Part shown: in pieces, positions 1 to 64,000 of the stretch | Layout: the number at the start of each line of letters is the position of its first letter | Position numbering within the stretch: the first letter of the stretch is position 1 | DNA from: an uncultured Leptospirales bacterium | GTDB lineage: Bacteria > Spirochaetota > UBA4802 > UBA5550 | Assembly (NCBI GenBank): GCA_964392365.1 | Contig: CAYMPH010000004.1 | Span: forward strand, 134,678 to 198,677 | Length of the DNA: 64,000 bases | Direction of reading: 5' to 3' | Position numbers and translations under genes: made by a program | The notes under the pieces: model-generated | Told to the model about the DNA's origin: nothing | The model's database searches: none | Seen by the model: only the letters and a program-made list of their open reading frames with translations

Positions 1-453
1 ACGTTTTGAATCCTGCGGAGTCATCATCATTGTTCTCCAGCATAACGAGGCTAGATCATTTGCACCGCCCGATCCGGGGAAACGCACTTTAGGTTTTGAA
101 TGATCATTGCCTATCATTGTTGAGTTGATATTTCCGTACATATCAATCTGAGCTCCGCCGAGAAATGTATAATCCACCATTCCGCGCTGGCAGGTTTCCA
201 TTATTTCCGGCATTGAACTTGCCATGATTGCCTTATGAAATGTCCGCGAGTCACCCACTGAAATAGGCATTGCAGGCAGAAACGGCGCAACTCCGCCTGC
301 TTCAAACATGATACATAAATTAGGTGAATGGGTTTTCTGGGACAGCATTGCTGCAGCGCATGGAGCGCCGGTTCCGACTACAACAGTTGCCCCGTCTTCG
401 AGATTGCGAGCTGCTATACAGATCATCAGCTCCATTGAATTGAAATCAGCCAT
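1..453 (-). CDS. CoA-transferase beta subunit (glutaconate CoA-transferase GctB-like), partial; C-terminus lies beyond the window start
   Basis: Reverse-complement translation from the ATG at 451-453 gives MADFNSMELMICIAARNLEDGATVVVGTGAPCAA...GGAQIDMYGNINST...RFPGSGGAND, typical of family I CoA-transferase B subunits. Its start overlaps the upstream gene's TAA by 1 nt (TAATG). Confidence 0.75.
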   Translation of the reverse strand, partial: MADFNSMELMICIAARNLEDGATVVVGTGAPCAAAMLSQKTHSPNLCIMFEAGGVAPFLPAMPISVGDSRTFHKAIMASSMPEIMETCQRGMVDYTFLGGAQIDMYGNINSTMIGNDHSKPKVRFPGSGGANDLASLCWRTMMMTPQDSKR

Positions 454-1457
454 TACTTTTTACCTCCGGGTTCAGTATCGATAAGAAATTCCTGAGCTCT
501 GAGTTTCTGAATCTTTTTAATGCCGCCGTTCAATTCTAGATATTCATAAAAATCTTTCGTTCCGTATATCTGTTTATCCATAAATTTTTTAAATTCGTCA
601 GGGTCTTTTTCAGCAGCAAGCCATTCCTTGATATATACTTCATCGGAAAAATATTCATACGGCATATTTCCCGGATAGCTTCCAAATGGAACTTCAACTA
701 CAGCATCTACACACCAGAACGGTATAAAGGTGCTCTCTGGATTCTGCCGGATTTCTTCATTAGTGATCAGACGTTCTGTTGTAAGTACAACCCTCTTCGA
801 TGCTTTAGCAAGATCCTGGTCAGACACAGAAGCGCCGTAAACACGTGCATTGCCGTATATGTCGCATTCATGAACATGGATTGCTGCAAAGTCCGGATAG
901 AGCGCAGGAAGAGCTGCGAATTTTTTCCCAGTGAAAGGGCATTCTATTTCTTTTGCAGCGCTGTATTCAAAAGTATCTGTACCGAGTATATTCCTCGTGG
1001 GCATAAAAGAGAGTCCCATTGCAGCAGCCTTCAGTCTCCATGAGAGCGAGGCATTTGTCCATTCGGTAAGTTTTATTTTCCCGCTCTGAACAGCTCTTCT
1101 GGCATTCGGCGACAGCCCTCTGGCTTCAAGTCCTATTATGTAAGCCACGTCGCATCTGTCTATGCATTCGCCGCCTACTAGTATCTGAAAGTCGTGCGTG
1201 GCAGTATGTCCGGCAAGAGCAAGATTCTTTTTTTTCTGTCGAACTATCTCATGCAGTATAGCGGTTGGTATTCTGTTTGCTCCGAAACCGCCAATCCCGA
1301 TATAGTCACCGTCTTTGAGCATGGTCCTGACAACCTCATCTGCAGTTGAAATTTTTGATTTCAACGCACGGGATTTGGTTTTAAAAAATGCCCTTGCATT
1401 ATCAGGATCCGGATCTGTGAAAAGTTCATTTCGTCCAGTTTTAAGTTGTACGCTCAT
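453..1457 (-). CDS. CoA-transferase alpha subunit (glutaconate CoA-transferase GctA-like)
   Basis: 334 aa ORF. The GDYIGIGGFG, HVHECDIYGN and EEIRQNPESTFIP motifs resemble GctA/3-oxoacid CoA-transferase A subunits. It is translationally coupled to the B subunit. Confidence 0.75.
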   Translation of the reverse strand: MSVQLKTGRNELFTDPDPDNARAFFKTKSRALKSKISTADEVVRTMLKDGDYIGIGGFGANRIPTAILHEIVRQKKKNLALAGHTATHDFQILVGGECIDRCDVAYIIGLEARGLSPNARRAVQSGKIKLTEWTNASLSWRLKAAAMGLSFMPTRNILGTDTFEYSAAKEIECPFTGKKFAALPALYPDFAAIHVHECDIYGNARVYGASVSDQDLAKASKRVVLTTERLITNEEIRQNPESTFIPFWCVDAVVEVPFGSYPGNMPYEYFSDEVYIKEWLAAEKDPDEFKKFMDKQIYGTKDFYEYLELNGGIKKIQKLRAQEFLIDTEPGGKK

Positions 1458-1531
1458 ATCACTTCTCTTCCTATATTTATTAAAATAAAATTAAATAAAA
1501 ACCTGAATTCCATCTGTAAAACCATACCATT

Positions 1532-3346
1532 TTAAGCTTTATCTTCTACATACATTGATTCAATAATTTCTTTATATTTTTCTTTTATTACATTTCTCTT
1601 AACTTTTAATGAAGGTGTCAGATCACCGCTTTCCTGAGAAAACTCTTTCTGAACAATAGTATATTTTTTTATGGTTTCATAACGGGCAAGATGGTTGTTA
1701 AGTTCGTTAACATGCTCCTGAACAATTTTAAGAAAATCCTTATTTGTAAGCAGTTCTTCCGGCTTAGAGAATAAAATTTTATTTTCCATGGCAAGCTTTG
1801 CCGCCTGCTCGAGATTGATATTGCAAAGTGCAGTAAGATATTTTCTCAGATCTCCAATAACTATAAACTGTGTAAATAGCGGATCAGACTTGAAAAGATT
1901 TTCAATCTTCTGCGGAGCGACATTTTTTCCGCCGGAAGTAATGATCAGATCTTTTTTTCTATCTGTAACAAGTAAAAAACCGCTTTCATCAAAATAACCT
2001 ATATCGCCAGTCATCAGATATCCGTCATCTGTAAAAGCTTCTCTGGTCTCTTCTTCCATTTTCCAGTATCCCTTGCAGACATTTCCGCCTTTTAAAAGTA
2101 TTTCTCCATCATCTGCAATTTTTATATTCATGCAGGGTATCGGAGCGCCTGTAGTTCCGATTTTATAATTGGCAATATTCTGCATTGTAGCAGGTGCGCA
2201 GCATTCTGTCATGCCGTATCCCTGAATAACCATAATTCCCGCAGCATTAAAAAAACGGATTATCTCAATAGATGTAGGAGCGCCTGAAGCGGTCATCCAG
2301 CGCACACGTCCGCCAAGAGCATTCTGTAAATTTTCAAAAATCATCTTGTATGCTATTCTATATTTTATTCTCAATAAAAACGGGATTCGCCTTTTTGCTT
2401 CTCTGCGTTCACTTATTTTCGTGCCGACCTTCTGCCCCCAGTAAAATATTTTTCTTTTTAATGGAGATGAAGCTTCTACCTTTGAAATTATCTTCTGGTA
2501 TACCTTTTCGCAAACCCTGGGAACAGCGAGAACAACAGTAGGCTTCTTATCATAAAGATCTGCAAGCAGCGTATCAATGCTTTCAGCGTATGAGGATGTA
2601 ATCCCTACATACATGCCGTACCAGTGGCCTGCAACACGTTCAAAAACGTGACTTAAAGGAAGAAATGGAACAGTTTGATCCGTATCATAAGCATAGTGAG
2701 GTTCAACCTGATCAAGAGCTTTAATAACAGAGATCACATTATTATGAGTAAGCATCGCTCCTTTTGGAAGTCCTGTAGTTCCGGATGTATAAACAATTGT
2801 TGCAAGGTCTTCAAGATCAGCATCATCTGCAAGCTTCTCAAACAATGCCTCATTTTTTTTATATTCTTCGCGGCCTATTTTAAACAGATCATTAAAGCTT
2901 AAAACAAAATCCGGCGTGTTGTCTGCATCCTCATTTTTCATTACAATAATTTTCTGAAGCCCTTTGAAACGCTCTTTAACATATAAAGCTTTTTTCAGCT
3001 GAATTTTGTTTTCAACAATCATAATTTTTGATTCTGAATTGCTCACAATATATTCAGCTTCCTCATCAGTCAGGGTTGGATAGATAGGGATAACACAGGC
3101 GCCTATACCAAGAATTCCCATATCTGAATAAAGCCATTCAAGCCTGTTTTCAGAAAGGATTGAAACTCTGTCGCCTTTTCTAACACCAAACGAATACAGG
3201 GCCATACCAACAGTCCGCGATCTTTCATAATAATCATTCCACGAAGCGCTTTCCCATTTTCCGTTTAATTTTTTTTCGATAGCAAGACGGTCGCCGTATT
3301 TTTTTGCGCGATTTCTAAAAACCTGATTTATCGTTTTTTCTTCCAT
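1532..3346 (-). CDS. long-chain fatty acid-CoA ligase (AMP-forming acyl-CoA synthetase)
   Basis: 604 aa ORF with the AMP-binding motif YTSGTTGLPKGAMLTHNN and a downstream TGD...GY motif. SD AAGGGGGA lies upstream. Confidence 0.85.
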   Translation of the reverse strand: MEEKTINQVFRNRAKKYGDRLAIEKKLNGKWESASWNDYYERSRTVGMALYSFGVRKGDRVSILSENRLEWLYSDMGILGIGACVIPIYPTLTDEEAEYIVSNSESKIMIVENKIQLKKALYVKERFKGLQKIIVMKNEDADNTPDFVLSFNDLFKIGREEYKKNEALFEKLADDADLEDLATIVYTSGTTGLPKGAMLTHNNVISVIKALDQVEPHYAYDTDQTVPFLPLSHVFERVAGHWYGMYVGITSSYAESIDTLLADLYDKKPTVVLAVPRVCEKVYQKIISKVEASSPLKRKIFYWGQKVGTKISERREAKRRIPFLLRIKYRIAYKMIFENLQNALGGRVRWMTASGAPTSIEIIRFFNAAGIMVIQGYGMTECCAPATMQNIANYKIGTTGAPIPCMNIKIADDGEILLKGGNVCKGYWKMEEETREAFTDDGYLMTGDIGYFDESGFLLVTDRKKDLIITSGGKNVAPQKIENLFKSDPLFTQFIVIGDLRKYLTALCNINLEQAAKLAMENKILFSKPEELLTNKDFLKIVQEHVNELNNHLARYETIKKYTIVQKEFSQESGDLTPSLKVKRNVIKEKYKEIIESMYVEDKA

Positions 3347-3370
3347 CTATCCCCCTTTGCAGATTATGCT

Positions 3371-4150
3371 TTATCTGCCTTTAAAAACAGGTTTCCGCTT
3401 TTCAAGAAAAGCGGTTATTCCCTCTTTCTTATCATCGCTTTCAGCAAGTTTCCCGAACAATCTGCTTTCCAGTTTTAAAGCTTCTTCTTTTGACAGCTCA
3501 ACACTGAGGTTAATTGTTTCAATTATTGCAGCAACAGAAAGAGGTCCTTTAAATGCAATATCCTTTGCAAGTTTCATTGCCTCTTCCATCAATTTATCCG
3601 GCGGCGCAACCCTGTTCACAAGACCAACTCTCTCAGCTTCTTCAGATCCGATAAACTTTCCTGTCAGAATATACTCCATGGCTTTTGCTTTCCCGAGAAG
3701 CCTCGTCATTCTCACAATTCCTCCGAATGCAGGCATAATGCCAAGCATCACCTCTGGAAGTCCCATTTGAGCTCCCTCTGCTGCAATACGCATATGGCAT
3801 GCAAGCGCCAGTTCAGTTCCGCCTCCCAGGCACGCCCCGTTAATTGCTGCAATGACCGGTTTCTTTGAATTCTCTATAAGATTTGTTATTTCATGTGCCC
3901 TTCCTGAAAGGCGCTCACCTTCTTCAGCATTCTTAATATTCTGAACTTTGTTCACGTCCGCTCCTACAACAAAAGTTGCTCCGGCTGCTGTAATAATAAC
4001 TGCCTTAACCCTGTCATCGACTTCAATCTGATGTATGCAGAATTCGAGCTCAAGCATTGTAATTTCATCCAGCGAGTTCATCGGAGGATTATTGATTATA
4101 ATCGTTGCAACACCCTTATCCGTTACATCATAATTGACTTTTTGTCCCAT
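3371..4150 (-). CDS. enoyl-CoA hydratase (crotonase family)
   Basis: 259 aa ORF with the crotonase fold signature AAINGACLGGGTELALACHMRIAAE. Confidence 0.85.
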   Translation of the reverse strand: MGQKVNYDVTDKGVATIIINNPPMNSLDEITMLELEFCIHQIEVDDRVKAVIITAAGATFVVGADVNKVQNIKNAEEGERLSGRAHEITNLIENSKKPVIAAINGACLGGGTELALACHMRIAAEGAQMGLPEVMLGIMPAFGGIVRMTRLLGKAKAMEYILTGKFIGSEEAERVGLVNRVAPPDKLMEEAMKLAKDIAFKGPLSVAAIIETINLSVELSKEEALKLESRLFGKLAESDDKKEGITAFLEKRKPVFKGR

Positions 4151-4198
4151 TGCTGAACCTCGTATAAAAATTTAAAATATTTGAACTGATGTCAGTAA

Positions 4199-4281
4199 GT
4201 TAAGCCCCCTAAATCCCCCGGAGGGGGACTAAAAAAATTCAACTCTACTTAAGCCCCCCTCCGGGGGGTTGGGGGGCTTTA
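4199..4281. repeat. GC-rich composite palindromic intergenic element, copy 1. A-box is agcccccTAAATcccccGGAgggggACT; B-box is aagccccccTCCggggggTTggggggct.
   Basis: C5/G5-6 runs form nested hairpins in an otherwise AT-rich genome. It sits between the stop of the DUF35-BKACE gene and the start of the crotonase gene. A near-identical composite element lies at 39594-39692. Confidence 0.7.
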
Positions 4282-4285
4282 TTTT

Positions 4286-5713
4286 CTATCTTTTCTTAAG
4301 ACCCATAATTTCTCTTGCTTCGTCAGGAGTTGCAGGTGTACGTCCGAGAGCCTCGGCAATTCTTACAGCCCATTCAACCTGCTCATAGCTTCCCTTGGCA
4401 AGATCGCCGTTAGGAACGCGTATATTATCCTCAAGACCAACCCTCATATGTCCGCCCAGCAGACATGACTGAGTTATGGCAGGGAACTGATCCTGTCCGA
4501 CACCGCAGGTTGTGAAATTGCAGTTATCAGGCATCGCATTTTTCAGTGCAATAAATGCATCCGCTCTGAAAGCCTGGCCTCCGGCAACTCCCCAAACAAA
4601 ATTGAGATTATACGGCGCGCTGAAAATTCCCTGTTTGCCTATAAGCATCCAGTTGTCGAGTCCGCCCATATCATAGATTTCAATTTCAGGTTTTACTCCG
4701 TTATCAAGCATGGCTTTGGCAAAATCCTGAAGCATAGTGAAGGTGTTTTCAAAAACAAAATCTATAAATATCTTACCGGTCTTACGGTCGATTATACTGA
4801 AATTCATTGTATTGGTATTCAATGAAGCCATTTCCGGCTTAATAGCTACTATCTGCGAAATCCTCTGCTCAGGAGTCTTGCCCATGCCAACTGCAGAACT
4901 GAGATTGACTATCAGCTCAGGACACTTGTCCTTAATAGCATCATGTGTAGCCTTGATTCTCGCATGATCATGAGTAGCCATACCGTTGGATTCTCTTGCA
5001 TGCACATGAACCATTGCAGCTCCTGCCTTATAGCATTTATAAGCTTCATTTGCAAATTCTTCGGGTTCATATGGAACATTTTCATTCTGATTTTTCATTG
5101 TAGCTGCTCCTGTAAGAGCTGCAGTAATTATAACGTTGCTATACATATCTCCATGGCCTCCTTTCTGTTTTTTCGCCTGAGGAACTGATGCTACTGACGG
5201 ATCTGAAGAACCAGCGGACTCAGATCTGTCTTTCATAGAAATCTTCGAGACTTTACTCGGCTTAAAGTGATCTATATCAAGAATTGTACTGGTCGTTTCT
5301 TTTGCAAATACAGCTTCCACTCTCATTCCTGTTTTTACTTCAGAAATATCTGTTTCTTCAAGAATATGCATAAAAGGCGAATCTGCACCATCGAGTTTTA
5401 TCAGCGCCAGTACAAATGGAGCCTTCCTCGGCAGATGTTTGTCATCATACCTGACTACTGTAAAATTGACAACCTCACCTGTGTTCTGAAGTTCAACCCA
5501 GTTGTCTCTTATGTCTGTAAAATCTTTTTCACATACCTGACGGGGCGGAACATATACTTTATTGCACTTGGGGCAATTAACACCCATAATTATTTTTTTA
5601 TCCCTGATCGTAGTAATAAATTTACTGCCGAGTCTTCCAGGGAAGTATGTATAGGGGAGTGCCAGTTTCCCTTCTACTATGAAACAATCTTTCTTATCGT
5701 ATTCAAGGCTCAT
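4286..5713 (-). CDS. fusion protein: N-terminal DUF35 (Zn-ribbon + OB-fold, acyl-CoA-associated) and C-terminal BKACE/DUF849 beta-keto acid cleavage enzyme (3-keto-5-aminohexanoate cleavage enzyme Kce-like)
   Basis: N-terminus carries CPKCNKVYVPPRQVC (Zn ribbon) followed by an OB-fold-like region. C-terminus carries IITAALTGA...VHVHARE...PEIEIYDMGG...GGHMRVGLEDN...ATPDEAREI, the BKACE/Kce signature. Strong SD AAGGAGGGG. Confidence 0.8.
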   Translation of the reverse strand: MSLEYDKKDCFIVEGKLALPYTYFPGRLGSKFITTIRDKKIIMGVNCPKCNKVYVPPRQVCEKDFTDIRDNWVELQNTGEVVNFTVVRYDDKHLPRKAPFVLALIKLDGADSPFMHILEETDISEVKTGMRVEAVFAKETTSTILDIDHFKPSKVSKISMKDRSESAGSSDPSVASVPQAKKQKGGHGDMYSNVIITAALTGAATMKNQNENVPYEPEEFANEAYKCYKAGAAMVHVHARESNGMATHDHARIKATHDAIKDKCPELIVNLSSAVGMGKTPEQRISQIVAIKPEMASLNTNTMNFSIIDRKTGKIFIDFVFENTFTMLQDFAKAMLDNGVKPEIEIYDMGGLDNWMLIGKQGIFSAPYNLNFVWGVAGGQAFRADAFIALKNAMPDNCNFTTCGVGQDQFPAITQSCLLGGHMRVGLEDNIRVPNGDLAKGSYEQVEWAVRIAEALGRTPATPDEAREIMGLKKR

Positions 5714-5724
5714 CGTTCCCCTCC

Positions 5725-7266
5725 TTATTGATCTATTTCAAAATACTTGATATCGAAAATGCTGCCCACACGCTTTTCATTCCATACAGGCCTGACTCGT
5801 GTGCCGGCAACGTCGTTTTTCCCATTCTTGATCAGATCAATCTGATCACGTCTTACAAGGTGAGCAAAAGTGTCATTGCCGGTACATCCATCGAGAAGTA
5901 TATTCAGCATACCATATGGAGTTTCCCTTGTTTCTCCTGTAAGAGGATCAGGGCTGGAAAAATAAACATATTCCATATAGCGGACCTGGCCTTTCGGACC
6001 GACTTCCAGCCATTCTGTTGCAGGAATACGGCACTCTGCACAAACATCACGTGCAGGCAGATGAACCCTTCCGCATTTCGGGCATTTATTTGTAAAAATT
6101 TTCTTTTCTTTGAGAGCATGAAGAAATCTTCCCATTATAGGGCCGGTTGCAAAACGCTGATTTACTGATATTGTTTTTTTCAGAACAAGCAGTTCTTCCT
6201 TTTCAGCCTCTCCTCCAGTTGCAGGTGGTATATACTTGGAAAAAATTTCACCAAGTTTTAAAGCTAACTCGGTTTTGCCTTCTATTGAAGCCCTTCCAGC
6301 AGAAAGAAGCGAAAAAGGATCTGTCTTGCCGAGCATAACGTCAACCCAGTCTTTCGCTTCATTAACGCACAATTTAGTTGTCGGCTTTTCAGGCTGACCT
6401 GTTTTAAGATCGCACTTGCCGCCTTTGATATAAGCAGTCCATTTACCGCCGCCCTCTCCGCCGATATCATATGTAATTGTTGCATCAAGATCAGGAACAG
6501 CTTTAGGCTGAAATCTATGAACAAGAGTACCGAACATATCGAGGATGTAATCCTTAGTAGTGAACTCAACTTTTTTAGGTTCGTACTTCGCAAAAATTTC
6601 TCCAAGCTTAAGAGCAATCTCTGTTTTTCCTTCAATTGAAGCTCTGCCTGCTGATAATAGCGAAAAAGGATCTGTCTTGCCGAGCATAACATCTACCCAG
6701 TCTTTTGCTTCATTTACATTAAGCTTGGTTGTAGGTTTTTCCGGCTCGCCTGTTTTAAGATCACATTTGCCGTCTTTTATATATGCAGTCCAGACTCCTC
6801 CGCCTTCTCCGCCGATATTATACGTGATGCTAGCATCAAGCCCCGGAGCTCCCTTAGGCTGAAAACGGGAAACAAGGGTGCTGAACATATCCTGAATATA
6901 ATCAGCTGTGCCCATTTCTTTCTTGGCAGGTACAAATTTTTTAAACATTTTTGTCGTTTTACCGAAAGTACCCATATCACCTTCAAGCTTTACCTTTCCC
7001 GACATGAAAGCGTTTGTTGCATCAACCTTTCCTATATTAACACCGATGAAATTTTCCTCGCTTGCTTTCATAATTGTTACGCAGCCGGAAAGATCATCAG
7101 TCTTTTCCACTTTCATTGAATCATTCTTTACTGCAAGCTTCCACTTGCCCGCCCCTTCAATGTCGTATCCGAATAAAGCGTCAACACCCTTTGCGCCTTC
7201 AACACGAAAGCGGTCTTTCATGGTGTTGAATATATCTTCTACCTTTACTCCCCAGTATTCTGTCAT
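5725..7266 (-). CDS. triple SCP2 (sterol-carrier-protein-2) domain protein with C-terminal DUF35 (Zn-ribbon/OB-fold) domain
   Basis: Three tandem repeats of about 110 aa (YIxDMFxTLVxRFQPK...ITYxIGGEGGGxWTAYIKxGKCDLKTGxPEKPTTKL), then CPKCGRVHLPARDVCAECR. The likely true start is the ATG at 7264-7266 (MTEYWGV) preceded by AGGAGGA. The longer track ORF to 7386 overlaps the upstream gene. Confidence 0.75.
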   Translation of the reverse strand: MTEYWGVKVEDIFNTMKDRFRVEGAKGVDALFGYDIEGAGKWKLAVKNDSMKVEKTDDLSGCVTIMKASEENFIGVNIGKVDATNAFMSGKVKLEGDMGTFGKTTKMFKKFVPAKKEMGTADYIQDMFSTLVSRFQPKGAPGLDASITYNIGGEGGGVWTAYIKDGKCDLKTGEPEKPTTKLNVNEAKDWVDVMLGKTDPFSLLSAGRASIEGKTEIALKLGEIFAKYEPKKVEFTTKDYILDMFGTLVHRFQPKAVPDLDATITYDIGGEGGGKWTAYIKGGKCDLKTGQPEKPTTKLCVNEAKDWVDVMLGKTDPFSLLSAGRASIEGKTELALKLGEIFSKYIPPATGGEAEKEELLVLKKTISVNQRFATGPIMGRFLHALKEKKIFTNKCPKCGRVHLPARDVCAECRIPATEWLEVGPKGQVRYMEYVYFSSPDPLTGETRETPYGMLNILLDGCTGNDTFAHLVRRDQIDLIKNGKNDVAGTRVRPVWNEKRVGSIFDIKYFEIDQ

Positions 7267-7276
7267 ATTCTCCTCC

Positions 7277-8476
7277 TTACCAGTTAAGGTCCTTTTCAAG
7301 CATTGTGAGAACTGTCCACATAGTTCCGCCGAAACCCGACGCAAGAGCATGATTAACTTCAGTAGGTATCTGATGGTCTCCTGCATCTCCCCTGACCTGC
7401 AGAGCAGCCTCAGCTACGCGTATCAGCGCAGTAGCTCCTATAGGATTAGACGCAATAACACCTCCCGAAGGATTGATAGGCATCTTTCCGCCGATCATTA
7501 TCTCTTTATTTTCCACCAGTTTCAGATGCTCATCACCCTTAAGCTGGAAGAAATCCCTTATCCAGTCAACACCCCACCAGGATGCTGGATCATACATTTC
7601 AAACACATCAAAATACTCAAGAGGCTCTTTAATATTATTTCTTTTATAAAGATTTTCAGCAGCAAAACGATGAGTCATAGGCACAGGGTATTTTTCATCA
7701 TATCCGAAAAAGATGAATGTTTCCTCTCTATGAACTGTTATATGATCGCGGACCCAAACCGGCTTTTTGGAAATCTTTTTTGCCGTTTTTTCTTCAGCAT
7801 ATATAACTACACACGCTCCATCAGACTGCGAACACATTTCAATCAGCTTCAGATCTCCAACAAGTTTAGGTGATGTCTTAATAAGGTCATCTATCTGTTC
7901 AAATTCTAGACCAAAAGCGCGGTGAGCATTCTTATTCTTAACTGCATGCTTATCCATAATTATTCTATACATAAGGGAGGCACGCTTGGCCCTTTCTTCG
8001 CCGAATTCGCTGATTGATTCATATGCCTTGGATCCGGTAAGTGCACCTGTCTGAAGATTCCTGAACCAGAGAGGATCCGCCATGTTCGTAATACCGCCGG
8101 TGGTGTGCCCCTCCTGCTGCTTCTCAAAACCGATAGCCATAACAATATCATACATTCCGGATGCTACCAGGTTGTCTGATGCACATGAAAGTGTTGCACC
8201 GACTGTGCCCCCGGTTGTTATCCGTATTGATTCCTTGCCGTATGCCCCGGTACCGAGAGTATGCCAGCAGTCCGGCTGGTGAATCATTTCAAACAACTCC
8301 ATATTTCCATGCACAATACAGTCTATATCTTTCATGGTAAGCCCTGCATCTTTTAGTGCTGCACTTACAGCTTCATGTATCATTTCAGGCTGATTTACAT
8401 CTTCACGGTGACTGGAAAATTTCGTCATGCCGATTCCTATAATTCCGACATTTCTGTTTTTCTTTCTATGAGCCAT
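7277..8476 (-). CDS. thiolase-like protein (SCP-x / Ltp2-type, thiolase fold)
   Basis: 399 aa ORF with thiolase-fold N- and C-domains (GIIGIGMTKF..., INPSGGVIASNPIGATALIRVAE). SD AAGGAGG. The expected His of the G-H-P motif appears as Asn (SNPIGAT). Confidence 0.7.
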   Translation of the reverse strand: MAHRKKNRNVGIIGIGMTKFSSHREDVNQPEMIHEAVSAALKDAGLTMKDIDCIVHGNMELFEMIHQPDCWHTLGTGAYGKESIRITTGGTVGATLSCASDNLVASGMYDIVMAIGFEKQQEGHTTGGITNMADPLWFRNLQTGALTGSKAYESISEFGEERAKRASLMYRIIMDKHAVKNKNAHRAFGLEFEQIDDLIKTSPKLVGDLKLIEMCSQSDGACVVIYAEEKTAKKISKKPVWVRDHITVHREETFIFFGYDEKYPVPMTHRFAAENLYKRNNIKEPLEYFDVFEMYDPASWWGVDWIRDFFQLKGDEHLKLVENKEIMIGGKMPINPSGGVIASNPIGATALIRVAEAALQVRGDAGDHQIPTEVNHALASGFGGTMWTVLTMLEKDLNW

Positions 8477-8488
8477 AATATAACCTCC

Positions 8489-9634
8489 TTATTTCTCCAT
8501 TATTACAACTGCCTGATGCTGGGCAGCCGGACCATAAGAGGCCTGCGCAAGGGCTTTCTTTACACCTTTCACCTGGCGCTCGCCCGCTTCTCCGCGAAGC
8601 TGCAGAAAACATTCAATTGCTCTTGCAGCCCCGCCCAACAGAAGAGGATTGCCGTTAAGCATACCGCCGGAAAGATTAACATTATATTTATCCATTCCGC
8701 CGTCTTCAATCCACTTGCCGCCTTTGCCTTCATCAGCAATACCAACACCCTCTGCCCACATAGGCAGCTGATAAGCAGCCTGGTCGCTTAATTCAAATAT
8801 ATTGATTTCTTTTTTAGGATCTTTTATGCCTGACATTTTATATGCTCTTGAAGATGCATTTTTTAATGAAAAATTTGAAGCAAGGTCTTTATCTCCAAGG
8901 AAATAGCTGTCCATGCAGCTTCCGTATCCTGTAATCCAGATAGGGTTGTCTGTAAATTCCTTAACACGATCTTCTGTACAGAGAAGCATTCCATATGCCC
9001 AGTCAGTAACCGGATAATAATGAAGATCCCTTATAGGATCTGAAAGCAGCGGGGAATTCATTACTTCTTTTTCATCAACCATTTTGTTGTCGCGCGCGTA
9101 TGGATTCTTTTTGGAATTTTTCCTGGAACGTACAACAATCTTTGCAAGATGTTCCTCGGACAATCCGGATTTTTCCATATACGCTCTTGCCTGCAATGCG
9201 CTCACATTTAAATGGTCCATGCCAAGCGGCCTGCAGTAAAACGGATCAAAAGTCAGGTTTGTAACCATCCTTCTGCTCTCACCCTGAGATTCCTTGCAGT
9301 GCCCCATAAATAAAATAACATCATCGTGGCCTGACTTTATGCACGACATCGCATATCCAAGGCCGTTGATGCTTTCCTGCGCCATTTTTTCTTCGCCCCT
9401 GAACTGCGCTCCAACAACATCAGTGACTCCGTTATTTGAAATGGTACGGGCATCAAACATGTCATCAGAACAGGTGATAATATTCCTGATTCCCTTATCC
9501 ATATCAAATGAAACTTTAGTCTGGGTCTTGATAGATTCAAAACATTCATGCAGCATATTCTGAAATCGCGCATGCCAGGCATCGGCTTCGTTCTTAATCT
9601 GTGCTACTGCACATAACGCAACACGATTACTCAT
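8489..9634 (-). CDS. thiolase-like protein (second paralog, probably non-canonical or inactive thiolase fold)
   Basis: Likely start MSNRVALCAV at the ATG 9632-9634 preceded by AAGGAGGA. The C-terminal NLSGGMLNGNPLLLGGAARAIE matches the thiolase GHP region, again with Asn in place of His. The track ORF extends to 9709. Confidence 0.6.
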   Translation of the reverse strand: MSNRVALCAVAQIKNEADAWHARFQNMLHECFESIKTQTKVSFDMDKGIRNIITCSDDMFDARTISNNGVTDVVGAQFRGEEKMAQESINGLGYAMSCIKSGHDDVILFMGHCKESQGESRRMVTNLTFDPFYCRPLGMDHLNVSALQARAYMEKSGLSEEHLAKIVVRSRKNSKKNPYARDNKMVDEKEVMNSPLLSDPIRDLHYYPVTDWAYGMLLCTEDRVKEFTDNPIWITGYGSCMDSYFLGDKDLASNFSLKNASSRAYKMSGIKDPKKEINIFELSDQAAYQLPMWAEGVGIADEGKGGKWIEDGGMDKYNVNLSGGMLNGNPLLLGGAARAIECFLQLRGEAGERQVKGVKKALAQASYGPAAQHQAVVIMEK

Positions 9635-9893
9635 ACTTTTGTTCCTCCTTACTGAAATAATTAAACAGTTACTTAACTCTTCCGCCTGCAGCCTGATATT
9701 AATCTGCACAGTTTGATAAATAATCCTGAAAAAAAATAGAACTTAAAGGTTAGTACTTTGTAAATTCAGCAAAAATTTAATTTTTTGTCATCCCAGTGAA
9801 AACGGGGATCCAGAATTCAGAAATGGATTCACCCGAGGGTGCAGGCCATCGCCTGCGCGGGAATGACAGTTTGTATTCAAATCGAATCCGGAA

Positions 9894-10442
9894 CTATATA
9901 TAACAGTTCCAGAAATCTCCTTTTTTTACAGCCCTTATAATTGAATCTTTGTCCCTGTCAGTATCCATCTCGATCCAGGCTCTTCCAATGTTGATATTAT
10001 CATGCGAATCATCAGAAGCAATTCTGGGATACCCCCAGTCTATATCATCGAAAACGCTTTCCCTGAATCCCTTAGAGGTTATTTCAACTGCATCAATCGG
10101 ATAAAGTTTTGAAAGGTCTTCAAGTCTTGATTTGACCTGTTCAACTGAAAGATCATATTCTCCAATATGATTAAAAATATGCAGGACCTCGTTATCTCCC
10201 TCGATCCGGTTAACGTGTACATATCCTTTTACAAAAACTGTCAGTTCCAAACCGTAAAATAAAATCATCCTGGTACTTACACTATTCAATGCACTCCGGT
10301 AATCCGCTTTCAGCAGATAATCATGATCTGTCACAGCGATAAAATCATAACCCAGACTTTCGTATGCATCAGCCATCTCCTGCGGAGTCAGCTTTCCGTC
10401 CGAAAACGACGTATGAGAGTGAAGACAGCCTCTTAGAATCAA
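9894..10442 (-). CDS. PHP-domain metal-dependent phosphoesterase
   Basis: 182 aa ORF with the N-terminal HSHTSFSDG motif and later His/Asp clusters typical of PHP phosphoesterases. Confidence 0.7.
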   Translation of the reverse strand: MILRGCLHSHTSFSDGKLTPQEMADAYESLGYDFIAVTDHDYLLKADYRSALNSVSTRMILFYGLELTVFVKGYVHVNRIEGDNEVLHIFNHIGEYDLSVEQVKSRLEDLSKLYPIDAVEITSKGFRESVFDDIDWGYPRIASDDSHDNINIGRAWIEMDTDRDKDSIIRAVKKGDFWNCYI

Positions 10443-10471
10443 TATATCCTCTATTCAGTTTCAAATAACAT

Positions 10472-10497
10472 TTATTGGTCGGATGTTCAACCAATAA
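10472..10497. promoter_or_regulatory. 27-nt palindromic element TATTGGTCGGATGTTCAACCAATAAAT, copy 1 (probable operator/promoter element about 30 nt upstream of the PHP gene start)
   Basis: Identical to the copy at 11951-11977. Inverted 7-nt arms TATTGGT/ACCAATA with a 10-nt spacer. Confidence 0.5.
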
Positions 10498-10569
10498 ATC
10501 AGTCTGTATAAAAAGTCAAGGAAAAAACACTAATTACTATTGAATATCAGATTTACTTAACTTTATGTG

Positions 10570-11232
10570 CTACATCATTGCTATTAATTTATCAGAAATA
10601 ATAAGATCAGCATCAGTTAATGACCTGATCTCTTCTATATTTGTTGATGAATGAATTTCTGTTAAAATCAGACCTTTCCCGTTTATAATCATTACACCCA
10701 GCTCTGTTACGATCATGCTTACTTTGCCTTTAGCTGTTATCGGAAGTGTGCATTTTTTAAGAATCTTTGACTTCCCGCCTGCTGTATGAGTAGTAGCAAC
10801 AATAACTTTTTTTGAACCTGCAGCAAGATCCATTGCACCGCCTATACCAGGAGTTTTTTTACCCGGAATTATCCAGTTGGCAAGATTCCCATCCTGGTCA
10901 ACCTCCAGAGCCCCCAGAACGGTAATATCTATATGACCTCCTCTAATTAAAGAAAACGAAAGTGACGTATCAAAAATTGCACCATGTGAAAGAACTTCAA
11001 CATGCTGTCCTCCTGCGTTGGTAATATTTGAATTAATTCTATCACCCTTAACAATCTCCCCCATTCCGGTTAAACCGTTTTCTGAAAAAATTGTAACTTC
11101 AACTTTTGGAGGAATATAATTTGAAACAAGCGACGGCAGGCCAATTCCAAGATTTACAGTCTGCCCGTCTTTCAGTTCCCTGCCTATTCTTTTAGCGATA
11201 ATTTCCTGAGCCATATTTTTATCTGTTATCAT
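10570..11232 (-). CDS. atoA: 3-oxoacid CoA-transferase subunit B (acetate/butyrate-acetoacetate CoA-transferase beta)
   Basis: 220 aa ORF with [10 protein letters not shown]...[19 protein letters not shown] typical of the AtoA/ScoB family. Confidence 0.85.
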
Positions 11233-11241
11233 ATCAGCACC

Positions 11242-11898
11242 CTACTTTTTCCCTTCGATTACATAATCAACCACAACACCAGGAGTTACAAAATTTTCCG
11301 GTTCAATATCTCCGAATTCTACAATATTTTCAGCCTGCACAATTACAGTGTCTGCAGCCAAAGCCATAGTCGGATTATAATTTCTTGATGTGCCGAAATA
11401 TCTCGTATTCCCGTATGGGTCAACCTCGCTGCCTCTGATCAGAGCTACGTCTGCGCGAAGCGGCAGCTCAAGAATATAATCCTTCCCGTCAATTTCAACT
11501 TTCCGTTTTCCATCCTCAACAAGAGTGCCAAGGCCAATCTGGGTAAGCACACCGCCGAGACCTGCTCCGCCTGCGCGTATTCTTTCTATAAGAGTTCCCT
11601 GAGGATTGAATTCAACTTCCATGGATTTATCATTATAACGCTTAATAGCTTCAGGATTGGTTCCGAGATGAGTTGTTATATATTTTTTTATTCTTCCAGC
11701 AGCAATAAGACGCCCTATTCCGCGCTCAACATAAGATGAATCATTGCCTATAACTGTGAGATTTGCCAGTCCCATATCAATCATTAGATCAATAATATTT
11801 TCCGGAGTTCCGACTCCAAGAAAACCGCCAATCATGACTGTCATCCCGTCTTTTAAAAAAGGCTTAATGCCCTCGATATCGGTAATTTTGTTTTTCAT
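11242..11898 (-). CDS. atoD: 3-oxoacid CoA-transferase subunit A (acetate/butyrate-acetoacetate CoA-transferase alpha)
   Basis: 218 aa ORF with DGMTVMIGGFLGVGTPENII...RGSEVDPYGN typical of the AtoD/ScoA family. SD AGGAGAG. Confidence 0.85.
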   Translation of the reverse strand: MKNKITDIEGIKPFLKDGMTVMIGGFLGVGTPENIIDLMIDMGLANLTVIGNDSSYVERGIGRLIAAGRIKKYITTHLGTNPEAIKRYNDKSMEVEFNPQGTLIERIRAGGAGLGGVLTQIGLGTLVEDGKRKVEIDGKDYILELPLRADVALIRGSEVDPYGNTRYFGTSRNYNPTMALAADTVIVQAENIVEFGDIEPENFVTPGVVVDYVIEGKK

Positions 11899-11950
11899 AA
11901 TTCAACTCTCCTAACAAATTTAATAATAAACATCTGATCCTTTAAAATCA

Positions 11951-11977
11951 ATATTGGTCGGATGTTCAACCAATAAA
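11951..11977. promoter_or_regulatory. 27-nt palindromic element TATTGGTCGGATGTTCAACCAATAAAT, copy 2 (about 55 nt upstream of the atoD start)
   Basis: Exact repeat of 10472-10497. Confidence 0.5.
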
Positions 11978-12039
11978 TAAATCTGGAAAATATTCTATTA
12001 TTTAATAAATATTATTTTTTACCTTCTGAAGAAATAGTC

Positions 12040-13635
12040 TCAGATATTTTTTTTATTATTCATTTCCGCTTTTGGAATAAAGCTCATTGCCCTTTCGGCC
12101 AGTGCTGTAATCGTGAGACTCGGATTCACTCCTACGTTCGCTGAGATAGCTGAACCATCAACCACGAATATATCCGGATAACCGAAAAGACGGTTATTTG
12201 AATCTATAACGCCATTTGCTGATGACGAACCCATGTGACACCCGCCGAGAATATGGGCAGTAACAGAAAGATTGCCGATACTCTCGATAGTATTATTGAG
12301 CGGATGACCTCCACTGACTTCAGAAAGAACTTTTGCAGCGCGGTTGGCAATGCTTAAATTAGAAGGAGCTTCCTTACCTTTAATTCTGTGAGACTTCAGC
12401 CTTCTTTTAAGAAACAGTGCTGCAATTGTTCTTCCGTATGTAAATGCCACCTGGTTATCAAGGTGCTGCATTACTGTAAGCACTGTAATTCTCTTGTGCC
12501 AGTTGCGCGCGAACATAATTTTAAAAAATACATAGGGATTTGATATAATCTTAAAAAGAGATATAAGAGTACGTTTAAACGGATTATTATTATCCACCAG
12601 AGGTCCGAAGTAGAATCTCATAAACGAGTATCCTTTAGGAAAACGGTTCTGGGTGATATGCGTATGATCATCCGGGTAAAAATCGGAAGAAATTGTTGTG
12701 CCTTTTGAAAGGTCCAGATCTTTATCAGGAGAAAAACTTGCAACTATAGCTTCGCTGTTTGTGCGGACCACTTTTCCCGTTTCACGTGATATTTTTCTTA
12801 AAGATTTAGTAACATCGCGGCAGCGGAACAGCAGTTCAAGAGTTCCAAGAACGCCTCCGGCAATAACAATCTTTCCGCATTGCAAAGAAGGATACTTTCT
12901 TCCGCTTAGAGGGTCTTTTATCTGAAGCTCGTATCCTCCTTCAGAGAGAGGGGTGATGTTTACTACCTTACGGTTAGGCAGTATTGCTGCGCCGAGCTTC
13001 TGCGCGAGAAACAGATAATTTTTATCGAGAGTATTCTTTGAGCCGTGAGGACAGCCTGTTATGCATTCTCCGCAGTGATGGCATCCTTCGCGTGATGGCC
13101 CCTGACCTTTAAAAAAAGGATCTGCCTTCACAACTTTACTTTTTCCGAAATATATTCCATTACGGATTGGACCCCATGTCCTGCCTGCGCCCATGGCCTT
13201 TGCTGTTTTTTTCAGATTTTCATCCATCTCGCTTTGAGCTGGATTTATTTCTACTCCAAGCATGCGCTCTGCTGTTGCGTAGTGGGACTTAAGCTCTTTC
13301 ATCCAGTTCACTCCCAGACCGCTCCATGCAGGATCGCTGTAGAATGCATCTTTCGGACGAAGCAGAACAGCAGCATATACTATACTGCCTCCGCCGACGC
13401 CGGCTCCGCCGACTATTCCAATATGTTTATATAAAGGCTGCATAAAATATCCGCCAAGTCCAAGAGACGGCATCCAGAGGAGTCTTCTTAGATTGGTTGA
13501 AGCCTCCTCCATATCAGCAGGGCTTACCCACGATCCCTGCTCAACAATTGCTACCTTATAACCCTTTTCAGAAAGACGAAGAGCGCTGACACTTCCGCCG
13601 AAACCGCTGCCGATGATGATATAATCATAAATCAT
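12040..13635 (-). CDS. GMC-family FAD-dependent oxidoreductase (cholesterol-oxidase-like), paralog 1
   Basis: 531 aa ORF with the N-terminal FAD motif DYIIIGSGFGGSVSA, a CHHCGECITGCPHGSKNTLDKNYL segment, and a C-terminal GMC region HILGGCHMG. Confidence 0.75.
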   Translation of the reverse strand: MIYDYIIIGSGFGGSVSALRLSEKGYKVAIVEQGSWVSPADMEEASTNLRRLLWMPSLGLGGYFMQPLYKHIGIVGGAGVGGGSIVYAAVLLRPKDAFYSDPAWSGLGVNWMKELKSHYATAERMLGVEINPAQSEMDENLKKTAKAMGAGRTWGPIRNGIYFGKSKVVKADPFFKGQGPSREGCHHCGECITGCPHGSKNTLDKNYLFLAQKLGAAILPNRKVVNITPLSEGGYELQIKDPLSGRKYPSLQCGKIVIAGGVLGTLELLFRCRDVTKSLRKISRETGKVVRTNSEAIVASFSPDKDLDLSKGTTISSDFYPDDHTHITQNRFPKGYSFMRFYFGPLVDNNNPFKRTLISLFKIISNPYVFFKIMFARNWHKRITVLTVMQHLDNQVAFTYGRTIAALFLKRRLKSHRIKGKEAPSNLSIANRAAKVLSEVSGGHPLNNTIESIGNLSVTAHILGGCHMGSSSANGVIDSNNRLFGYPDIFVVDGSAISANVGVNPSLTITALAERAMSFIPKAEMNNKKNI

Positions 13636-13698
13636 ATTCGACCTCCAGATTATTTTCTGCCTTTCTTTGGTTAAAATTATCAGCCATAAACATTATTT

Positions 13699-14352
13699 TT
13701 ATAAGTTTGCTGATTGATCATTCAGCCAATCATTACATATCTGTTTAAATATCTTCACTGTCTGTTCAGCTGTATTTTCACGGGAACCGGAATTATCAAT
13801 TATTATTGATGCTTTCTTCTTCTTTTCCTCTATGCTGAACTGTGCAGAGACATTTTTTTCTGCAGTAATACGGTCAATTCTATCGCGTATCATCAGTCTT
13901 TCCACCTGCATTTCAACAGGGACATATACAACTATAGTTTTATTAAACAGCTTGTCCCATCCGGCTTCAAACAGCAGAGGCACGTCAATGATTACAGGCA
14001 TGCTGTTATCATTTAAACGGTACTGATCGAGCAGCTGATAAACCCTGTTGTTGATATGAGGATGCAGAATACCGTCCAGCAGTTTCCGTTTTTCGGGATA
14101 ATGAATTATTATATTTCTAAGGATTTCGCGGTTCAAAGATCCATCTGGATAAAGGACCTCTTCTCCAAATGCCTGTTTCACTTCTTCAAGACCCACATGA
14201 CCAGGTTCAACCACCTCTCTGGCTATAACATCTGTATCAATTATATGCCCGCCGAGATTTTTAAAAATACCTGCAACAAAAGATTTGCCTGTAGCTATAC
14301 TACCGGTAAGAGCCGGGCATTTTCTTGAAAATTTTATTGTTTCCTGGTTCAT
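13699..14352 (-). CDS. coaE: dephospho-CoA kinase
   Basis: 217 aa ORF with P-loop LTGSIATGKS and IIDTDVIAREVVEPG, the CoaE signature. Confidence 0.85.
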   Translation of the reverse strand: MNQETIKFSRKCPALTGSIATGKSFVAGIFKNLGGHIIDTDVIAREVVEPGHVGLEEVKQAFGEEVLYPDGSLNREILRNIIIHYPEKRKLLDGILHPHINNRVYQLLDQYRLNDNSMPVIIDVPLLFEAGWDKLFNKTIVVYVPVEMQVERLMIRDRIDRITAEKNVSAQFSIEEKKKKASIIIDNSGSRENTAEQTVKIFKQICNDWLNDQSANL

Positions 14353-14374
14353 AGTTTATTTTATTAAAAAGCTA

Positions 14375-14415
14375 AATTGGTCTAATATCCAAATTATTGG
14401 ACGTATGTCCAATAA
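14375..14415. promoter_or_regulatory. tandem ATTGG-N-CCAAT palindromes upstream of coaE (includes the perfect palindrome ATTATTGGACGTATGTCCAATAAT at 14392-14415)
   Basis: Same ATTGG...CCAAT architecture as the 27-nt elements at 10472 and 11951. Lies about 40 nt upstream of the coaE start codon. Confidence 0.45.
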
Positions 14416-14623
14416 TAAATGAATTTAATCATCTGCTTTATTTTGTCAAGAAGAAAAGAGGACTATATATAATATAAAATCAAAAAAAGTAAATTTATTT
14501 CAAACATGATTCACGAAAAATAAACTGGAAAAAAGCAGAAATCTCTCTTACTTTGAAAATTTTGATTTAATATAATCTGCATCATCAGGTATAACAATAC
14601 AGCAGTGCAAAAATATACAGAAA

Positions 14624-15058
14624 TTATTTCCATTTAAAAAAAGCTATGCAATTTAAAATTCCTACAGAAGAAGTTATTAATATAGTAAAATAAAGACCGC
14701 TGAAATTCCCGATAGCTGATACAATCTCTTCAGTTCTCAAATGCTGAAACAAGGTCATAATGTGAGCATATACAGAAAACACACAGACAATTGCTATAAG
14801 AAGATATACAGCACGTGATTTCATTCCCGCTATGTAAATAAAAATTGAAACTGCAAGCAGAACAGCTCCTTGTCCTCTTATTACATTATGAAGCATCTCA
14901 ACTGCTATATTAGAAAAACCGAGCTTTTCATATACAGCCGCAGGATTTTTAAACATGCTTTCGTGAAACTGTTTCGGCAAAAATGTCATTAAAACAGCTG
15001 TTACAGTATTAATTACCTGGAAAGACCAGAATGCGGAATGTTTTAAAATACGGTTCAT
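14624..15058 (-). CDS. hypothetical integral membrane protein (about 4 TM)
   Basis: 144 aa ORF, hydrophobic throughout. No recognisable motif. Confidence 0.5.
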   Translation of the reverse strand: MNRILKHSAFWSFQVINTVTAVLMTFLPKQFHESMFKNPAAVYEKLGFSNIAVEMLHNVIRGQGAVLLAVSIFIYIAGMKSRAVYLLIAIVCVFSVYAHIMTLFQHLRTEEIVSAIGNFSGLYFTILITSSVGILNCIAFFKWK

Positions 15059-15093
15059 ATCAACCTCTGAATTCTAAATTTCAATTTAAACTT

Positions 15094-15660
15094 TTATTTT
15101 TTTGACATTACTACCTTGAATAATACTGCATGCGCTGCAGCTGAAAAAACAACAGTGATTATCCACCATGACAATGGACTTGCCAGACCGTTAACCGTGA
15201 TAAAGTAAGCGCCATAAATCGAAAACAGAAACTGCAGGCTTGCCATGACAAGTCCGGGGTTCCACTCCCTGCGCTTGATCCCCTGAACAATGTGTGTTAG
15301 ACAATTTATGATACTAAAAACAACTATCAGCAGACCGAAACCTACATTATAAAATGAAAGGAGTCCGAATATAAAAAATGCAAACCACACTAAAATTATA
15401 TTTATCCAGAAAACTTTTATATCAGTCAGAGTTTCTTCGCCTGCAGGCAATTTATAGATAACATGGTTCATATAATTTTTAAAACCACCAGGCCAGTAGT
15501 GCTCTTCAAACTGGTGGAACAGGTAAAGAGGAATATTGATTAAAGCCCAGAACATTATATCAGATGGCCCGAACTGCCAGAACAGCAATGCTGCAGTTAT
15601 TATTCCCATCCAGGGTGTTATTTTTGCCCAGTTCTGTTTCGCTGCTAATTTTTTAATCAT
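15094..15660 (-). CDS. HXXEE-domain membrane protein
   Basis: 188 aa ORF with multiple TM segments and the HQFEEHYWPGG motif (HXXEE family). Confidence 0.6.
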   Translation of the reverse strand: MIKKLAAKQNWAKITPWMGIITAALLFWQFGPSDIMFWALINIPLYLFHQFEEHYWPGGFKNYMNHVIYKLPAGEETLTDIKVFWINIILVWFAFFIFGLLSFYNVGFGLLIVVFSIINCLTHIVQGIKRREWNPGLVMASLQFLFSIYGAYFITVNGLASPLSWWIITVVFSAAAHAVLFKVVMSKK

Positions 15661-15809
15661 TTATATTTTCCTGTAATTTTAATAAGTAATTTTTTCTTTC
15701 AAGGAAATTGCAATAAAATAATAAAAAGTATTATTCAAGCACCCTGTTTCCAGTAAATCATAATGTAACATAAAGCAAATGTAAATTCAATTTTCGGATA
15801 TTGGTTTTA

Positions 15810-16676
15810 TCATCTCTTTTCTTTATGAATTTTTTTGCCCAGCAGGGATTGAAGCACTGTTTCTTTATGGGTGTAATGCTTCCTGTTCTTATCAAAATAT
15901 ATTTCTTCAAGTTTCTGGTGAGAAAGAACAGGATTCATATCGCCGTCAATACATTCCCAGATGTAGAGTTTCTTTAACCCGGGCAGCTGTCTGATAAACT
16001 CAAGTGATTTGAATTTTGTAAAAAGTTCAAGTTCGGCAAGTGATTTACTGTAGAGCCAGGAAAAATCCGCCCATCCTGTATTTTCAACATTCAGAAATTC
16101 AAGTTTATTAATCTTGATTGGCCTGTCCGGTGTCTTTATTGCAGGCAGATTTTTCAAGGTGAGATGTTTTATTCCAGCCGGTATAAAAAGCCTTTCAAGC
16201 GAAACCAGTTTTGATGATGCATCGATTCTCACTTCCGATGCGGATAACCTTGCAATTTCGTCAGGCAATTCCGGATTCTTCCAGTTAATGAGGTAGAGCA
16301 TCCCGAGTGAATGAAGTTTATCCAGGCCTTTCAGGGAAGTACCCCTGGAGAGGACAAGCACGGTGAGCTTGCGGAACCTGGAGAAATCGAGAGGAATCCA
16401 TTCAGGAATGGTGAGTTCCTCGAGATCAGCCATGTCATAGAGGCAATCCAGGTTATCCTTAACAGGTGAAAGGTTTTCATCAAGGATCAGCCTGCGGATC
16501 CATTTCTTGCCCGCGAATACAGCCGGGTCAAATGTCAGATTTTTTGACCGATAATCAGTGGCAGAGATACAGACCGATGACATCCTGCCTGATGATGCGG
16601 CTGCAAGCCCTGCAGGAATGTGCAGGGGGTCTATTACGAAATAATCTGTTTCCGGGCGGTATTCATATTTTTTCAT
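15810..16676 (-). CDS. leucine-rich-repeat (LRR) domain protein
   Basis: 288 aa ORF with repeated LxxLxLxxN/C-type segments (LTVLVLSRGTSLKGLDKLHSLGMLYLINW..., LERLFIPAGIKHLTLKNLPAIK). Local GC is visibly higher than in surrounding genes. Confidence 0.55.
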   Translation of the reverse strand: MKKYEYRPETDYFVIDPLHIPAGLAAASSGRMSSVCISATDYRSKNLTFDPAVFAGKKWIRRLILDENLSPVKDNLDCLYDMADLEELTIPEWIPLDFSRFRKLTVLVLSRGTSLKGLDKLHSLGMLYLINWKNPELPDEIARLSASEVRIDASSKLVSLERLFIPAGIKHLTLKNLPAIKTPDRPIKINKLEFLNVENTGWADFSWLYSKSLAELELFTKFKSLEFIRQLPGLKKLYIWECIDGDMNPVLSHQKLEEIYFDKNRKHYTHKETVLQSLLGKKIHKEKR

Positions 16677-16849
16677 AAATTAATCCCCAATGATCTCATA
16701 AGATTTAATAAAATTGTGCGAACAGGCGATAACTCCACCGTGGTTATCGAGCGACTTGTAATGAGCCTTCCTGATCAATCCGAGATGCTAATCAGTTGAC
16801 ACATTGAAGTGAAGTCCGCTTGTCAGCCTATATTAATTAGAAATTTAAA

Positions 16850-18802
16850 TTAAAGATCTCGATACTCGGTAATCAAAATTGTAAAATCGTCCTCAAGGTT
16901 TTCAAGGTTAGTATATTTTCTTACATAATCATATACTGCCTGACACATTGCATCTGTTTCAAGACTGTAGTTCCTGCCTAAAAATTCAAAAAACCTGGCA
17001 TCACCAAGCAATTCTCCATTAGATTGAGCTTCAATAATACAATCTGAATACAGCAGAATTTTATCGCCGCGATTTATTGTTTTTTCGCAGGTTGCTATTT
17101 TTGTTTCAAAAGCATCACTTAAAAACCGTCCCCTTATAAGACATTCTTCAATAGTTCCATCTTTACGGATTATGATAGTAGATGGATGGCCTGCTCCTGC
17201 TATTAAAAGAGCACCTGTATTTATATCCAGATGGCAGGCTTGAGCAGTAATAAAATTGCCGCCGAGTTTATCTTTAATTGAAGCGTGGATTGTATTGAGA
17301 ATAGAAACCGGATCTTCAAGCTTATCACTCCACGTGTTCATGGCAATTTTAACCATAGATGCAGTAAGTGCTGCAGGCACCCCGTGTCCGGAAACATCAC
17401 CGATAAAAAGCCCGAGGTCGTTCCTCGTTTTCCTGTAATGAATATTTATAAAATCTCCTCCGATTGTACTCATAGGTACATACTTATATGCAATTCTAAT
17501 ATCAGCCGGAAGAGGAATTTTCCCAGGCAGCAATGATTCCTGTATCTGTCGGGCAAGGAGCAGTTCCCGGTTCATAGCTTCATGTTCTTTCTGTTTAATA
17601 AGAACTGCGCGGTCAGCCTTTTCATTTTCATTTTTTATTATATTTATGCGGTCAGCCAGGGCTAAGGCTAGCAAAGTGATTTCTATAACTGATCCGATGT
17701 ACGTACCATATTCGGAAATAAATGACCTCTGCATAAGGCCTGCACGGTTTAGAGCATGGATAATTATAAATGCTGCGTAAAATACCCATGCAATTATGAA
17801 AAATCTAGCCGGACGATAACCTCGAAACATCATATAAAATCCCAGGCACACTACAAATATAACATTCAATGGAAGGAGTATAGTATTAGTTCTGACAGAA
17901 AGGGAATATGATACAGTAAGTGATGCAATTATAAGAACAAAGAGCAGGGACGACAATACGGATGCTGTAATGAATAACATCCGTGAGGCTTTTTTTATAT
18001 TTAAAAATGCTATACAGAAAATTGTACCCCAGAAAACAGTAGTTGAAGTCCAGAAAGGATGACTTCGATTTGCCCACCACTGATGTTCAGGCCATAAAAA
18101 TTCATATGCGAATCCGCTCTGACTTAGCTGAAAAAACAGCATCGAAATAACATATAGCACATAGAATGCATAAGAGCTTTCTTTTGTTGATATATAAATG
18201 AAAAAATTATACAAGGCCATGATTATGAGGATTCCAAAGTATATTCCCATAACCAGATTCTCTATACGGTCATGTGAGTAAAATTCGCCGGCATGCCATA
18301 TTGTTGCCGGCAGCTGTATCTGGCTTTCGCTTTTTATCTTTAAAAATAGCGGTTGAGTATTTTTATGATGGATCTGAAAAATATAATTTCTGTGTAAAAT
18401 ATCCCTGTGTGAAAAGAGATAAGAATCGCCCGTTGTTTTAACCAGATATTTTCCACTTCCATCAGGGAAATACAGATCGATGCTGTCCAGCGGAGGATAG
18501 TTTATTACTAGAAGAAGATCCTCATTGCCGGGTTTTTCGCTAATGTCCAGTTTGAACCATATCGTAGAAGTGGTGTATCCGAAATTGGGTATTTCATCCG
18601 CTGCCGAAGAAAATTTATAAACTGGATTCTCCACGATAAGATTAGATATCTGAATTGTTCCTGACGGATCTTCAAGGACCCCTAAACGAAATGAAACGCT
18701 TCCCTGGGATGCTTTCACTTTTAGCGGGAATGCAATAAATACTGAAGTTATAAATAAAAAAAATATAATAACAGCAACAGTATTGCTGAATGTTTTTTTC
18801 AT
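16850..18802 (-). CDS. 7TMR-DISM receptor with intracellular PP2C/SpoIIE-type serine phosphatase domain
   Basis: 650 aa ORF with a signal peptide, an extracellular beta-rich region, 7 TM helices and a C-terminal PP2C motif (IGGDFINIHY...GLFIGDVSGHGVPAALTASMV). Confidence 0.8.
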   Translation of the reverse strand: MKKTFSNTVAVIIFFLFITSVFIAFPLKVKASQGSVSFRLGVLEDPSGTIQISNLIVENPVYKFSSAADEIPNFGYTTSTIWFKLDISEKPGNEDLLLVINYPPLDSIDLYFPDGSGKYLVKTTGDSYLFSHRDILHRNYIFQIHHKNTQPLFLKIKSESQIQLPATIWHAGEFYSHDRIENLVMGIYFGILIIMALYNFFIYISTKESSYAFYVLYVISMLFFQLSQSGFAYEFLWPEHQWWANRSHPFWTSTTVFWGTIFCIAFLNIKKASRMLFITASVLSSLLFVLIIASLTVSYSLSVRTNTILLPLNVIFVVCLGFYMMFRGYRPARFFIIAWVFYAAFIIIHALNRAGLMQRSFISEYGTYIGSVIEITLLALALADRINIIKNENEKADRAVLIKQKEHEAMNRELLLARQIQESLLPGKIPLPADIRIAYKYVPMSTIGGDFINIHYRKTRNDLGLFIGDVSGHGVPAALTASMVKIAMNTWSDKLEDPVSILNTIHASIKDKLGGNFITAQACHLDINTGALLIAGAGHPSTIIIRKDGTIEECLIRGRFLSDAFETKIATCEKTINRGDKILLYSDCIIEAQSNGELLGDARFFEFLGRNYSLETDAMCQAVYDYVRKYTNLENLEDDFTILITEYRDL

Positions 18803-18935
18803 CTGATTTAACCTACTGATAATTCAACAATAATAAATGATAAGGTATTTTTATAAAAGTAAATATTTAAATTCCAATTTACGATATAAAATCAAAAAGT
18901 CTTATAAAACACCTTGCCCTACAGGAGTCATAATG

Positions 18936-19008
18936 CAGCTTTTAGGAAGTTAAATTCAAGTAAAATTCTTGGTTTCCATTCTGCTAACAGCAAATATTAT
19001 TTAATTTC
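18936..19008. repeat. AT-rich intergenic repeat family, copy C, with blocks TTTAGGAAG, TAAATTCAAGTAAAATT and CTGCTAACAGCAAATATTATTTAATT
   Basis: The blocks recur at 47553-47633, 49220-49267 and 50618-50675. This copy lies in the 5' region of the 7TMR-DISM/PP2C gene. Confidence 0.55.
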
Positions 19009-19065
19009 CAGAAGATTTTCCATGTTTTACTAGTACGTTTTTGGGGACAGATCATCTGGTATAGC

Positions 19066-19100
19066 TTTAATAAAAATCCCCGCCACAGCAGCGGGGATTT
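19066..19100 (-). terminator. rho-independent terminator of the AOR gene
   Basis: On the minus strand, AAATCCCCGCTGCTGTGGCGGGGATTTTTATT (8-bp GC stem plus U-run) sits about 15 nt after the AOR stop. Confidence 0.75.
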
Positions 19101-19118
19101 AAACCATACCATTTATAA

Positions 19119-21047
19119 TTATTTTTGATTCCGCATTGCGCTCAGATCAACAAAATCAAGACCGAGTTTTTTTAATGTCCGTTTTTTCGGGATACCGTTT
19201 TTGTCCCAGCCGCGCAGCCTGTAATATGCAGGGAGCATTTTATCAAGACGCACTACTGATTTTTTATTATTTAAATCAAGCGGATCATCAGTAAATCTTT
19301 TTGCAAGAGTATCCTGGGCTTTACCAATTCCTTCACGGAGATTGAAAATTTTTTCCATATTATAACCGCGAGCACCAATCTGCATGAATTTTCCAAAATC
19401 CATTTTCATTCCGGTTGCATAATTCAGCGCTTTTGTATGAGGTAGCATCGGAACGTGAAATTTTAGCAGCCACTTGGGCATTCTGTAAACAGCTCTTATA
19501 AGAGGCCATGAGTGAGTCATAATACCGGTTATAATATCAGACACAAGCTTGCTGCCCTGCGCTTTGAAAGCTATACCAGGAACAAAAGTCCAGGAAGTAA
19601 AAAGACAGTTCCCGCCTGCGCTTATAACAGCAAGCAGATCCTGATCAAGCGCAGTCCATGATGGTTTAGATCTGTAATGAAACTGCTTTAAATTTACAGG
19701 GCCGGTTACCTCAAAATAAACCATATATCCGCCGTCAAGGTGACACGCTCCTCTTGTTGCTGTAGCATAACCAAGACCATGCCCCACTGCTGCTCTTGGT
19801 TCATATGCTGCAAGTTCAAGACCTTTTGAATGAGGAGCAAAATCCTTTCCGCCGTATTTTTCTGATAAGAACCTGACCCCTTCAGCAAGGTCTGCCCCTA
19901 TCCCCTCTCTTGATGAAATCATTTTCAGTACTTCAGATATGTTTTCCTTTTTACCGAATTCAATGCCGTTTTTCCATAGACCTTTTTCGTTTAACTCAGC
20001 AGCAAACCCCATTACTGTTCCCGCGGAAATCGTATCAATTCCGAGATGGTCAAGTTCTAGATTCCATCTCATGATAGCTTCCATGTCATTTATAAGCATG
20101 TTAGATCCGAGGAGACAGAGAATTTCATACTCAGGTCCTTTTACGTCTTTACCGTCTATATTAACAACGCGTCCGCATCTGATAGGGCAGGACTGGCAGC
20201 CGTAATTTTTTACGAGGAATTTATCTGCAAGATATTCGCCACCGATAAGGTGGGCGTCTTCATACGTGCCTCGCGTGAAATTTTTTGTAGGCAATGCATT
20301 CTTCATGGACAAAACAGTTAAAAATCCTGCTGTGCCCAAACGCGGAGCCTGGTCGCCTGTTGCAGGGTGAGCCTGCAGCATCTTTATCCATTTTTTAATA
20401 TGCTCTTTATATTTTTCAGGCTCATTAAGCTCCATCCTTTTTGTTCCGCGGGCTACCATGCCTTTAATATTTTTTGATCCCATAACTGCGCCCATACCTG
20501 TTCTGCCGTGGCAGCGCTCCTGCGAAACAATGATTGAATATTTCACAAGATTTTCACCGGCCGGGCCAATAGCCATAGTGCCTTGTTTACCCATAGCCTC
20601 CTGTGCATCCTGTGTATTCATCCCCTTCATATGTGCTGCATCTTTAATACTTACCTTGTCATCATCGATTTCAATATAAACAAGCTTTGGAGATTTTCCT
20701 CGAATTACAATTCCATCCCACCCTGCCTTCTTCAAAAATATTCCGAAATTTCCTCCGCTGTTCGAATGTCCGATAGCTCCGGTAAGAGGACTTTTTGCTG
20801 AAATATCATATCTGCTGGAACAGGGTGCATTCGTTCCGGTAAGAGGCGATGTCATTACAATAAGAATATTTTCTTCAGACATCGGATCAGTTCCAGGCGC
20901 AAGCTCGTCATAGAGAATTTTTGTGCTTAAATATCTGCCTCCGAGAAAAAGCTCGCGGTCTTTATCGCTTACTGTATATTCACCGATAGATCCACTCGTA
21001 AGATTTATTTCAATAATCTTACCCATGTAGCCTTTGAATTTACTCAT
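19119..21047 (-). CDS. aor: tungsten-containing aldehyde:ferredoxin oxidoreductase (AOR family)
   Basis: 642 aa ORF with the conserved AOR N-terminal domain (MGKIIEINLTSG...GGRYLSTKILYDE) and the Cys-containing central domain (CQSCPIRCGR). Confidence 0.85.
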   Translation of the reverse strand: MSKFKGYMGKIIEINLTSGSIGEYTVSDKDRELFLGGRYLSTKILYDELAPGTDPMSEENILIVMTSPLTGTNAPCSSRYDISAKSPLTGAIGHSNSGGNFGIFLKKAGWDGIVIRGKSPKLVYIEIDDDKVSIKDAAHMKGMNTQDAQEAMGKQGTMAIGPAGENLVKYSIIVSQERCHGRTGMGAVMGSKNIKGMVARGTKRMELNEPEKYKEHIKKWIKMLQAHPATGDQAPRLGTAGFLTVLSMKNALPTKNFTRGTYEDAHLIGGEYLADKFLVKNYGCQSCPIRCGRVVNIDGKDVKGPEYEILCLLGSNMLINDMEAIMRWNLELDHLGIDTISAGTVMGFAAELNEKGLWKNGIEFGKKENISEVLKMISSREGIGADLAEGVRFLSEKYGGKDFAPHSKGLELAAYEPRAAVGHGLGYATATRGACHLDGGYMVYFEVTGPVNLKQFHYRSKPSWTALDQDLLAVISAGGNCLFTSWTFVPGIAFKAQGSKLVSDIITGIMTHSWPLIRAVYRMPKWLLKFHVPMLPHTKALNYATGMKMDFGKFMQIGARGYNMEKIFNLREGIGKAQDTLAKRFTDDPLDLNNKKSVVRLDKMLPAYYRLRGWDKNGIPKKRTLKKLGLDFVDLSAMRNQK

Positions 21048-21127
21048 TGTTTTCCCTCCAACTGATAATTTTAAAAATCATAAACTTTTTTTTAAATTTC
21101 ATCACAACTTTCTACATCACTTATAAC

Positions 21128-21649
21128 TCACACATTAAAAATATAACGTCCTGGCTTTATGCCGAGAATTTGATCCATATTCTTTATTGTATTAAAAAGA
21201 ACAAGCATCTCGTTTTCAGAGTAGCCGGCCATATTGGAATAAATTAAATTCAGCGCGTGGTCTTCCAGTTTTTTTACCATTTTTTTGCCGCTCGCACTTA
21301 TTGTAACAAGGACATTTCTTTTGTCGGAGTCTGTTCTGGCTCTTTTGACAAACAAACGGTCTTCAAGCTGGTCAATCAGACGTGTTGCTGAAAAAACTTT
21401 TATTTTCATCTCTTCAGCAATATCGCTGATCCTCATACCGTCAACCCGCTTCAGCAGTTTTAGGATATATATAAGATCATATGACAAGCCAAACGTTGTT
21501 ACTTCAATATTTTCGAACTGATAAAATGTCCGGAGAAGATGAAATAAAAGATTTTTCAAATCATCCGATGAAATAATATGATCAAGCTGCATGTTTTTTT
21601 CTTTATCCGTATTCATATATCCACTTTCGTAATTAATTTTATTCAACAT
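21128..21649 (-). CDS. MarR-family transcriptional regulator
   Basis: 173 aa ORF with the winged HTH (MRISDIAEEMKIKVFSATRLIDQLEDRLFVKRARTDSDKRNVLVTISASG). Confidence 0.8.
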   Translation of the reverse strand: MLNKINYESGYMNTDKEKNMQLDHIISSDDLKNLLFHLLRTFYQFENIEVTTFGLSYDLIYILKLLKRVDGMRISDIAEEMKIKVFSATRLIDQLEDRLFVKRARTDSDKRNVLVTISASGKKMVKKLEDHALNLIYSNMAGYSENEMLVLFNTIKNMDQILGIKPGRYIFNV

Positions 21650-21694
21650 CTAATTCCGCTAAAAAACCAGATGTTTCTCCATTCAGGCATTTTG

Positions 21695-21735
21695 TATGCA
21701 AATTGCAAGTATTTTATTGCAAATTGCAAATATTT
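21695..21735. promoter_or_regulatory. four TTGCAA hexamers (two TTGCAAATTGCAA units) in the divergent marR / 21862 gene intergenic region; candidate MarR operator
   Basis: tatgcaaATTGCAAgtattttaTTGCAAATTGCAAatattt. TTGCAA is self-complementary. Confidence 0.5.
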
Positions 21736-21861
21736 CTTGATTTTTCCGCAACTGCTGATATATTGTCCTTAACAGGGGTTTTAAAGGTTTTTAAACACAT
21801 ACAATTTGTTAAAGGCACCTGCGTTACAAATAACAGTTCAAAAAATTGAAGGAGACTAAGA

Positions 21862-22515
21862 ATGACAGCTGTTTATCCCGCACCATGGAAGCTAAAAGGA
21901 AGAGGATATATTTTCCTGTATAAATTCCCGCGAAGTTTTGAAACAAATCCGGCTTTTAAAAGCAATCTTACAGATGAGCCATTCAGCGGATTTGGGACTC
22001 TAATGCTTGTAGACTATGAAGAATCTGATGCAGGTCCATACAGGGAACTCCTTTTTATTCCAGGTGAATTTACTTTTCTGCGTAAAAAATATTATTCTAT
22101 TACAAAAATTTATGTTTCATCAATGGAGAGTGTGGAAAACGGAAGAAGAAACTGGGGCATACCGAAAGAACTAGCAGATTTTGAAATAATTCCTCTTGGC
22201 AGAAAGAAAGAACGCATTATTGTTAAAAAAGACGGAACTGTTTTTTTTGATGTAACATTAAAAAAAAGGTATATTCCATTTAAAGTTAATACTAAATATA
22301 TATCAAATGCAATTGTGCAGAAGCTTGAGGGTGATACAATCTTTTTCACTGAATTCAACGGAACAGGAATAGGAAAATTAGCTCTATTAAAATCGATCAG
22401 GTGTGATGGAAAATACTTTCCGGAAATATGTTCAGTAAAACCGCTTGTGGTAACAGCTATTGATGATTTTAAAATTGAATTTCCGGAAGCAGAAAAAATA
22501 AAACTGGTAAAATAA
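21862..22515 (+). CDS. acetoacetate decarboxylase (ADC)-like family protein
   Basis: 217 aa ORF. The N-terminal YPAPWKLKGRGYIF resembles the ADC/MppR-family PAPW-L-G signature. Assignment is by motif only. Confidence 0.4.
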   Translation: MTAVYPAPWKLKGRGYIFLYKFPRSFETNPAFKSNLTDEPFSGFGTLMLVDYEESDAGPYRELLFIPGEFTFLRKKYYSITKIYVSSMESVENGRRNWGIPKELADFEIIPLGRKKERIIVKKDGTVFFDVTLKKRYIPFKVNTKYISNAIVQKLEGDTIFFTEFNGTGIGKLALLKSIRCDGKYFPEICSVKPLVVTAIDDFKIEFPEAEKIKLVK

Positions 22516-22557
22516 TAATATATAATTTTTCTTTAAAAAAAAACAGCGGGGTTAAAT

Positions 22558-23328
22558 ATGAATCTTGAAAATAAGAAAATTGTCATTACTGGGGCATCAT
22601 CAGGAATAGGAAAAGCAATTCTTGCTGAACTTAAAAAATTTAATGTTCAGATATATGCCGGAGATCTTGAGCCGAACAAAATAAAAACAGTAAAAGGAAA
22701 AGTTTTTACTGAAAAATGCGATGTCAGTAATCCGAAAAATATTGATCTGCTGATTAAAAATGCAGTGAAAAAAATGGGAGCAGTTGATATATTTATAGCT
22801 AATGCAGGATTCGCGTACTTTGAGCAGATTCCAAAACCGGACTGGAATCATATTGATAAAATCTATAAAGTAAATTTTATGTCTCCTGTGTATACTGTAG
22901 AAAAAATGAAAGAGCTGAATCGCGGAAGGGAATATATGGTTGTAATTACAGCCTCGGCAATGGGAAAGCTTGCTCTTCCCGGATATGCATTATATTCATC
23001 AACCAAGGCAGCGCTTGATTCTTTTGCATCAGCTTACCGTCTTGAACAGGATGACAGGGGAACCATATCGCTGATTTATCCTATTGCCACAAAGACTCAA
23101 TTCTTTAAAGTCGCAGCAGGTGATTCAACTCCGGTACCGTTTCCCGCTCAGACTCCGGAAACTGTTGCCAGGGCTGTTGTAAAAGGAATATTAAAAAATA
23201 AAAAATCAATTTATCCGTCAAAACTTTTCTTAAGCATGATGATTTTAAACAGATATATACCTGTAATCCTGCCGATATATGTCTGGATAGAAAAAAATAA
23301 ATTCTTTAAGTGGCTTAAAAACAGGTAA
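22558..23328 (+). CDS. short-chain dehydrogenase/reductase (SDR)
   Basis: 256 aa ORF with TGASSGIGKA Rossmann motif and YxxxK region (YSSTKAA). Confidence 0.8.
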   Translation: MNLENKKIVITGASSGIGKAILAELKKFNVQIYAGDLEPNKIKTVKGKVFTEKCDVSNPKNIDLLIKNAVKKMGAVDIFIANAGFAYFEQIPKPDWNHIDKIYKVNFMSPVYTVEKMKELNRGREYMVVITASAMGKLALPGYALYSSTKAALDSFASAYRLEQDDRGTISLIYPIATKTQFFKVAAGDSTPVPFPAQTPETVARAVVKGILKNKKSIYPSKLFLSMMILNRYIPVILPIYVWIEKNKFFKWLKNR

Positions 23329-23331
23329 GGT

Positions 23332-23607
23332 ATGTTAGGTTTTTTCAGAAAAAAAACACCGGTTACAGTTACCATTAAACTTTTTTCCGGCATACACCGC
23401 GAATTGAATATCGATTCTTATGATCTCGGCAAAGGCCTGATTATACAGACATACAATGGAGTCAGACTCCGGACTGTTCTTAACAAAATTGGAATTAAAA
23501 ACAAGTCAGCCATATCATATTTTCTTAACAGTAAAAGGGTCAGCCTCGGAACACGATTAAAGGATGGAGATGAGGTTTCATGCCTCAAGCCTTCCGGAGG
23601 CGGATAA
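23332..23607 (+). CDS. MoaD/ThiS-family small sulfur-carrier (ubiquitin-like) protein
   Basis: 91 aa ORF with a beta-grasp pattern (IKLFSGIHRE...DGDEVSCLKPSGGG) and a C-terminal Gly-Gly. Confidence 0.5.
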   Translation: MLGFFRKKTPVTVTIKLFSGIHRELNIDSYDLGKGLIIQTYNGVRLRTVLNKIGIKNKSAISYFLNSKRVSLGTRLKDGDEVSCLKPSGGG

Positions 23608-23635
23608 TTTCCCCGGAAGACCTGGACAGAAAAAT

Positions 23636-25312
23636 TTATTTTAATTTCTCATGTATAGATTTTCTCTGTAAATATTTTAATACACCCCAGTTTTTTTCAG
23701 CAATAAGATTCCGGGTTTTGCTCTTCGGCTGAATAAAAGACATTGCCCTTTCTGAAAATGCAGTAATTGAAAGCGCAGGATTTACACCTAGATTTTCTGG
23801 TATCTGCGAACCATCACAAACAAGCATATTTTTATAACCTTTAATGTGATTTTCCTCATCTATTACGCCTTCTTCAGGAGTAGGACCAACAGAACATCCA
23901 CCCATTATATGAGCTGTAAGAGGTGCATTAAAGAAATTTTCAAAAATTGTACCCATTGCCATACCGTTCATTTTTTTTGCAACCCTTCTACCGAATTCGT
24001 TTGCAATAGGAATCCAGGTCGGGTTCTTTTTATCTGTTCCATATTCCGAAGTTAAAATTCTTGTAAATGGCCAATATAATGTTCTTTTCCGTTTGAAATG
24101 AATATAGTTATCAAGAGTCTGCATTACAAGCAGAATGATTCCCCTGTTGGACCATTTGTAAGGATTTAATGACTGAATAAAAGTAATGGGATGCAAAAGA
24201 TTGATAAAGAAAGCCTTAAACAGACGGGGAACAAATCCACCGCCGTCTGTAAGTATGCCGGTAATAAGGGACATCATATTATGACCTGGTCCGTATCTTA
24301 CAGGCTCAATATGTGTATTTTCATCAGGGTGAACACTTGATGTTATTGCAACTCCCTTGTTATATTCAGCTTTAAATGATTTTGATACAGCGCCTATGAT
24401 AGCTTCGCTGTTGGTACGTGCGTACATTCCAAGATAATTTGAAAGATTCGGAAGTCTCTTTTTCTTTTTCAGCTTCAGCAGAAGATTGTTTGTTCCCAAT
24501 GCGCCTGCAGAAAAAACTATTCCTTTTGTATAGAAGGTATGGCCTCCGCCAAAACAGCCGGTTGATTTTTTTGTCTTAACAACATACCCCTTATCTCCGT
24601 TTGGCGAAAGAGGCTTAATATCAACTACGGTGTTCTCTGAAAAAATTCTTGTTCCGAATTTCTGTGCAAAATACAGATAATTTTTATCCATCGTGTTTTT
24701 TGCATTTTTTTTGCATCCGGTCATGCATTCACCGCATAATTCGCAACCTATACGGTCCGGCCCTTCTCCAAAGAAATAAGGGTCATTTGCAGGTTCACCC
24801 TGTTTTCCAAAATAAACACCCACAGACGTAATATTAAATGTATCTCCCCGGCCCATATCAGTAGCTGTTTCTTTAAGCAGAGTATCAGCCTCTGTAAGGG
24901 ATGGATTTTTAGCTGAACCAATCATTTTTTCGGCAATATTATAATAAGGTGCAAATTCCTTCTTTCCACCAAGACGCTTAACCGAATCACGTTGAAAAAA
25001 TACATCTGGCGGAACATAAAGAGTATTGGCATAATTAAGGCTTCCTCCACCTACACCGGCACCTGCCAGAATAATTACATCATGCAGGAGTGACATTCTC
25101 TGTATGCCGTAAAAACCGAATGCAGGCATCCATAAGAATTTTCTCATGCTCCAGTTTGTTTTTGGAAATTCATCAGCATTCCATCTTTTCCCTGATTCAA
25201 CGATTCCAACGTTATATCCTTTCTGTGAAAGACGCATAGCTGAAACGCTGCCGCCGAAACCTGAACCTATAACCAGATAATCAAAATCAAATTTCTGAAC
25301 CTCTTTTGACAT
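23636..25312 (-). CDS. GMC-family FAD-dependent oxidoreductase (cholesterol-oxidase-like), paralog 2
   Basis: 558 aa ORF with DYLVIGSGFGGSVSA, CELCGECMTGCKKNAKNTMDKNYL and HIMGGCSVG. Clearly paralogous to 12040-13635. Confidence 0.75.
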   Translation of the reverse strand: MSKEVQKFDFDYLVIGSGFGGSVSAMRLSQKGYNVGIVESGKRWNADEFPKTNWSMRKFLWMPAFGFYGIQRMSLLHDVIILAGAGVGGGSLNYANTLYVPPDVFFQRDSVKRLGGKKEFAPYYNIAEKMIGSAKNPSLTEADTLLKETATDMGRGDTFNITSVGVYFGKQGEPANDPYFFGEGPDRIGCELCGECMTGCKKNAKNTMDKNYLYFAQKFGTRIFSENTVVDIKPLSPNGDKGYVVKTKKSTGCFGGGHTFYTKGIVFSAGALGTNNLLLKLKKKKRLPNLSNYLGMYARTNSEAIIGAVSKSFKAEYNKGVAITSSVHPDENTHIEPVRYGPGHNMMSLITGILTDGGGFVPRLFKAFFINLLHPITFIQSLNPYKWSNRGIILLVMQTLDNYIHFKRKRTLYWPFTRILTSEYGTDKKNPTWIPIANEFGRRVAKKMNGMAMGTIFENFFNAPLTAHIMGGCSVGPTPEEGVIDEENHIKGYKNMLVCDGSQIPENLGVNPALSITAFSERAMSFIQPKSKTRNLIAEKNWGVLKYLQRKSIHEKLK

Positions 25313-25480
25313 ATTATTACCTCTTCGAATAATTATTTGATAATCATTTTATATTACTTTCACATTACTCTAACAACATCTATTTTTTTTGAAAATAAAC
25401 AATGCCAGTTAATATTATTTTTATTATTAAGTCAACAACGATACACTGAATTTGAACAAACCGGAGTTTCAAATTATAAA

Positions 25481-26578
25481 TCAGGACTTTTCAAGAATTT
25501 CATCCCTGTATTTCTGAGGCGTCATTCCTGTAGCTTTATCAAAGGCTCTGTAAAAAGCGGTTTTTGAGTTAAAACCGACAACATAAGCCACTGAGATTAT
25601 TGAGCTTTCCGGCTCTTCAATTATAATTTTTTTTGCATCGCGTATTCTATAACCGTTTATGAAGGTACTAAAATTCATTTTGAATTTTTCGTTTAAAAGC
25701 TGGGAAAGCTGATGATGTGTGATTGAAAGAGCCTTAGCAAGACTTCCAAGCGATATTTTTTCATCCCTGTACATTTTATTCTGTTCCATAAGATTATCGA
25801 GCCGTTTCCCAACCGCATTAAAATCCATACCCTCAAGCAGAGAATGCCCGTAGCGGCGCTTTTCTGCTTCAACCATTAAAAGCTGCAGAAATTTCGGCTG
25901 CCGCTGTCCGACAAAATATGAGCCTATCATCATAAAACTAGTAAGAAGCATGCCGCTTCTCAATATATTCATTGATCCAAGAGTATACCCTGCTGCAAGT
26001 AGTACAACAACTGCAATAGACAGTAGAATATATCCCATCGTGGTACTCACAACAGGAGGCTGCTCGGTGATCTTCCATAAAATAATTATTTTTTTAAACA
26101 GTACACCCAGATAAATGACCATCTGCACACCTGCAGCAGCAAATAATAATTTAATATAAACGCTCATACTGATATCAGTTCCGTTAAACAGATGATTAAG
26201 TATACGGCTTTTATCTCCGGAAGACATCATCATATAGTAAATATCAGCTGCAAGCGCAGCAAGTGCAGGAATAAGCAGAAAAATACTCTTGCGCGATAAA
26301 TTTTCTTCAGGAAGAATTACAAGGTAATAGGCATAATACAAAAGCGGCGTAAGCACATACAGAAATGTTAGATGAAAAACAAAAATCCACGGCCATATAA
26401 AGACCAAACCGTTATTTATAAATGCAAGCTGCATCAGGCACAAGCCCAGGCAGAAAAACATTATTGAAAGATTATAATTTGCAAGACGCCTGACTTTAAC
26501 TAAAAGCTGTCCTATAGAAAAAAGTATGGACAAACCTCCTGAAAAAAAAACAAAATAAGTTATACCGGTTTCAAACAT
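25481..26578 (-). CDS. membrane-anchored AraC-family transcriptional regulator
   Basis: 365 aa ORF with about 6 N-terminal TM segments and a C-terminal AraC HTH (ISLGSLAKALSITHHQLSQLLNEKF...VGFNSKTAFYRAF). Confidence 0.75.
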   Translation of the reverse strand: MFETGITYFVFFSGGLSILFSIGQLLVKVRRLANYNLSIMFFCLGLCLMQLAFINNGLVFIWPWIFVFHLTFLYVLTPLLYYAYYLVILPEENLSRKSIFLLIPALAALAADIYYMMMSSGDKSRILNHLFNGTDISMSVYIKLLFAAAGVQMVIYLGVLFKKIIILWKITEQPPVVSTTMGYILLSIAVVVLLAAGYTLGSMNILRSGMLLTSFMMIGSYFVGQRQPKFLQLLMVEAEKRRYGHSLLEGMDFNAVGKRLDNLMEQNKMYRDEKISLGSLAKALSITHHQLSQLLNEKFKMNFSTFINGYRIRDAKKIIIEEPESSIISVAYVVGFNSKTAFYRAFDKATGMTPQKYRDEILEKS

Positions 26579-26610
26579 ATAAACCTGTTTTCATAATATA
26601 TATTGATACA

Positions 26611-27591
26611 TTATTTTTTCTTTTTCTGTTTCATGAGACTGTCCCTGATTTTTCTGTATTCGATAATAGGCATATCTCCGGCTATCAGCTTTTCATCCAT
26701 AACAAGGGATGTCTTCTTAGGAAGCTGGGTTATTACAACGCGCTTATCCTGCCTTAAAACAATTAAATTGAAAATGTTTGCAAAATAATTTACAAAATTC
26801 CTGAGCACCGGAACATTAAGAAATTTCTGATAGAATCTTACATAAACTACAGAATTTTCCTCATCAACCGGCGCAAATATCGCTGCTACCCTGACTTTAT
26901 CAGAAATAAGATTCTGCCAGACATTCGGGAATCTGAACTGGAGCTGAAAAAGTTTTTCATAATCCTTAATCCGGTCTGCTCTTACCGGTTTTGATTTTCC
27001 ATCATCATTTATATTATCCACATAAAAATGCAGCAGTTCTCCATCGTATTTTACAACCGGACCGTTCACAAGAGTTTTCCCGCCCCTACCTATAGTTGTC
27101 CTGTGCACAATTGGAACATGAACTACATCAAGCTGATTTTCAATTGACCGAGAATAATGCACAGGCCATTGGTCGGATAATGAGGCATAACAGAATGAAT
27201 CATCCAGATCATCAAAAAATTTAACCGGAGGAAGCTTATCCATATCATCCCCATACCACAGCCAGATAATTCCGTACGATTCTTTTACTGTATAACCTTT
27301 TACTTTATATTGCGGAGGAACCGGAGAATTTTTACCGATAGCAGGAATTACCTTCACGCTGCCTGTTTTATCATACTGAAACGCGTGAAACGGACAGGCT
27401 ATATTATCGCCGCATAATTCTCCGATTGCAAGTGAAGCCCCTCTGTGACAGCACCTGTCATGAATGCAGCATAAATTTCCTTTAGTATCTCTCCAGAAAA
27501 CAAGTTTTTCCCCTACTCTTGTTACGCCGACAGGTTTTCCTTTTTTAACTTCTTTTGACTCAAGAACTCCATACCATTGATTCCAGATCAT
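26611..27591 (-). CDS. Rieske [2Fe-2S] non-heme iron oxygenase (PAO/KshA-like alpha subunit)
   Basis: 326 aa ORF with the Rieske motif CCIHDRCCHRG...CPFHAFQY and mononuclear Fe ligands (ENQLDVVHVPIVH). Confidence 0.75.
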   Translation of the reverse strand: MIWNQWYGVLESKEVKKGKPVGVTRVGEKLVFWRDTKGNLCCIHDRCCHRGASLAIGELCGDNIACPFHAFQYDKTGSVKVIPAIGKNSPVPPQYKVKGYTVKESYGIIWLWYGDDMDKLPPVKFFDDLDDSFCYASLSDQWPVHYSRSIENQLDVVHVPIVHRTTIGRGGKTLVNGPVVKYDGELLHFYVDNINDDGKSKPVRADRIKDYEKLFQLQFRFPNVWQNLISDKVRVAAIFAPVDEENSVVYVRFYQKFLNVPVLRNFVNYFANIFNLIVLRQDKRVVITQLPKKTSLVMDEKLIAGDMPIIEYRKIRDSLMKQKKKK

Positions 27592-27869
27592 TGTTTTTCC
27601 TCTTTTGAAATTTAATAATTATGAATATTTTAAAAACTATACCGGTATTATTTCAATAACAAATTTATTTCAAAAATCCTTTATACTTAATAAAATTTTA
27701 TCAATTTACAGAAGTTATTGTAATGATTATGAAATCCGGAATCTCATAATTCATCCTTATAAAATATTCTTGACACTCATGCTGTATTACAAAGCATAAA
27801 TTATATTATAAATTCTCAAATTTATTGATATAATTTATAAAAAATGTCCAAATTAGAAGGGCCGACTGC

Positions 27870-28475
27870 ATGATGAATTTGACCGCACGCCAGCAGGAAA
27901 TTGTAACTGCATCTCTTAAAATTATTTCCCAGAAGGGATTGGACTACCTCACAATTGCAACACTTTCCAAAAGCCTTAATGTAACTGAAGGCGCTTTGTA
28001 TAAACATTTTAAAAGCAAAGAAGAGATTATTTCTGTAGTTGCTGAATTCACCCACCAGAAATTTGATGAAGCAATTAAAAGTATAGTTGAATCCCCACTG
28101 ACCGATATGAAAAAACTCAAAGAAATTTTTATTGATAGATGCAGGGTTATTTCAGAAAAACCTGAACTCATTATGGCTATGCACTCAATGTCTGTATTTG
28201 CCGGATATCAGGAACTTAGCGTAATGATAATAAAATCAATTGATGCCTATAAAAAAACAGTAATGAATGTAATACTTGAATGCCAGGCAAAAAAGGTAAT
28301 TGATCCTTCGATTGATCCGGAGCATATTTTTTCTATCATAACAGGAACTCTTCATTATTTTATCACCCGCTGGCAGAAACGGAATGGAGGATTCGATCTT
28401 GTTTCTGAAGGTGAAAAACTGTGGGTAACGATTGAAAGTTTTATTACTTATAAAAAAAGTTTATTTCATAAATAA
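27870..28475 (+). CDS. TetR-family transcriptional regulator
   Basis: 201 aa ORF with an N-terminal HTH (LTIATLSKSLNVTEGALYKHFKSKEEI). Confidence 0.8.
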   Translation: MMNLTARQQEIVTASLKIISQKGLDYLTIATLSKSLNVTEGALYKHFKSKEEIISVVAEFTHQKFDEAIKSIVESPLTDMKKLKEIFIDRCRVISEKPELIMAMHSMSVFAGYQELSVMIIKSIDAYKKTVMNVILECQAKKVIDPSIDPEHIFSIITGTLHYFITRWQKRNGGFDLVSEGEKLWVTIESFITYKKSLFHK

Positions 28476-28558
28476 TGTTTTTTGTTTTTTTTATTGACAG
28501 ATTGCCGATAAATAGTTAACTTACTTTCAATATAATTAATAAATAACCAAGAGATAAA

Positions 28559-28663
28559 ATGAAAATTTTAAACAGCGCAAACCTTTTAAATGGAATTAAT
28601 CTGGAAGCCCTCACTTCTGTGGTGGTCGTGCTTCGTTTATATATATTCCGGTTTATGCTGTAG
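28559..28663 (+). CDS. ilvB leader peptide (34 aa, Val-rich): MKILNSANLLNGINLEALTSVVVVLRLYIFRFML
   Basis: Small ORF with four consecutive Val codons plus Leu/Ile. It is followed immediately by an intrinsic terminator and then the acetolactate synthase gene, the classic attenuation layout. Confidence 0.55.
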   Translation: MKILNSANLLNGINLEALTSVVVVLRLYIFRFML

Positions 28664-28688
28664 GCTAAAATTTAATTTAAAAAATATA

Positions 28689-28726
28689 AAAGCCCTGCCG
28701 GCAAAACCGGCAGGGCTTTTTTTATA
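28689..28726 (+). terminator. attenuator/terminator hairpin upstream of ilvB
   Basis: AGCCCTGCCGGCAAAACCGGCAGGGCTTTTTTTA is an 11-bp GC-rich stem plus a T-run, 20 nt upstream of the ALS start. Confidence 0.7.
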
Positions 28727-28745
28727 TCCATTGAAGGAGAAAAAG

Positions 28746-30401
28746 ATGAAAATTACAGGCGCGGAAATTATTATCAGGTCACTTGAGGCTCATGGAGTAA
28801 ATATTATTGCTGGTATTCCAGGTGGATCAAATTTACCTTTATACAATGCTCTTCATAAAAGCGGGATCAGGCATATACTCGCACGGCATGAACAGGGAGC
28901 AGGATTTATCGCCCAGGGTATGGCAAGATCAACCGGAAAACCAGCAGTCTGCTTTGCAACATCCGGGCCTGGTGCAACAAATTTAATTACAGCTCTTGCA
29001 GATGCGAATATGGATTCTATCCCGATAATTGCAATAACGGGGCAGGTTCCGCTTTCCATGATGGGAAAAGATTCTTTTCAGGAAGTTGATATTTTCAGCA
29101 TGGCAAAATCTTTCACCAAGAAATGTTATCTTGCAGAATCCGCAGACGATCTTGAGGAAATAATCGCTGATGCTTTTTACACAGCCATGGAAGGCAGACC
29201 GGGTCCGATCCTGATTGATATACCGAAAAATGTTCAGCAGGAATATGCAATCTATAAAAATCTGCTGCCTCGCATTCATAAAAAAATAAAATATTCAGAT
29301 GACAGGATAATATTTGAAGCAGCAAAAATGATTAATAATTCCAGAAGACCTGTTTTATATATAGGCGGAGGGGTTATTATGGCTGAAGCATCAGAAGAAA
29401 TAAAAATCCTTGCCGAGAAAAACTGCATACCAACTGCATCAACCCTTATGGGTCTTGGCGTTATGCCGTCCGGTCATGCGCATAATCTTGGAATGCTTGG
29501 AATGCACGGCGACCTGTCCACAAATTTAATTCTCGATAAGGCAGATCTTCTAATTGCAGTTGGAGTTCGATTTGATGACAGGGCTGTAGGCAGAGCAATA
29601 GATTTCTGCAGGCATGCATCAATTATTCATATTGATATTGATCATTCTGAAATAGGGAAGATTAAAGAAACCAACATTGCTATTATCAGCGATGCCGGAG
29701 AATCTCTCAGAAAATTAATTCCTCTGATTAATAATGACTGCAGAACAGAATGGACCGGTATTGCTGATAAAATAATATCAGACAATAAAAAAATTGATTC
29801 TGATTTATTTGATTTTGAACATCCATTTGGAATTATTAAAAAAATCAGCGGGATAATGGATGATAACACAATAATTACAACTGATGTCGGCCAGCACCAG
29901 ATGTGGACAGCTCAGGCTTATAATTTCAAATCGCCGAGAACTTTTTTTACATCAGGCGGTCTCGGCACAATGGGTTTTGGACTCCCCTGCGCAATAGGCG
30001 CAGCTTTAGCAAACCCGGATAAAACAGTTCTGTGCATCAGCGGAGACGGTTCAATTCTCATGAATATTCAGGAGCTTGCAACTCTTGCAGATTATAATTT
30101 AAACATTAAAATTATTATTATGAATAACGGTCAGCTCGGGCTTGTACGTCAGCAGCAGGAACTGTTTTATGAAGGGAATTTCTGTGCATCTAAATTTATT
30201 ACAAGTCCTGATTTCGCAGGAATTGCAGAAAAATTCGGCATACAAAGCATTGATCTTGGAAAAGTTTCATTTCCGGAACTGGAACTTGAATCAGCATTAA
30301 TGTGCAGCGGCCCGGTTCTGATAAATATTCCAATTTATGAAGATCATAATGTACTGCCTATGGTTGCGCCGGGTAAAGCAAATATTGAGATGATAGTCTG
30401 A
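28746..30401 (+). CDS. ilvB: acetolactate synthase large subunit (TPP-dependent)
   Basis: Start MKITGAEIIIRSLEAHGV at the ATG 28746 with SD GAAGGAGA. TPP motif GDGSILMNIQELAT. The track ORF from 28590 includes upstream non-coding sequence. Confidence 0.85.
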   Translation: MKITGAEIIIRSLEAHGVNIIAGIPGGSNLPLYNALHKSGIRHILARHEQGAGFIAQGMARSTGKPAVCFATSGPGATNLITALADANMDSIPIIAITGQVPLSMMGKDSFQEVDIFSMAKSFTKKCYLAESADDLEEIIADAFYTAMEGRPGPILIDIPKNVQQEYAIYKNLLPRIHKKIKYSDDRIIFEAAKMINNSRRPVLYIGGGVIMAEASEEIKILAEKNCIPTASTLMGLGVMPSGHAHNLGMLGMHGDLSTNLILDKADLLIAVGVRFDDRAVGRAIDFCRHASIIHIDIDHSEIGKIKETNIAIISDAGESLRKLIPLINNDCRTEWTGIADKIISDNKKIDSDLFDFEHPFGIIKKISGIMDDNTIITTDVGQHQMWTAQAYNFKSPRTFFTSGGLGTMGFGLPCAIGAALANPDKTVLCISGDGSILMNIQELATLADYNLNIKIIIMNNGQLGLVRQQQELFYEGNFCASKFITSPDFAGIAEKFGIQSIDLGKVSFPELELESALMCSGPVLINIPIYEDHNVLPMVAPGKANIEMIV

Positions 30402-30413
30402 ATAATTTTATAA

Positions 30414-31661
30414 TCACGCTTTCTTTTTTTTTCTCTTTTTAGTCAGATTTTTAATTTGAGAAATTTTACTGAAAGCAAGCATTTTGAATTTTGTGGAATA
30501 TTCCCTTGAGGAAACAAGCTTATCAGCAAATGTTACGACATAGGATTCTTTATATTTTGGAGGATATATCGTAAGAGGCCACATGTGCTTTATTATAATA
30601 TCTTTTTCAATGCTGTTTAATGTAAAATATTTTTCTGAATTTGCAAGAGCAATTTTCGGATGCTCTATACCGTGAAATTTATCTGCAGCCAGATCAGGCA
30701 GATCGTGATTGCGCCAGTCGTAGCAGAAAAAATCGTGAAGAAGAGCGCCTCTTGTAGCTGATCTGTAATCAAGTTTTAAATATTTAGATATTCTAAAAGA
30801 TGTATAAGCAACATTTATTATATGCTCATAAATGCTTGAGCTGTGATGATAAAAATCTTTCAGCCTCTGATACTCACTGTTTGATGAAATCTCCCCGAGA
30901 ATTGCAAGAAATTCAGAATCATCAGCAGCTTTATGCTTCATTTTATTAATTCTGCCGTTCATCACTGCAAGCATCTCGTTTATCTTGACTTTAAATTCAT
31001 TTCTCAGATTTCTCTCAAGATAAATATTTAAATCAGGGAATGCGCTGAATAATCTTTTAAACTGGCGAAGCATGGAGTTGATTTCAATATTTGGCAGTTC
31101 AATGTACTGCTGGAAAAAAAGAGACAGTTTCTTTTTCAAATTGGTAAGATTAACTATAGAATAACTCAGATCAACTGCAAAATATATAATAACCAGAATG
31201 GATCCATGTATCAGATCGCTGGCTTTAATTTTTTCGATCAGGCTGTAAAAAAATGGATGAATAAAATATAGAAACACCATAGCTAGCACTGTCCATAATA
31301 CTGTATAGGTAGGGCAGATTATTCCTTTGTAATTAAATGCATTATATGTATAATCCCATAATTTGAAACCGAATATCCTCTCTACTATATAACCGATTAT
31401 TAATTCAATTAAAGTTGTAACTGAGGCAAATATCAGGATCTGCAGAGGAATCGAAAGGCTTCCTGACAATAAAGATATCGCTATTACAATAGCAGCTCCC
31501 AGGCCATAAATGGGAGTAAATGGCCCGAATAAAAAACCTGCATTAACAAACCTGCGCCTTGGAATTGATCTGTAAATTACTTCAATTACCCAGCCCAGAA
31601 AGGAATATAAAGCAAACAGCGTTACAGCCTGCGCAAAGTGAAGTCTGAAATGTTCGAGCAT
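30414..31661 (-). CDS. membrane protein with C-terminal HD-domain phosphohydrolase
   Basis: 415 aa ORF with about 6 N-terminal TM helices and the HD motif (LLHDFFCYDW...HGIEHP). Confidence 0.65.
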   Translation of the reverse strand: MLEHFRLHFAQAVTLFALYSFLGWVIEVIYRSIPRRRFVNAGFLFGPFTPIYGLGAAIVIAISLLSGSLSIPLQILIFASVTTLIELIIGYIVERIFGFKLWDYTYNAFNYKGIICPTYTVLWTVLAMVFLYFIHPFFYSLIEKIKASDLIHGSILVIIYFAVDLSYSIVNLTNLKKKLSLFFQQYIELPNIEINSMLRQFKRLFSAFPDLNIYLERNLRNEFKVKINEMLAVMNGRINKMKHKAADDSEFLAILGEISSNSEYQRLKDFYHHSSSIYEHIINVAYTSFRISKYLKLDYRSATRGALLHDFFCYDWRNHDLPDLAADKFHGIEHPKIALANSEKYFTLNSIEKDIIIKHMWPLTIYPPKYKESYVVTFADKLVSSREYSTKFKMLAFSKISQIKNLTKKRKKKKA

Positions 31662-31741
31662 TATTTATGTCTCCGGATAAACAAGGGTTGAATTTTTATT
31701 ATTTTTTTATAGTTAGATAATAATAAAAAAGTTATATTGTA

Positions 31742-32194
31742 TCAAGATAATTTTTGTGCATAATCTTCAATAAATTCAACTTTGTCACAGTACTGCATCA
31801 TTGATATAACAAGAGGTTGCAACCCCTTATTATCCTGCAATCCATGTTTTTTTCTATTATTAATAATATATTCTGCAGTTTTATATAATTGAACTTCAGA
31901 CTTAATAAGCCATTTGTTGAACTTCTGTGCCCATAAATGAATTTTTTCATGTGCTGGTATTCCAATAATCTCTTTATAACGCTGCGCTGATTTACCTTTC
32001 AGCAGTCTTATTATATTTGAAATTTCTTCTATATTACAACCAATAAGCATATGAATATGATCTCTGCAAATATTATAGGCATATATCATATATTTTTTTT
32101 CATAAACAATTTCAGAAATTATTTTTGTTATTAATATTTCTGTTTGCTCATCAAACCATACAGGTTCATTGTATTTTACTTTAAAATCAATCAT
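31742..32194 (-). CDS. HUH-family Y1 transposase (IS200-like TnpA / RAYT)
   Basis: HUH motif DHIHMLI and catalytic Tyr context LYKTAEYIINN. Probable start MIDFKVKYNEP at 32192-32194. The track ORF to 32311 reads through the 5' hairpin. Confidence 0.7.
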   Translation of the reverse strand: MIDFKVKYNEPVWFDEQTEILITKIISEIVYEKKYMIYAYNICRDHIHMLIGCNIEEISNIIRLLKGKSAQRYKEIIGIPAHEKIHLWAQKFNKWLIKSEVQLYKTAEYIINNRKKHGLQDNKGLQPLVISMMQYCDKVEFIEDYAQKLS

Positions 32195-32290
32195 TCGTTG
32201 TGATACCCGGGAATTATATGTAACCCATGTTATATGATATATTGCAGAGCATAAAACCGTTTCATCAGAACAAGGGGTTACAACCCCTTG
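31811..32290 (-). mobile_element. IS200/IS605-like or REP-associated (RAYT) Y1-transposase unit flanked by direct copies of a GGGGTT(A/G)CAACCCC hairpin
   Basis: Hairpins CAAGAGGTTGCAACCCCTTAT (31811-31830) and CAAGGGGTTACAACCCCTTG (32271-32290) bracket a HUH-Y1 transposase gene. The unit is inserted between the LpxL-like gene and the HD-membrane gene. Confidence 0.65.
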
Positions 32291-32307
32291 TTCTACAGTT
32301 ATTAAAG

Positions 32308-33201
32308 TCATTTTTTTACCTTGAGCAGCTTATCACCTAAAAATTTATCAAAATGATACCACTCAAAAGGATGCTCCCTGAGTGATGATTCAAGTTTATC
32401 AGCGTACCATTGTGCTGTCTCGGCAATTTTTTCCTTTCTTGCTTTTCTGTCTGCAGGTTCAACATAGCGCGGCTCGGAAAATGAAAATGAATAGGAACTT
32501 TTCCCGGTTCTGAATGCAAAGAATATCAGAATCGGCGCTCCTGAAAGAAGAGAAAGCACAAATGGAATTTCAGGTATAGAAGCCTCGTGATCCAGAAATT
32601 TTATCTTAACAGCTTTCTGGTCCTGCTTCCATATTCTGTCGCCTGTCATGGCAACAACACCGCCTTCTTTTAAAAAATTTACTCCATCTATAATATCAAA
32701 AGGCGAACCTCCGTCTTTCTCCACAGCAATTATTTTAATGCCGCTCTGAACAAGGCTCGTTTTCTGCATTTTCTCAAGCTGCTCTTTGTTTTTTATTCCC
32801 ATATATAAAAGAATTTCAGTTCCTTTCTTTTTCAGAAGATGGGCTGCAATCTCCCAGTTGCCCATATGAGACATTAAAATAATTGCGCCTTTTTTATTAT
32901 CAACAAGATCATCCAGATTACTTCTTCCGGTTGATGTATATTCAATTTTTCCTTTTTCAAGCATTAGAAATCTATCGAGAAATACAGTAGTGAAATTTTT
33001 AAACTGTTTCCATACGCAGGCTGATAAATAGAAAAAATTTTTATCCGGGAAAATCTGTCTGTAAAAATAAATACCGGATAGAACCATCCGCGGGGAAAAG
33101 AGAAAAAAACCTCCGGCAATTAAAATTGCGCCATAGGAGAAAATTTTTTCTCCAAAAATTTTTGTGAAAAATGCAAGAAGCCTGTGAAAAAATTCTGCCA
33201 T
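32308..33201 (-). CDS. lipid A biosynthesis lauroyl/myristoyl acyltransferase family (LpxL/HtrB-like lysophospholipid acyltransferase)
   Basis: 297 aa ORF with an N-terminal TM and the HxxxxD-type motif SHMGNWE, plus GGVVAMTGDR. Confidence 0.65.
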   Translation of the reverse strand: MAEFFHRLLAFFTKIFGEKIFSYGAILIAGGFFLFSPRMVLSGIYFYRQIFPDKNFFYLSACVWKQFKNFTTVFLDRFLMLEKGKIEYTSTGRSNLDDLVDNKKGAIILMSHMGNWEIAAHLLKKKGTEILLYMGIKNKEQLEKMQKTSLVQSGIKIIAVEKDGGSPFDIIDGVNFLKEGGVVAMTGDRIWKQDQKAVKIKFLDHEASIPEIPFVLSLLSGAPILIFFAFRTGKSSYSFSFSEPRYVEPADRKARKEKIAETAQWYADKLESSLREHPFEWYHFDKFLGDKLLKVKK

Positions 33202-33204
33202 AAG

Positions 33205-33948
33205 TTAAACTTTACGCTTTTTCCTGATAAATTTAGGAATTACAATTCTCTGAAAGATTAATTTTGTGAAAACTGAAGAATTTCTCATGAAATCAACAAA
33301 CGGCCTGAAATGAGAAATTCTCTGCATTCCGGGAGTATATGTTACACTAATGGGGCATTCTATAACTTCAATACCCTTCCAGTTGGCCTTAACCATTATT
33401 TCAACTTCAAACTGAAACCTTTTAGATTTCACATCAAGCTGAAGAGATTCCGGAACAGGATAAATTCTGAAACCGCTCTGCGTATCTTTTACATCAGGAC
33501 CCCCTGAGCATCTTACCCAGAAATTGGAAAATTTTCTGCCGAAACTGCTGGTCCATGGAACATCAGCTGCAGACATGCCCTCTCTCATTCCAACAATGAT
33601 AGGCCTTTTGCCTACCGGGATTGAATTAATCATATTAATTGCGTCAGCAGGGTCATGCTGCCCGTCAGCATCAATGGTTATCACCCAGTCGGCAGATTTT
33701 GCTGCTTCAGAAAAACCGGTCATAAGCGCTGCGCCTTTCCCGAGATTCTCTTTATGTGTTATAATTTTAATGCCGGGAATTTTTCTGATGTTAGCCGCAC
33801 CGGAATCAGTTGATCCATCATCAACAACTATTACAGGAAATTTGAGTTTCAGAACTTTTTTTACTACATCAGCAATTTTCTGCTCGTGATTATAGAGAGG
33901 AATAAGTACTGCAAAGCGTCCCTTATTTATTTTTTTAACAGCAGCCAT
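33205..33948 (-). CDS. family-2 glycosyltransferase (polyprenyl-phosphate sugar synthase-like)
   Basis: 247 aa ORF with the GT2 motifs VLIPLYNHEQ, VVDDGSTDS and ITIDADGQHDP. Confidence 0.8.
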   Translation of the reverse strand: MAAVKKINKGRFAVLIPLYNHEQKIADVVKKVLKLKFPVIVVDDGSTDSGAANIRKIPGIKIITHKENLGKGAALMTGFSEAAKSADWVITIDADGQHDPADAINMINSIPVGKRPIIVGMREGMSAADVPWTSSFGRKFSNFWVRCSGGPDVKDTQSGFRIYPVPESLQLDVKSKRFQFEVEIMVKANWKGIEVIECPISVTYTPGMQRISHFRPFVDFMRNSSVFTKLIFQRIVIPKFIRKKRKV

Positions 33949-34806
33949 TTAATTATTTTCCGGGAGAAAAGCTATGCCCCACGTGCCGGGACCTGTATGT
34001 ACTCCGGTAGTAAGCGAAAGCGGCTGTAAAATTATTTCTGCCTTTGGATATATTTCTTTTATTTTTACTGTAATTTCATCCTCAACACGCTTTTTGTTGT
34101 CAGTGTATTCCAGCATTATAAAAGGAGAAGCGCTATCAGATACAGATAATGCCAATCTCCGTATTGAAAATTTCAACTGATCTGCATGAGTACGCACAAC
34201 GCCTGCCTTGGCAGCACCATCAGGACATGGACTGATTACTGGTTTCATTTTCATTACATCTCCGAAAAATGCGCTCGTTTTTGAAAGCCTGCCCCCTGCT
34301 GCAAGATAATGAAGTTTCTCCAGAAAAATATATTCTTCAGATTTTAAAATTATCTCTTTCGAATATTCAATTACCTTTTCCGCATCATTTCCTTTTAATG
34401 TATACTGTGCCGCTTTCAGCACTGGAATAGCAAGTCTGCCTGATGCATATCCGGTATCTATAACCGTAAACCTGTTATCTTTATCATTATTTTTTTTCCA
34501 TTCTACTGCTGCAGAGTAATTGCCTGTATATATTGATCCCACACACAAATACAGAACTCTATCATATTTTTTTAAAGCTTCAGAATATTTTTCCTGTCTC
34601 TCAGCAAGTGATGACTGGGCAGTAGAAGCTTTAGTTCCATTCAACATTTCGCTGTAAACTTCGATAGGATCAATAGATTTTTCCGGAACAGATTTTTTTC
34701 CGATATTCACAACACTTTGAAGAAGCGTGAATTCATATTTTTCAGAATCATCGAATGTTAAAGAGCCTGCAGCATCGGTGATAATATGAATTTTTTTATC
34801 AGGCAT
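33949..34806 (-). CDS. DegV-family fatty-acid-binding protein
   Basis: 285 aa ORF. The N-terminal IHIITDAAGSLT resembles the DegV IxIVTDSTxDL signature. Confidence 0.55.
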   Translation of the reverse strand: MPDKKIHIITDAAGSLTFDDSEKYEFTLLQSVVNIGKKSVPEKSIDPIEVYSEMLNGTKASTAQSSLAERQEKYSEALKKYDRVLYLCVGSIYTGNYSAAVEWKKNNDKDNRFTVIDTGYASGRLAIPVLKAAQYTLKGNDAEKVIEYSKEIILKSEEYIFLEKLHYLAAGGRLSKTSAFFGDVMKMKPVISPCPDGAAKAGVVRTHADQLKFSIRRLALSVSDSASPFIMLEYTDNKKRVEDEITVKIKEIYPKAEIILQPLSLTTGVHTGPGTWGIAFLPENN

Positions 34807-34928
34807 AAAATCTCCTTAATTCTACCATTACAGTCATTCCCTAGAATACTTCGTCATCGCTCAGTACAGGTGCGGAAATCTAATTCTATATTCCGGATCC
34901 CAGCATTCGCGATGTTGACAAAATGTAA

Positions 34929-35372
34929 TCAGAATCCAAGTGCTTTTGATATTTCTTCAGGAATTACCAATGACATTTCAAGCTCACCAGTCTCCTCCTG
35001 GTTTATCACAGCCACCTGCTCGCTTGTTCCTTTTGCTGAAATTCTTCCGTCTTTCACAAGGCGGATTTCAAATTCTGTGACAATTTTATATTTCGCAGCT
35101 GTAACTGTTGCTTTAACAATGAACTCATCCCTGTGACGAAGAGGAAATATATGCTTTGTTGTACTTTTAATCAGCGGGAAAAGGTATTTTGTTTTATTAT
35201 AAAATCCGTACAGGTCAATACCAAGACTGTCAAAGAGAGCGGATCTGGCATTATCAAAATATTTCAGATAATTTCCATGCCACACAACATGCATCGGATC
35301 AAGATCATAGAACGGAACTGTCATTTTAATTTCAGCGCTTTTATAAATAATTTCCGGGTTTTTATGATTCAT
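34929..35372 (-). CDS. acyl-CoA thioesterase (4HBT / hotdog fold, YbgC-like)
   Basis: YDLDPMHVVWHGNYLKYFDNARSALF is the hotdog thioesterase catalytic region. The likely start is the ATG at 35370-35372. The track ORF extends to 35444. Confidence 0.65.
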   Translation of the reverse strand: MNHKNPEIIYKSAEIKMTVPFYDLDPMHVVWHGNYLKYFDNARSALFDSLGIDLYGFYNKTKYLFPLIKSTTKHIFPLRHRDEFIVKATVTAAKYKIVTEFEIRLVKDGRISAKGTSEQVAVINQEETGELEMSLVIPEEISKALGF

Positions 35373-35382
35373 AATATCAGCC

Positions 35383-36912
35383 TCAAAAATTAAAAATTTC
35401 CGAATCGCGTACTGCAAGTGCAAGTTTTTCAATATCAGCATCAAGAGGTCTGTCTTCTTTTACCTGTGCAGATATTTTCCTTACATCATTTACAAGCTTC
35501 TGTATATGCTTCCTTATAGAAACATTTCCCCTGATCTCGCAGGCCTGAACTGCAGCAAGAAGATGCATTGACGCCGTTTTTTCAGCAAGCTCACATATCT
35601 TACGCGCATCTCTGGCAGAATGTGATCCCATGCTGACCTTGTCCTGGTTATGGGATTCTGTTGATCTTGAAAATGAAGCAGCAGGAAATGTGAGCTTCAA
35701 AGCTTCAGCAGCAAGAGAAGAAGATGCAATTGATATAGCTTTGAATCCGTGATTATATACTTTTTCATCTCCTGTAAGTGAAACAAGATCAGCAGGAAGG
35801 CCCCTGTTTACATTCGGATTGCACAGCAGCTGTATCTGGCGGTCCATCATATCTACAGCTGAAGCTACAGCAGCCTTTAAAGCATCCATTGCAAAAGCTA
35901 CATGACCTCCGTAAAAATTCCCGCCCATAAGAACTTCGCCTGAAGCCGTATCAAATATTGGATTATCATTTGCGCTGTTTGATTCTATCTTTATCCACTC
36001 CCTGATCCAGACAAGTGAATCTGATAAAACTCCAAGTATCTGCGGAGCGCATCTTATTGAATACGGGTCCTGAAGCGTTTCAAGCTCATTGGCTACAAGA
36101 TCATCAGGCACTTTAGTTGTTTCAAGAAGAGACAGTATTCTTTCAGAAATATATTTCTGACCCGGATGCGGTTTTGCCTCGGATATCGGTGCATAATAAT
36201 GATGGTCATTTCCTTTTAATGCATGTATTGAAAGTGCAGTCGAACAGATCGCGGCATTCAGTATTTTTTCTGCCCTATTAATTGCCATAACGCCGATTCC
36301 GCACATTGCAGCTGTTCCATTCATTATGGCAAGCGGCTCTTTCGGCTTGAACACATATGGTTTCAATCCTGCTTTTTTTATTGCATCTGCAGCAGGCATT
36401 CTTTCGCCTTTATAGAAAACCTCCCTGTCGCCTGCTAGAGCTGCAGCAACATAAGACATTGGAGTAAGATCCCCGGATGCGCCTACAGAACCTTCTTCCG
36501 GAACAACAGGTGTTATATCGTGATTTAAGAAATCAGCCATTGCATTCATCAGTTCAATAGAAACCCCTGAATAACCTCTGGCAAAACACAGAATCCTTGA
36601 AAAAACTGCAGCCCTCACCTCATATATTGCAAGAGGCTGGCCTGTTCCGCACCCGTGAAATCTGATGAGATTATTTCCATTTTTAATTGCAACATCCATT
36701 GCCATACGCTTGCCGCATGACTTGCCGTATCCGGTTGTTACGCCGTAAACCGGAATTTCGTTTTCCATTGCTTTATGAAGAAGCTCTCTTGAAGATTCTA
36801 TTGTTTTAACAAACGAATTTTCTTCGCTTATTTTAACTTTTACCTGATTTTTTGCAGCTGCTATTATTACTTCTATATCTGCGAAATTCTTATCTACTGT
36901 TATTTCACGCAT
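35383..36912 (-). CDS. aromatic amino acid ammonia-lyase (HAL/PAL/TAL family, MIO cofactor)
   Basis: 509 aa ORF with the MIO-forming tripeptide in GSVGASGDLTPMSY and strong full-length similarity to histidine/tyrosine ammonia-lyases. Confidence 0.85.
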   Translation of the reverse strand: MREITVDKNFADIEVIIAAAKNQVKVKISEENSFVKTIESSRELLHKAMENEIPVYGVTTGYGKSCGKRMAMDVAIKNGNNLIRFHGCGTGQPLAIYEVRAAVFSRILCFARGYSGVSIELMNAMADFLNHDITPVVPEEGSVGASGDLTPMSYVAAALAGDREVFYKGERMPAADAIKKAGLKPYVFKPKEPLAIMNGTAAMCGIGVMAINRAEKILNAAICSTALSIHALKGNDHHYYAPISEAKPHPGQKYISERILSLLETTKVPDDLVANELETLQDPYSIRCAPQILGVLSDSLVWIREWIKIESNSANDNPIFDTASGEVLMGGNFYGGHVAFAMDALKAAVASAVDMMDRQIQLLCNPNVNRGLPADLVSLTGDEKVYNHGFKAISIASSSLAAEALKLTFPAASFSRSTESHNQDKVSMGSHSARDARKICELAEKTASMHLLAAVQACEIRGNVSIRKHIQKLVNDVRKISAQVKEDRPLDADIEKLALAVRDSEIFNF

Positions 36913-37239
36913 TTCAAATCCCCAAAAAGATTTTTATAAAATTTATTTAAATTTAAAAAAAGTTCAAGTAATAACTTTTACCATGAAATTTTTTGTCAAG
37001 AGATTATTTTGGGGCTTCTTTTAAATCGCTATATTCCCAGTTGAGGGCTTAATTACAGCTCAGCATCAATTTGAATAAATTTTTCTGATGTTATACAGAG
37101 GTTGCTATAATTTAAATCGGAGCTTGTACCTTTAATGAAAGAGGCAGTAACATTTTCTAAACGTGAAAAAAAGGTTTACTCCTTGAATGCAAGGTTTAGA
37201 ATATTCGAGAAGAAGGATTGCTTTTAATCCGGAAAAGCA

Positions 37240-37625
37240 ACCCTCCTTCTCGACTTCTGCCGGACAGGATGTACCAATGCCGCGAAGTCCAAGGATGGAC
37301 GTGAGCGGCCACCCGAAACCGGCCTCTCAGTAGCCGAGGAGGCTTAATGAACTTTATCTTATTTAAATCTGTTTTTTTAAGGAAAATTAATCTTCTCTTC
37401 CGGAGTAAAAAACTCCCTTTCGCCGGTTATGAAGTAACCGGCTCGAATGGAAATAAATCATTCAATCCAAGCCGATGCAGACTTCACCGGCGGAATAGCT
37501 ATATTTTACAATCAGCTTTAAGAAAATATTCATTTAAACTGAAACAAGTATTATTCAGATAAAAGCCATCAGCCTCTGCGGCTACTGAGCAGGCGGCGGT
37601 GGGTGGAGTCTCGAGGAGGGAGGCA
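37240..37625. other. GC-rich structured non-coding element with nested long-range inverted repeats (candidate structured ncRNA or MITE)
   Basis: The outer arm CCCTCCTTCTCGACTTC (37242-37258) pairs with GGAGTCTCGAGGAGGG (37605-37620). The inner arm GGCCTCTCAGTAGCCGAGGAGGC (37321-37343) pairs with GCCTCTGCGGCTACTGAGCAGGCGGC (37572-37597). An AT-rich interior of about 230 nt carries several local hairpins. No credible ORF in the 812-nt intergenic region. Confidence 0.45.
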
Positions 37626-37724
37626 TGCTGCTTAAATGCCTCCATTCTTGAGAAATCTGCAACACCTCACTTCTGAGGAGATGTTTAGGTTCATTAACCT
37701 AGAAGCCCTGCGCCAGCAAAAAAA

Positions 37725-39551
37725 TTATTTCATCATAACAATCAGTTCATCCACGATCGAGCTGAAATGTTTAAGAGCTTCATTTACAGGGTCCGGTGAA
37801 CGCATATCAACGCCTGCATCAGCAAGTTCGTCTATAGGAAACTTGCTGCCGCCGAGTTTAAGAAAATTCAGGTACTTATCTCTTGCTGCATTTCCCTTAG
37901 AGAGAACTTTTTCAGCAAGTGAAATCGCAGCTGAAATTCCTGTGGCATATTTATAAACATAAAATGCTGAATAAAAATGCGGAATCCTTAAACATTCAAG
38001 AATCAATTCCTCATCAATAATCATTGCGCTGCCGAAATAATCTTTTAACAGCGAACTGTAAATTTCTGTAAGGGTCTCGAGCGTAAGAGGATTATTCTTT
38101 TCTGCCCGGGAATGAATAGCAAGTTCAAATTCAGCAAACATTGTCTGGCGATAAAGAGTTCCCCTTATGTTATCAATCTCCCGGTTGAGAATATAAGCTT
38201 TCATGCGGGAATCATCCCTGTACTTATCCAGCAGATATTTTGAAAGTAAAGTCTCGTTAAATGTTGAGGCAACTTCAGCTACGAATATTGTATAGTCATG
38301 GCTGATATACGGCTGATTCTTTTTAGAATAATATGAATGCATGGAATGTCCTGCTTCGTGAATAAGCGTATAAAGGCTGTTGATATTATTCTCGTCATAG
38401 TTCATCAATATATATGGAGGAGAGTCATAGCATCCGGATGAATATGCGCCGCTGCGCTTTCCTTTGTTCTCAAATCTGTCAACCCAGCCGCTATCAAAAC
38501 CTTTTCGGAGTATTGCAGTGTATTCCTCGCCAAGGGGAGCAAGGGACTTTACGCATACATCAGCTGCTTCTTCATAAGACATTTTAAATTTAATATCATC
38601 AACAAGCGGAACATAGGTATCGTATATATGAAGCGAATCCACTCCTAGCTTTGTTTTCCTGAACTCAAGATATTTGAATAATGCAGGCAGATTTTCCCTT
38701 ACAGCTGTAATGAGATTATCGTAGACCGAATCCGGTACATTATCTCCGAATAACGCTGAACTTCTGCATGTATCAAACTTTCTTGCTTTTGAATAAAATA
38801 AATCTTTTTTTACTGATGATGATAAAGCTGATGCAATTGTATTTTTATGATCATTATACTCAGCGTAATACTGAAGAAAGGCATTCTTCCTTACATCTCT
38901 ATTCCGGTTTATAAGGAATGAACTGAAATTCCCGTGACTGAGTTCCATCTCAGCTCCTGTATCATCCGCAAGAGTTCCGAATTTCAGGTCCACATTATCA
39001 AGCTGACCGAAAATCTGCGAAGGTGCTCCGGATATTTCACCCATCATAGCCATGATCTGCTCGGTTTCCTCCCCGCGCGTGTGAGGCTTGAATCTGATTA
39101 TTTTTTCAATATCAAACCTGTAATCTTTCATGGATTCATCTTTCATAAATCCATGAATTACATCATCCGGTATGGATTGAATTTCAGGAGTCATAAATGA
39201 AAGAGCTTCAGAAATTCTCGTATAAAGATTTATTGCTTTCTGATGAATACCAAGATACTGCTGATTTGATTTATCCTCATCGCTTTTTAAATGAGAGTAT
39301 GTGTATAGACGTTCAATCTGTCTGGAAATGCTGAGATTAAAATCAAAAGCCTCCTTGAAAATCTTCAGGCTCTCATGAAGCCTGCCTCTGTATTTTTCAA
39401 TCTTAACAATATCTGTTTCAATTTCAGAAAATAAAATTTCCCATTCCGAATCAGTTTTAAACAGCGGAGAAAGGTCCCATTTATCTTTATCTGAAACTTC
39501 ACTTCTTACCGGAATTTTTTTTGCCATTAAATTTCTCCTGTTGATACACAA
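37725..39551 (-). CDS. pepF: oligoendopeptidase F (M3B family zinc metallopeptidase)
   Basis: 608 aa ORF with the HEAGHSMH zinc motif and M3 family architecture. Confidence 0.85.
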   Translation of the reverse strand: MCINRRNLMAKKIPVRSEVSDKDKWDLSPLFKTDSEWEILFSEIETDIVKIEKYRGRLHESLKIFKEAFDFNLSISRQIERLYTYSHLKSDEDKSNQQYLGIHQKAINLYTRISEALSFMTPEIQSIPDDVIHGFMKDESMKDYRFDIEKIIRFKPHTRGEETEQIMAMMGEISGAPSQIFGQLDNVDLKFGTLADDTGAEMELSHGNFSSFLINRNRDVRKNAFLQYYAEYNDHKNTIASALSSSVKKDLFYSKARKFDTCRSSALFGDNVPDSVYDNLITAVRENLPALFKYLEFRKTKLGVDSLHIYDTYVPLVDDIKFKMSYEEAADVCVKSLAPLGEEYTAILRKGFDSGWVDRFENKGKRSGAYSSGCYDSPPYILMNYDENNINSLYTLIHEAGHSMHSYYSKKNQPYISHDYTIFVAEVASTFNETLLSKYLLDKYRDDSRMKAYILNREIDNIRGTLYRQTMFAEFELAIHSRAEKNNPLTLETLTEIYSSLLKDYFGSAMIIDEELILECLRIPHFYSAFYVYKYATGISAAISLAEKVLSKGNAARDKYLNFLKLGGSKFPIDELADAGVDMRSPDPVNEALKHFSSIVDELIVMMK

Positions 39552-39593
39552 ATTCTAAAATAAACCATTTAACATTCACAATGTCATTTACTG

Positions 39594-39692
39594 TAACCCC
39601 CTAAATCCCACGGAGGGGGACTTTAATAATTATCAAGATATAAAATTTTCTGTTAAACTAATCTTCAGCCCCCTCCGGGGGATTGGGGGGTT
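39594..39692. repeat. GC-rich composite palindromic intergenic element, copy 2. A-box is aacccccTAAATcccacGGAgggggACT; B-box is agccccCTCCgggggaTTggggggtt.
   Basis: Same A-box/B-box architecture as 4199-4281. It lies between the purN stop (overlapping the TAA) and the pepF start. Confidence 0.7.
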
Positions 39693-40299
39693 ATGAAATA
39701 CTTACAATTCTTCCCTTAACCTTCAGTTTACCTTTGCAGAAAAGATTTATTGCATCAGGTAAAATTTTATGTTCCTCTTTAAGAATCCTAGCTGATAGAG
39801 TATCTTCATCATCTCCCGGCAGTACAGGAACAAAAGCCTGGAGTATGATTGGACCTGTGTCTGTTCCTTCATCAATAAAATGCGCTGTGCAGCCTGTTAT
39901 TTTTACTCCGTAATCAATAGCCTTTTGCTGGGAATTTATTCCCGGAAAAGCCGGAAGTAAAGCCGGATGAATATTTATAATTTTATTCTTATAATTTTTA
40001 ATAAAAACAGGAGACAGTATTCTCATGTAACCAGCTGCCACAACAAGATCAGTTCCGGCTTTCTTTAAAAGATACACTAATTCCCTGTCGAATTCCTCTC
40101 TGGATGGAAAACTTTTCGGATCAACAAAAAAAGATTTCATTCCGAAATCATTCGCAAGCTTCAGGGCTTTCGCGTCTTTTTTGTCTGATATTAATATACC
40201 AAGATTGGCTTTTATCCCGCCGGATTTTATTTTTTTTGCAGCAGCTTCAAAATTAGAACCCCTTCCTGATGCCAGGAAAGAAACAGTTTTATTCAGCAT
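39691..40299 (-). CDS. purN: phosphoribosylglycinamide formyltransferase
   Basis: 202 aa ORF with SGRGSN, INIHPALLPAFPG and the formyl-transferase fold. Confidence 0.85.
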   Translation of the reverse strand: MLNKTVSFLASGRGSNFEAAAKKIKSGGIKANLGILISDKKDAKALKLANDFGMKSFFVDPKSFPSREEFDRELVYLLKKAGTDLVVAAGYMRILSPVFIKNYKNKIINIHPALLPAFPGINSQQKAIDYGVKITGCTAHFIDEGTDTGPIILQAFVPVLPGDDEDTLSARILKEEHKILPDAINLFCKGKLKVKGRIVSIS

Positions 40300-40300
40300 A

Positions 40301-41293
40301 TCAGATCCTCATTTTAATTAATATATCATCCGCGGCTTTATCATCTGGAAATTTCTCAAACAGCAGATCATTTCCCTTATAAACATATATTTTATTATCA
40401 CCTTCAGCCTTACCGTATCTTAATACAACGGATGCCAGAAAATCAATTGCCTCATCATCAGCTTCACCGCTTACATATAATGCAGGACCTTTGAATTCAG
40501 GTGTTAAAAATATATCAGCTCTTGATCTGTATTTCTCAAGCTCGTTATTTTCATTTTCGTTTCTGCCGACTATGAATTTCATTTTTTTATTGTATCTGTA
40601 ATGCCTGCCGAGAGTAAGCAGAAACATATCAACTGAATCAGCATTTTCATTACGTTTCAGCAGATCCTTCACTCTTGCTGCAATGAAAGCATCAGTCAGA
40701 AAACATCCTCCGGCAGGTGATTGATAATCGGCAATACCGTATTTTTCTGCAAGTTCAATCTGTGCGCTTCTTCCTCTGCCGCTGAAATTCAGGAGTTTCT
40801 CCCTGTCAATCAGTCCTGAAGTTTCAGGAAGAGTCGGATCCAGAATTTTTGCTGAAAGAGGCCTCACGAGTCTTCCTTCAAGATCTGTTTCATTTATAAT
40901 GTGCTTCAGGGTATTTTTCATCTGGGACATGGGTCTCTGGCCCACCACCTCGCCTGTTGCAACAAAATCAGCTCCAATCTCATTCATGAGCAGGCTGGCC
41001 TGCTTTATAAAAAAAATTTTACAGTCAATGCACGGATTCATTCTTTTCCCGTATCCGTGTTTGGGTTTTCTGAGCATATTTATATAATCATTTTCGCATC
41101 TGTAATAAACAACTTTCAGTCCAATCTGGCGTGCAATTTTATCCGCATTTAAATTTTCAGATTTAAAATCCGGCGCTGTAAATGGAAGAAGACAGTGAAG
41201 CGCAGTAACTTCAACTCCCTGATCCATCAGAACCTTTGCAGCAAGAAGGCTGTCAAGTCCTCCGGAATATAATAAAACTGCTTTAGCAGGCAT
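40301..41293 (-). CDS. PP-loop (SGGxDS) ATP-pyrophosphatase family protein, tRNA-thiolation type (ThiI/MnmA/TtuA-like)
   Basis: 330 aa ORF with N-terminal LLYSGGLDSLLAA and a CIDCK cysteine pair. The exact subfamily cannot be resolved by eye. Confidence 0.5.
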   Translation of the reverse strand: MPAKAVLLYSGGLDSLLAAKVLMDQGVEVTALHCLLPFTAPDFKSENLNADKIARQIGLKVVYYRCENDYINMLRKPKHGYGKRMNPCIDCKIFFIKQASLLMNEIGADFVATGEVVGQRPMSQMKNTLKHIINETDLEGRLVRPLSAKILDPTLPETSGLIDREKLLNFSGRGRSAQIELAEKYGIADYQSPAGGCFLTDAFIAARVKDLLKRNENADSVDMFLLTLGRHYRYNKKMKFIVGRNENENNELEKYRSRADIFLTPEFKGPALYVSGEADDEAIDFLASVVLRYGKAEGDNKIYVYKGNDLLFEKFPDDKAADDILIKMRI

Positions 41294-42513
41294 TATATTT
41301 CACCATGTTCAGTAAGCTGTATAATGATCTTATCACCTTTTTTCAATATTTCATTCTCTTCAGGAAAGATCATAAGACAGTTTGCCTCGCTCATTGATTT
41401 TAAAATTCCGGAACCCTGATTGCCTGTAGTTTTAACATAGAACATCCCGTCTTTAATTGAAAAAACTCCGCGCATGAAATGCCTTCTGCCTGCTTTCTTT
41501 TTAATATCTTCTTCAAGAATTGCGAATACTTCCGGCTTTGAAAATTTTATTGCACCTGACATTTTAAAAAGAGCAGGCCTTACAAATTGGGAAAAAGATA
41601 CCATAGCAGAAACAGGATTTCCCGGAAGACCGAAAAATAACGACGCACCCTTTGTTCCAAAAGCAAGAGGCTTGCCTGGTTTCATTTTAATTGAATCAAT
41701 TTTAATTTCCACGCCGAGTTCCGACATGATCTCCCTGACATAGTCGTACTTGCCCATTGAAACTCCGCCTGTGGTTATCACAATATCAGACCCAAGTGCT
41801 TTTGTGAAAACTTTCCGTGCAGCGTCCTTATCATCTCTTACAATGCCGAGATAAACAGCCGGCAGATTATTTTTTTTAAGCTCTGCTAAAATCGAATACG
41901 CATTGCTGTTTCTGATCTGACCCGGTTTTATAACATCTCCCACTTCAGCAATTTCATCGCCTGTTGATATAAGAGATATCGACGGCAATCTGAATACTTC
42001 TACTTCAGTTAAATTCAAAGAAGCAAGTATTCCGATATCAGCAGATTTCAGGATTCTCCCTTTTAAAAAAACTGTATCTCCTGACTTAACATCCTCTCCT
42101 GCGAGCCGTATGTTTTCGCCTTTTTTAACTTTTCTGAAAATTTTTACAACATCGCCCGCTTCTTCTGTATCCTCAAACTGAACAACACTGTCCGCTCCCG
42201 CGGGAACAGGAGCACCTGTCATTATTCTTACAGCTTTGCCTTTTACAACAATTGTGTTTTCAAAATCTCCGCCTGCCTGTATCTCGCCTGTTATCGGCAG
42301 TACAGAAGGGGAAGTTTTCGATGCGTTTTCAGTATCGCAAGCTATAATTGCGTATCCGTCCATAGCAGAATTATCCAGAGGCGGAATATTAATATCTGAA
42401 ATAATATCTTTATATAAAACCCTGCCTCCTGCCTGCAGTATTTCAACTTTTCCGCCATCAAGCTCCCTGACTGAATCAAGTATTATTTCAAGAGCTTTTT
42501 CTACGCTTATCAT
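41293..42513 (-). CDS. moeA: molybdopterin molybdenum/tungsten transferase
   Basis: 406 aa ORF with the MoeA domain pattern (GDTVFLKGRIL...ITTGGVSMGKYDYV). Confidence 0.8.
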   Translation of the reverse strand: MISVEKALEIILDSVRELDGGKVEILQAGGRVLYKDIISDINIPPLDNSAMDGYAIIACDTENASKTSPSVLPITGEIQAGGDFENTIVVKGKAVRIMTGAPVPAGADSVVQFEDTEEAGDVVKIFRKVKKGENIRLAGEDVKSGDTVFLKGRILKSADIGILASLNLTEVEVFRLPSISLISTGDEIAEVGDVIKPGQIRNSNAYSILAELKKNNLPAVYLGIVRDDKDAARKVFTKALGSDIVITTGGVSMGKYDYVREIMSELGVEIKIDSIKMKPGKPLAFGTKGASLFFGLPGNPVSAMVSFSQFVRPALFKMSGAIKFSKPEVFAILEEDIKKKAGRRHFMRGVFSIKDGMFYVKTTGNQGSGILKSMSEANCLMIFPEENEILKKGDKIIIQLTEHGEI

Positions 42514-43748
42514 ATATTATTTTCCATAAAATCAGCAATACCGATTGCTATTCCTTTTTTGGATGAAAGTTTATACGGTTCCATATTCTTTGAAACAAGC
42601 CAGGCAACCTGATCGCCGTTTACTTCAGTTTCCTCGCCCCTGTTTGCAATAACAGCAATGTTTCCTTTTTCGAGCCTGTCTTTTGCAATTGAAATCAGCT
42701 CATCGTGGCTGATCCTTTCCTGATATTTAAAAGAAAGCATTTTGAGTTTCGGAAATTTTTCCCTTACCTCATCAATTACCTTCACTGTCGGAACAAGATC
42801 AATCGATTTAAGAACTCCGCTCGGAATTTTCCCTTCAGCTACTTTCTCAGGCATGTAATCTGCCACTGCAGCAGAAAAAATTCCAAATGCAAATTTTTTA
42901 TCTGCAAGAATACTATTCACCTGCGTCCTGTACTCATCGTATGATTTAACATTTTTTTTATTCAGATATGAAGGCGGATTATATGCTGTGCCTCCGTGTA
43001 TAAGAGTAACATCCGCTCCTCTCATGAATAATTCAGCTGCGATTTCAGAACCGAGCCTGCCTGTAAATTTATTTGTAATTCTGCGCGCATTATCAATAGG
43101 AACAGGAGTAGGACCTCCTGTAACAAGAACTTTAATTCCTTTAAGTTTGGATTTGCTTGATGCTCTGCACACTTCTGCAACAAGAGTTTCTTCAGACGGA
43201 ATGTTATGCTTGCCGTAGTCTTCTCTTGGCGGAATAATTCTCACACCCATGGAATGAAGTTTTTTCAGGGACTCAGTTAATATGGAATTATGTAGAGTGC
43301 CGTGCATTGTCGGAGCCACAAGAACGCTGGCATCACCCCTCTCCATTCTGCCGAGAGCTGAACCGAGCGTGGTTGTTAAAGCATTATCAGCAATTCCGCA
43401 CGCCATTTTATTTATTGTATTATAAGTTGCCGGAGCCACAAGAAATATATCAAAAGGATTAGCATCGCTGATATGTTCTGCAGCTGAAGTGAGTCTGGTA
43501 ATTACAGAATTTCCGCTGCACCACTCAAGTGCATCAACTGTAGTATATCTCAATGCCTCATCTGAAGCAAAAACAGCAACATCAGCACATTGCCTTCGCA
43601 GAGCTCTCACAATAAACGGAGCCTTCATTGCTGCAATGCCGCCGGTTATCATCAGTGCAACTCTTTTGCCTTTTAAATGAGTTCCATCAACAGTAACATC
43701 ATGATCGCCCATTCCGCTTGATACAGGCGGAGAAAAATCCCAGTCCAT
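42510..43748 (-). CDS. coaBC: bifunctional phosphopantothenoylcysteine decarboxylase / phosphopantothenate-cysteine ligase
   Basis: 412 aa ORF with an N-terminal flavoprotein domain (KRVALMITGGIAAMKAPFIVRAL) and a C-terminal CoaB domain (VLVTGGPTPVPID). Confidence 0.85.
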   Translation of the reverse strand: MDWDFSPPVSSGMGDHDVTVDGTHLKGKRVALMITGGIAAMKAPFIVRALRRQCADVAVFASDEALRYTTVDALEWCSGNSVITRLTSAAEHISDANPFDIFLVAPATYNTINKMACGIADNALTTTLGSALGRMERGDASVLVAPTMHGTLHNSILTESLKKLHSMGVRIIPPREDYGKHNIPSEETLVAEVCRASSKSKLKGIKVLVTGGPTPVPIDNARRITNKFTGRLGSEIAAELFMRGADVTLIHGGTAYNPPSYLNKKNVKSYDEYRTQVNSILADKKFAFGIFSAAVADYMPEKVAEGKIPSGVLKSIDLVPTVKVIDEVREKFPKLKMLSFKYQERISHDELISIAKDRLEKGNIAVIANRGEETEVNGDQVAWLVSKNMEPYKLSSKKGIAIGIADFMENNI

Positions 43749-43966
43749 AAGGCCTCCAGATTTTTTTATATTCCGTATTTTTAAATTATATTTAAAAATT
43801 GCAACATAGAAATAAAAATATCAATCATAAAATTTTATTCCTTCTCATTTAAAACAACCATGTGTAAGAACAGGGGATAAGGAGATTGTAGAGATAGGGT
43901 GATAAAGAAATTTTTCAATCGCCTCATCTGTTATATCCCCATATTTCCTATTATCTTTTTCTTTCT

Positions 43967-45241
43967 TTATGCATTTATAATTTTCTTTTTATCCACCATA
44001 AGAGCTGTTATAAAACTGAGAACTGCAACAATTGATGCAGCAAAAAAAACAGCTTCGTAACCGTATGAAATCCATAACATTCCGCCAAAAGCGGGTATAG
44101 TCATTGATACAACATGATCCATAGTTATGCCTGTAGATAAAGTAGCCGGGATATCGCTTTTACTTAAAGCTATTCGGTTAAGGTAGGTTGTCCTGGCAAT
44201 TCTTGTTGCGAACATAAGATTATCTGTAATAAATAAAAAATATAAAAGATACAGATTTTTCGAAAGAGCGAATCCCGCACATACACCTAAAAGTATGACA
44301 GAATCAGCCATAAACATCTTTCTTTCTCCGATAATATCTGTAAGAGCTCCAAATGCCTGCCTGAAAACCACACCTGCAACTGACGATATTAAAATCAGAA
44401 TAGCCATTGTTTCAGGTTTAGTTCCGAATACAGTTACAAAAACCCATGGCGCAAAAGTGAGAAATATCTGTTTTCTCGCACCGAATAAAATATTCAGAAT
44501 ATAAAATAATTTATATTCCGCTTTTATAACAAATCTTTTCTTACCGTTTGCTGAATCTTTTGCAACCTTTACCTTGCTGAAAGCAAATGCCGCTCCTATT
44601 GATGCAACAGCTGCAAAAGCAAAAAGACCGGGATAAATAGCTCCTGTAAATATATTGCCGTAAACCCAGACTGCTCCGGCACCGAAAATCATTGCAAGAT
44701 TTCTAGAGCCGCTGATCTGACCAAGCCTTTTGCCCTGCTTGCCGTCAGTAGCCAGATGCAGCCCCATAACGCTTTCAACCGGCATGAATAGATGATCAGA
44801 CAAACTCCAGGTCATCATCCAGAAAGTCATCAGGTAAATATTGGGCGACATAAAACCGAGACCCAGAACCCCTGCAGCAGAAATTACTCCAACCATTATA
44901 GCCCAGGCTCTGATTGAATATGAAGAAAGTATGCCGGTAACTGCAATAAGCATGAATCCCGGCAATTCGCGCGGAAATTCAAGAAATCCCCTTTCTGTTG
45001 CAGAAAGCCTGAATATATCATTCAGATAATTATTAAAGGTTGTGAGCAGAATTCCATTGTTGATTCCAAACAGGAAAATACCAATTAGGAAAAAACGTAA
45101 ATTTATATCCGCGGAGTTCCATCGATCCAGAAGTTTCATTTTTTTATAGCCTGTTTTTTTTAAGATAGAAAGGATAAAAAAATTTAAACCTGATACAGTC
45201 AAGGAGAAATCAAAATTCATTAAAATTGCATGATGGAACAC
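43967..45241 (-). CDS. MFS-family transporter
   Basis: 424 aa ORF with about 12 TM helices. The start is uncertain: the track codon at 45241 is GTG, and in-frame ATGs (MNFDF..., MKLLDRW...) lie downstream. Confidence 0.65.
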   Translation of the reverse strand: MFHHAILMNFDFSLTVSGLNFFILSILKKTGYKKMKLLDRWNSADINLRFFLIGIFLFGINNGILLTTFNNYLNDIFRLSATERGFLEFPRELPGFMLIAVTGILSSYSIRAWAIMVGVISAAGVLGLGFMSPNIYLMTFWMMTWSLSDHLFMPVESVMGLHLATDGKQGKRLGQISGSRNLAMIFGAGAVWVYGNIFTGAIYPGLFAFAAVASIGAAFAFSKVKVAKDSANGKKRFVIKAEYKLFYILNILFGARKQIFLTFAPWVFVTVFGTKPETMAILILISSVAGVVFRQAFGALTDIIGERKMFMADSVILLGVCAGFALSKNLYLLYFLFITDNLMFATRIARTTYLNRIALSKSDIPATLSTGITMDHVVSMTIPAFGGMLWISYGYEAVFFAASIVAVLSFITALMVDKKKIINA

Positions 45242-45255
45242 GGATGATACGGATA
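45238..45255. promoter_or_regulatory. inverted 9-mers AACACGGAT / GATACGGAT (reverse orientation of the downstream iterons)
   Basis: These are the reverse complement of the ATCCGTGTT repeat unit. They lie at or just upstream of the MFS start region. Confidence 0.4.
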
Positions 45256-45312
45256 AAGGGAAAAAAAGTCTGTCTTTCAGAAGTACAAGCGAATTGTTTG
45301 AATCTCATAAAA

Positions 45313-45348
45313 ATCCGTGTTATCCGTGTTATCTGTGTCATCCGTGTT
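45313..45348. repeat. four tandem 9-bp iterons (ATCCGTGTT ATCCGTGTT ATCTGTGTC ATCCGTGTT)
   Basis: Direct tandem array in the divergent intergenic region between the MFS gene and the 45449 gene. Candidate regulator-binding array. Confidence 0.6.
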
Positions 45349-45448
45349 CTATTTACTTTTTTTCTTATACTAAAAGTTCAAAAAAAATTAATGGAAATTC
45401 ACTTAAAAATCCGATAATAAGACATAACCATGTTTACAAAAGAAAATT

Positions 45449-46453
45449 ATGAAAAATTATATTAAAATATTAATACTGGTGATATTTGCGGCTGTTACTT
45501 TAAAAGCTGAAACTGAACCATCCCTGTTTAAGGTTTATCTGAAAATGGATAAACTTAAATTTCAGGAATCGGAAGACATTATTCTTCATATAAATATTAA
45601 AAATCTCTCAGGCGAGAGAAATTCATTTACAGCTTATGACAGAGACGATTTCAGGGGAATGAGCTACACAACTTTTCAGCCTGTTGTTTATGATATGAGC
45701 GGCCGTATGGCTGAACTTATTGTTCCTTATAAAATGCAGAATAAGTCAATAGAGCAGATTCTGCCTGATCTGCTTGATAGAAATATTGAACTAGGTCCAA
45801 ATGAAACTTTCACACACACTGTAAATCTTGCAAAATTTTTCAAATTGAGTCCGGGAATTAAATACAGGGTTCGCGGATTATTTTATCCTGATATTAAAAG
45901 CGAACTCATGATTAAAGGCGACAATGAGCTGATATTTAAATTAGATAATGACAGATCATTCGTTAACATTAGAAGCGGAATGGTTGAAAAAACTGAAGAC
46001 AGAAGCTATTCTCGGGAAATCGCCCCATCCGAAATAATAACGCTGGCATTGAATGCTGAAAAAAACAATGACTGGGAAAGGCTCAGAAAATATATATTTA
46101 TTGAAAAACTCATAAGCTCATATTCGCGCTATGTAAGAATATATGATCAGTCCGACAGTGCAGGCAGGAAAGAAATTGAGGACGATTTCATTAAATTTTT
46201 ATCCAGGGACAGGCACGATTATATAGTTGACTTCAAGATAATTAAAGAATTTAAAGATGATAAGAACAACAAGGCTTTTGTTGAAGCTCTTGTTGAAAGA
46301 TCCGGATATAAAAAAGCTGACAGATTCAAGTATATCTATACACTTGAAAAAAAAGAATTTACTGAAAAATACACCAATAAAAAAAGCTATGAGCAGAATC
46401 TCTGGCTTATTACCAATGTCGATGCAGTTATAATGAAAGGCGGAACAAAATGA
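45449..46453 (+). CDS. hypothetical secreted protein (signal peptide)
   Basis: 334 aa ORF. The N-terminal MKNYIKILILVIFAAVTLKA is a signal peptide. No recognisable domain. Overlaps the fliM start by 4 nt. Confidence 0.5.
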   Translation: MKNYIKILILVIFAAVTLKAETEPSLFKVYLKMDKLKFQESEDIILHINIKNLSGERNSFTAYDRDDFRGMSYTTFQPVVYDMSGRMAELIVPYKMQNKSIEQILPDLLDRNIELGPNETFTHTVNLAKFFKLSPGIKYRVRGLFYPDIKSELMIKGDNELIFKLDNDRSFVNIRSGMVEKTEDRSYSREIAPSEIITLALNAEKNNDWERLRKYIFIEKLISSYSRYVRIYDQSDSAGRKEIEDDFIKFLSRDRHDYIVDFKIIKEFKDDKNNKAFVEALVERSGYKKADRFKYIYTLEKKEFTEKYTNKKSYEQNLWLITNVDAVIMKGGTK

Positions 46454-47475
46454 CAGAGATATTATCCCAGGATGAAATAGATGCCCTGTTGACGGCCATT
46501 TCCACCGGCGAGGTAGACACGTCGGAGTATTCCCAGGCCAAAGAGCAGAAAAAAGTTAAGATATACGACTTCCGACGTCCGGATAAATTTTCCAAAGACC
46601 ACATCCGTACACTGCAGATGATGCACGAAACATTCGCACGTTTAACAACAACTGCTCTTTCAGCTCAGCTCCGTGCTCTTGTGCATGTTCACGTAGCATC
46701 AGTTGACCAGCTGACATACGAGGAATTCATACGTTCTATTCCGAACCCTACAACACTTGCTGTTATAAATATGGATCCTCTAAAGGGATCCGCAGTACTT
46801 GAAATTGACCCATCCATCACATTTACTATTATTGACAAACTTTTCGGAGGTATGGGCGAGCCTGTTAAAATGAGCCGTGAGTTAACTGATATAGAACTTT
46901 CAGTTATGGAAGGTATCATAGTAAGGATACTCGGCAATCTCCGTGAAGCCTGGTCCAATGTAATTGACCTGAGACCAAGACTTGGAAACATAGAAACCAA
47001 TCCGCAGTTCGCTCAGATAGTTCCGCCGAATGACATGGTGGTACTAATAACGCTCGAAACCAAAGTCGGCGAAGTTGAGGGAATGACAAACCTTTGTATC
47101 CCGTATATTTCCATTGAGCCTGTAATTTCAAAACTATCCGCTCAGTATATGTACTCGAGTATCAGGAAAGGCGCTACTGACGAAAACCTTTCCATTATTC
47201 AAAGCAGACTTGAATCCGTAACTCTTCCTGTTGTGGCAGAAATAGGTGAAGCAAAAATAAGTTTCCGCGAAGTGCTTTCGCTTCTGCCTGGAGACGTTAT
47301 AAAACTCCCTGACACAAAAATCGGATCTGATATGGTATTAAAAGTCGGCGGAAGAAAAAAATTCAAATGCAGACCCGGTCTTGTATCTTCAAGGATTGCA
47401 GTTAAAATCGGAGATAAAATTGAAGAAGTTCCGGATGAGCTGCTCACAACAAAACGAAATGATGATGATCTGTAG
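46450..47475 (+). CDS. fliM: flagellar motor switch protein FliM
   Basis: 341 aa ORF with the N-terminal CheY-P binding motif LSQDEIDALL, the YDFRRP signature, and a C-terminal FliN/SpoA-like domain. Confidence 0.85.
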   Translation: MTEILSQDEIDALLTAISTGEVDTSEYSQAKEQKKVKIYDFRRPDKFSKDHIRTLQMMHETFARLTTTALSAQLRALVHVHVASVDQLTYEEFIRSIPNPTTLAVINMDPLKGSAVLEIDPSITFTIIDKLFGGMGEPVKMSRELTDIELSVMEGIIVRILGNLREAWSNVIDLRPRLGNIETNPQFAQIVPPNDMVVLITLETKVGEVEGMTNLCIPYISIEPVISKLSAQYMYSSIRKGATDENLSIIQSRLESVTLPVVAEIGEAKISFREVLSLLPGDVIKLPDTKIGSDMVLKVGGRKKFKCRPGLVSSRIAVKIGDKIEEVPDELLTTKRNDDDL

Positions 47476-47552
47476 AATTTTCTTCTTCTTTTTAATAAAA
47501 TGCATTAAGAAAACAAAATGTTTTTCACAATTCATTGTCCTACATTCGACAT

Positions 47553-47633
47553 CCTGCAGCATTTAGGAAGCTGGAAGCTGCTATATTTCTTAACTCTCCG
47601 CATGCTAACAGAAAATGTAATTAATTTTTAATC
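47553..47633. repeat. AT-rich intergenic repeat family, copy A (TTTAGGAAG ... TTCTTAACTCTCCGCATGCTAACAGAAAATGTAATTAATTTTTA)
   Basis: Shares conserved blocks with copies at 18936, 49220 and 50618. Lies in the convergent fliM / cyclase spacer. Confidence 0.5.
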
Positions 47634-47670
47634 TTTAAGAATAAAAATTTTCATGTTCCGCATGGAATGG

Positions 47671-49044
47671 TCATCTCCCTTCAATTTCCGAGAGCATTCT
47701 TTTCAAAACTTCAGCAGCGTGGTCAGCCTCCGTCTGGTTAAGGTCAACACGCAGAGAGATCCCCTTTTCTTCTTCTTTCAGTATTTCCCGGGAAGACGGC
47801 GCATTTTCATAGAAGTCGATCACCTGATAGGTGAGGACCGGCGCGGCAATCCCCTTGACCTGTATTTCTCCCATCTCACGGCAGGAAATCCTGTCCTTCA
47901 CCAGAAGCCAGGATTCCTGGGAGATCAGAATCTGGTCCGGGCCGGCATTTGATTCAAGCCTGCTGGCCAGGTTCACCTGTCCGCCGATAATAGTGTAATC
48001 GAGCCTCTCCTCAGACCCGAAATTGCCGACTGTGCAGAACCCGGTGTTGATCCCCATGCGGATGTGAAGCGGACGTGTGACGCCGCGAGCGCGCCATTCC
48101 TCTCTCATCGCGTCCATGCGGTCCCGCATTTCGATGGCCATAGTAACGCATCGGAGTGCATCCTCCCTTTCGCCATGGGTTTCAGGATCGCCAAAGAAGA
48201 TCATAATGGCGTCGCCGATGAACTTGTCGATGGTACCGCCATGCTTCATGGCGATACCGGCCATAGAGTCAAGGTAACTGTTCAGGAGGACGCTCAAGTC
48301 CTCAGCCTCCATCCGGTCTGTGGTCTCGGTGAAACCCTTTATGTCGGAAAAGAATATAGTGAGCTTTTTCCGGGTGGTCTCAATCTTTACATCTTTTTTC
48401 CCGGAAAAGATTGATTCATAGATCTGCGGTGAAAGGTATTTTGAGAGCTTTGACGAAAGCGTTTCGAGCATGCTCTTCTGAATCTTCAGCTCTTTTTTGG
48501 TCTGGCTGAGTTTATTATTCGTATTATAAGAAATAAAATCCTGGGTGAACACCAATATTACAAATCCAAGGCCAATGGTAATTATGTTGAGCATTGAAGA
48601 TTCGGGATTATAGTGAAAGCCGAACAATACAAATCCTGTGAGTATGGCAATTAACAGGGAAATAATTCTGGTTAATAATATTTTAACTCCGCCTGTAACA
48701 ATGCCGACAGAACCGGTAGCAACAAAAAATAATATTACACCAATTGGATTCATCTGAACCAATGGAAGCCATATCCCGCAAACAAAAGGGTCCATATTTA
48801 AGTTGAAATACAGTTCAAATTTCCTCTGGTTTTTGCTAAGACATGCAAGGAGAAAAGCCAGGTGCGGCCACAAAAGGAGTATAGCAATGAATATGATATA
48901 GTAATGTAATTCAAGTTTCAGTTGATAAAAGAATGGCAGACCAACGAGGAATCCAAGGAGACAAAATATTATTCTCCCAATATAATCATTCTTCACCAAA
49001 GGGTGAATCCCGCCGCGTGGCTTAATTTTATGTATCCAGTCCAT
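47671..49044 (-). CDS. class III adenylate/guanylate cyclase with N-terminal 6-TM sensor domain
   Basis: 457 aa ORF with N-terminal TM helices and a cyclase domain (FSDIKGFTETTDRMEAEDL...GDAIMIFFGDP...HIRMGINTG). Confidence 0.8.
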   Translation of the reverse strand: MDWIHKIKPRGGIHPLVKNDYIGRIIFCLLGFLVGLPFFYQLKLELHYYIIFIAILLLWPHLAFLLACLSKNQRKFELYFNLNMDPFVCGIWLPLVQMNPIGVILFFVATGSVGIVTGGVKILLTRIISLLIAILTGFVLFGFHYNPESSMLNIITIGLGFVILVFTQDFISYNTNNKLSQTKKELKIQKSMLETLSSKLSKYLSPQIYESIFSGKKDVKIETTRKKLTIFFSDIKGFTETTDRMEAEDLSVLLNSYLDSMAGIAMKHGGTIDKFIGDAIMIFFGDPETHGEREDALRCVTMAIEMRDRMDAMREEWRARGVTRPLHIRMGINTGFCTVGNFGSEERLDYTIIGGQVNLASRLESNAGPDQILISQESWLLVKDRISCREMGEIQVKGIAAPVLTYQVIDFYENAPSSREILKEEEKGISLRVDLNQTEADHAAEVLKRMLSEIEGR

Positions 49045-49219
49045 TTAGTATCGTCTGCTATAGGGATAATCGGAAATATAATTCACGTTAAAGGCGTGAA
49101 GAAAAAAAGCAAGAAATTTTCCGGTTATCTATCCAGGAATTTAAAACAAGAATAAAATTTTATAATACATCCATCCATACAGGTAACAAATGACAGCTTT
49201 TAAAAAACTAAAAACAACT

Positions 49220-49267
49220 ATAATTCTTAACTTCCTGTATGCTAACAGCAGATATTAATTAAATTTT
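49220..49267. repeat. AT-rich intergenic repeat family, copy B (TAATTCTTAACTTCCTGTATGCTAACAGCAGATATTAATTAAATTTTA)
   Basis: Shares the TTCTTAACT and ATGCTAACAG blocks with copy A. Lies upstream of the cyclase gene. Confidence 0.5.
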
Positions 49268-49273
49268 ACATAA

Positions 49274-50542
49274 TCAATGACTGTTACTGCAGTTTTGAGG
49301 TGAGACTTTCTGAGATTTGAGAAAATATAATGGAGTCATAACAATCAGGCCAACAGCGAGAATCATTAATGCCTGTCCTAAACCGAGATGGTCTGCAAGA
49401 ACGCCGATTATGAAAGCCATGATCGCTGTATAAAATGCAGTCACCAATGACCGCACAGACAATGATGTTGCAAGAATTTCGAACGGTACAGTATCGCTCA
49501 CATAACTCACACTCATAGGTGATCTCAGATTCTGAATAATAAAAATGCCGGTGAAAAGCAATATCGCTGCAAGATTATAGTTTAAAATATAACTCAGACC
49601 GCAGAAAATGCCAAGACCGAAACCTGTAAGCATTGTAATATTCAAGGGTGTTGTTATCACTTTAAACATCGAAGAAAAAGTACCGGCGCTGCGGCTTGCA
49701 CGGGAGGTCATCAGATAAATACAGAAGTAGACAATTCCTACCAGAACTGCTGAGCGCTGTTTTTCATGCAAAAAAGCAAGCAGTGGCAGGGCTACAGCCA
49801 TGCTCTTAACTACAGGCTGCAGAAAATCCTTGACTGCATTGTAAAAACCGTCATAGATGCATACGTTAGTTGTAGCCCGCAAAGCTCCCTGGCCTTTGAA
49901 TGTAATGACTAAACTTTTCCACACTGAAACAAAACTCTCTTTAATAGATCCGCCCTTATGAATTTCTCCGTCAAGCTCAGCCGGATAAGAAAGCATAAGA
50001 AACAGGTTGATAATATATGGCAATATCGAGACAAGAAATATCACATCGTAACGGCCGCTCATGAATACGATCCCTGCCGCTATCAGGGCTGAAAGAGCTG
50101 ATCCTCTCTGCGACCAAGAACGCGTATGCCCGTAATAATCGACTTTCTGATCCTGCCAGCCATTAATTCTCAAGTATTCGAATATCATAGCCTTGTGCGT
50201 TCCGCCTCTAAAAGCTTCACCAAAGGCAAACATAGTCATGCCGAGCATTAAAAGCCAAAATGACGTTGCAAAATAAAATATCACAAAAGAAATTATATAG
50301 GATAAAAACGACTGCACCATTGAGCGTCTTCTGCCGAAAGCATCCGCAATAACACCGGTAGGAACCTCAAGCACATTGGTCATGATCTCGCGGTATGCGT
50401 AAAGTGTGCCGATCAGAGTAAAGCTCATATTTTTTTCAAGCAGAAATAAAACCAGAAAAGGCTCAAAGAGTTTCAGATTTTTAAGGAAGCCATAAGAGCT
50501 GAACTTGGCGTATTGAATATCTTTTTTATATTTATCATTCAT
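49274..50542 (-). CDS. MFS-family transporter
   Basis: 422 aa ORF with 12 predicted TM segments. Confidence 0.65.
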   Translation of the reverse strand: MNDKYKKDIQYAKFSSYGFLKNLKLFEPFLVLFLLEKNMSFTLIGTLYAYREIMTNVLEVPTGVIADAFGRRRSMVQSFLSYIISFVIFYFATSFWLLMLGMTMFAFGEAFRGGTHKAMIFEYLRINGWQDQKVDYYGHTRSWSQRGSALSALIAAGIVFMSGRYDVIFLVSILPYIINLFLMLSYPAELDGEIHKGGSIKESFVSVWKSLVITFKGQGALRATTNVCIYDGFYNAVKDFLQPVVKSMAVALPLLAFLHEKQRSAVLVGIVYFCIYLMTSRASRSAGTFSSMFKVITTPLNITMLTGFGLGIFCGLSYILNYNLAAILLFTGIFIIQNLRSPMSVSYVSDTVPFEILATSLSVRSLVTAFYTAIMAFIIGVLADHLGLGQALMILAVGLIVMTPLYFLKSQKVSPQNCSNSH

Positions 50543-50617
50543 ATATATTTCTGAGAAACTGAGATAAAAAAAGCAAAAAGTTTTTCTCAGTTCATTGCTG
50601 TAAATATAGCAGAATGC

Positions 50618-50675
50618 ATTTTATAAGAAGCTAAATTCAAGTAAAATTTTTATTCCCGTATGTTAATAAAATTTG
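50618..50675. repeat. AT-rich intergenic repeat family, copy D (AGAAGCTAAATTCAAGTAAAATTTTTATTCCCGTATGTTAATAAAATTTG)
   Basis: Shares the 17-nt block TAAATTCAAGTAAAATT with copy C. Lies 70-150 nt upstream of the MFS start. Confidence 0.5.
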
Positions 50676-50781
50676 TTTATTAAAATTTATAATGATAAAA
50701 AAAATTATGAAATGTGTAACCTTTTTACAAAAGAATACGTCTTTAAGTAAATCGGATTTATAAAATTTAAAGAGGTATTTA

Positions 50782-51324
50782 ATGGAATGTTCAAAACAGA
50801 CAGAAAAAGAAAAATCATCAGAAATGCAGGAAAAATACAAAATTGAAATAGATAAAACAGGCGGTAAATGTCCTGCAGGAGAAAAACGGGGTGAGGAAAA
50901 TATTCTGAAAAAAGCAATACCGGTTTTATCGTGTGAAGGTGCATGCATACGCGGGGAAATCGCTAGAATCGCTGCAAATCTGATATCAAAAGAAGAAGGA
51001 TACTCAAGAGGATGCCATGGGGAATTTCTGACTATTCCGGATTCTGCAATAGCAGAATGGATCAGGAATGCTGAAAAAGTTGTGGTTGTTGACGGATGTT
51101 TTTTAAAATGCCATAAACGCATATTTAATAATATTCTTGATGAATCAAAAATCTGCAGTTTTGATGCACTGTCATATTATGGAAAATATACAGAATATTT
51201 TGATCCGGATTCTGTTCCTGAAAAAGAACTTAAACAGGTTGCAGCAGATGTTGCAGCTAAGATAATTAATGATCTCAGAAAAAATATTACTGCATCAGCT
51301 AAAGAATGCTGTGCATGCTCATAA
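50782..51324 (+). CDS. Cys-rich DGC-domain protein (putative metal-binding)
   Basis: 180 aa ORF with several Cys pairs and VVVDGCFLKCH (DGC motif). SD AAGAGG. The overlapping minus-strand ORF 50637-51122 is low-complexity and rejected. Confidence 0.5.
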   Translation: MECSKQTEKEKSSEMQEKYKIEIDKTGGKCPAGEKRGEENILKKAIPVLSCEGACIRGEIARIAANLISKEEGYSRGCHGEFLTIPDSAIAEWIRNAEKVVVVDGCFLKCHKRIFNNILDESKICSFDALSYYGKYTEYFDPDSVPEKELKQVAADVAAKIINDLRKNITASAKECCACS

Positions 51325-51339
51325 AAATAAGGAGGAATT

Positions 51340-51603
51340 ATGGCTAATTTATCATTAAAAGAATTATCACTTGTTTCGCTTGGGGCTTCAATTGGATCAA
51401 ACTGCATTCCATGCGTTGTTTATCATATAAAACAGTGCAGGAACAGCGGTCTTTCTGATGATCAGATAAAAAGTGCAGTTAAGATGGCTGTAAAAGTGAA
51501 AAATGTCCCGGCTGAAAATGTTCTTTCATCAGCTTTAAGACAACTGGATATTCAGGAAAGCAATGAACAGTGTTCTCCGGAACAGCCTTGCAGTTGTAGT
51601 TGA
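51340..51603 (+). CDS. AhpD-like / carboxymuconolactone decarboxylase-family small protein (CxxC)
   Basis: 87 aa ORF. NCIPCVVYH matches the AhpD-core CxxCxxxH motif. SD AAGGAGGA. Confidence 0.55.
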   Translation: MANLSLKELSLVSLGASIGSNCIPCVVYHIKQCRNSGLSDDQIKSAVKMAVKVKNVPAENVLSSALRQLDIQESNEQCSPEQPCSCS

Positions 51604-51649
51604 CACGGCTGCTATAAGAGTATATAATTAAATCAATGAGGAAAAATAT

Positions 51650-52225
51650 ATGGAAATAAAAGATACTTCCGTAATAAGTATTGAATCATTTATAAAGGAT
51701 TATAACGATGCTCTCTACAGATATTTAAGAAAAATTACAGGCAGCGGAGAGGATGCTGAAGATATACTTCAGGAAAGCCTGATAAAAATAGCCGAATCCC
51801 TTTCGTCTCTCAATGATCCATTAAGAATAAAAACATGGGCTTTCAGAATAGTAACAAACACAGCAATGGACTTTTTCAGGAAAAATAAAAAAGTAAATTA
51901 TGTTGAATTTGATGAAAAATTATATGACCCTGAGATTAAAGAAGACGATATTGAGGATAAAATTATTGTTGATGAAATGAACGAATGCATAAGGGGAGAA
52001 ATGAGCCGTATAGCCCCTAATTACAATAATGTATTGATACTTTATTATTTTGAGCATATGAATATTTCAGAGATTGCAAGTATTTGTGATATATCGCTTG
52101 CAACAGTCAAGATACGCCTGCATCGCGGGAAAAAATTATTAAATAAAATTTTATCAGAAGGCTGCAATTTTTATTACGATAAAAACAGCAATATAAGATG
52201 CAGCAGCAAACCGGCCGGGAAATGA
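51650..52225 (+). CDS. ECF-type RNA polymerase sigma-70 factor
   Basis: 191 aa ORF with region 2 (DAEDILQESLIKI...WAFRIVTN) and region 4 HTH (ISEIASICDISLATVKIRLHRG). Confidence 0.8.
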   Translation: MEIKDTSVISIESFIKDYNDALYRYLRKITGSGEDAEDILQESLIKIAESLSSLNDPLRIKTWAFRIVTNTAMDFFRKNKKVNYVEFDEKLYDPEIKEDDIEDKIIVDEMNECIRGEMSRIAPNYNNVLILYYFEHMNISEIASICDISLATVKIRLHRGKKLLNKILSEGCNFYYDKNSNIRCSSKPAGK

Positions 52226-52590
52226 ATTAACTCAATATTAAAATATGTACCGGGATATTTCTCGATGGAATTTCAGAAAATAACAAACAGGAAAATACCG
52301 GATTATATTTATTTCAACTCTGCTTTTTAAAAAACCACTCCCAGTCAGACCTGTTCTGGATTTCATTAATAATTAATAAAAAATTTCTCCAGTTAAATCT
52401 GCAAGTATGCTTCTATCATTTTCAAACATAAAAAAAATAAAATCATTCAAATAAAAAAATCAGAATCTCTGTATCCTTTTAATAAATTAATACGTCTATA
52501 GTTCTGAAAACCAGGCACTTTGCAGGAATAAATTTTTAAATTAAACCTGATCTTGCCTGAAAACTAATTTTATAAATCAAGGAGAGTAAT

Positions 52591-52815
52591 ATGAAAGAAG
52601 AAGTTCAAAAATCAAAACACAATTTTATTTCGGTTGGTCTCGGAATACTGGTCATTGCTGTTGGATCAGCCTGGCTGCTGAAGTCATTCGGAATCCTTCC
52701 TGAAAATTTTGAAATGCTGAAGTATGCATGCCCTGTATGTGTCATACTGGTTGGCGCCGGCATCTTATTGAAACGGAATTCAAAGAACGATAAAAATATT
52801 CAGGGGGATATTTAA
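52591..52815 (+). CDS. small membrane protein (2 TM), unknown function
   Basis: 74 aa ORF with two hydrophobic helices and a CPVC pair. Translationally abutting the next gene. Confidence 0.4.
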   Translation: MKEEVQKSKHNFISVGLGILVIAVGSAWLLKSFGILPENFEMLKYACPVCVILVGAGILLKRNSKNDKNIQGDI

Positions 52816-53385
52816 ATGGGTGATAAATTTTTCTTCTTTGGATTTATCGGTTTTGCTGTAATACTTGTTTTGTTTATTATTAGACTTCTGGTCAGAAAAA
52901 TTAATATCTTTGCCAGGCCGCCTATTAATGTAATTGCATTTATATCAGCAAAAATATGCGCATTCGGCTCATGCTCATTTATACCCCTCGGTGTATTGTT
53001 TCCCGAGTTAAAATGGCAGACAACGCCTGCACCTGTTACTGCAGGCGGCCTGATATTATTTTCTGCAGGCATTTTTTTTGCCGTTATTTCAATGAAAAAA
53101 CTCGGAGATGATTTAATATTCGGATTGCCTGAATCCGGGATAAAATCGCTCAAAACTGATGGAATTTACACAGTCAGCAGAAATCCTCTATACCTCGGTT
53201 TTATTTTAATTATCATCTCATCATGGATCTGCACTCCAAATCCTGTAAACATTGCTGCTGGAATCGCTGCAATTATATTGCACCATATCATTGTGCTGCG
53301 GGAGGAGAAATATTTAATATCACGCATTGGCATAAAATATATCAATTATACTGAAAAAACAGGACGCTACCTGTTGTATATTTAA
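52816..53385 (+). CDS. isoprenylcysteine carboxyl methyltransferase (ICMT/PEMT) family membrane methyltransferase
   Basis: 189 aa ORF with multiple TM segments and the C-terminal RNPLYLGFIL...HHIIVLREEKYLISRIG signature region. Confidence 0.65.
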   Translation: MGDKFFFFGFIGFAVILVLFIIRLLVRKINIFARPPINVIAFISAKICAFGSCSFIPLGVLFPELKWQTTPAPVTAGGLILFSAGIFFAVISMKKLGDDLIFGLPESGIKSLKTDGIYTVSRNPLYLGFILIIISSWICTPNPVNIAAGIAAIILHHIIVLREEKYLISRIGIKYINYTEKTGRYLLYI

Positions 53386-53511
53386 TATGGAGAAAAAATT
53401 AAAACCAGCGCATATTCCTTTAAAAGAAGCGAAATTATCATAATACGATGTTTACTATTTGATCCCGCAGGGCCGTTGTCTAAAACGGTCCTGCGCTTTC
53501 CACAAGCGGTA

Positions 53512-53580
53512 TTTGGAGATAAAATCGAAGAAGTACAGGATGAACTGCTCACTACAAAACGAAACGATTATGATCTGTAA
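53512..53580 (+). pseudogene. duplicated, decayed copy of the fliM 3' end (last ~21 codons plus stop)
   Basis: GGAGATAAAATCGAAGAAGTACAGGATGAACTGCTCACTACAAAACGAAACGATTATGATCTGTAA is about 88% identical to fliM 47410-47478 (DKIEEVQDELLTTKRNDYDL* vs DKIEEVPDELLTTKRNDDDL*). No in-frame start upstream. Confidence 0.7.
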
Positions 53581-53582
53581 AA

Positions 53583-55724
53583 TTACAGAGATGCAGTATT
53601 TATAATAAATCTAATTGAATTTTCATCGATCAGAAGTTTTCTTGAAATTTCATCTGCAGGCCATCCTTTTTTAGACAGTTCCCGCACAGTTTTAATTACG
53701 CTTTCATTTATGTTTTTCGGCAGCTGGACATCACCCTTGACCTGTTTGGCAATAGGGCCTGCATTATCAACACTCTGTATAAAATCCGCAAGCTGCTTTA
53801 TCTTTTTATCTGTCTGATGAAACATTTCCTGAAGTCTTCCGTCTGTATTATCCAGATCATCTTTAAGAGATTCCACTTTATTGAACATTGCATTTATCTG
53901 CTCGATTCTCTTCTCTATGTGTGATGATATGCTGTCTATTTCAGAGAATTTATCCTTAACTTCCTGAATTTCCCGTTCACGTGATTTAAGAATCAGCGTT
54001 GTTTCCTCTATCTTATGCAGATATTCGCTCATTCTGTCGATTCTCTTATCAGACTTGTCAATAACCTTCTGGAATGCGGATACTTTGTTTTCAACAGTTT
54101 TTATTATAATTTCAGATTTTGTCGCTGATTCAAGATTTTTTGCAATAAGATCCTCATATTCCTTCAGCTCATCAATCTGCTGGGAAAGCCCTCTGTAGCT
54201 TTCTGAGAGTGAATCAATTCGTCCATTGACCTGATTGATTTTAAAAATATTTTCATTGAATGCTTCAGATTTTTCCATAATAATATCGCTCAATTCAAGA
54301 AGACCCTTAATCTCGCTTTCGACATTATCAAGTTTCTCTTTCTTAGCCTGATAAGCCCTGATCTCTTTCTCAACAATTTTCTTCATATCCTTAATATGAT
54401 CAAAATCATTTAAAAATTTGCCGAGACCTTTTGCTTCTTCTTTTGAATCAGCAAGGATTCTTCCGAAATGGCTTAAAGATTCATCAACCTTCTGAATCAT
54501 TAAATCTGATCTTGCGAATATTTTATTGCTTTCCTCATATTTAACTATTTCAGATTTTATATCGCCAAGACGTTTTTCAAGAGATCCGAATTCTTTTTTC
54601 ACGCCCTCGAGGTTGCCTGCAATCGCATCAGTTAATTCGTTTTCGTATGTACCCAGCCTGTCTTCAAGACTTCCGAATCTCGTTTCAATGGTAATAAATT
54701 CTTCATTGAGATGTTCTATTTTTTCTTCTGCAGTATTAATAAGCCGTGTTTCTATTTTAGAATATTTTTCCTCAAATTCATCCATTATATTCCGGATATC
54801 TTCGGCTTCCTTGCGTGCAGCTTTTACAATCTCATCTTTTTTGGATACAGCGTGAATGCTCAGATTATCAAATTCATTTCTTACCTTTTCAGCTTCCAGT
54901 TCAAAAGATCTAACAAGTTTCTGCTTCGATTCTTCAACATTATCTTCAACATTTTTCAGCATGCCCTGAATTTTATTTATTTCAAAATCAACTGAATCAA
55001 ACATTTTCTTTTTATGATCATTTATTTCCGAGAAAACAGTATTGTCAAGATCGGCCATTGTGGTTTTCATTGAGTTGATCTGATAAGATAAATTTGCAGC
55101 TCCTTCAACGGTTTTAGCCACACCTTCAACTTTTTTCTTAAGATCTTCAATTATAGCATCGCCTGTATTTCCAAGTTTCTGCTCAAGAACTGCAAGAGAC
55201 TCTGAAAAATTATTTGATGAATCCTCAGAAATCTCCCTGGATCTTTCTCTTAGTTTCTCAGTAAACGCCTGCATCAGCTCATTACTTTCGTTTTTAATTC
55301 CTGCAAGTCCGTCATTAAGAAAATTTATTTTTTTCGACAGATCCTTAAAGTCTTCCTTGGCAGCTGCTATAAACTCAATCTGCTTATTGGCTTCTCTTCC
55401 GGCTATTGCAATTGATTTTACATCATCCTCTATTTTCCTTAATCCGTTTCTTTCCTGATTAATCATGCTGAATTTAGATTCAATATCTTTAAGAGAAGCT
55501 GTCAGACTGGCTGAGACTGCCGAGGTTCTCTTCAGCAGAACATCCATTTCAATAGTTGCATCGCTGAACTTCCTGTTTTCTGATTCAGCAAGTTTTTTAA
55601 AATCATCAAACATCTTCTGTGAATAGCGCTTAAGCTTATTCATTCGAAGATTAGATTTATCAATTCTTCTGAATAGGAAAAGAAGTAAAATGCAAGATGC
55701 AAAGGTTATAATATTTAAAATCAT
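53583..55724 (-). CDS. membrane-anchored long coiled-coil protein, unknown function
   Basis: 713 aa ORF with an N-terminal TM helix, then heptad-rich low-complexity sequence throughout. No enzymatic motif. Confidence 0.5.
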   Translation of the reverse strand: MILNIITFASCILLLFLFRRIDKSNLRMNKLKRYSQKMFDDFKKLAESENRKFSDATIEMDVLLKRTSAVSASLTASLKDIESKFSMINQERNGLRKIEDDVKSIAIAGREANKQIEFIAAAKEDFKDLSKKINFLNDGLAGIKNESNELMQAFTEKLRERSREISEDSSNNFSESLAVLEQKLGNTGDAIIEDLKKKVEGVAKTVEGAANLSYQINSMKTTMADLDNTVFSEINDHKKKMFDSVDFEINKIQGMLKNVEDNVEESKQKLVRSFELEAEKVRNEFDNLSIHAVSKKDEIVKAARKEAEDIRNIMDEFEEKYSKIETRLINTAEEKIEHLNEEFITIETRFGSLEDRLGTYENELTDAIAGNLEGVKKEFGSLEKRLGDIKSEIVKYEESNKIFARSDLMIQKVDESLSHFGRILADSKEEAKGLGKFLNDFDHIKDMKKIVEKEIRAYQAKKEKLDNVESEIKGLLELSDIIMEKSEAFNENIFKINQVNGRIDSLSESYRGLSQQIDELKEYEDLIAKNLESATKSEIIIKTVENKVSAFQKVIDKSDKRIDRMSEYLHKIEETTLILKSREREIQEVKDKFSEIDSISSHIEKRIEQINAMFNKVESLKDDLDNTDGRLQEMFHQTDKKIKQLADFIQSVDNAGPIAKQVKGDVQLPKNINESVIKTVRELSKKGWPADEISRKLLIDENSIRFIINTASL

Positions 55725-56224
55725 TATATCAGCTCCGAAAATTAAATATTGAGGATTGCATTAAATCTATTATAAATTAATTTCCATCAATGCCGGGAAA
55801 AGGATAGATTCACAAAGATGAAAGCCATTGCCTTTTCAGAAACAACAGAGCATGATGAAAACTAAAATTTGCATGATATAAAGCATCAGTAAAGACTCTT
55901 TATAAGAATAAGTATGGAATCCCGCATATGCATTAAATAAACATCGATATGATTTTGTCAATACTAATTTATGTCACATTAGAAAGTGCTTTTTTATCAT
56001 TCCTGATTTTTATTATTTGACAATAATATGATGAAAAATAAATTTACCCTTTTATAATGGTACAATTGCTGTAATTACAGAATTTGTGCCTGCTAAGGAA
56101 CTGTAAAATAATTATGTTCACAGATTCATATTTTGATTAAAATGTAACATGTTGCAGAATTTTTGTCATAATTACAGTTAAAATCAGAAAAGCTTCATAT
56201 TATATATAGAAGAGGTAACTTATA

Positions 56225-56383
56225 ATGAAAAGGACTTTCCAGCCAAGCAGAATCAAACGAAACAGAAAACATGGTTTCAGGAGCAGAAACAGCACACCTG
56301 AAGGAAGAGCAGTTATTAAAAGACGAAGAAGAAAAGGTAGATATAAACTTACAGTTTCAGATGAAAAAAGACTGCCGAAATAA
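56225..56383 (+). CDS. rpmH: 50S ribosomal protein L34
   Basis: 52 aa ORF not in the track: [44 protein letters not shown], the L34 signature. SD AGAGGT. Confidence 0.85.
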
Positions 56384-56404
56384 TAATATAATTATATTAA
56401 ATGC

Positions 56405-56794
56405 GTGAAAAGGATAAATTCTTTAAAGGGAAGAAATCTATTCAAGGAAGTCTACGGAAAAGGGAAAAGATTTAAAAGCAGAGGAATTAAACTATGTGTT
56501 CTCTATCTCGGAAGAGATAATGAAATTTTTAATGACTGCATAGATAGCAAATCGACTGCTGTTAAAATTGGAATAAAAGCCGGAAGAAAATACGGGAAGG
56601 CTAATAAAAGGAATAAAGCAAAAAGAAGAATTAAAGAGATTTTAGGTGAATTTACGAGTGAATTTGAAAGCGGTTTCTGTTTTATAATTACTCCGGATGT
56701 TGATTCAAAAAATAATTCTTTTGATGAAAACCGGGAAATTATAAAGAAACTGCTTATAAAAGCGGGAATTATAAAATATGCAGTTGATAAATAA
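56405..56794 (+). CDS. rnpA: ribonuclease P protein component
   Basis: 129 aa basic protein with a GTG start. Position between rpmH and yidD and its composition (RLxxxxxF) fit RnpA. Confidence 0.75.
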
Positions 56795-57050
56795 TATAAT
56801 GAAAAAGCTGTTGAACATCCCCACTAGTATTGCAACAGCCCTTGTAAAAGCATACAAAATGATCATATCACCATATTTGCCTAAATCATGCAGATTTTAT
56901 CCTTCCTGTTCTACATATTCAATTGAATCTTTTAAAAAATATGGTTTTATAAAAGGCATGTTTTTAACCATTGAAAGAATCATAAGATGCAATCCGTTCA
57001 ATCCAGGCGGATTTGATCCGGTTCCTGAAAATTTCCGCTTTATAAAGTAG
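56778..57050 (+). CDS. yidD: membrane protein insertion efficiency factor YidD
   Basis: 90 aa ORF with [20 protein letters not shown]...[14 protein letters not shown], the YidD signature. Overlaps the rnpA end. Confidence 0.85.
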
Positions 57051-57154
57051 ATTATCTTCATTCATCTTCCCCGCAATTTAATTTAACCTTCATGCAGGAT
57101 GTTAATAATTTTTAATTTCTATTATCTGATATTATAATCCGCTGAGAGGAAAAA

Positions 57155-58834
57155 ATGGAAAAAAATGCAATTTATGCAATACTGCTTACCGGAACAATCT
57201 GGCTTGGATGGTATTTTATTTTCCCGCCTGAACAGAATAAACCGGTTCAGCCGGTTCAAAACCAGACTCAAACACAGACTCAGACAAAAACAGAAACCCC
57301 GCAGGTAAAAGCTGCTGATATAAAAACAGCTGATCCTATAATAAATGCAAATGCAGCCAAAGAGGAAAATATTGAATTTAAAACCTCTAAGTTCAATTTT
57401 GTTTTCACAAACAAAGGTGCTGCAGTCAAAAGCGCTTCCTATACTCACATAAATAAAACAGACAACAAAAAAAATATCGAACTTGTTATTGAAAAAAATA
57501 AAATCGGAACAAGCGGCGTTCTTGATTTTGCAGTTCATTTCGATGAATATGAATTTATGAATGGTGGATCTCTTGATTCCACTCTATGGACGCATGTAAA
57601 GACTGACGACGGAGTAAAATTCTCTGCTGTTATAAATTATGCGGGAAATCCGCTTTATGTTGAAAAGAAATATTCATTTCCAAAAACAGGAAATGAAATT
57701 AAGATTTCCTATAAATTTAAAAACACAGGGAAAAATACAGTTCAATTCAGAGATTCATCTTTGATATTTTCTCCAGGTGACGCAGTCGGCCCGACACTCG
57801 ATTTCAGCAACAGCTACAATAACCTGAGCAGCACATACCAGCTTAATGGAAGCTTCAAAACAGAGACAAAGGGCGGTGGATTTTTCTCCAAAGCTGCTGA
57901 TATGAAAAAAGAAAACGGAAATGTCGGCTGGGCCGGAATCATGGGCAGATACTTTCTGCTTATAATGATACCTGAAGGCTTTACAGGATCTGCAATTTTA
58001 TCGAATAATAAAGATACAAACCCCGGTCACAGAACAGGATTTTCAGTTAAAATGGATAATCTTGAATCAGGAAAAGAAATTTCAAAAAACTTTAAAATTT
58101 ATCTCGGCGAAAAAGACAAAGATGCACTTGCTCTGGTTGACAGCTCAATTGTAGAAGCCGCGGATATAAATTCACTGATTGAACCTATACGATATGCAGT
58201 TATCTGGTCTCTGATGTGGATTAATAAATTTATAGGAAATTTCGGCTGGTCTCTGATTGTATTTTCTATTTTAACAAAGCTTATATTTACTCCGCTGACT
58301 TTAAAATCCACAAAAGAAATGAAAAGGATGAGTGAACTTACACCTAAGCTGAATGCTCTTAAAGAAAAATATAAAGACAAACCTGAACTTCTCAACCAGA
58401 AGACAATGGAATTTTTTAAAGAAAATAAATACAATCCAATGGGCGGATGCCTTCCTATGATAGTTCAGATGCCGTTCTTCATAGCACTTTACAGCGCACT
58501 GGCAAACTCACTTGATTTATGGAACGCACCTTTCATTTTCTGGATGAAAGACATGTCAATGCCGGATACAGTTGCAACTATTTCCGGATTCACAATACAG
58601 ATTCTGCCGCTTGTAATGGTAGCAACTACATTCATCCAGCAGAAGCTTACTTCAGTTGATGCAGGAGGCCAGCAGCAGAAAATAATGATGATGGTACTGC
58701 CGGTTGTACTGCTTTTTGCTTTCTGGACTATGCCTTCAGGTCTTGTTCTATACTGGGCCCTGCAGAATATTTTCCAGATACTTCAGCAGGTAATTGCTAA
58801 TCATATTGGAAATAAGAAAAAAGCTGCAATATAA
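57155..58834 (+). CDS. yidC: membrane protein insertase YidC
   Basis: 559 aa ORF with an N-terminal TM, a periplasmic domain and the C-terminal 5-TM Oxa1/YidC core (KMKRMSELTPKLNALKEKYKD...MMMVLPV). Confidence 0.85.
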   Translation: MEKNAIYAILLTGTIWLGWYFIFPPEQNKPVQPVQNQTQTQTQTKTETPQVKAADIKTADPIINANAAKEENIEFKTSKFNFVFTNKGAAVKSASYTHINKTDNKKNIELVIEKNKIGTSGVLDFAVHFDEYEFMNGGSLDSTLWTHVKTDDGVKFSAVINYAGNPLYVEKKYSFPKTGNEIKISYKFKNTGKNTVQFRDSSLIFSPGDAVGPTLDFSNSYNNLSSTYQLNGSFKTETKGGGFFSKAADMKKENGNVGWAGIMGRYFLLIMIPEGFTGSAILSNNKDTNPGHRTGFSVKMDNLESGKEISKNFKIYLGEKDKDALALVDSSIVEAADINSLIEPIRYAVIWSLMWINKFIGNFGWSLIVFSILTKLIFTPLTLKSTKEMKRMSELTPKLNALKEKYKDKPELLNQKTMEFFKENKYNPMGGCLPMIVQMPFFIALYSALANSLDLWNAPFIFWMKDMSMPDTVATISGFTIQILPLVMVATTFIQQKLTSVDAGGQQQKIMMMVLPVVLLFAFWTMPSGLVLYWALQNIFQILQQVIANHIGNKKKAAI

Positions 58835-58865
58835 CATTTATAAATATTTATGAAAGGAGGTATAT

Positions 58866-59510
58866 ATGAAAGTATTTGAAGCAGAAGGAAGAACACCGGA
58901 TGAAGCAACAAAGAAAATGCTTGCTGAGCTTGGTATTAGAGATACAACTAAAATCAGAGTAGAAATCATTGACCAGGGAAAAAGCGGAATCTTCGGACTT
59001 GGAGTTTCACGTCCGGCTAAAGTTAGAATATACTTCAATGAAGATAAAGAAAACGTAGGCGAAACAGCAAAGCAGGTGCTTGTTGATATTCTCACAAGAA
59101 TGGAAATGGATGCCGGCATTAAGGATCTAAAAGAAAGCGACGAAAAAGTTTATATAGAAATTGAAAGCAAAAACAGTTCAGGCCTTTTAATAGGCAAACA
59201 GGGGCGCACTCTGGAAGCAATTCAATTCATGGTCAACTTGATAGTGAGCCAGAAAACCGGAACCGAGAAAAAAATAATTCTGGATATAGAATCATATAGA
59301 ACAAAAAGGGAAAAAGCCCTGAAAAAAATATCCCGCGATGCGGCTTTCAAGGTAATAAGGTCCGGCAAGCCTTTTACACTTGAACCGATGAATCCGTTCG
59401 AAAGAAGGCTTATACATCTGACTCTTCAAAACGATGACAGGGTTATAACAAAAAGCGAAGGACAGGGAATTTACCGTAAGGTTAAAATTTCGCCGGCTGC
59501 CAAACAGTAA
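58866..59510 (+). CDS. khpB: Jag/KhpB-family RNA-binding protein (Jag_N, KH and R3H domains)
   Basis: 214 aa ORF. The R3H motif LEPMNPFERRLIHLTLQ and its position after yidC support the call. Confidence 0.75.
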   Translation: MKVFEAEGRTPDEATKKMLAELGIRDTTKIRVEIIDQGKSGIFGLGVSRPAKVRIYFNEDKENVGETAKQVLVDILTRMEMDAGIKDLKESDEKVYIEIESKNSSGLLIGKQGRTLEAIQFMVNLIVSQKTGTEKKIILDIESYRTKREKALKKISRDAAFKVIRSGKPFTLEPMNPFERRLIHLTLQNDDRVITKSEGQGIYRKVKISPAAKQ

Positions 59511-59515
59511 ATAAT

Positions 59516-60871
59516 ATGTTAGAAAAAACGATCTGCGCACTTTCGACACCGCCGGTCAATTCAACAATAGCAGTTATAAGAACAAGCGGAGCCGAATCCT
59601 TACCAGCAGCGAAAGCGATATTTTCGGCTCCTGGCAAAATCTCTCCGCGATACGCCGCTTACGGTTCAATAATCGAAAGCGGCCGCATCCTTGATGATGT
59701 AATTTTAATTTACTACAAAGCCCCCTCAAGTTTTACAGGCGAAGATATGGTGGAAATATTCTGCCACGGGAACCGTCTTGTATCATCAAAAATCCTCAGT
59801 CTCCTGGTTCAAAACGGAATGCAGTTAGCTGCACCGGGCGAATTCAGCAAGCGGGCTTTCCTTAACGGTAAAATTGATCTCACTGAAGCTGAAGCAATCA
59901 ACCATTTAATACTGGCAAAAAGCGACTGGGAGATAGATATTTCAATTGATCAGATGCACGGCTCACTCAGAAAAATAATACGCCTTCTCAGGGAAAAACT
60001 CATACTTCTCAAAGCAGACATAGAATCAACCATTGATTTTTCTGAAGAAGACATAGAATTTGTTTCCCGCGAAGAAGCTCTTTCCCAGATAGAACATTTA
60101 TCAAATGAAATAACAGACCTGATTACCAGATGCCGCATTGGTGAAAAAATTTCACACGGAATTGATGCTGCAATTGCAGGAAGGCCTAACACAGGTAAAT
60201 CGAGCATACTGAATCTTATCCTGAATCAGGAAAGAGCAATTGTTTCAGATATTCCGGGTACTACGCGCGATATTATAAGGGAAACAGTTCAGATCGGAGG
60301 CATTCATATCAACCTGATTGACACTGCAGGTATCGGCATTCCGGGTGATGAACTTGAAAGGCTCGGCATTGAAAGAAGCAGGAAAAATATTGATTCAGCA
60401 GGCATAATTTTTATGGTAATAGACGGGTCACAGGGTTTATTACCTGAAGACAAAGAAATTATTGATAAAATCATCCGGAAAAAAATTATTTACATCATTA
60501 ATAAAACTGATATTGCTGATAGAGAAAAAATTGATAAAATTCAAAAAAGTTTGGATGGAATTTCCATTTTGTTTTCAGCAAAAACAGGTACCGGCCTGAA
60601 TGATCTTGAAAAAGCGATAACTGATATTCTAAGCACTGAATTTGCTGATTATAAAAATTCTTTCGCAGCGGATGTTAGAATTATAAATATACTTGAAAAA
60701 TCACTGAAAATATCCCATGTTATAAATGAACTGCTGAATGAAAATCACCCGAAAGAAATTGTTGCTTTTGAAATACAGGCTATGATAGAATCACTTGGAG
60801 AAATTACCGGAGAAATTCTCCCGGATGATGTTTTAAATTCAATCTTCAGCAGATTCTGTATAGGCAAATAA
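59516..60871 (+). CDS. mnmE: tRNA modification GTPase MnmE
   Basis: 451 aa ORF with G-domain motifs (GRPNTGKSS, DTAG, NKTD) and the C-terminal FCIGK. Confidence 0.85.
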   Translation: MLEKTICALSTPPVNSTIAVIRTSGAESLPAAKAIFSAPGKISPRYAAYGSIIESGRILDDVILIYYKAPSSFTGEDMVEIFCHGNRLVSSKILSLLVQNGMQLAAPGEFSKRAFLNGKIDLTEAEAINHLILAKSDWEIDISIDQMHGSLRKIIRLLREKLILLKADIESTIDFSEEDIEFVSREEALSQIEHLSNEITDLITRCRIGEKISHGIDAAIAGRPNTGKSSILNLILNQERAIVSDIPGTTRDIIRETVQIGGIHINLIDTAGIGIPGDELERLGIERSRKNIDSAGIIFMVIDGSQGLLPEDKEIIDKIIRKKIIYIINKTDIADREKIDKIQKSLDGISILFSAKTGTGLNDLEKAITDILSTEFADYKNSFAADVRIINILEKSLKISHVINELLNENHPKEIVAFEIQAMIESLGEITGEILPDDVLNSIFSRFCIGK

Positions 60872-60890
60872 ATATTTAGGGAGAATTAAA

Positions 60891-63800
60891 CTGATAGATC
60901 CCCTGATTTATAAAAGTGCTGTTGATAATATTCCTGCAGCCCTGATTCTGATAAATAGAGATTTAAACATTGTTTTATTCAATAAACAAGCTGACGAACT
61001 TTTCTCTTCAATATTAAACATCCCGCTTAAACATGGTGCATCTATTTTCAACTTTATATCTAAAGAGTTTAAATTAAATATTGAAGAATCCTTTACAGGA
61101 AAACTGGATAATAAAAACAATTTTGATGTTATTGAAAAAATAAATAATCAGGAATACTGGCTGAAATATTTTTTTTTACCTGTTACAGAATCCGGTAATA
61201 CTGATCATATATGGATTTCAGTAATAGATCTCTCAGAAAGAAAAGCTGTTATTGACCAGATAATCAATAATGAAAGAAAATTTAAAAACCTCGTAAAAGA
61301 ATCTTCAGATATTATACTCATTCTTGACGAAACAGGTAATATAAAATTCGCAAGTGATTCAATAGAAAAAATTCTGGGGTATACCCCATCAGAAGCAGCA
61401 GATAAAAATATATATTCTTTTATACACAAACTTGACGTTGATTCATTCAGGAATTTATTTCATAAAACTTTAAAAATCAATGAGGATTCTTTTCTTTCAG
61501 AATTTCAGTTCCAGCATTCAAGCGGTGAATACGTTTACATGGAAACATCAGGAACAAATCATCTTCACGATGCAGGCTCTACAGGATTTGTTTTAAATAT
61601 CAGAGATATAACTGACAGGAAACAGATCGAAGCAGCTCTCGAAAGAATTAACAGGCAGAAAGAAATGATTCTTGAATCTGCAGGAGAAGGCATCTTTGGT
61701 ATAAACTCAAAAAGAATGATAACTTTTGTAAATCCGATTGCAGCACTTCTCCTTGGCCAGAAGCAGGAGGAAATAATCGGCGAATTCGATTATAATATTT
61801 TTAAATATTTTAAATCAGATGGCAATGAATTCGCATCTGAAGAAAATCCGGCGATGATTACGCTCAGAGACGGGAAAAGCCGCCACTACCTGCATGCTAT
61901 TTTTAAATTAAAAAATACTATGGAAATACCTGTTGAATTTATAATAAATCCGATTATTGAAAAAGACTCAGTGATAGGAGCAGTAATAACTTTTAATGAT
62001 ATTGCTGTAAGAATAATTGCCGAGCAGGATTTAAAAAAAGCAAAAGAAGATGCAGAAAAAGCAAATTTTGCAAAAACAGAATTTCTTGCAAACATGAGCC
62101 ATGAAATCAGAACTCCGCTCAACAGTATAATCGGTTTTTCTGAAATTCTTGAGAAAAAATTAAATGATTATGATCAGGTGGAATATATTTCATTAATCAG
62201 AGAAAGTGCTGCAAATCTTCTGGGACTCATCAACGATATTCTTGATATTTCAAAAATAGAGAAAGGGAAACTTGACCTGGAAATTATTGACTTCAATCCC
62301 CATGAAATTTTTGAAAAGGCAATTGAACTTTTCGGAGCATCGGCTTATGAAAAAAAAATAATTTACACAGTTTTTATTGATCCTGAAATTCCAGTTTCTG
62401 TCAAAGGAGATCCTTTAAGGCTGAATCAGATTTTAATTAATCTAATTGGAAATGCGATAAAATTTACTCCTTCTAACGGGTCTGTCCAGGTTTTAGTTTT
62501 TTTAAAGCAAAAAGAAAACGGGAAAATTCAAATTACAGTATCTGTCACTGACACAGGAATCGGCATTCAGGATGATAAGAAAGATATTATACTTGAAGCT
62601 TTTACGCAGGCCGATTCATCAACAACCAGAAAATACGGCGGCACAGGACTTGGACTTGCTATTTCCAATAGTCTTATTCATAAAATGGGAGGAATTCTCA
62701 GTATAGACAGCATAAAAGGCAAAGGCTCTTCTTTTTCATTCACTCTTGAATTTGAATATACAGAGGAAAAATTTCTATACAATAAAAAAAACAGCGGAAT
62801 AAGAATATTTCTCATTTCAGAATCCGGACCGGAAAAAGAAATTATTCTGAAATATATAAAAGCAAAAAATATTATTGTGACTGATATTAATGAAAATCCG
62901 GAATTAATTATTATAAACACTTCTGAAAATATTCTGGAAGAAATTAAAGCTGTTAAAAAATTAAATATTCCGATTATTAATATTATAAATTTTTATAATG
63001 AAATTGAAAAATTTAAATTCCGCGAATCAGTGCAGACATTTATTACGAAACCAATCACAGGATTAAAAATATACAAGGCAATAAATGAACTTTTTCTTTT
63101 TGAACCCGTTAAACTGAAAAGTGAAGTTAATCAGTTTATAAAATTTAAAGGCAGGGCACTTGCAGCTGAAGACAATCTTAATAATCAGAAACTTTTAAAT
63201 ATAATCCTTACAGAAATCGGACTTGAAGTTGATCTGACAGAAAATGGAGAAGAGGCATTTATAAAATACACTGAAAATAATTATGATGTTGTTTTGATGG
63301 ATATCAATATGCCGGTTCTTGGAGGTCTAGAATCTCTTGGTTTAATAAGGAATTATGAAATAGAAAATCATCAAAGCGAAGTTCCGGTAATAGCTCTTAC
63401 AGCAAAAGCACTGATTGGCGACAGAGATGAAATTATTTCAATGGGATTCTCTGATTATATTTCAAAACCGATCTCCAGAAATTCTATAATTAAAATCCTC
63501 TCCAAATATCTTATTTACTCTGATACTCCGCCTGAAGATAAAGCTGGAACATTATATAAAAATACAGATACAACTTCTGATTTACAAAAGGCTGCTGATA
63601 ATATGGGGATCACAGTTGGAAATTTAAAAGATCTTATGCTGGATTTTTTCGAGACTATCGATGAATATATCGACCCACTGAAAAAAGCTGTATCAGAAAA
63701 TGATTTAAAATCCATAGAACAATACAGCCATAAATTAAAAGGAAGCACATTAACCTATGGTTTCAGCAATATTGCAGACAATCTTTCAAACATGGAAAAA

Positions 63801-63899
63801 CTCTCTTCAGCATTGCAAAACGCTGATTATAAAAAAAAGCTTGATGAAATTATTAATGAACTGAATGAATTAAAATTGAATGTTATTTCTGATTCATAA
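60891..63899 (+). CDS. hybrid sensor histidine kinase (PAS-PAS-HisKA-HATPase-REC-HPt)
   Basis: The frame is open from 60864 and encodes two PAS domains before the track start METSG at 61539. HisKA is at ANMSHEIRTPLN, HATPase at GTGLGLAIS, a receiver at VLMDINMP and an HPt at HKLKGS. There is no ATG/GTG/TTG in the first 225 in-frame codons. The proposed start is CTG 60891, 8 nt after AGGGAGA. Confidence 0.7.
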   Translation: MIDPLIYKSAVDNIPAALILINRDLNIVLFNKQADELFSSILNIPLKHGASIFNFISKEFKLNIEESFTGKLDNKNNFDVIEKINNQEYWLKYFFLPVTESGNTDHIWISVIDLSERKAVIDQIINNERKFKNLVKESSDIILILDETGNIKFASDSIEKILGYTPSEAADKNIYSFIHKLDVDSFRNLFHKTLKINEDSFLSEFQFQHSSGEYVYMETSGTNHLHDAGSTGFVLNIRDITDRKQIEAALERINRQKEMILESAGEGIFGINSKRMITFVNPIAALLLGQKQEEIIGEFDYNIFKYFKSDGNEFASEENPAMITLRDGKSRHYLHAIFKLKNTMEIPVEFIINPIIEKDSVIGAVITFNDIAVRIIAEQDLKKAKEDAEKANFAKTEFLANMSHEIRTPLNSIIGFSEILEKKLNDYDQVEYISLIRESAANLLGLINDILDISKIEKGKLDLEIIDFNPHEIFEKAIELFGASAYEKKIIYTVFIDPEIPVSVKGDPLRLNQILINLIGNAIKFTPSNGSVQVLVFLKQKENGKIQITVSVTDTGIGIQDDKKDIILEAFTQADSSTTRKYGGTGLGLAISNSLIHKMGGILSIDSIKGKGSSFSFTLEFEYTEEKFLYNKKNSGIRIFLISESGPEKEIILKYIKAKNIIVTDINENPELIIINTSENILEEIKAVKKLNIPIINIINFYNEIEKFKFRESVQTFITKPITGLKIYKAINELFLFEPVKLKSEVNQFIKFKGRALAAEDNLNNQKLLNIILTEIGLEVDLTENGEEAFIKYTENNYDVVLMDINMPVLGGLESLGLIRNYEIENHQSEVPVIALTAKALIGDRDEIISMGFSDYISKPISRNSIIKILSKYLIYSDTPPEDKAGTLYKNTDTTSDLQKAADNMGITVGNLKDLMLDFFETIDEYIDPLKKAVSENDLKSIEQYSHKLKGSTLTYGFSNIADNLSNMEKLSSALQNADYKKKLDEIINELNELKLNVISDS

Positions 63900-64000
63900 A
63901 TAAATCAAAATCTCCGTAGGAAATATAAAGCCTGACTCTCTCCTCAATGTTTGAAGCTGAAACAAGCTCCCCATAATGCTTCCCTGCTACAAGATGAATC
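63884..64000 (-). CDS. 3' end of an unidentified minus-strand gene (partial)
   Basis: Open frame running off the window end (...IHLVAGKHYGELVSASNIEERVRLYISYGDFDLFMNQK*), convergent with the kinase gene. Too short to assign. Confidence 0.25.

What the first reader, a model, noticed from the sequence alone, without database searches (positions are those of the whole stretch)
4286..9709. Operon coupling two thiolase-fold proteins to DUF35 scaffolds fused to a triple SCP2 lipid-binding module and to a BKACE beta-keto-acid cleavage enzyme
Four tightly packed minus-strand genes with strong SDs and gaps of 10 nt or less. They are thiolase-like 1, thiolase-like 2, SCP2x3-DUF35, and DUF35-BKACE. DUF35 (Zn-ribbon + OB fold) is the established scaffold that recruits thiolase-fold enzymes into complexes, for example the archaeal thiolase/HMG-CoA synthase/DUF35 complex and the Ltp2-ChsH2(DUF35) steroid aldolase complex. 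Here DUF35 appears twice. One copy is fused to three SCP2 sterol/lipid-carrier domains. The other is fused to a Kce-like BKACE enzyme, a family that cleaves beta-keto acids using acetyl-CoA. I do not know of a characterised system combining BKACE with a DUF35/thiolase scaffold. The flanking genes (crotonase, acyl-CoA synthetase, CoA-transferase) suggest a substrate-channelled beta-oxidation-like or retro-Claisen machine for a bulky lipid or sterol-like acyl substrate.
Basis: partly seen in the sequence, partly recalled or inferred. Interest (0 to 1): 0.8.

Follow-up and report, generated by a model that had tools for sequence, protein, structure and literature searches.

The report
BKACE tethered to Cys-less thiolase complex
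Four tightly coupled genes, conserved in many uncultured anaerobic bacteria, appear to build an undescribed enzyme complex in which adaptor (DUF35) domains attach lipid-binding modules and a beta-keto-acid cleavage enzyme to a pair of thiolase-like proteins that have lost every thiolase catalytic residue, which suggests a non-thiolytic way of cutting carbon chains in bulky lipids.

Summary
Window 4286-9634 (minus strand) holds four translationally coupled genes: thiolase-like 381 aa, thiolase-like 399 aa, SCP2x3-DUF35 (513 aa) and DUF35-linker-BKACE (475 aa).

The fusion is real. More than 80 protein clusters and 36 species-level MAGs (uncultured Spirochaetota, Syntrophales) carry it. Other Desulfobacterota have the same cluster with DUF35 and BKACE as adjacent separate genes, so this is a Rosetta-stone fusion.

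1. Neither thiolase-like protein can be a thiolase. The nucleophilic Cys is Gly or Ala, the GHP His is Asn, and the HDCF Cys is lost. The 399-aa subunit instead has the Gly plus Tyr-Asp signature of the Ltp2/Sal steroid aldolases.
2. The conserved unit is larger: PHP, the cassette, (crotonase), acyl-CoA synthetase, GctAB-like CoA-transferase, a second DUF35/thiolase-like module, TetR, two ACADs and two MaoC hydratases. Part of it lies beyond the window edge.

Best reading: a DUF35-scaffolded, non-thiolytic C-C cleavage complex for a hydrophobic or branched acyl substrate. A retro-aldol step supplies acetyl-CoA (and possibly a beta-keto acid) to the tethered BKACE, which releases acetoacetate. 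The substrate and the aldolase activity are inferred, not shown. I found no published description. I class it as a new variant of a known kind.

The parts
8489..9634 (-). Thiolase-fold subunit A (381 aa), Cys-less. Ala85 sits at the nucleophile position, the GHP motif reads G-N329-P, and the HDCF motif reads S-D-Q-A. It carries an invariant GH(C)KES motif.
   Evidence: Pfam Thiolase_C_1 2.1e-21. PDB alignments to 4yzo, 7yvy and 6esq. 19 orthologues show 85% mean column identity. SD AAGGAGG lies before ATG 9634.
7277..8476 (-). Thiolase-fold subunit B (399 aa), Cys-less. Invariant Gly90 sits at the nucleophile position. The Y295-D-P-A motif replaces HDCF, and Asn344 replaces the GHP His. This is an aldolase-like signature.
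   Evidence: The motifs TTGG[TV]xG, EMYDP and NPSGG..NPIGAT occur in nearly all of 122 homologues. Compare Sal/Ltp2 in PMC12329534.
5725..7266 (-). SCP2 x3 - DUF35 adaptor (513 aa). SCP2-1 is about aa 5-113, SCP2-2 about aa 128-228 (nt 6584-6883), and SCP2-3 about aa 245-345 (nt 6233-6532). DUF35 spans aa 365-513 (nt 5728-6174), with a canonical C-x2-C-x10-C-x2-C zinc ribbon.
   Evidence: Pfam SCP2 2.7e-32 in 3 stretches, zf-ChsH2 6e-07. PDB hits to DUF35 3irb and 6esq_E and to SCP2 domains. Tandem DNA repeat with 351-nt period, 78% identity. The OB part is 36.6% identical to the DUF35 of L008.
5258..5713 (-). DUF35 domain of the fusion protein (aa 1-152): zinc ribbon C47-x2-C50-x10-C61-x2-D64 plus an OB fold.
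   Evidence: Pfam OB_ChsH2_C 2.5e-13. 60% identical to the free-standing 154-aa DUF35 of L044 and L045. Alignment. AF2 strands 42-152.
5147..5257 (-). Flexible linker (about aa 153-189). It is variable, gap-rich and low in complexity.
   Evidence: The alignment shows variable, gapped columns between two highly conserved domains. AF2 pLDDT is below 50 for residues 155-188.
4286..5146 (-). BKACE domain (aa 190-475), a Zn-dependent TIM barrel. The residues H236/H238, E343/E345 and E428-D429 are conserved. Kce Glu14 is replaced by Ala.
   Evidence: Pfam BKACE 1.4e-92. Alignment to Kce 2y7d and to 3lot. Invariant columns. NCBIfam Kce, 3,5-dioxohexanoate and 3-oxoadipate equivalogs all score below their cut-offs.
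9894..10442 (-). Small PHP-domain metallo-phosphoesterase-like protein (182 aa). It is a conserved upstream neighbour of the cassette, and its role is unknown.
   Evidence: Pfam PHP and PHP_C. Present in 31 of about 39 loci at the same position, including the unfused clusters.
3371..4150 (-). Crotonase-type enoyl-CoA hydratase (259 aa). It holds this position only in the Spirochaetota versions of the cluster.
   Evidence: Pfam ECH_1 1.8e-65. Synteny.
1532..3346 (-). Long-chain-type acyl-CoA synthetase (604 aa), a conserved downstream neighbour.
   Evidence: Pfam AMP-binding plus AMP-binding_C_3. NCBIfam FadD11-like and long-chain-fatty-acid--CoA ligase. Present in 34 loci.
453..1457 (-). GctA-like CoA-transferase subunit A (334 aa).
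   Evidence: Pfam CoA_trans. Nearest PDB entry is glutaconate CoA-transferase 1poi_A, 2.1e-36. Present in 24 loci.
1..456 (-). GctB-like CoA-transferase subunit B, N-terminal part, cut by the window edge. The catalytic Glu motif IMFEAG is retained.
   Evidence: Translation of the minus strand. The orthologue L008:15731-16501 hits 1poi_B at 1.7e-46, with Glu aligned to the GctB ESG motif.
10570..11898 (-). AtoA/AtoD-like 3-oxoacid (acetoacetate) CoA-transferase pair (220 + 218 aa). It is specific to this window and is a plausible consumer of the acetoacetate that BKACE makes.
   Evidence: ORFs. Pfam CoA_trans 5e-40 for 10570-11232. Absent from most related loci.

Best explanation
The four genes encode one hetero-oligomeric complex.

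Proposed architecture. The two different thiolase-fold proteins form a heterodimeric core. [quoted passage not shown] One DUF35 carries two or three SCP2 lipid-binding domains, which hold or deliver a hydrophobic acyl chain. The other DUF35 carries an intact Zn-dependent BKACE on a flexible linker of about 35-45 residues.

Proposed chemistry. The core cannot perform thiolysis, because both subunits have lost the Cys, His and Cys catalytic residues. The 399-aa subunit keeps the Gly plus Tyr-Asp signature of the Ltp2/Sal retro-aldolases. I therefore propose the following steps:
1. The core cleaves a hindered or branched 3-hydroxyacyl-CoA, made by the cluster's ACAD and MaoC/crotonase enzymes, by a retro-aldol reaction. 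This releases acetyl-CoA.
2. The tethered BKACE uses that acetyl-CoA at once to convert a beta-keto acid into an acyl-CoA plus acetoacetate. If the branch carries a carboxymethyl group, as in 3-hydroxy-3-alkylglutaryl-CoA, the beta-keto acid could be the carbonyl product of the lyase itself.
3. The co-encoded GctAB-like and AtoDA-like CoA-transferases then activate the acetoacetate.

Net effect: non-thiolytic, O2-independent shortening of a bulky lipid chain.

Shown: domain architecture, loss of the thiolase residues, an intact BKACE site, the fusion/fission pattern, and conserved synteny.
Inferred: physical complex formation, the aldolase activity, the hand-off of acetyl-CoA or beta-keto acid, and the substrate class.
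For: - Domain calls.
- Translational coupling, TAAGGAGG-N6-8-ATG at all three junctions, with identical spacing in Deltaproteobacteria and Spirochaetota loci.
- The cassette is conserved in 36 species-representative MAGs plus others.
- Rosetta-stone evidence. In L044 and L045 the orthologous DUF35 (60% identity) and BKACE (76-77% identity) are adjacent separate genes inside the same cluster.
- Very strong purifying selection on all four proteins across phyla, with 82-85% mean column identity. This fits multi-partner interfaces.
- Catalytic-residue analysis. The thiolase nucleophile is Gly90 or Ala85, the GHP His is Asn, and HDCF is YDPA or SDQA. Gly plus Y-D is the pattern of the Sal and Ltp2 aldolases, which bind DUF35 (PMC12329534).
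- The BKACE metal and catalytic residues are conserved relative to Kce.
- AF2 gives two confident domains joined by a linker with pLDDT below 50.
- Cluster content: ACS, GctAB-like transferase with its catalytic Glu, two ACADs, two MaoC hydratases, and a second Cys-less thiolase-like/DUF35 module. No 3-hydroxyacyl-CoA dehydrogenase or Cys-bearing thiolase appears among the conserved neighbours within about 10 kb.
- An aldehyde:ferredoxin oxidoreductase and a GMC alcohol oxidoreductase recur nearby. This fits aldehyde or ketone intermediates.
Against: - No experiment and no multimer model shows that these proteins bind each other.
- The 399-aa subunit lacks the second catalytic residue of the known aldolases. 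It has Pro297 where Sal has Cys304, and Asn344 where Ltp2 has Tyr344. Aldolase activity is therefore not established.
- The 381-aa subunit has no Tyr at the motif.
- A BKACE 75% identical to this domain sits in Desulfobacteraceae next to a glycyl-radical enzyme, an SDR and a GctAB-like transferase, with no thiolase-like or DUF35 genes (L004). The BKACE substrate may therefore be a small common beta-keto acid unrelated to the thiolase-fold core.
- No enzyme in the cluster obviously makes a free beta-keto acid. There is no carboxylase and no conserved hydroxy-acid dehydrogenase.
- The AF2 model of the 399-aa protein was too poor (pLDDT 56) for structural comparison.
Confidence: 0.45

Rival explanations
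1. BKACE-centred machine with an inert scaffold. The Cys-less thiolase-fold heterodimer has no catalytic role. It serves as a structural hub or an acyl-CoA/lipid-binding platform, like the non-catalytic thiolase-fold partner in PhlACB or the thiolase-like proteins TLP/SLP. It concentrates SCP2-bound hydrophobic beta-keto acid and acetyl-CoA at the BKACE, or takes up the acyl-CoA product.
For: All canonical catalytic residues are lost in both subunits. The second aldolase residue is absent. The closest PDB relatives include thiolase-like proteins of unknown activity, 3zbg and 5ab4. BKACE is the only subunit with an evidently intact active site.
Against: 85% column identity across two phyla includes the would-be active-site motifs (TTGG, YDP, NPSGG..NP). 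That is more than a passive scaffold usually needs. The cluster carries a second Cys-less thiolase-like pair and no true thiolase, so some C-C cleavage must be done by these folds.
Confidence: 0.25
2. Biosynthetic direction. The complex runs BKACE in reverse (acyl-CoA + acetoacetate -> long-chain beta-keto acid + acetyl-CoA) and/or runs the aldol step in the condensing direction. The products would be beta-keto or 3-hydroxy lipids or methyl ketones, and SCP2 would hold the product.
For: The BKACE reaction is near equilibrium (established knowledge of the Kce mechanism). DUF35 complexes are known in biosynthesis, namely the archaeal thiolase/HMGCS complex, PhlACB and the Streptococcus HMGS/ACAT/DUF35 complex (PMC12960953, listed).
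Against: The neighbours are catabolic: a FadR/YsiA-type TetR, two ACADs, an acyl-CoA synthetase and CoA-transferases. The cluster has no reductase, ACP or export genes.
Confidence: 0.08
3. No complex. The genes are merely co-regulated, and DUF35 acts only as an acyl-CoA-binding domain attached to BKACE and to SCP2. The thiolase-like proteins would work independently.
For: DUF35 was first proposed to be an acyl-CoA-binding module (PMC2954200). No physical evidence is available here.
Against: Every solved DUF35 structure found here is bound to a thiolase-fold dimer: 6esq/6et9, 7pxp, 5m3k and 6ok1. The cassette has two DUF35 domains for two thiolase-fold subunits, and module 2 has the same 2:2 ratio. 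The gene junctions are coupled.
Confidence: 0.1
4. Ordinary lysine-fermentation Kce, or an assembly or frameshift artefact that joined two genes.
For: [quoted passage not shown]
Against: The NCBIfam Kce equivalog scores 264 bits against a cut-off of 382. Kce Glu14, which binds the 5-amino group (PMC10470551), is Ala here. The neighbours include no lysine-fermentation genes. The fusion recurs in more than 80 clusters from independent assemblies.
Confidence: 0.02

Closest known systems
Ltp2-ChsH2(DUF35) and Sal-Shy(DUF35) steroid side-chain aldolase complexes (PDB 6ok1; PMC12329534)
   Same: A thiolase (SCP2-thiolase-like) fold with Gly in place of the nucleophilic Cys and a Tyr-Asp motif in place of HDCF. 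A DUF35 zinc-ribbon/OB partner flanks a central dimer. MaoC hydratases and paired ACADs are co-encoded. Variant zinc ribbons also occur there (C3H in Shy, C3D here).
   Different: Here the core is a heterodimer of two paralogues. The second catalytic residue (Ltp2 Tyr344, Sal Cys304) is absent. The DUF35 domains are fused to SCP2 and to BKACE rather than to a hydratase. The hosts are uncultured anaerobes. Sequence similarity to Ltp2 is weak (E about 1e-7).
[quoted passage not shown]
   Same: DUF35 bridges a thiolase-fold dimer to a second enzyme that consumes the CoA-ester product. The thiolase of that complex is among the best PDB hits for both subunits (E 1e-23 to 1e-29).
   Different: The partner enzyme here is a BKACE TIM barrel, not HMGCS, and it is tethered covalently. 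The thiolase-fold subunits lack Cys, His and Cys, so they cannot make or cleave acetoacetyl-CoA thiolytically.
BKACE family (Kce, dehydrocarnitine cleavage enzyme, triacetate acetoacetate-lyase; Pfam PF05853)
   Same: Full-length BKACE domain with conserved Zn ligands and catalytic residues. CoA-transferase genes are co-encoded to deal with the acetoacetate.
   Different: It is fused to a DUF35 domain, and the representative-library search found no other such fusion. It falls below the cut-offs of all curated BKACE equivalogs. The amine-binding Glu14 is Ala. No dehydrogenase that would generate the beta-keto acid is conserved next to it.
SCPx / MFE-2 peroxisomal branched-chain beta-oxidation enzymes
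   Same: SCP2 lipid-carrier domains are attached to thiolase-fold and MaoC-hydratase enzymes that handle 2-methyl-branched acids and bile-acid side chains. SCP2-thiolase type 1 (6hsj) is the top PDB hit of the 399-aa subunit.
   Different: SCP2 is attached through a DUF35 adaptor, in 2-3 tandem copies, rather than fused to the thiolase. The thiolase fold here is not a thiolase.
PhlACB Friedel-Crafts acyltransferase (PDB 5m3k)
   Same: Two different thiolase-fold proteins plus a DUF35 (PhlB) carry out C-C acyl transfer on a 1,3-dicarbonyl-type substrate. PhlC is a PDB hit.
   Different: There is no FabH-like PhlA and no catalytic Cys. BKACE and SCP2 are absent from PhlACB.

Membership tests
BKACE (PF05853) | Full-length match to the family profile above the curated threshold | tested here: met
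   310.3 bits against a cut-off of 24.8, residues 194-472 covering profile positions 2-274 of 274.
BKACE (PF05853) | Zn ligands (His-x-His, Glu) and the catalytic Glu/Asp of Kce | tested here: met
   H236-V-H238, E343/E345 and E428-D429 align with the Kce HLH, EVEVY and FED motifs. They are invariant in 20-29 orthologues.
BKACE (PF05853) | Cleaves a beta-keto acid with acetyl-CoA to give acetoacetate plus an acyl-CoA | not testable with these tools
   This needs an enzyme assay.
Kce (lysine fermentation, NCBIfam NF052387) | Equivalog score above the cut-off, and Glu14 that binds the 5-amino group | tested here: not met
   263.9 bits against a cut-off of 382. Glu14 is replaced by Ala.
DUF35 / ChsH2-like (PF01796 + PF12172) | C-terminal OB fold | tested here: met
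   Fusion: 50.2 bits against a cut-off of 27.1, with AF2 beta-strands 72-152. SCP2 protein: no Pfam OB hit, but 36.6% identity over 142 aa to a DUF35 that has one.
DUF35 / ChsH2-like (PF01796 + PF12172) | Cys4 rubredoxin-like zinc ribbon | tested here: inconclusive
   The SCP2 protein has a canonical C-x2-C-x10-C-x2-C ribbon (29.6 bits, above the 23.2 cut-off). The fusion has C-x2-C-x10-C-x2-D (19.1 bits, below the cut-off). Its unfused orthologues keep the fourth Cys.
DUF35 / ChsH2-like (PF01796 + PF12172) | Binds a thiolase-fold dimer | not testable with these tools
   Supported only by 2:2 stoichiometry and conserved synteny.
Thiolase (EC 2.3.1.9 / 2.3.1.16) | Nucleophilic Cys at the N-terminus of helix N-alpha-3 | tested here: not met
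   The 399-aa subunit has invariant Gly90 and the 381-aa subunit has Ala85, aligned to Cys of 6hsj and 6esq.
Thiolase (EC 2.3.1.9 / 2.3.1.16) | His of the G-H-P motif, and the acid/base Cys (HDCF in SCP2-type thiolases) | tested here: not met
   The first motif reads S-N344-P or G-N329-P. The second reads YDPA or SDQA.
Ltp2 / Sal thiolase-fold aldolases | Gly at the former nucleophile position plus the catalytic Tyr of the Y-D-x-F/Y motif | tested here: met
   For the 399-aa subunit only: G90 and Y295-D296, found in nearly all of 122 homologues. The motif definition comes from PMC12329534. The 381-aa subunit has Ser at the Tyr position.
Ltp2 / Sal thiolase-fold aldolases | Second catalytic residue (Ltp2 Tyr344 or Sal Cys304) | tested here: not met
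   Pro297 and Asn344 occupy those positions.
Ltp2 / Sal thiolase-fold aldolases | Retro-aldol cleavage of a 3-hydroxyacyl-CoA | not testable with these tools
   This needs an enzyme assay.
Archaeal thiolase/HMGCS/DUF35 complex | An HMG-CoA synthase partner and a catalytically competent thiolase | tested here: not met
   No HMGCS gene appears among the conserved neighbours. The thiolase residues are lost.
SCP2 (PF02036) | Match to the SCP2 profile | tested here: met
   111.5 bits in three stretches. PDB hits to MFE-2 and SCP2 domains.

The most novel reading that the evidence does not exclude
The cassette is the core of an undescribed, O2- and thiolase-independent route by which strict anaerobes (Syntrophales, uncultured Spirochaetota, other Desulfobacterota) degrade beta-branched or otherwise 'beta-oxidation-blocked' lipids, such as isoprenoid chains, sterol or hopanoid side chains, and ring-cleavage products. 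An aldolase-type pseudo-thiolase would cut at a tertiary 3-hydroxy carbon. The DUF35-tethered BKACE would then directly convert the resulting acetyl-CoA plus beta-keto acid into an acyl-CoA plus acetoacetate. This would be a new kind of channelled retro-aldol/retro-Claisen tandem.
Probability: 0.2. Interest if true: 0.85.

Novelty: new variant of a known kind. Interest (0 to 1): 0.7.

Why it matters
DUF35-scaffolded thiolase-fold complexes are a small but growing class. Known members include the archaeal mevalonate entry complex, benzoylsuccinyl-CoA thiolase, the steroid aldolases and PhlACB. This would add a partner of a different fold and chemistry (BKACE). It would also add a built-in lipid carrier, and a core made of two paralogous subunits that have lost thiolase chemistry.

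The system is abundant and very strongly conserved in uncultured syntrophs and spirochaetes from digesters, aquifers, peat and sediments. [quoted passage not shown] Working it out would correct a widespread misannotation. It could also reveal how recalcitrant branched lipids are broken down without oxygen. The fusion/fission pair gives a ready-made experimental handle for studying substrate channelling.

Tried and rejected
- Assembly artefact or frameshift: rejected.
- Lysine-fermentation Kce: rejected.
- Canonical thiolase function: rejected by residue analysis.
I redid it with database proteins.
- The AF2 model of the 399-aa subunit was too poor (pLDDT 55.9) to use for fold search, so I made no structural ranking of aldolase against thiolase neighbours.
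- The representative-library search found no independent DUF35-BKACE fusions elsewhere. It found only DUF35-DUF35 tandems and unrelated long BKACE fusions.
- Literature searches for BKACE+DUF35, Kce+Smithella, DUF35+SCP2+thiolase+DUF849 and the NetSyn BKACE survey found no description.
- I considered that the GctAB-like pair might be an AibAB-type (de)carboxylase that supplies the carboxymethyl branch. It keeps the catalytic Glu of GctB, which the aligned AibB chains lack, so a true CoA-transferase is more likely.
- I considered a link to the limonene pathway (PMC12583861). That paper offers only a conceptual parallel, the cleavage of 3-substituted 3-hydroxyglutaryl-CoA. It describes no shared enzymes.
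- The idea that the two subunits correspond to actinobacterial Ltp3/Ltp4 rests only on weak NCBIfam 'lipid-transfer protein' hits and on my memory of Wilbrink et al. 2012. I could not test it.

Full report
**1. What is in the sequence**

The window holds four consecutive minus-strand ORFs between 4286 and 9709. Two of the mechanical ORF starts are too long.
- Gene 1 starts at ATG 9634. An AAGGAGG lies 8 nt upstream, and orthologues are 381-386 aa.
- Gene 3 starts at ATG 7266 (MTEYWG...), as in all orthologues.

The three internal junctions are 12, 10 and 11 nt long. Each reads TAAGGAGG-N6-8-ATG, so the stop codon overlaps the next Shine-Dalgarno sequence. A 259-nt gap precedes the first gene. 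A 135-nt gap with a G+C-rich hairpin follows the last. The four genes therefore look like one translationally coupled unit.

**2. Domains**

| Protein | Pfam result |
|---|---|
| 475 aa | OB_ChsH2_C (2.5e-13, res 72-136), weak zf-ChsH2, then BKACE (1.4e-92, res 194-472) |
| 513 aa | three SCP2 stretches (2.7e-32), then zf-ChsH2 (6e-07) |
| 399 aa and 381 aa | Thiolase_C_1 (about 1e-21) |

- The C-terminal 149 residues of the 513-aa protein are 36.6% identical to a stand-alone DUF35 that has a clear OB hit.
- An AlphaFold2 model of the 475-aa protein gives two confident domains. They are joined by a segment (155-188) with pLDDT below 50. In the alignment this segment is the only variable, gap-rich part. 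It is a flexible tether.
- SCP2 copies 2 and 3 are a tandem duplication with a 351-nt period and 78% DNA identity. Most orthologues are about 396 aa with two SCP2 domains. Only the window, L008 and L015 have three.

**3. The fusion is real and is a Rosetta stone**
- More than 80 clusters (at 90% identity) of 470-480-aa proteins carry the same Pfam pair.
- A scan of one genome per species found the fusion in 36 MAGs. They are uncultured Spirochaetota/Leptospirales and Syntrophales (Smithella, Syntrophaceae, Syntrophus sp.).
- In two other deltaproteobacterial contigs (L044, L045) the same cluster has a 154-aa DUF35 gene followed 44-47 nt later by a 286-289-aa BKACE gene. These are 60% and 76-77% identical to the two halves of the window protein.
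- The unfused DUF35 has a canonical Cys4 ribbon. The fused form has C-x2-C-x10-C-x2-D in nearly all members.
- A search of 1.8 billion representative proteins found no second, independent DUF35-BKACE fusion.

**4. The conserved unit is larger than the finding**

Synteny analysis of 39 loci, together with Pfam annotation, gives this order:

(TetR) - PHP-domain protein - thl381 - thl399 - SCP2n-DUF35 - DUF35(-)BKACE - (crotonase, in Spirochaetota only) - acyl-CoA synthetase of about 610 aa - CoA-transferase A and B - a second module of two DUF35 and two thiolase-like genes - a 291-300-aa protein of unknown function - FadR/YsiA-type TetR - two ACADs - two MaoC hydratases.

- The window ends inside CoA-transferase B, so module 2 and the ACAD and MaoC genes lie outside it.
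- The CoA-transferase is closest to glutaconate CoA-transferase (1poi: 2e-36 for subunit A, 1.7e-46 for subunit B). It keeps the catalytic Glu.
- The conserved plus-strand clusters include no 3-hydroxyacyl-CoA dehydrogenase and no Cys-bearing thiolase.
- A cholesterol-oxidase-like GMC flavoprotein with a CxxCxxCxxxCP motif and an aldehyde:ferredoxin oxidoreductase occur nearby, in the window and in several deltaproteobacterial loci.

**5. The 'thiolases' are not thiolases**

I aligned both proteins, and profiles of 19 orthologues each, to SCP2-thiolase 6hsj, archaeal thiolase 6esq, 7yvy and 4yzo.

| Canonical thiolase feature | 399-aa subunit | 381-aa subunit |
|---|---|---|
| Nucleophilic Cys | invariant Gly90 | Ala85 |
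| His of G-H-P | Asn344 | Asn329 |
| HDCF loop (acid/base Cys) | Y295-D-P-A | S-D-Q-A |

- The motifs TTGG[TV]xG, EMYDP and NPSGG....NPIGAT occur in nearly all of 122 homologues of the 399-aa protein.
- The two thiolase-like proteins of module 2 also have Gly at the nucleophile position.
- In the steroid aldolases Sal and Ltp2, which are thiolase-fold proteins that bind DUF35, the nucleophile is Gly. The HDCF motif is YDCY or YDHF, and its Tyr is the catalytic base (PMC12329534).
- The 399-aa subunit shares that Gly plus Tyr-Asp signature. It lacks the second catalytic residue (Sal Cys304, Ltp2 Tyr344).
- Membership of the aldolase family is therefore partly met, and the activity is unproven.

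**6. The BKACE domain looks active but belongs to no characterised subtype**
- The Zn ligands and catalytic residues of Kce are conserved.
- The scores fall below the curated cut-offs for the Kce, 3,5-dioxohexanoate and 3-oxoadipate equivalogs.
- Kce Glu14, which binds the substrate amine (PMC10470551), is Ala here.
- One caution. A stand-alone BKACE 75% identical to this domain lies in a Desulfobacteraceae genome next to a glycyl-radical enzyme, its activase, an SDR and a related CoA-transferase. That locus has no thiolase-like or DUF35 genes (L004). BKACE plus GctAB-like transferase may therefore be a portable pair that acts on a common beta-keto acid.

**7. How it most likely works**

All solved DUF35 proteins retrieved here sit on thiolase-fold dimers. 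The cassette provides two DUF35 domains for two thiolase-fold subunits, and module 2 has the same 2:2 ratio. I therefore infer a heterotetrameric core: DUF35 - thl - thl' - DUF35'.
- One arm carries 2-3 SCP2 domains.
- The other arm carries BKACE on a flexible linker. BKACE enzymes are oligomeric (established knowledge for Kce), so higher-order assemblies are possible.

The cluster supplies activation (ACS or CoA-transferase), dehydrogenation (two ACADs) and hydration (MaoC, crotonase). It supplies no dehydrogenase or thiolase for the last two beta-oxidation steps. On that basis, the most economical chemistry is a retro-aldol cleavage of a hindered 3-hydroxyacyl-CoA by the Cys-less core. The BKACE would then consume the released acetyl-CoA together with a beta-keto acid, giving an acyl-CoA and acetoacetate.

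If the substrate is a 3-hydroxy-3-alkylglutaryl-CoA-type intermediate, the lyase would deliver both BKACE substrates in a 1:1 ratio. Such intermediates are proposed for limonene ring-cleavage products (PMC12583861). From my own knowledge, they are also proposed for C24-branched sterol side chains and for the Atu/Liu pathways. The CoA-transferases would then recycle the acetoacetate.

Only the architecture, the residue patterns and the synteny are shown. The complex, the activities and the substrate are inferred. I put this reading at about 0.45.

The main rival (0.25) is that the thiolase-fold core is a catalytically inert scaffold for a lipid-directed BKACE.

**8. Novelty**

No paper in the searchable library mentions BKACE together with DUF35. 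[quoted passage not shown] The system belongs to the known kind 'DUF35-scaffolded thiolase-fold complex'. It differs in having a new partner enzyme, a built-in lipid carrier and a doubly degenerate core. I class it as a new variant of a known kind, with interest 0.7.

Noticed in passing
window 10473-10496 and 11952-11975 (minus strand): An identical 24-nt palindromic element, TATTGGTTGAACATCCGACCAATA, occurs twice: 28 nt upstream of the PHP gene and 54 nt upstream of the atoD-like gene. None is expected by chance. It could be an operator for a TetR/FadR-type regulator or a hairpin.
   Followed up: partly
window 12040-13635 (minus strand): A GMC flavoprotein is related over its full length to cholesterol oxidase ChoxAB (NCBIfam E 5.8e-146, below the equivalog cut-off). 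It carries a ferredoxin-type CxxCxxCxxxCP motif (CHHCGECITGCP). Homologues 59-61% identical lie upstream of, and close to, the PHP gene and cassette in L028, L031 and L032. A second GMC gene lies at 23636-25312.
   Followed up: partly
window 19119-21047 (minus strand); L031 1620-3533: A tungsten-type aldehyde:ferredoxin oxidoreductase lies near the cluster in the window. It also lies upstream of the cassette in four deltaproteobacterial loci. This fits aldehyde intermediates.
   Followed up: no
L008 16526-19814; L002 13527-16805; L044 12575-15878 (outside the window): A second module of two DUF35 genes and two thiolase-like genes lies downstream of the CoA-transferase in 24-28 loci. Both of its thiolase-like proteins also have Gly at the nucleophile position. 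One keeps YDAF plus GHP, and the other has YQPY plus CNP.
   Followed up: partly
L004 4249-14574 (Desulfobacteraceae GCA_014237275.1): A stand-alone BKACE, 75% identical to the window domain, sits beside a 1008-aa glycyl-radical enzyme, its activase, a 3beta-HSD/epimerase-type SDR, a GctAB-like CoA-transferase and an acetyl-CoA hydrolase/transferase-GNAT fusion. This is a different and apparently undescribed BKACE context.
   Followed up: no
window 5522-5575 (fusion protein residues 47-64): The fourth zinc-ribbon Cys of the fused DUF35 is Asp (C-x2-C-x10-C-x2-D) in almost all fused orthologues. The unfused orthologues and L015 keep Cys.
   Followed up: yes
window 4745-4810 (fusion protein residues 302-323): A loop within the BKACE barrel (TMNFSIIDRKTGKIFIDFVFEN) is highly conserved, with many invariant residues, yet AF2 predicts it with pLDDT below 50. 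It may be a lid or an oligomer or partner interface.
   Followed up: no
window 26611-27591 and 25481-26578 (minus strand): A Rieske/VanA_C-type oxygenase lies next to an AraC regulator in a genome that also encodes an oxygen-sensitive AOR. The oxygen relationship of the organism is unclear.
   Followed up: no
representative library hits P0246, P0267, P0275, P0301: Proteins of about 310-330 aa contain two tandem DUF35 domains. This matches the adjacent DUF35 gene pairs of module 2, and it is another fusion that supports a 2:2 DUF35 to thiolase-fold stoichiometry.
   Followed up: no

What the first reader, a model, noticed from the sequence alone, without database searches (positions are those of the whole stretch)
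7277..9634. Both thiolase-fold proteins appear to lack the canonical catalytic His (Asn in the G-H-P motif) and probably the nucleophilic Cys
In the C-terminal region, where thiolases carry GHPxGA(T/S)G, these proteins read SNPIGATAL and NGNPLLLGGAAR. In the N-terminal region, where the Cys nucleophile normally sits, they read TTGGTVGATL and VVGAQF. This pattern resembles Ltp2-type retro-aldolases and inactive scaffolding thiolase paralogs more than true thiolases. It fits a non-thiolytic C-C cleavage (aldolase or BKACE-assisted) role in the complex.
Basis: inference. Interest (0 to 1): 0.55.

Follow-up and report, generated by a model that had tools for sequence, protein, structure and literature searches.

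The report
Cysteine-less thiolase-fold pair, probable aldolase hub
Two adjacent, highly conserved thiolase-like proteins have lost every residue a thiolase needs; they most likely form a mixed carbon-carbon lyase core, distantly related to the sterol side-chain aldolases Ltp3/Ltp4, to which a beta-keto-acid cleavage enzyme and lipid-carrier domains are tethered, in a gene module found in at least 193 uncultured bacterial genomes.

Summary
Protein A (7277-8476, minus strand, 399 aa) and protein B (8489-9634, minus strand, 381 aa) have the SCP2-thiolase fold. Both lack the nucleophilic Cys, the His and Cys of the HDCF motif, and the GHP His.

- A has G90, Y295-D-P297 and N344. All are invariant in 121 homologues.
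- B has S88, S283-D-Q285 and N329. Positions 88, 283 and 285 vary among homologues.
There is still no Cys there.

A carries the Gly plus Tyr-Asp signature of the thiolase-fold retro-aldolases Ltp2, Sal and SLP. B looks like a non-catalytic partner.

The pair is a distant relative of actinobacterial PRK08313/PRK07937 pairs (32% and 26% identity), which I take to be the Ltp3/Ltp4 type.

The core PHP-B-A-(SCP2)n-DUF35-DUF35x recurs across 83 loci from Spirochaetota, Smithellaceae/Syntrophales and Desulfobacterales. The second DUF35 is fused to BKACE, fused to MaoC, or free. Enoyl-CoA hydratase, acyl-CoA dehydrogenases, CoA ligase, CoA-transferases and, in 10 loci, aldehyde:ferredoxin oxidoreductase lie nearby.

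Best reading: a DUF35-stapled heteromeric retro-aldolase hub. This is not shown biochemically. I rate it a new variant of a known kind.

The parts
8489..9634 (-). Thiolase-fold protein B (381 aa), B-type. It has a 3-residue deletion in the nucleophile loop, with S88 at the Cys position (codon 9371-9373). S283-D-Q285 replace HDC (8780-8788). N329 replaces the GHP His (8648-8650). It is the probable non-catalytic partner subunit.
   Evidence: Pfam Thiolase_C_1 at 2e-21. PDB hit 4yzo at 1.6e-33. AF2 pTM 0.86; Foldseek hits are SCP2-type thiolases with TM about 0.8. hhalign to the A family. Positions 88, 283 and 285 vary in 121 homologues.
7277..8476 (-). Thiolase-fold protein A (399 aa), A-type. 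G90 sits at the nucleophile position (codon 8207-8209). Y295-D-P297 replace HDC (7586-7594). N344 replaces the GHP His (7445-7447). It is the probable catalytic (retro-aldolase-like) subunit.
   Evidence: PDB hit 6hsj at 3e-27, with alignments. NCBIfam PRK08313 scores 265 bits, the best hit but below the 514-bit cut-off. AF2 pTM 0.85; Foldseek SCP2-thiolases, Ltp2, Sal and SLP. R85, T88-G-G-T91, F292-E-M-Y-D-P297, N344, I346 and T349 are invariant in 121 sequences, and G347/A348 differ in only one sequence.
5725..7266 (-). Carrier/staple protein: three SCP2 lipid-binding domains followed by a DUF35 zinc ribbon (CPKC...CAEC) and a C-terminal OB-like part.
   Evidence: Pfam SCP2 in 3 stretches, plus zf-ChsH2. 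PDB hits 3irb and 6esq_E DUF35, and SCP2 domains. Found next to A in 74-78 of 83 loci.
4286..5713 (-). DUF35 (zinc ribbon + OB, residues 1-140), a non-conserved linker of about 50 residues, then BKACE (194-472). Zn ligands are intact (H-V-H, and E in GLEDN).
   Evidence: Pfam BKACE 310 bits, OB_ChsH2_C, zf-ChsH2. Alignment to Kce 2y7d. Conservation and linker. Fused in 45-48 of 83 loci; stand-alone BKACE 74-82% identical elsewhere.
9894..10442 (-). Small PHP-family metal-dependent hydrolase, conserved directly upstream of B. Role unknown.
   Evidence: Pfam PHP and PHP_C. Present in 51-56 of 83 loci. Only weak NCBIfam and PDB matches.
3371..4150 (-). Crotonase-type enoyl-CoA hydratase. It would supply a 3-hydroxyacyl-CoA.
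   Evidence: Pfam ECH_1 at 1.8e-65. NCBIfam PRK07658 270 bits, EchA19 model 226 bits, both below cut-off. Found in 35-45 of 83 loci.
1532..3346 (-). Long-chain-type acyl-CoA ligase (AMP-forming).
   Evidence: Pfam AMP-binding. NCBIfam FadD11-like, 358 bits, below cut-off. Found in 41-49 of 83 loci. In a Desulfosudis MAG an AMP-ligase domain is fused to SCP2-SCP2-DUF35 as a 1006-aa protein.
1..1457 (-). Two-subunit CoA-transferase. Alpha is 453-1457 (334 aa). The first ~150 aa of beta are at 1-452, cut by the window edge.
   Evidence: Pfam CoA_trans. Alpha in 33 loci and beta in 28 loci. Translation of 1-452 matches the 256-aa beta subunit of relatives. Adjacent to the stand-alone BKACE in L085.
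10570..11898 (-). 3-oxoacid CoA-transferase subunits B (10570-11232) and A (11242-11898). They would activate acetoacetate, the BKACE product.
   Evidence: NCBIfam TIGR02428 270.7 bits (cut-off 243.55) and TIGR02429 205.8 bits (cut-off 128.5), both passed.
12040..13635 (-). GMC flavoprotein oxidoreductase, cholesterol-oxidase-like, with a CxxCxxCxxxCP motif.
   Evidence: Pfam GMC_oxred_N and GMC_oxred_C. NCBIfam ChoxAB 487 bits, below the 850-bit cut-off. Upstream of PHP-B-A in 5 loci.
19119..21047 (-). Aldehyde:ferredoxin oxidoreductase. It is nearby but not in the operon here. In relatives it lies in the same gene string.
   Evidence: Pfam AFOR_N and AFOR_C. The family is present in 10 loci. 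It follows the ECH gene within a few hundred bases on the same strand in Desulfobacterales loci, and lies upstream of GMC-PHP-B-A in Smithella-like loci.

Best explanation
A and B form a heteromeric SCP2-thiolase-fold core that cannot perform thiolysis.

Roles of the parts:
- A is the catalytic subunit of a retro-aldol type lyase. Tyr295 would act as general base on the beta-hydroxyl of a 3-hydroxyacyl-CoA. Gly90 replaces the nucleophile. Asn344 stands where the GHP His polarises the thioester.
- B is a structural partner.
- Each DUF35 zinc-ribbon/OB domain docks on the core, as DUF35 does on Ltp2, Sal, BbsB, PhlC and archaeal thiolases. One DUF35 brings SCP2 lipid-carrier domains. The other brings an intact BKACE, or in other lineages a MaoC hydratase or nothing.

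Proposed flow: acyl-CoA ligase, then acyl-CoA dehydrogenase pair, then ECH or MaoC hydratase, then A/B cleavage to acetyl-CoA plus an aldehyde or ketone. Aldehyde:ferredoxin oxidoreductase and a ligase or CoA-transferase recycle the shortened product. BKACE consumes acetyl-CoA plus a beta-keto acid to give an acyl-CoA and acetoacetate, which the 3-oxoacid CoA-transferase activates.

Shown: loss of all thiolase catalytic residues; the aldolase-type Gly/Tyr signature and its invariance in A; relaxed sites in B; the conserved gene module; exchangeable DUF35 fusions; an intact BKACE.

Inferred: heteromer formation, DUF35 docking, the lyase reaction, the substrate, and how BKACE is coupled.
For: - Residue mapping to solved thiolases.
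- A's G90, Y295, D296, P297 and N344 are invariant in 121 sequences, while only 35% of A's positions are invariant.
- B varies at positions 88 (S/G/A), 283 (S/C/N/K/D) and 285 (H/A/S/Q/R).
- Among representatives, 32 of 49 A-type proteins have Tyr at position 295 and 39 of 49 have Asn at 344. B-type proteins have no consensus at 295.
- In the published aldolases Ltp2, Sal and SLP, Tyr replaces the HDCF His and is the catalytic base, and Sal has Gly at the nucleophile position (PMC12329534).
- Both models fold as SCP2-type thiolases, and the structural neighbours are mostly DUF35-binding enzymes.
- B-A adjacency holds in all 83 loci, separated by short gaps (12 nt in the window, 3-12 nt in the other loci mapped). 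Both DUF35 queries hit in 78 of 83 loci, several of the rest being cut by contig ends.
- Streptomyces has ECH, a double-DUF35 protein, a B-type and an A-type gene in a row. The two thiolase-fold proteins pass NCBIfam PRK07937 ('lipid-transfer protein') and PRK08313.
- ltp3 and ltp4 are cited as aldol-lyases needed for C24-branched sterol side chains, and the Mtb gene order is Rv3521-ltp4-ltp3 (PMC6593523, PMC6429209).
- DUF35 is fused to BKACE, to MaoC, or to ligase-SCP2 in different lineages.
- AOR recurs in 10 loci.
- The BKACE Zn and catalytic residues are intact.
- The 3-oxoacid CoA-transferase subunits pass their family cut-offs.
Against: - A lacks the second catalytic residue of the characterised aldolases. 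It has Pro297 where Sal has the essential Cys304. It has Asn344 at the offset where Ltp2 has Tyr344; that mapping rests on spacing only.
- A and B fall well below the NCBIfam cut-offs of PRK08313 (265 vs 514 bits) and PRK07937 (146 vs 419 bits).
- The aldol-lyase role of Ltp3/Ltp4 is itself genetic inference.
- No complex model could be made. The monomer models have low-confidence loops near the active site.
- AOR occurs in only 10 of 83 loci, and in this window it is 9 kb away.
- A simple aldolase scheme does not explain why a BKACE is tethered or where its beta-keto acid comes from. No carboxylase or 3-hydroxyacyl-CoA dehydrogenase is conserved nearby.
Confidence: 0.55

Rival explanations
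1. Both proteins are pure pseudoenzymes. The A/B heteromer is only a docking platform for DUF35-tethered enzymes (BKACE, MaoC hydratase, acyl-CoA ligase) and SCP2 carriers. All chemistry is done by those partners.
For: Every canonical catalytic residue is lost in both proteins. DUF35 fusions to three different enzymes in different lineages point to a hub role. An archaeal KT/DUF35 complex is known to bind further pathway enzymes (bioRxiv 10.1101/2024.07.05.601840).
Against: A's former active-site loops are invariant, and many charged residues are invariant, which is more than a scaffold needs. In Desulfobacterales the module has SCP2-DUF35 plus a free DUF35, so that complex would hold no enzyme at all. 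The A-type Tyr and Asn are conserved down to about 30% identity.
Confidence: 0.2
2. A/B catalyses another Cys-independent reaction on CoA esters or beta-keto acids. Examples are decarboxylation (as in TbSLP with malonyl-CoA, or KS-CLF/KSQ) or a non-covalent Claisen or acyl-transfer step that works together with BKACE.
For: TbSLP, which has YDCF and no thiolase activity, decarboxylates malonyl-CoA slowly (PMC12329534). BKACE recurs near B-A-DUF35 sets even in Bathyarchaeia and lies close to the module as a stand-alone gene in a Desulfosudis MAG. This suggests linked chemistry around beta-keto acids and acetoacetate. An ADC-like gene lies nearby.
Against: The SLP decarboxylase rate is very low, and the authors themselves propose that SLP is an aldolase. 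Hydratase, acyl-CoA dehydrogenase and AOR neighbours fit a 3-hydroxyacyl-CoA lyase better.
Confidence: 0.15
3. They are genuine thiolases that use a non-canonical nucleophile elsewhere in the sequence.
For: A has invariant C215 and C222.
Against: C215 lies in the 'C-x-x-SDGA' stretch, which aligns to 'CCPTSDGA' of SCP2-thiolase. To my knowledge that stretch is not catalytic. The nucleophile, HDCF and GHP positions are all replaced in both proteins and in hundreds of relatives.
Confidence: 0.02

Closest known systems
Ltp3/Ltp4 of actinobacterial sterol catabolism (NCBIfam PRK08313 / PRK07937 type pairs)
   Same: Adjacent A-type and B-type SCP2-thiolase-fold genes, both Cys-less, next to DUF35 and near ECH and a CoA ligase. 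A-type has TxG(G/S)...Y...NP. B-type has a shortened nucleophile loop. Full-length alignments give 32% (A) and 26% (B) identity to a Streptomyces pair that passes these models. ltp3 and ltp4 are cited as aldol-lyases (PMC6593523).
   Different: Scores are far below the family cut-offs. The hosts are Spirochaetota and Desulfobacterota MAGs, not Actinobacteria. There are two separate DUF35 proteins, fused to SCP2 repeats and to BKACE, instead of one double-DUF35 protein. A PHP gene is present. That PRK08313/PRK07937 equal Ltp3/Ltp4 rests on my memory plus gene order, not on a sequence test.
Ltp2-ChsH2(DUF35) and Sal-Shy(DUF35) steroid side-chain retro-aldolases (PDB 6ok1, 9myr)
   Same: SCP2-thiolase fold, Gly at the nucleophile site, Tyr-Asp replacing His-Asp of HDCF, and a DUF35 partner that can be fused to a MaoC hydratase. 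Foldseek E-values are 1e-24 and 2e-20.
   Different: Those enzymes are homodimers of one aldolase, whereas here there are two diverged subunits. Their second catalytic residue is not conserved: Tyr344 in Ltp2 and Cys304 in Sal, against N344 and P297 here. Sequence similarity is weak (6ok1 E = 2.4e-7).
Archaeal thiolase/HMG-CoA synthase/DUF35 complex (6esq) and the Sulfolobus KT/DUF35 fatty-acid-synthase hub
   Same: DUF35 staples a thiolase-fold dimer to other pathway enzymes. These are among the top structural matches.
   Different: Those thiolases keep the Cys/His/Cys machinery, and their partners are separate proteins rather than DUF35 fusions.
PhlABC / MucABC multicomponent acyltransferases
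   Same: A hetero-oligomer of two different thiolase-fold proteins plus DUF35, with one subunit catalytically silent (PMC12960953 listed).
   Different: PhlC keeps a catalytic Cys88, and the second subunit is KAS-III/HMGS-like rather than an SCP2-thiolase paralogue.
BKACE (Kce, 2y7d) family
   Same: The C-terminal 280 residues of the neighbouring protein are a full BKACE with its Zn ligands.
   Different: The N-terminal DUF35 fusion is not mentioned in any paper in the searched library.

Membership tests
Thiolase (SCP2-type, EC 2.3.1.16/2.3.1.176) | Nucleophilic Cys at the N-terminus of helix N-alpha3 (CxS/CxT loop) | tested here: not met
   A has G90 and B has S88 (S/G/A in homologues).
Thiolase (SCP2-type, EC 2.3.1.16/2.3.1.176) | HDCF motif (His and acid/base Cys) | tested here: not met
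   A has Y295-D-P-A and B has S283-D-Q-A.
Thiolase (SCP2-type, EC 2.3.1.16/2.3.1.176) | GHP His | tested here: not met
   A has S-N344-P and B has G-N329-P.
Thiolase (SCP2-type, EC 2.3.1.16/2.3.1.176) | Thiolase fold | tested here: met
   Pfam Thiolase_C_1. AF2 pTM 0.85 and 0.86. Foldseek TM 0.75-0.83 to SCP2-type thiolases.
Ltp2/Sal/SLP thiolase-fold retro-aldolases | Gly at the nucleophile position and Tyr replacing the His of HDCF (the catalytic base) | tested here: met
   Met for A only: G90 and Y295 are invariant, and the motif equivalence comes from PMC12329534. Not met for B (S283, variable).
Ltp2/Sal/SLP thiolase-fold retro-aldolases | Second catalytic residue (Tyr344 in Ltp2, or Cys304 of YDCY in Sal) | tested here: not met
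   A has P297 at the Cys304-equivalent position. It has N344 at the +49/+50 offset where Ltp2 has Tyr344 and Sal has Gln352. That offset mapping is inferred; no residue-level alignment to 6ok1 or 9myr was obtainable.
Ltp2/Sal/SLP thiolase-fold retro-aldolases | DUF35 partner bound to the aldolase | not testable with these tools
   Two DUF35-bearing genes directly follow A. Both DUF35 queries hit in 78 of 83 loci. Physical binding was not tested.
Ltp2/Sal/SLP thiolase-fold retro-aldolases | Retro-aldol activity on a 3-hydroxyacyl-CoA | not testable with these tools
   Only context supports it: ECH or MaoC, acyl-CoA dehydrogenases and AOR are neighbours.
Ltp3-type (NCBIfam PRK08313) and Ltp4-type (PRK07937) | Score above the curated family cut-off | tested here: not met
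   A scores 265 bits against a cut-off of 514. B scores 146 bits against 419, and B's best hit is PRK06066 at 203 bits against 516. A Streptomyces pair passes with 706 and 563 bits.
Ltp3-type (NCBIfam PRK08313) and Ltp4-type (PRK07937) | Adjacent B-type then A-type genes with DUF35 alongside | tested here: met
   Seen in the window and in all 83 loci, in Streptomyces L084, and in the archaeal loci L087 and L088.
BKACE (PF05853), for the tethered partner 4286-5713 | Pfam score above the gathering cut-off, plus Zn-binding His-x-His and Glu | tested here: met
   310 bits against a cut-off of 24.8. HVH and GLEDN align to Kce 2y7d. NCBIfam Kce equivalog cut-offs are not reached (264 vs 382 bits), so the substrate is unknown.

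The most novel reading that the evidence does not exclude
The A/B pair may be the catalytic hub of an undescribed, widespread 'aldolytic beta-oxidation' metabolon of anaerobes. DUF35 staples, covalently fused to BKACE, MaoC hydratase, acyl-CoA ligase and SCP2 carrier domains, would dock the pathway on a Cys-less thiolase-fold heterodimer.

Retro-aldol cleavage of a hindered 3-hydroxyacyl-CoA would release acetyl-CoA plus an aldehyde, which goes to aldehyde:ferredoxin oxidoreductase. For 3-hydroxy-3-alkylglutaryl-type intermediates it would instead release a free beta-keto acid.

The tethered BKACE would then use both products (beta-keto acid plus acetyl-CoA) to regenerate an acyl-CoA and acetoacetate without ATP or free CoA. 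This would give bulky or branched lipids, such as sterol or isoprenoid side chains, a thiolase-free degradation route.
Probability: 0.25. Interest if true: 0.8.

Novelty: new variant of a known kind. Interest (0 to 1): 0.6.

Why it matters
Thousands of database entries for these proteins are named 'acetyl-CoA C-acetyltransferase' or 'thiolase family protein', yet they cannot be thiolases. Metabolic reconstructions of Spirochaetota, Smithella/Syntrophales and Desulfobacterales MAGs that count them as beta-oxidation thiolases are therefore wrong.

The module shows DUF35 acting as an exchangeable, genetically fused docking tag that assembles different enzymes on one thiolase-fold core. It also gives a tractable non-actinobacterial model for the uncharacterised heteromeric pairs that I equate with Ltp3/Ltp4.

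If the aldolase and BKACE coupling holds, it defines a thiolase-independent C-C cleavage route for lipids in anoxic sediments and digesters.

Tried and rejected
- **Literature.** No paper in the library holds DUF35 together with BKACE. Nothing links the module to Smithella, Syntrophus or Desulfococcus physiology.
- **Alignment to Ltp2 and Sal.** I could not make a residue-level alignment. Aggett et al. 2019 is not held, the Sal paper has no supplement held, and the PDB tool prints only the top alignments. The equivalence of N344 to Ltp2 Tyr344 and Sal Gln352 therefore rests on spacing alone.
- **Structure.** Model coordinates are not exposed, so I did no pocket or interface analysis.
- **Missing pathway genes.** I looked for a conserved carboxylase or a 3-hydroxyacyl-CoA dehydrogenase in the 83 neighbourhoods, to explain where a beta-keto acid for BKACE would come from. 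None was found.
- **Other scans.** The promoter and terminator scan was uninformative (41 sites against 35.9 expected). There are no tRNAs, and no canonical thiolase among the window ORFs of at least 150 aa that were scanned.
- **Rejected readings.** I rejected genuine thiolases with another nucleophile. I also rejected B's 'VVGAQF' as the nucleophile site.
Full report
**What is there.** The finding covers two adjacent minus-strand genes. B is 8489-9634 (381 aa). Its ATG sits 8 nt after an AAGGAGG ribosome-binding site; the longer GTG-started ORF beginning at 9709 is probably not used. A is 7277-8476 (399 aa).

Both proteins hit Pfam Thiolase_C_1. Both match only SCP2-type thiolases and thiolase-like proteins in the PDB. 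A's best hit is zebrafish SCP2-thiolase 6hsj (3e-27). B's best hit is Sulfolobus ST0096, 4yzo (1.6e-33). AlphaFold2 models have pTM 0.85 and 0.86. Foldseek confirms the fold, with TM 0.75-0.83. The neighbours are mostly DUF35-binding enzymes: archaeal thiolase/HMGCS, BbsB, Ltp2, Sal and PhlC. TbSLP is also among them.

**Check of the observation.** All quoted peptide strings are present.

In the HMMER alignments to solved thiolases:
- A's I-T-T-G-G90-T-V-G aligns to V-N-N-N-C-S-T-G.
- A's E-M-Y295-D-P-A aligns to E-L-H-D-C-F.
- A's S-N344-P-I-G-A-T aligns to G-H-P-L-G-A-T.
- B's E-L-S283-D-Q-A aligns to E-V-H-D-C-F.
- B's G-N329-P aligns to G-H-P.

B's N-terminal 90 residues did not align to PDB entries, so I aligned the B-family profile to the A-family profile. 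B K83 pairs with A R85, and B S88 pairs with A G90. There is still no Cys at or near that position.

Both proteins thus lack the nucleophilic Cys, the His and Cys of HDCF, and the GHP His.

**Is it degeneration or design?** Each protein has thousands of homologues. The best 120 of each are 70-96% identical, across Spirochaetota and several Desulfobacterota orders.

In A the former active-site loops are essentially invariant across 121 sequences: R85, T88-G-G-T91, F292-E-M-Y-D-P297, N344, I346 and T349 never change, and G347 and A348 differ in a single sequence. Only 35% of A's positions are invariant.

In B, position 88 is S/G/A, position 283 is S/C/N/K/D, and position 285 is H/A/S/Q/R. N329 is kept in 116 of 121 sequences.

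A search of 1.84 billion cluster representatives found 739 clusters at E <= 1e-10. I aligned the 74 full-length proteins among the top 150:
- 49 are A-type or related. Of these, 32 have GG at positions 89-90, 32 have Tyr at 295, and 39 have Asn at 344.
- 22 are B-type, with a 3-residue deletion in the nucleophile loop and no consensus at 295.
- Only 5 are canonical Cys...HDCF...GHP thiolases.

The Cys-less state is therefore ancient and selected. A looks like an enzyme with a remodelled site, and B like a constrained but non-catalytic partner.

**Relation to known aldolases.** The Sal paper (PMC12329534) states several points:
- SCP2-thiolase HDCF corresponds to YDHF in Ltp2, YDCY in Sal and YDCF in TbSLP.
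- The Tyr is the catalytic base.
- Sal has Gly where thiolases have the nucleophile.
- The second catalytic residue differs between enzymes: Tyr344 in Ltp2 and Cys304 in Sal.

A has the Gly and the Tyr-Asp. It has Pro at the Cys304-equivalent position, and Asn at the +49 offset where Ltp2 has Tyr344 and Sal has Gln352. That last mapping is by spacing only.

By family models, A is closest to PRK08313 (265 bits, cut-off 514). B is closest to PRK06066, PRK08313 and PRK07937, all below cut-off.

A Streptomyces locus carries, in order, a CoA ligase, ECH, a double-DUF35 protein, a B-type protein that passes PRK07937 ('lipid-transfer protein', 563 bits), and an A-type protein that passes PRK08313 (706 bits). 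The window proteins are 26% and 32% identical to these over their full length.

The Mtb gene order Rv3521-ltp4-ltp3 (PMC6429209) matches this layout. ltp3 and ltp4 are cited as aldol-lyases essential for C24-branched sterol side chains (PMC6593523). The equation of PRK08313/PRK07937 with Ltp3/Ltp4 rests on my memory of the annotations plus this gene order. It was not tested with the Mtb sequences.

**The module.** A scan of GTDB species representatives found 193 genomes with a close A homologue. All are MAGs: Spirochaetota/Leptospirales-like, Smithella/Smithellaceae/Syntrophales, Desulfobacterales (including Desulfonema and Desulfosudis oleivorans) and Desulfomonilia.

I compared 83 loci:
- B-A adjacency is universal.
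- A PHP-family gene precedes B in 51-56 loci.
- An (SCP2)1-3-DUF35 protein follows A in 74-78 loci.
- A second DUF35 gene comes next. It is fused to BKACE in 45-48 loci (Spirochaetota, Smithella). It is free, at about 155 aa, in Desulfobacterales. It is fused to a MaoC hydratase (299 aa, 13 loci) in a paralogous set.

In a Desulfosudis MAG, one 1006-aa protein combines AMP-ligase, SCP2, SCP2 and DUF35. There the BKACE is a stand-alone gene next to a two-subunit CoA-transferase, divergently transcribed from the same cluster.

Further recurrent neighbours are ECH (35-45 loci), a long-chain-type CoA ligase (41-49), the alpha/beta CoA-transferase (33 and 28), a pair of acyl-CoA dehydrogenases (24-26), a cholesterol-oxidase-like GMC flavoprotein (5) and aldehyde:ferredoxin oxidoreductase (10).

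The oxidoreductase follows the ECH gene within a few hundred bases on the same strand in Desulfobacterales. In Smithella-like loci it lies upstream of GMC-PHP-B-A.

Archaeal loci also show B-A-DUF35 (Lokiarchaeia, Bathyarchaeia). The Bathyarchaeia locus has a BKACE about 2 kb downstream.

The window's BKACE keeps the Zn ligands and catalytic Glu of Kce. A non-conserved linker of about 50 residues joins it to the DUF35 domain.

The window additionally has a 3-oxoacid CoA-transferase A/B pair that passes its TIGRFAM cut-offs. Such an enzyme would activate acetoacetate, the BKACE product.

**Most likely mechanism.**

Established:
- The pair cannot do thiolysis.
- A keeps a conserved pocket with the aldolase-type Gly/Tyr.
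- B is relaxed at those sites.
- Two DUF35 modules always accompany the pair and carry exchangeable cargo.
- The surrounding enzymes make and consume 3-hydroxyacyl-CoA, aldehydes, beta-keto acids and acetoacetate.

Inferred:
- A and B form a heteromer. Each subunit binds a DUF35, as in the solved Ltp2, Sal, BbsAB, PhlABC and archaeal complexes.
- A cleaves a 3-hydroxyacyl-CoA by retro-aldol chemistry, with Tyr295 as base and Asn344 polarising the thioester.
- SCP2 domains present a hydrophobic substrate.
- AOR oxidises the aldehyde product.
- The tethered BKACE uses the released acetyl-CoA.

This parallels the Shy/Sal/Sad and ChsH/Ltp2 logic of steroid side-chain removal. I give this reading a confidence of 0.55.

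**What does not fit.** A lacks an obvious general acid. No 3-hydroxyacyl-CoA dehydrogenase or carboxylase is conserved nearby. The source of a beta-keto acid for BKACE is unexplained.

One speculative solution is that the lyase substrate is a 3-hydroxy-3-alkylglutaryl-CoA-like intermediate. Its cleavage would give acetyl-CoA plus a free beta-keto acid, which are exactly the two BKACE substrates. I found no carboxylase to make such an intermediate.

The substrate itself is unknown. Hints of a sterol-like or bulky lipid are weak and all below family cut-offs: SCP2 domains, two cholesterol-oxidase-like GMC proteins, an EchA19-like hydratase score, and a Rieske protein faintly like a methylsterol monooxygenase.

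**Rivals.**
- A pure scaffold (0.2). This is disfavoured by A's invariant pocket and by module variants that carry no tethered enzyme.
- Another Cys-independent chemistry, such as decarboxylation (0.15).
- A genuine thiolase with an alternative nucleophile (0.02).

**Novelty and verdict.** Cys-less thiolase-fold aldolases and DUF35 stapling are known. Heteromeric Ltp3/Ltp4-type pairs are known genetically but not biochemically.

What is new here:
- a distant, highly conserved subfamily in uncultured bacteria from groups that are mostly anaerobic;
- the fixed PHP-B-A-SCP2/DUF35-DUF35x module;
- the DUF35-BKACE, DUF35-MaoC and ligase-SCP2-DUF35 fusions, which mark the pair as an assembly hub.

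No paper in the searched library describes any of these. I rate it a new variant of a known kind, with interest 0.6.

Noticed in passing
window 10473-10496 and 11952-11975 (minus strand): An exact 24-bp palindrome, TATTGGTTGAACATCCGACCAATA, occurs twice. One copy lies in the intergenic gap upstream of the PHP gene and the other upstream of 3-oxoacid CoA-transferase A. Zero matches are expected by chance. It looks like a shared operator site.
   Followed up: partly
window 6233-6891: A 351-bp tandem duplication (1.9 copies, 78% matches) adds a third SCP2 domain to the SCP2-DUF35 protein. Relatives have one or two SCP2 domains.
   Followed up: partly
window 4286-5713, residues 47-64 of the protein: The DUF35 zinc ribbon of the BKACE fusion reads C-x2-C-x10-C-x2-D. 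The fourth ligand is Asp in 64 of 81 sequences and Cys in 17. This recalls the Cys3His variant reported for Shy.
   Followed up: partly
window 12040-13635, 23636-25312, 26611-27591: Two GMC oxidoreductases are closest to the NCBIfam 'cholesterol oxidase ChoxAB' model (487 and 616 bits, cut-off 850). The first has a CHHCGECITGCP four-Cys motif. A Rieske/VanA_C oxygenase is faintly like 4beta-methylsterol monooxygenase (87 bits, cut-off 600). Together these give the neighbourhood a sterol flavour.
   Followed up: partly
window 21128-23328: A MarR regulator, an acetoacetate-decarboxylase-family protein (217 aa, weak Pfam hit) and an SDR sit next to the aldehyde:ferredoxin oxidoreductase. They may be related to acetoacetate handling.
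   Followed up: no
window 9894-10442: A small PHP-family metallohydrolase is conserved immediately upstream of B in 51-56 of 83 loci. It has no convincing specific family match, and its role in the module is unexplained.
   Followed up: partly
window 1-452 (minus); loci L016, L031, L038: The window start cuts the beta subunit of the CoA-transferase. In relatives this gene is followed by a second, divergent DUF35-B'-A' set, 35-42% identical to the first. These genomes therefore carry several such pseudo-thiolase pairs.
   Followed up: partly
L085 (Desulfosudis oleivorans MAG DYJD01000005.1): A 1006-aa fusion combines AMP-ligase, SCP2, SCP2 and DUF35 and lies next to A and B. Nearby are a DUF35-MaoC fusion and a stand-alone BKACE with CoA-transferase alpha/beta, transcribed divergently.
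   Followed up: partly
L088 (Bathyarchaeia) and L087 (Lokiarchaeia): Archaeal B-A-DUF35 trios exist. The Bathyarchaeia locus also has an ADP-forming acyl-CoA synthetase and a BKACE within 3.3 kb. This suggests the link between BKACE and pseudo-thiolase pairs is old.
   Followed up: no
window 31742-32311: An IS200-like Y1 transposase lies among lipid A acyltransferase and glycosyltransferase genes.
   Followed up: no
B residues 56-85 (window about 9380-9469): The most conserved stretch of B, S-D-D-x-F-D-A-R-T-I-S ... R-G-E-E-K, is the least confidently modelled (pLDDT below 50). The equivalent loop of A (61-79) behaves the same way. It is probably an interface or a substrate-cleft element that is ordered only in the complex.
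   Followed up: no

What the first reader, a model, noticed from the sequence alone, without database searches (positions are those of the whole stretch)
36913..37724. 812-nt ORF-free region with a ~380-nt GC-rich element bounded by nested long-range inverted repeats: candidate structured ncRNA or MITE
An outer pairing (37242-37258 with 37605-37620) and an inner pairing (37321-37343 with 37572-37597, sharing the core CTCAGTAGCCG / CGGCTACTGAG) enclose an AT-rich interior with several local hairpins (GGAGT-A6-ACTCC, CCGGTTAtgaagTAACCGG). About 64 nt of very GC-rich sequence (CCGGACAGGATGTACCAATGCCGCGAAGTCCAAGGATGGACGTGAGCGGCCACCCGAAACCGG) lies between the left arms. Further hairpins follow on the right (GGAGGCATgctgcttaaATGCCTCC). 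A plausible sigma-70 promoter (TTCTGA-N17-tgcTATAAT, about 37080-37112) points into it on the plus strand. I tried and failed to match RNase P RNA and tmRNA signatures by eye. It may be a novel or divergent large RNA, or a MITE with imperfect terminal inverted repeats of about 22 bp inserted between the HAL gene and pepF.
Basis: seen in the sequence. Interest (0 to 1): 0.6.

Follow-up and report, generated by a model that had tools for sequence, protein, structure and literature searches.

The report
Gene-less palindromic relic between pepF and HAL
The folded, GC-rich stretch is real, but it is the gene-less version of a strain-variable palindromic insert that carries a flagellar-switch-like gene in one sister genome and is absent from another, so it is probably an ordinary genomic relic and not a new RNA gene.

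Summary
The inverted repeats and strong folding are real: fold z is -7 on the + strand and -12 on the - strand, and ~80-nt arms beat 300/300 shuffles. The element is not a known RNA; Rfam and ARAGORN find nothing. It is not shown to be multi-copy.

Only two sister genomes exist in the collections searched, and they show three alleles of the pepF-HAL spacer:
- L086: 160 nt, with no element.
- The window: 812 nt.
- L081: 2,062 nt.

In L081 the two repeat arms flank a 1.35-kb orphan gene encoding a FliM-FliG fusion, which sits at the apex of the palindrome. The window has only a 14-nt loop there (about 37455-37470).

- The "GC-rich 64 nt" is mostly a 52-nt window-only indel.
- The 71-aa + strand ORF lying between the arms is not conserved and has no convincing homologue.
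- The pepF-side arm diverges at least as fast as 4-fold sites (74% v 75% identity), so pairing is not visibly selected.
- Only 37123-37362 (90-100% identical to L081) looks constrained. It includes a 21-bp hairpin that is terminator-like on the gene strand in L081.

Verdict: a lineage-restricted foldback relic. Interest is low.

The parts
36913..37015 (-). HAL-operon promoter and 5' region, shared by all three sister genomes. It contains a block that is 40/40 identical between the window and L081 (about 36967-37006), with TTGACA at 36999-36994 on the - strand. It is not part of the variable element.
   Evidence: Homology with L086 resumes at window 37015. Identity profile. Sequence.
37016..37718 (.). 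Strain-variable island. It is 703 nt here and 1,962 nt in L081 (7941-9902). In L086 the position holds 54-62 unrelated nt.
   Evidence: blastn breakpoints. No similarity of the L086 spacer to either island.
37123..37362 (-). Conserved core of the island. Aligned positions are 90-100% identical to L081 9600-9787, against about 75% at 4-fold degenerate sites of the flanking genes.
   Evidence: In the consensus fold, the only two substitutions that fall in paired columns keep the pair as U.G on the - strand.
37205..37253 (-). 21-bp hairpin with a 7-nt loop. The stem is identical in L081, the loop differs at 2 positions, and the closing U-A becomes U.G. All wobble pairs are G.U on the - strand and would be A.C mismatches on the + strand. 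In L081 it scores as terminator-like on the gene strand; in the window the U tail is weaker.
37257..37308 (.). 52-nt GC-rich segment present only in the window (boundaries +/-1 nt).
   Evidence: 52-column gap in the alignment with L081.
37309..37388 (.). HAL-side arm of the long inverted repeat; the GC-rich outer 36 nt are 37309-37344. It is well conserved: 3 of 36 positions differ from L081.
37455..37470 (.). Apex of the palindrome and the junction with L081. At this point L081 carries a 1.39-kb segment consisting only of a ribosome-binding site plus a 448-codon FliM-FliG fusion ORF, bounded by ATAAT / ATAAAT.
37525..37606 (.). pepF-side arm of the long inverted repeat; the outer 36 nt are 37571-37606. 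It is poorly conserved: 16 of 36 positions differ from L081, and 37470-37583 is 74% identical overall.
37607..37718 (.). Window-specific pepF-proximal flank with three hairpins, including 37609-37653 (GGAGGCAT...ATGCCTCC). L081 has a different 43-nt flank here with its own 12-15-bp hairpin.
37347..37562 (+). 71-aa ORF with a GAGGAGG ribosome-binding site inside the left arm. It spans the deletion junction and is judged spurious.
   Evidence: No Pfam or PHROG match. One marginal hit (E 3.6e-5) among 1.84 billion representative proteins. By my reading, the L081 counterpart is frameshifted and stops after 31 codons.
37083..37111 (+). It is below the scan threshold and neither hexamer is conserved in L081.
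37175..37202 (+). Promoter-like TTTACT-N16-TAGAAT inside the conserved core. L081 has a promoter-like match at the same place (TTTACT-N18-TAAAAT). It would drive a + strand (antisense) transcript. This is a consensus match only.

Best explanation
**What it is.** The spacer is neither a single RNA gene nor a demonstrable MITE. It holds the window's allele of a strain-variable island lying between the pepF stop codon and the conserved HAL-operon promoter.

The island is a long imperfect DNA palindrome (a foldback). It has ~80-nt inverted-repeat arms plus further complementary inner segments.
- In sister genome L081, the apex of the palindrome holds a 1.39-kb segment made only of a ribosome-binding site and an orphan fliM-fliG fusion ORF.
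- In the window, the apex is a 14-nt loop.
- In sister genome L086, the whole island is missing.

The window's '380-nt element' is therefore the leader and the 3' flank of that gene brought together, plus two window-only insertions (52 nt and about 110 nt).

**Direction of change (inferred).** The gene was most likely lost from the window lineage by a short-repeat-mediated deletion (ATAAT / ATAAAT). Insertion of the gene into the apex in L081 is the main alternative.

**How it works (inferred).** The region is transcribed on the - strand as the tail of pepF. In L081 it would be transcribed as the fliM-fliG mRNA.
- The conserved HAL-side part (37123-37362), and above all the 21-bp hairpin 37205-37253, acts as a 3'-end or terminator-like structure ahead of the HAL promoter.
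- The long-range pairing is a by-product of the palindrome and is decaying on its pepF side.
- The rest has no dedicated function.
For: **Three alleles in the only three genomes of this clade**
- L081 has a FliM + FliG_M + FliG_C gene between pepF and HAL. L086 has 160 nt there.
- Only these genomes are present among about 15 billion proteins.

**Homology map**
- Window 37454->36913 matches L081 9503-10000 at 87%. Window 37583->37470 matches L081 8000-8115 at 74%. The gene itself is absent from the window.
- The island is absent from L086.

**The gene sits inside a palindrome**
- The flanks of the gene in L081 are mutually complementary: duplex z -3.7, against -7.0 in the window.
- Gapped inverted repeats beat 300/300 shuffles in both genomes.
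- An L081 construct with the gene removed folds as a foldback with 40 flank-joining pairs, z -9.5.

**Asymmetric constraint**
- 16/36 substitutions in the pepF-side arm, against 3/36 in the HAL-side arm.
- 29 pairs in the window and 25 in L081, with a single compensatory change.
- 4-fold-site identity is about 0.75; the core is 90-100% identical.

**Hairpin and strand**
- The hairpin 37205-37253 has all its wobble pairs on the - strand, and its stem is invariant while its loop varies.
- It is terminator-like on the gene strand in L081.

**Negative searches**
- No Rfam or ARAGORN hit in either version.
- The 71-aa ORF is not conserved and has no convincing homologue.
Against: - The direction of the gene indel cannot be settled. 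No outgroup keeps pepF-HAL synteny.
- The L081-only segment is exactly RBS + ORF placed at the palindrome apex. That looks at least as much like an insertion as like a chance-precise deletion.
- In the window the 21-bp hairpin lacks a good U tail, and the scan finds no canonical - strand terminator between pepF and HAL apart from one weak site. The terminator role is therefore weakly based.
- The 90-100% identity of the core could reflect a functional RNA or regulatory site that I cannot name, or a recent recombination tract.
- Both strands fold well, and a promoter-like site plus terminator-like hairpins also exist for the + strand.
- There are no transcription data.
- Whole genomes of the three MAGs could not be searched for extra copies.
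Confidence: 0.55

Rival explanations
1. A clade-specific structured non-coding RNA is the ancestral unit. This would be a ~300-450-nt foldback RNA on either strand, or a smaller sRNA or 3'-UTR-derived RNA made from the conserved core 37123-37362. L081 later acquired the fliM-fliG ORF in its apical loop.
For: - Very strong folding: z -12.4 and -7.0.
- The core is 90-100% identical, against about 75% at neutral sites.
- Substitutions avoid paired columns, and the two that hit pairs become U.G on the - strand.
- A promoter-like site recurs at the same place on the + strand in both genomes, and terminator-like hairpins lie at the pepF end.
- The L081-only segment is exactly RBS + ORF at the apex.
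Against: - Absent from sister genome L086.
- No Rfam family matches.
- No homologue in 1.06 Mb of held loci, JGI metagenomes or IMG/VR.
- The pepF-side arm drifts at or above the neutral rate, with only one compensatory change.
- The window and L081 differ by a 52-nt indel inside the putative RNA.
- Only two sequences are available, so covariation cannot be shown.
Confidence: 0.17
2. A mobile foldback or MITE-like element. An inverted-repeat-bounded element carries a passenger gene in L081, and the window holds its internally deleted non-autonomous derivative. It would be mobilised in trans.
For: - Presence/absence polymorphism among three close genomes.
- ~80-nt imperfect terminal-like inverted repeats in both carriers.
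- Short and long forms share both ends.
- The sequence just outside the pepF-side arm differs completely between the window and L081, and a 52-nt indel lies exactly at the outer edge of the HAL-side arm.
- An IS200-like Y1 transposase gene lies 5 kb away in the window.
Against: - Single copy in everything that could be searched. No matches in phages, plasmids, JGI metagenomes or IMG/VR.
- No target-site duplication at the arm ends or island ends, by my reading.
- The long form encodes no transposase.
- About 290 nt outside the HAL-side arm is also island-specific and shared with L081, so the arms do not mark the ends of the polymorphic unit.
- IS200-type elements do not use terminal inverted repeats (established knowledge).
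Confidence: 0.15
3. An invertible, phase-variable segment bounded by the inverted repeats. It would flip the fliM-fliG gene in L081, or a promoter in the window, relative to pepF and HAL.
For: - Inverted repeats flank a flagellar-switch-like gene.
- Two independent Logan assemblies of the L081 organism both break at L081 9628, inside the HAL-side arm. Population heterogeneity at that point could produce such a break.
Against: - The window and L081 have the inner segments in the same orientation.
- No recombinase or invertase gene lies within 10 kb in L081 or the window.
- The arms are only about 70-75% matched.
- The Logan contigs do not break at the pepF-side arm.
Confidence: 0.05
4. A + strand mRNA for a small basic protein (71 aa, 37347-37562). 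Its ribosome-binding site would be sequestered by 5'-3' fold-back pairing, as in hok-type type I toxin mRNAs.
For: - The ORF exactly fills the space between the arms.
- The sequence GAGGAGG sits 4 nt before the ATG and lies inside the left arm.
Against: - The ORF spans the junction where L081 carries a 1.39-kb gene. By my reading, the L081 counterpart shifts frame after about 10 codons and stops after 31.
- No Pfam or PHROG family matches.
- One marginal hit among 1.84 billion proteins.
- The protein is not hydrophobic like known type I toxins.
Confidence: 0.03

Closest known systems
MITEs and foldback elements (non-autonomous, inverted-repeat-bounded derivatives of longer elements)
   Same: - Inverted-repeat arms enclose an AT-rich interior.
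- It is a short form of a longer repeat-bounded segment.
- Close relatives differ in presence or absence.
- It forms a long hairpin if transcribed.
   Different: - Single copy wherever it could be searched.
- No target-site duplication.
- The long form carries a FliM-FliG fusion and not a transposase.
- The arms are only about 70-75% matched.
- The polymorphic unit extends about 290 nt beyond one arm.
Extragenic palindromic 3'-end structures (intrinsic terminators; REP/BIME-type elements downstream of genes)
   Same: - A strong hairpin (21 bp) lies downstream of a gene on the gene strand, with G.U pairs on that strand.
- It is terminator-like in L081.
- It lies in a variable intergenic spacer.
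   Different: - The stem is much longer than a typical terminator stem.
- The U tail is poor in the window.
- It is not a repeated family here.
hok/sok-type fold-back mRNAs (type I toxin-antitoxin)
   Same: Long-range pairing between the 5' and 3' regions would bury a strong ribosome-binding site in front of a small ORF.
   Different: - The ORF is not conserved between sister genomes.
- It has no convincing homologue.
- It is not membrane-like.
- No antisense partner was shown.
Invertons (Hin-, Fim-type invertible promoter or gene segments)
   Same: Inverted repeats flank a short segment, or in L081 a flagellar-type gene.
   Different: - No invertase gene nearby.
- Same orientation in both carriers.
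- The repeats are long and degenerate, unlike short exact recombination sites.
RNase P RNA and tmRNA
   Same: Size and GC contrast with the surrounding DNA.
   Different: - No Rfam or ARAGORN match, even at E <= 1.
- Absent from a sister genome.
- The GC-rich block is a lineage-specific indel.

Membership tests
Known RNA families (Rfam 15, including RNase P, tmRNA, 6S, SRP, group I/II introns and large ncRNAs) | Covariance-model match at or near the family's gathering score | tested here: not met
   There is no hit at gathering score in the whole window. In 36000-38500 and in L081 7900-10050 the only hits are far-sub-threshold eukaryotic miRNA and snoRNA models that match the hairpins. ARAGORN finds no tmRNA or tRNA.
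Essential housekeeping RNA (RNase P, tmRNA) | Present in all close relatives | tested here: not met
   L086 has a 160-nt pepF-HAL spacer without the element. This shows absence from the locus, not from the whole L086 genome.
MITE | Multiple copies per genome | tested here: inconclusive
   There is no second copy in the 64-kb window, in the 21.5-kb loci of each sister genome, or in 1.06 Mb of held loci in total. The complete genomes could not be searched.
MITE | Terminal inverted repeats at the exact ends of the inserted unit | tested here: not met
   Inverted repeats exist. However, the unit that is missing from L086 runs from 37016 to 37718, which is about 290 nt beyond the HAL-side arm and 112 nt beyond the pepF-side arm.
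MITE | Target-site duplication flanking the element | tested here: not met
   No direct repeat is seen at the arm ends or at the island ends when compared with the L086 empty site. This is by inspection of the sequences.
MITE | A related autonomous element encoding a transposase | tested here: not met
   The long form in L081 encodes FliM + FliG_M + FliG_C domains only.
Type I toxin-antitoxin (hok-like) | A conserved small toxin ORF | tested here: not met
   The 71-aa ORF is not conserved in L081. No family matches it. It has one marginal hit among 1.84 billion proteins.
Structured ncRNA (generic) | Compensatory base changes that preserve helices across relatives | tested here: inconclusive
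   Only two sequences exist. In the long-range helix there is 1 compensatory pair, 8 pairs lost and 5 gained. In the core, 0 of 50 predicted pairs show double changes and 2 show single changes to U.G.
Intrinsic terminator | A GC-containing stem followed directly by a U-rich tail on the transcribed strand | tested here: inconclusive
   The feature is met for the 21-bp hairpin in L081, with tail GAUUUUAUAA. It is below threshold in the window, with tail AAUAUUCU.
Inverton | Both orientations observed, and an invertase available | tested here: not met
   The window and L081 show the same orientation. No recombinase gene lies within 10 kb. Read-level data are not testable with these tools.

The most novel reading that the evidence does not exclude
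The foldback itself is the ancestral unit, either as a clade-restricted ~450-nt hairpin-forming element or as an RNA gene. Its apical loop would then have served as the landing site for a promoterless RBS + ORF segment encoding a FliM-FliG chimera in L081. That would be gene capture at the tip of a long palindrome, for example after hairpin-tip breakage. In that case the window shows the unoccupied element, and its conserved core is a functional RNA.
Probability: 0.15. Interest if true: 0.5.

Novelty: new member of a known kind. Interest (0 to 1): 0.2.

Why it matters
Mainly as a caution. A GC-rich, strongly folding, inverted-repeat-bounded block in AT-rich DNA looks like a large ncRNA. Two sister genomes were enough to show that it is a composite of gene flanks and lineage-specific indels.

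If the minority reading is true, with a palindrome apex acting as a gene-capture site or a functional 3'-derived RNA in the conserved core, it would be a small but concrete example of how palindromic intergenic DNA shapes accessory-gene turnover. It would also point to an unusual FliM-FliG fusion protein that may merit separate study.

Tried and rejected
**RNA family and gene searches**
- Rfam at E <= 1 on the region, at gathering score on the whole window, and at E <= 1 on the L081 version: nothing credible.
- ARAGORN: nothing.

**Copy and homologue searches**
- Self-BLAST of the spacer against the window: no second copy.
- blastn against plasmids and phages: no match.
- Genome-collection scan with pepF: the best relatives are only 58-68% identical, with no synteny and no element.
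- Exact 22-mer (hairpin) and 20-mer (arm) scans of JGI metagenomes and IMG/VR: zero hits.
- nhmmer with the two-sequence core profile against all 1.06 Mb held: only the known copies and their own inverted arms.

**Small-protein idea**
- Pfam, PHROGs and a 1.84-billion-protein HMMER search on the 71-aa ORF gave nothing convincing. The L081 comparison shows a frameshift, so the idea was rejected.
- A 30-aa + strand ORF (37135-37227) is kept in length in L081. By my reading, it shows 6 amino-acid changes against 1 synonymous change and loses its GGAG in L081, so it was rejected as coding.

**Outgroups for polarity**
- HAL homologue contexts and CoaBC homologue contexts do not keep pepF next to HAL, so polarity stays open.

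**Other ideas checked**
- Integron attC-like core sites at the gene boundaries, checked by eye: not matched.
- Terminal repeats at the island ends: an 8-nt GGGCTTCT / AGAAGCCC pair occurs in the window only and is not conserved in L081, so it is treated as chance.
- Taxonomic placement from CoaBC hits was ambiguous.

Full report
**1. Observation**

The spacer 36913-37724 lies between an aromatic amino acid lyase gene (HAL-like, 35383-36912, - strand) and pepF (37725-39551, - strand).
- GC rises to 0.60 at 37250-37349, against 0.377 for the window.
- The inner inverted repeat is real: 37309-37344 pairs with 37571-37606 at 27 Watson-Crick plus 2 G.U pairs of 36, with an 11-nt perfect core.
- The ungapped core is matched by only 2 of 200 dinucleotide shuffles.
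- With gaps the arms run to about 80 nt (37309-37388 / 37525-37606), and no shuffle in 300 reaches that score.
- 37200-37660 folds with z -7.0 on the + strand and z -12.4 on the - strand.

- The region is not ORF-free. A 71-aa ORF (37347-37562, +) fills the gap between the arms.
- The 'outer pairing' is short and loses to two local hairpins in the predicted folds.
- The proposed promoter is below the scan threshold.

**2. It is not a known RNA, and no second copy was found**

- Rfam finds nothing credible in the region, in the window as a whole, or in the sister-genome version.
- ARAGORN finds nothing.
- There is no second copy in the window.
- There is no match in plasmids or phages.
- Exact scans with a 22-mer and a 20-mer from the best-conserved blocks give no hit in JGI metagenomes or IMG/VR.

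**3. The decisive evidence comes from two sister genomes**

A protein search with HAL found one 95%-identical relative and then nothing above 65%.
- Its 90% cluster has three members: the window's own protein, L081 and L086.
- pepF shows the same three genomes and no others.
- The flanking genes are 87-93% identical in DNA, and about 75% identical at 4-fold degenerate sites between the window and L081.

The pepF-HAL spacer exists in three states.
- **L086:** 160 nt, with a 54-62-nt stretch unrelated to the other two, followed by the shared HAL promoter block.
- **Window:** 812 nt, of which 37016-37718 is island.
- **L081:** 2,062 nt, containing a 448-codon gene with FliM, FliG_M and FliG_C domains.

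On its - strand, the window matches the two flanks of that gene.
- 37583->37470 matches L081 8000-8115 at 74%. This is upstream of the gene.
- 37454->36913 matches L081 9503-10000 at 87%. This is downstream of the gene.

The gene itself is missing from the window, and the junction lies at about 37455-37470. The L081-only segment is just a ribosome-binding site plus the ORF, bounded by ATAAT / ATAAAT.

**4. What the 'nested inverted repeats' are**

The arms that sit 226 nt apart in the window flank the gene in L081, at 7977-8012 and 9618-9653.
- The flanks of the gene in L081 are complementary well beyond chance. Duplex z is -3.7, against -7.0 in the window.
- The gapped inverted repeat beats 300/300 shuffles in L081 as well.
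- An L081 construct with the gene removed folds as a foldback with 40 flank-joining pairs and z -9.5.

The island is therefore a long imperfect palindrome. In L081 the gene sits at its apex, and in the window the apex is a 14-nt loop.

The 'very GC-rich 64 nt' is mostly a 52-nt segment (about 37257-37308) that L081 lacks. The 112 nt next to pepF (37607-37718) are also window-specific.

**5. Is the pairing selected?**

- The pepF-side arm differs from L081 at 16 of 36 positions, and the HAL-side arm at 3 of 36.
- Relative to the window, L081 has lost 8 pairs and gained 5. One pair changed on both sides (G-C to A-U).
- Overall the pepF-side half is 74% identical, which is about the neutral level.

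This looks like decay of an older and better palindrome. It does not look like maintenance of an RNA helix.

The HAL-side core is different.
- 37123-37362 is 90-100% identical to L081 in 40-nt windows.
- Its substitutions avoid predicted stems. The two that hit stems become U.G on the - strand.
- The 21-bp hairpin 37205-37253 has an invariant stem and a variable loop. All its wobbles are G.U on the - strand.
- In L081 the hairpin is followed by GAUUUUAUAA and scores as terminator-like on the gene strand. In the window the tail is weaker.

**6. The small ORFs**

The 71-aa ORF has a GAGGAGG site buried in the left arm, which suggested a hok-like fold-back mRNA.
- It spans the junction.
- In L081 the reading frame shifts after about 10 codons and stops after 31, by my reading.
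- It matches no family and has one marginal hit among 1.84 billion proteins.
- I reject it as a coding sequence.

A 30-aa + strand ORF keeps its length in L081 but shows mostly amino-acid-changing differences, so I reject it as well.

**7. Most likely explanation (confidence about 0.55)**

This is a lineage-restricted, single-locus foldback relic. It is the leader and 3' flank of an accessory fliM-fliG fusion gene, joined together.
- The join was most likely made by a short-repeat deletion in the window lineage. Insertion of the gene at the apex in L081 cannot be excluded, because no outgroup keeps the synteny.
- The region is probably transcribed on the - strand behind pepF.
- The conserved hairpin region then serves as a 3'-end or terminator-like structure before the HAL promoter (TTGACA at 36999-36994, inside a block conserved in all three genomes).
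- The transcription and terminator steps are inferred, not shown.

**8. Rivals**

- **A clade-specific ncRNA, with gene capture at its apex in L081 (0.17).** This is kept alive by the conserved core, the strong fold, and a promoter-like site plus terminator-like hairpins on the + strand.
- **A mobile foldback or MITE (0.15).** It fits the presence/absence pattern and the arms. It lacks copies, target-site duplications, a transposase, and arms at the true ends of the polymorphic unit.
- **An inverton (0.05).** Its only hint is that two Logan contigs of the L081 organism both stop inside the HAL-side arm.
- **The small-protein reading (0.03).** It is effectively refuted.

**9. Novelty and score**

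The structure is real but ordinary in kind: a strain-variable extragenic palindrome or foldback remnant. It is not a new RNA class on present evidence. Interest is 0.2. The most novel reading still open is palindrome-apex gene capture with a functional core RNA, at a probability of about 0.15.

Noticed in passing
L081 8156-9502 (sister genome GCA_964529415.1; not present in the window): A 448-aa protein fuses a FliM domain (residues 6-179) to FliG middle and C-terminal domains (236-441). It is an orphan. Apart from itself, the best hits in 5.8 billion protein clusters are ordinary 338-aa FliG proteins of Spirochaetes MAGs, at 39% identity over half its length.
   Followed up: partly
window 46597-47178 (+): tblastn with the L081 fusion protein finds a FliM-like paralogue here (25% identity over residues 3-188, E 2e-10). 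The window's genome therefore has flagellar-switch genes nearby although it lacks the fusion.
   Followed up: no
window 31742-32311 (-), with palindromes at 31806-31833 and 32267-32294: An IS200-like Y1 transposase ORF (Pfam Y1_Tnp, E 5e-12) has similar palindromes near both ends (AACAAG(A/G)GGTT..AACCCCTT). Both sister genomes carry a MazE-like/PIN pair at this position instead.
   Followed up: partly
window 32308-36912 (-): The operon is aromatic amino acid lyase, 4HBT thioesterase, DegV, family-2 glycosyltransferase, lipid A-type acyltransferase. The same gene order recurs in distant Spirochaetes-labelled MAGs, where HAL is 63-64% identical and the upstream genes vary. It resembles an aryl-lipid or pigment pathway, which is my inference.
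   Followed up: partly
window 43748-43967; L081 643-1863; L086 262-3474: Both sister genomes have an AAA_14/DUF4143 ATPase gene between the MFS transporter and CoaBC, and L086 also has a TPR gene there. The window has only a 219-nt spacer. L081 also lacks the TPP-enzyme gene that the window (28590-30401) and L086 both have. Small accessory-gene indels are common between these genomes.
   Followed up: no
L088 and L089 (Logan contigs from SRR13723393 and SRR13723394): Both contigs are 100% identical to L081, and both end at exactly L081 9628, inside the HAL-side repeat arm. This may reflect strain heterogeneity or an assembly-graph branch at that point.
   Followed up: no
window 36957-37010 (- strand block): A block of about 54 nt upstream of HAL contains TTGACA. 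By my reading of the alignment it is identical in the window and L081, and one search shows 40/40 identity for 36967-37006. It differs at one base in L086. It is probably the HAL-operon promoter or an operator.
   Followed up: partly
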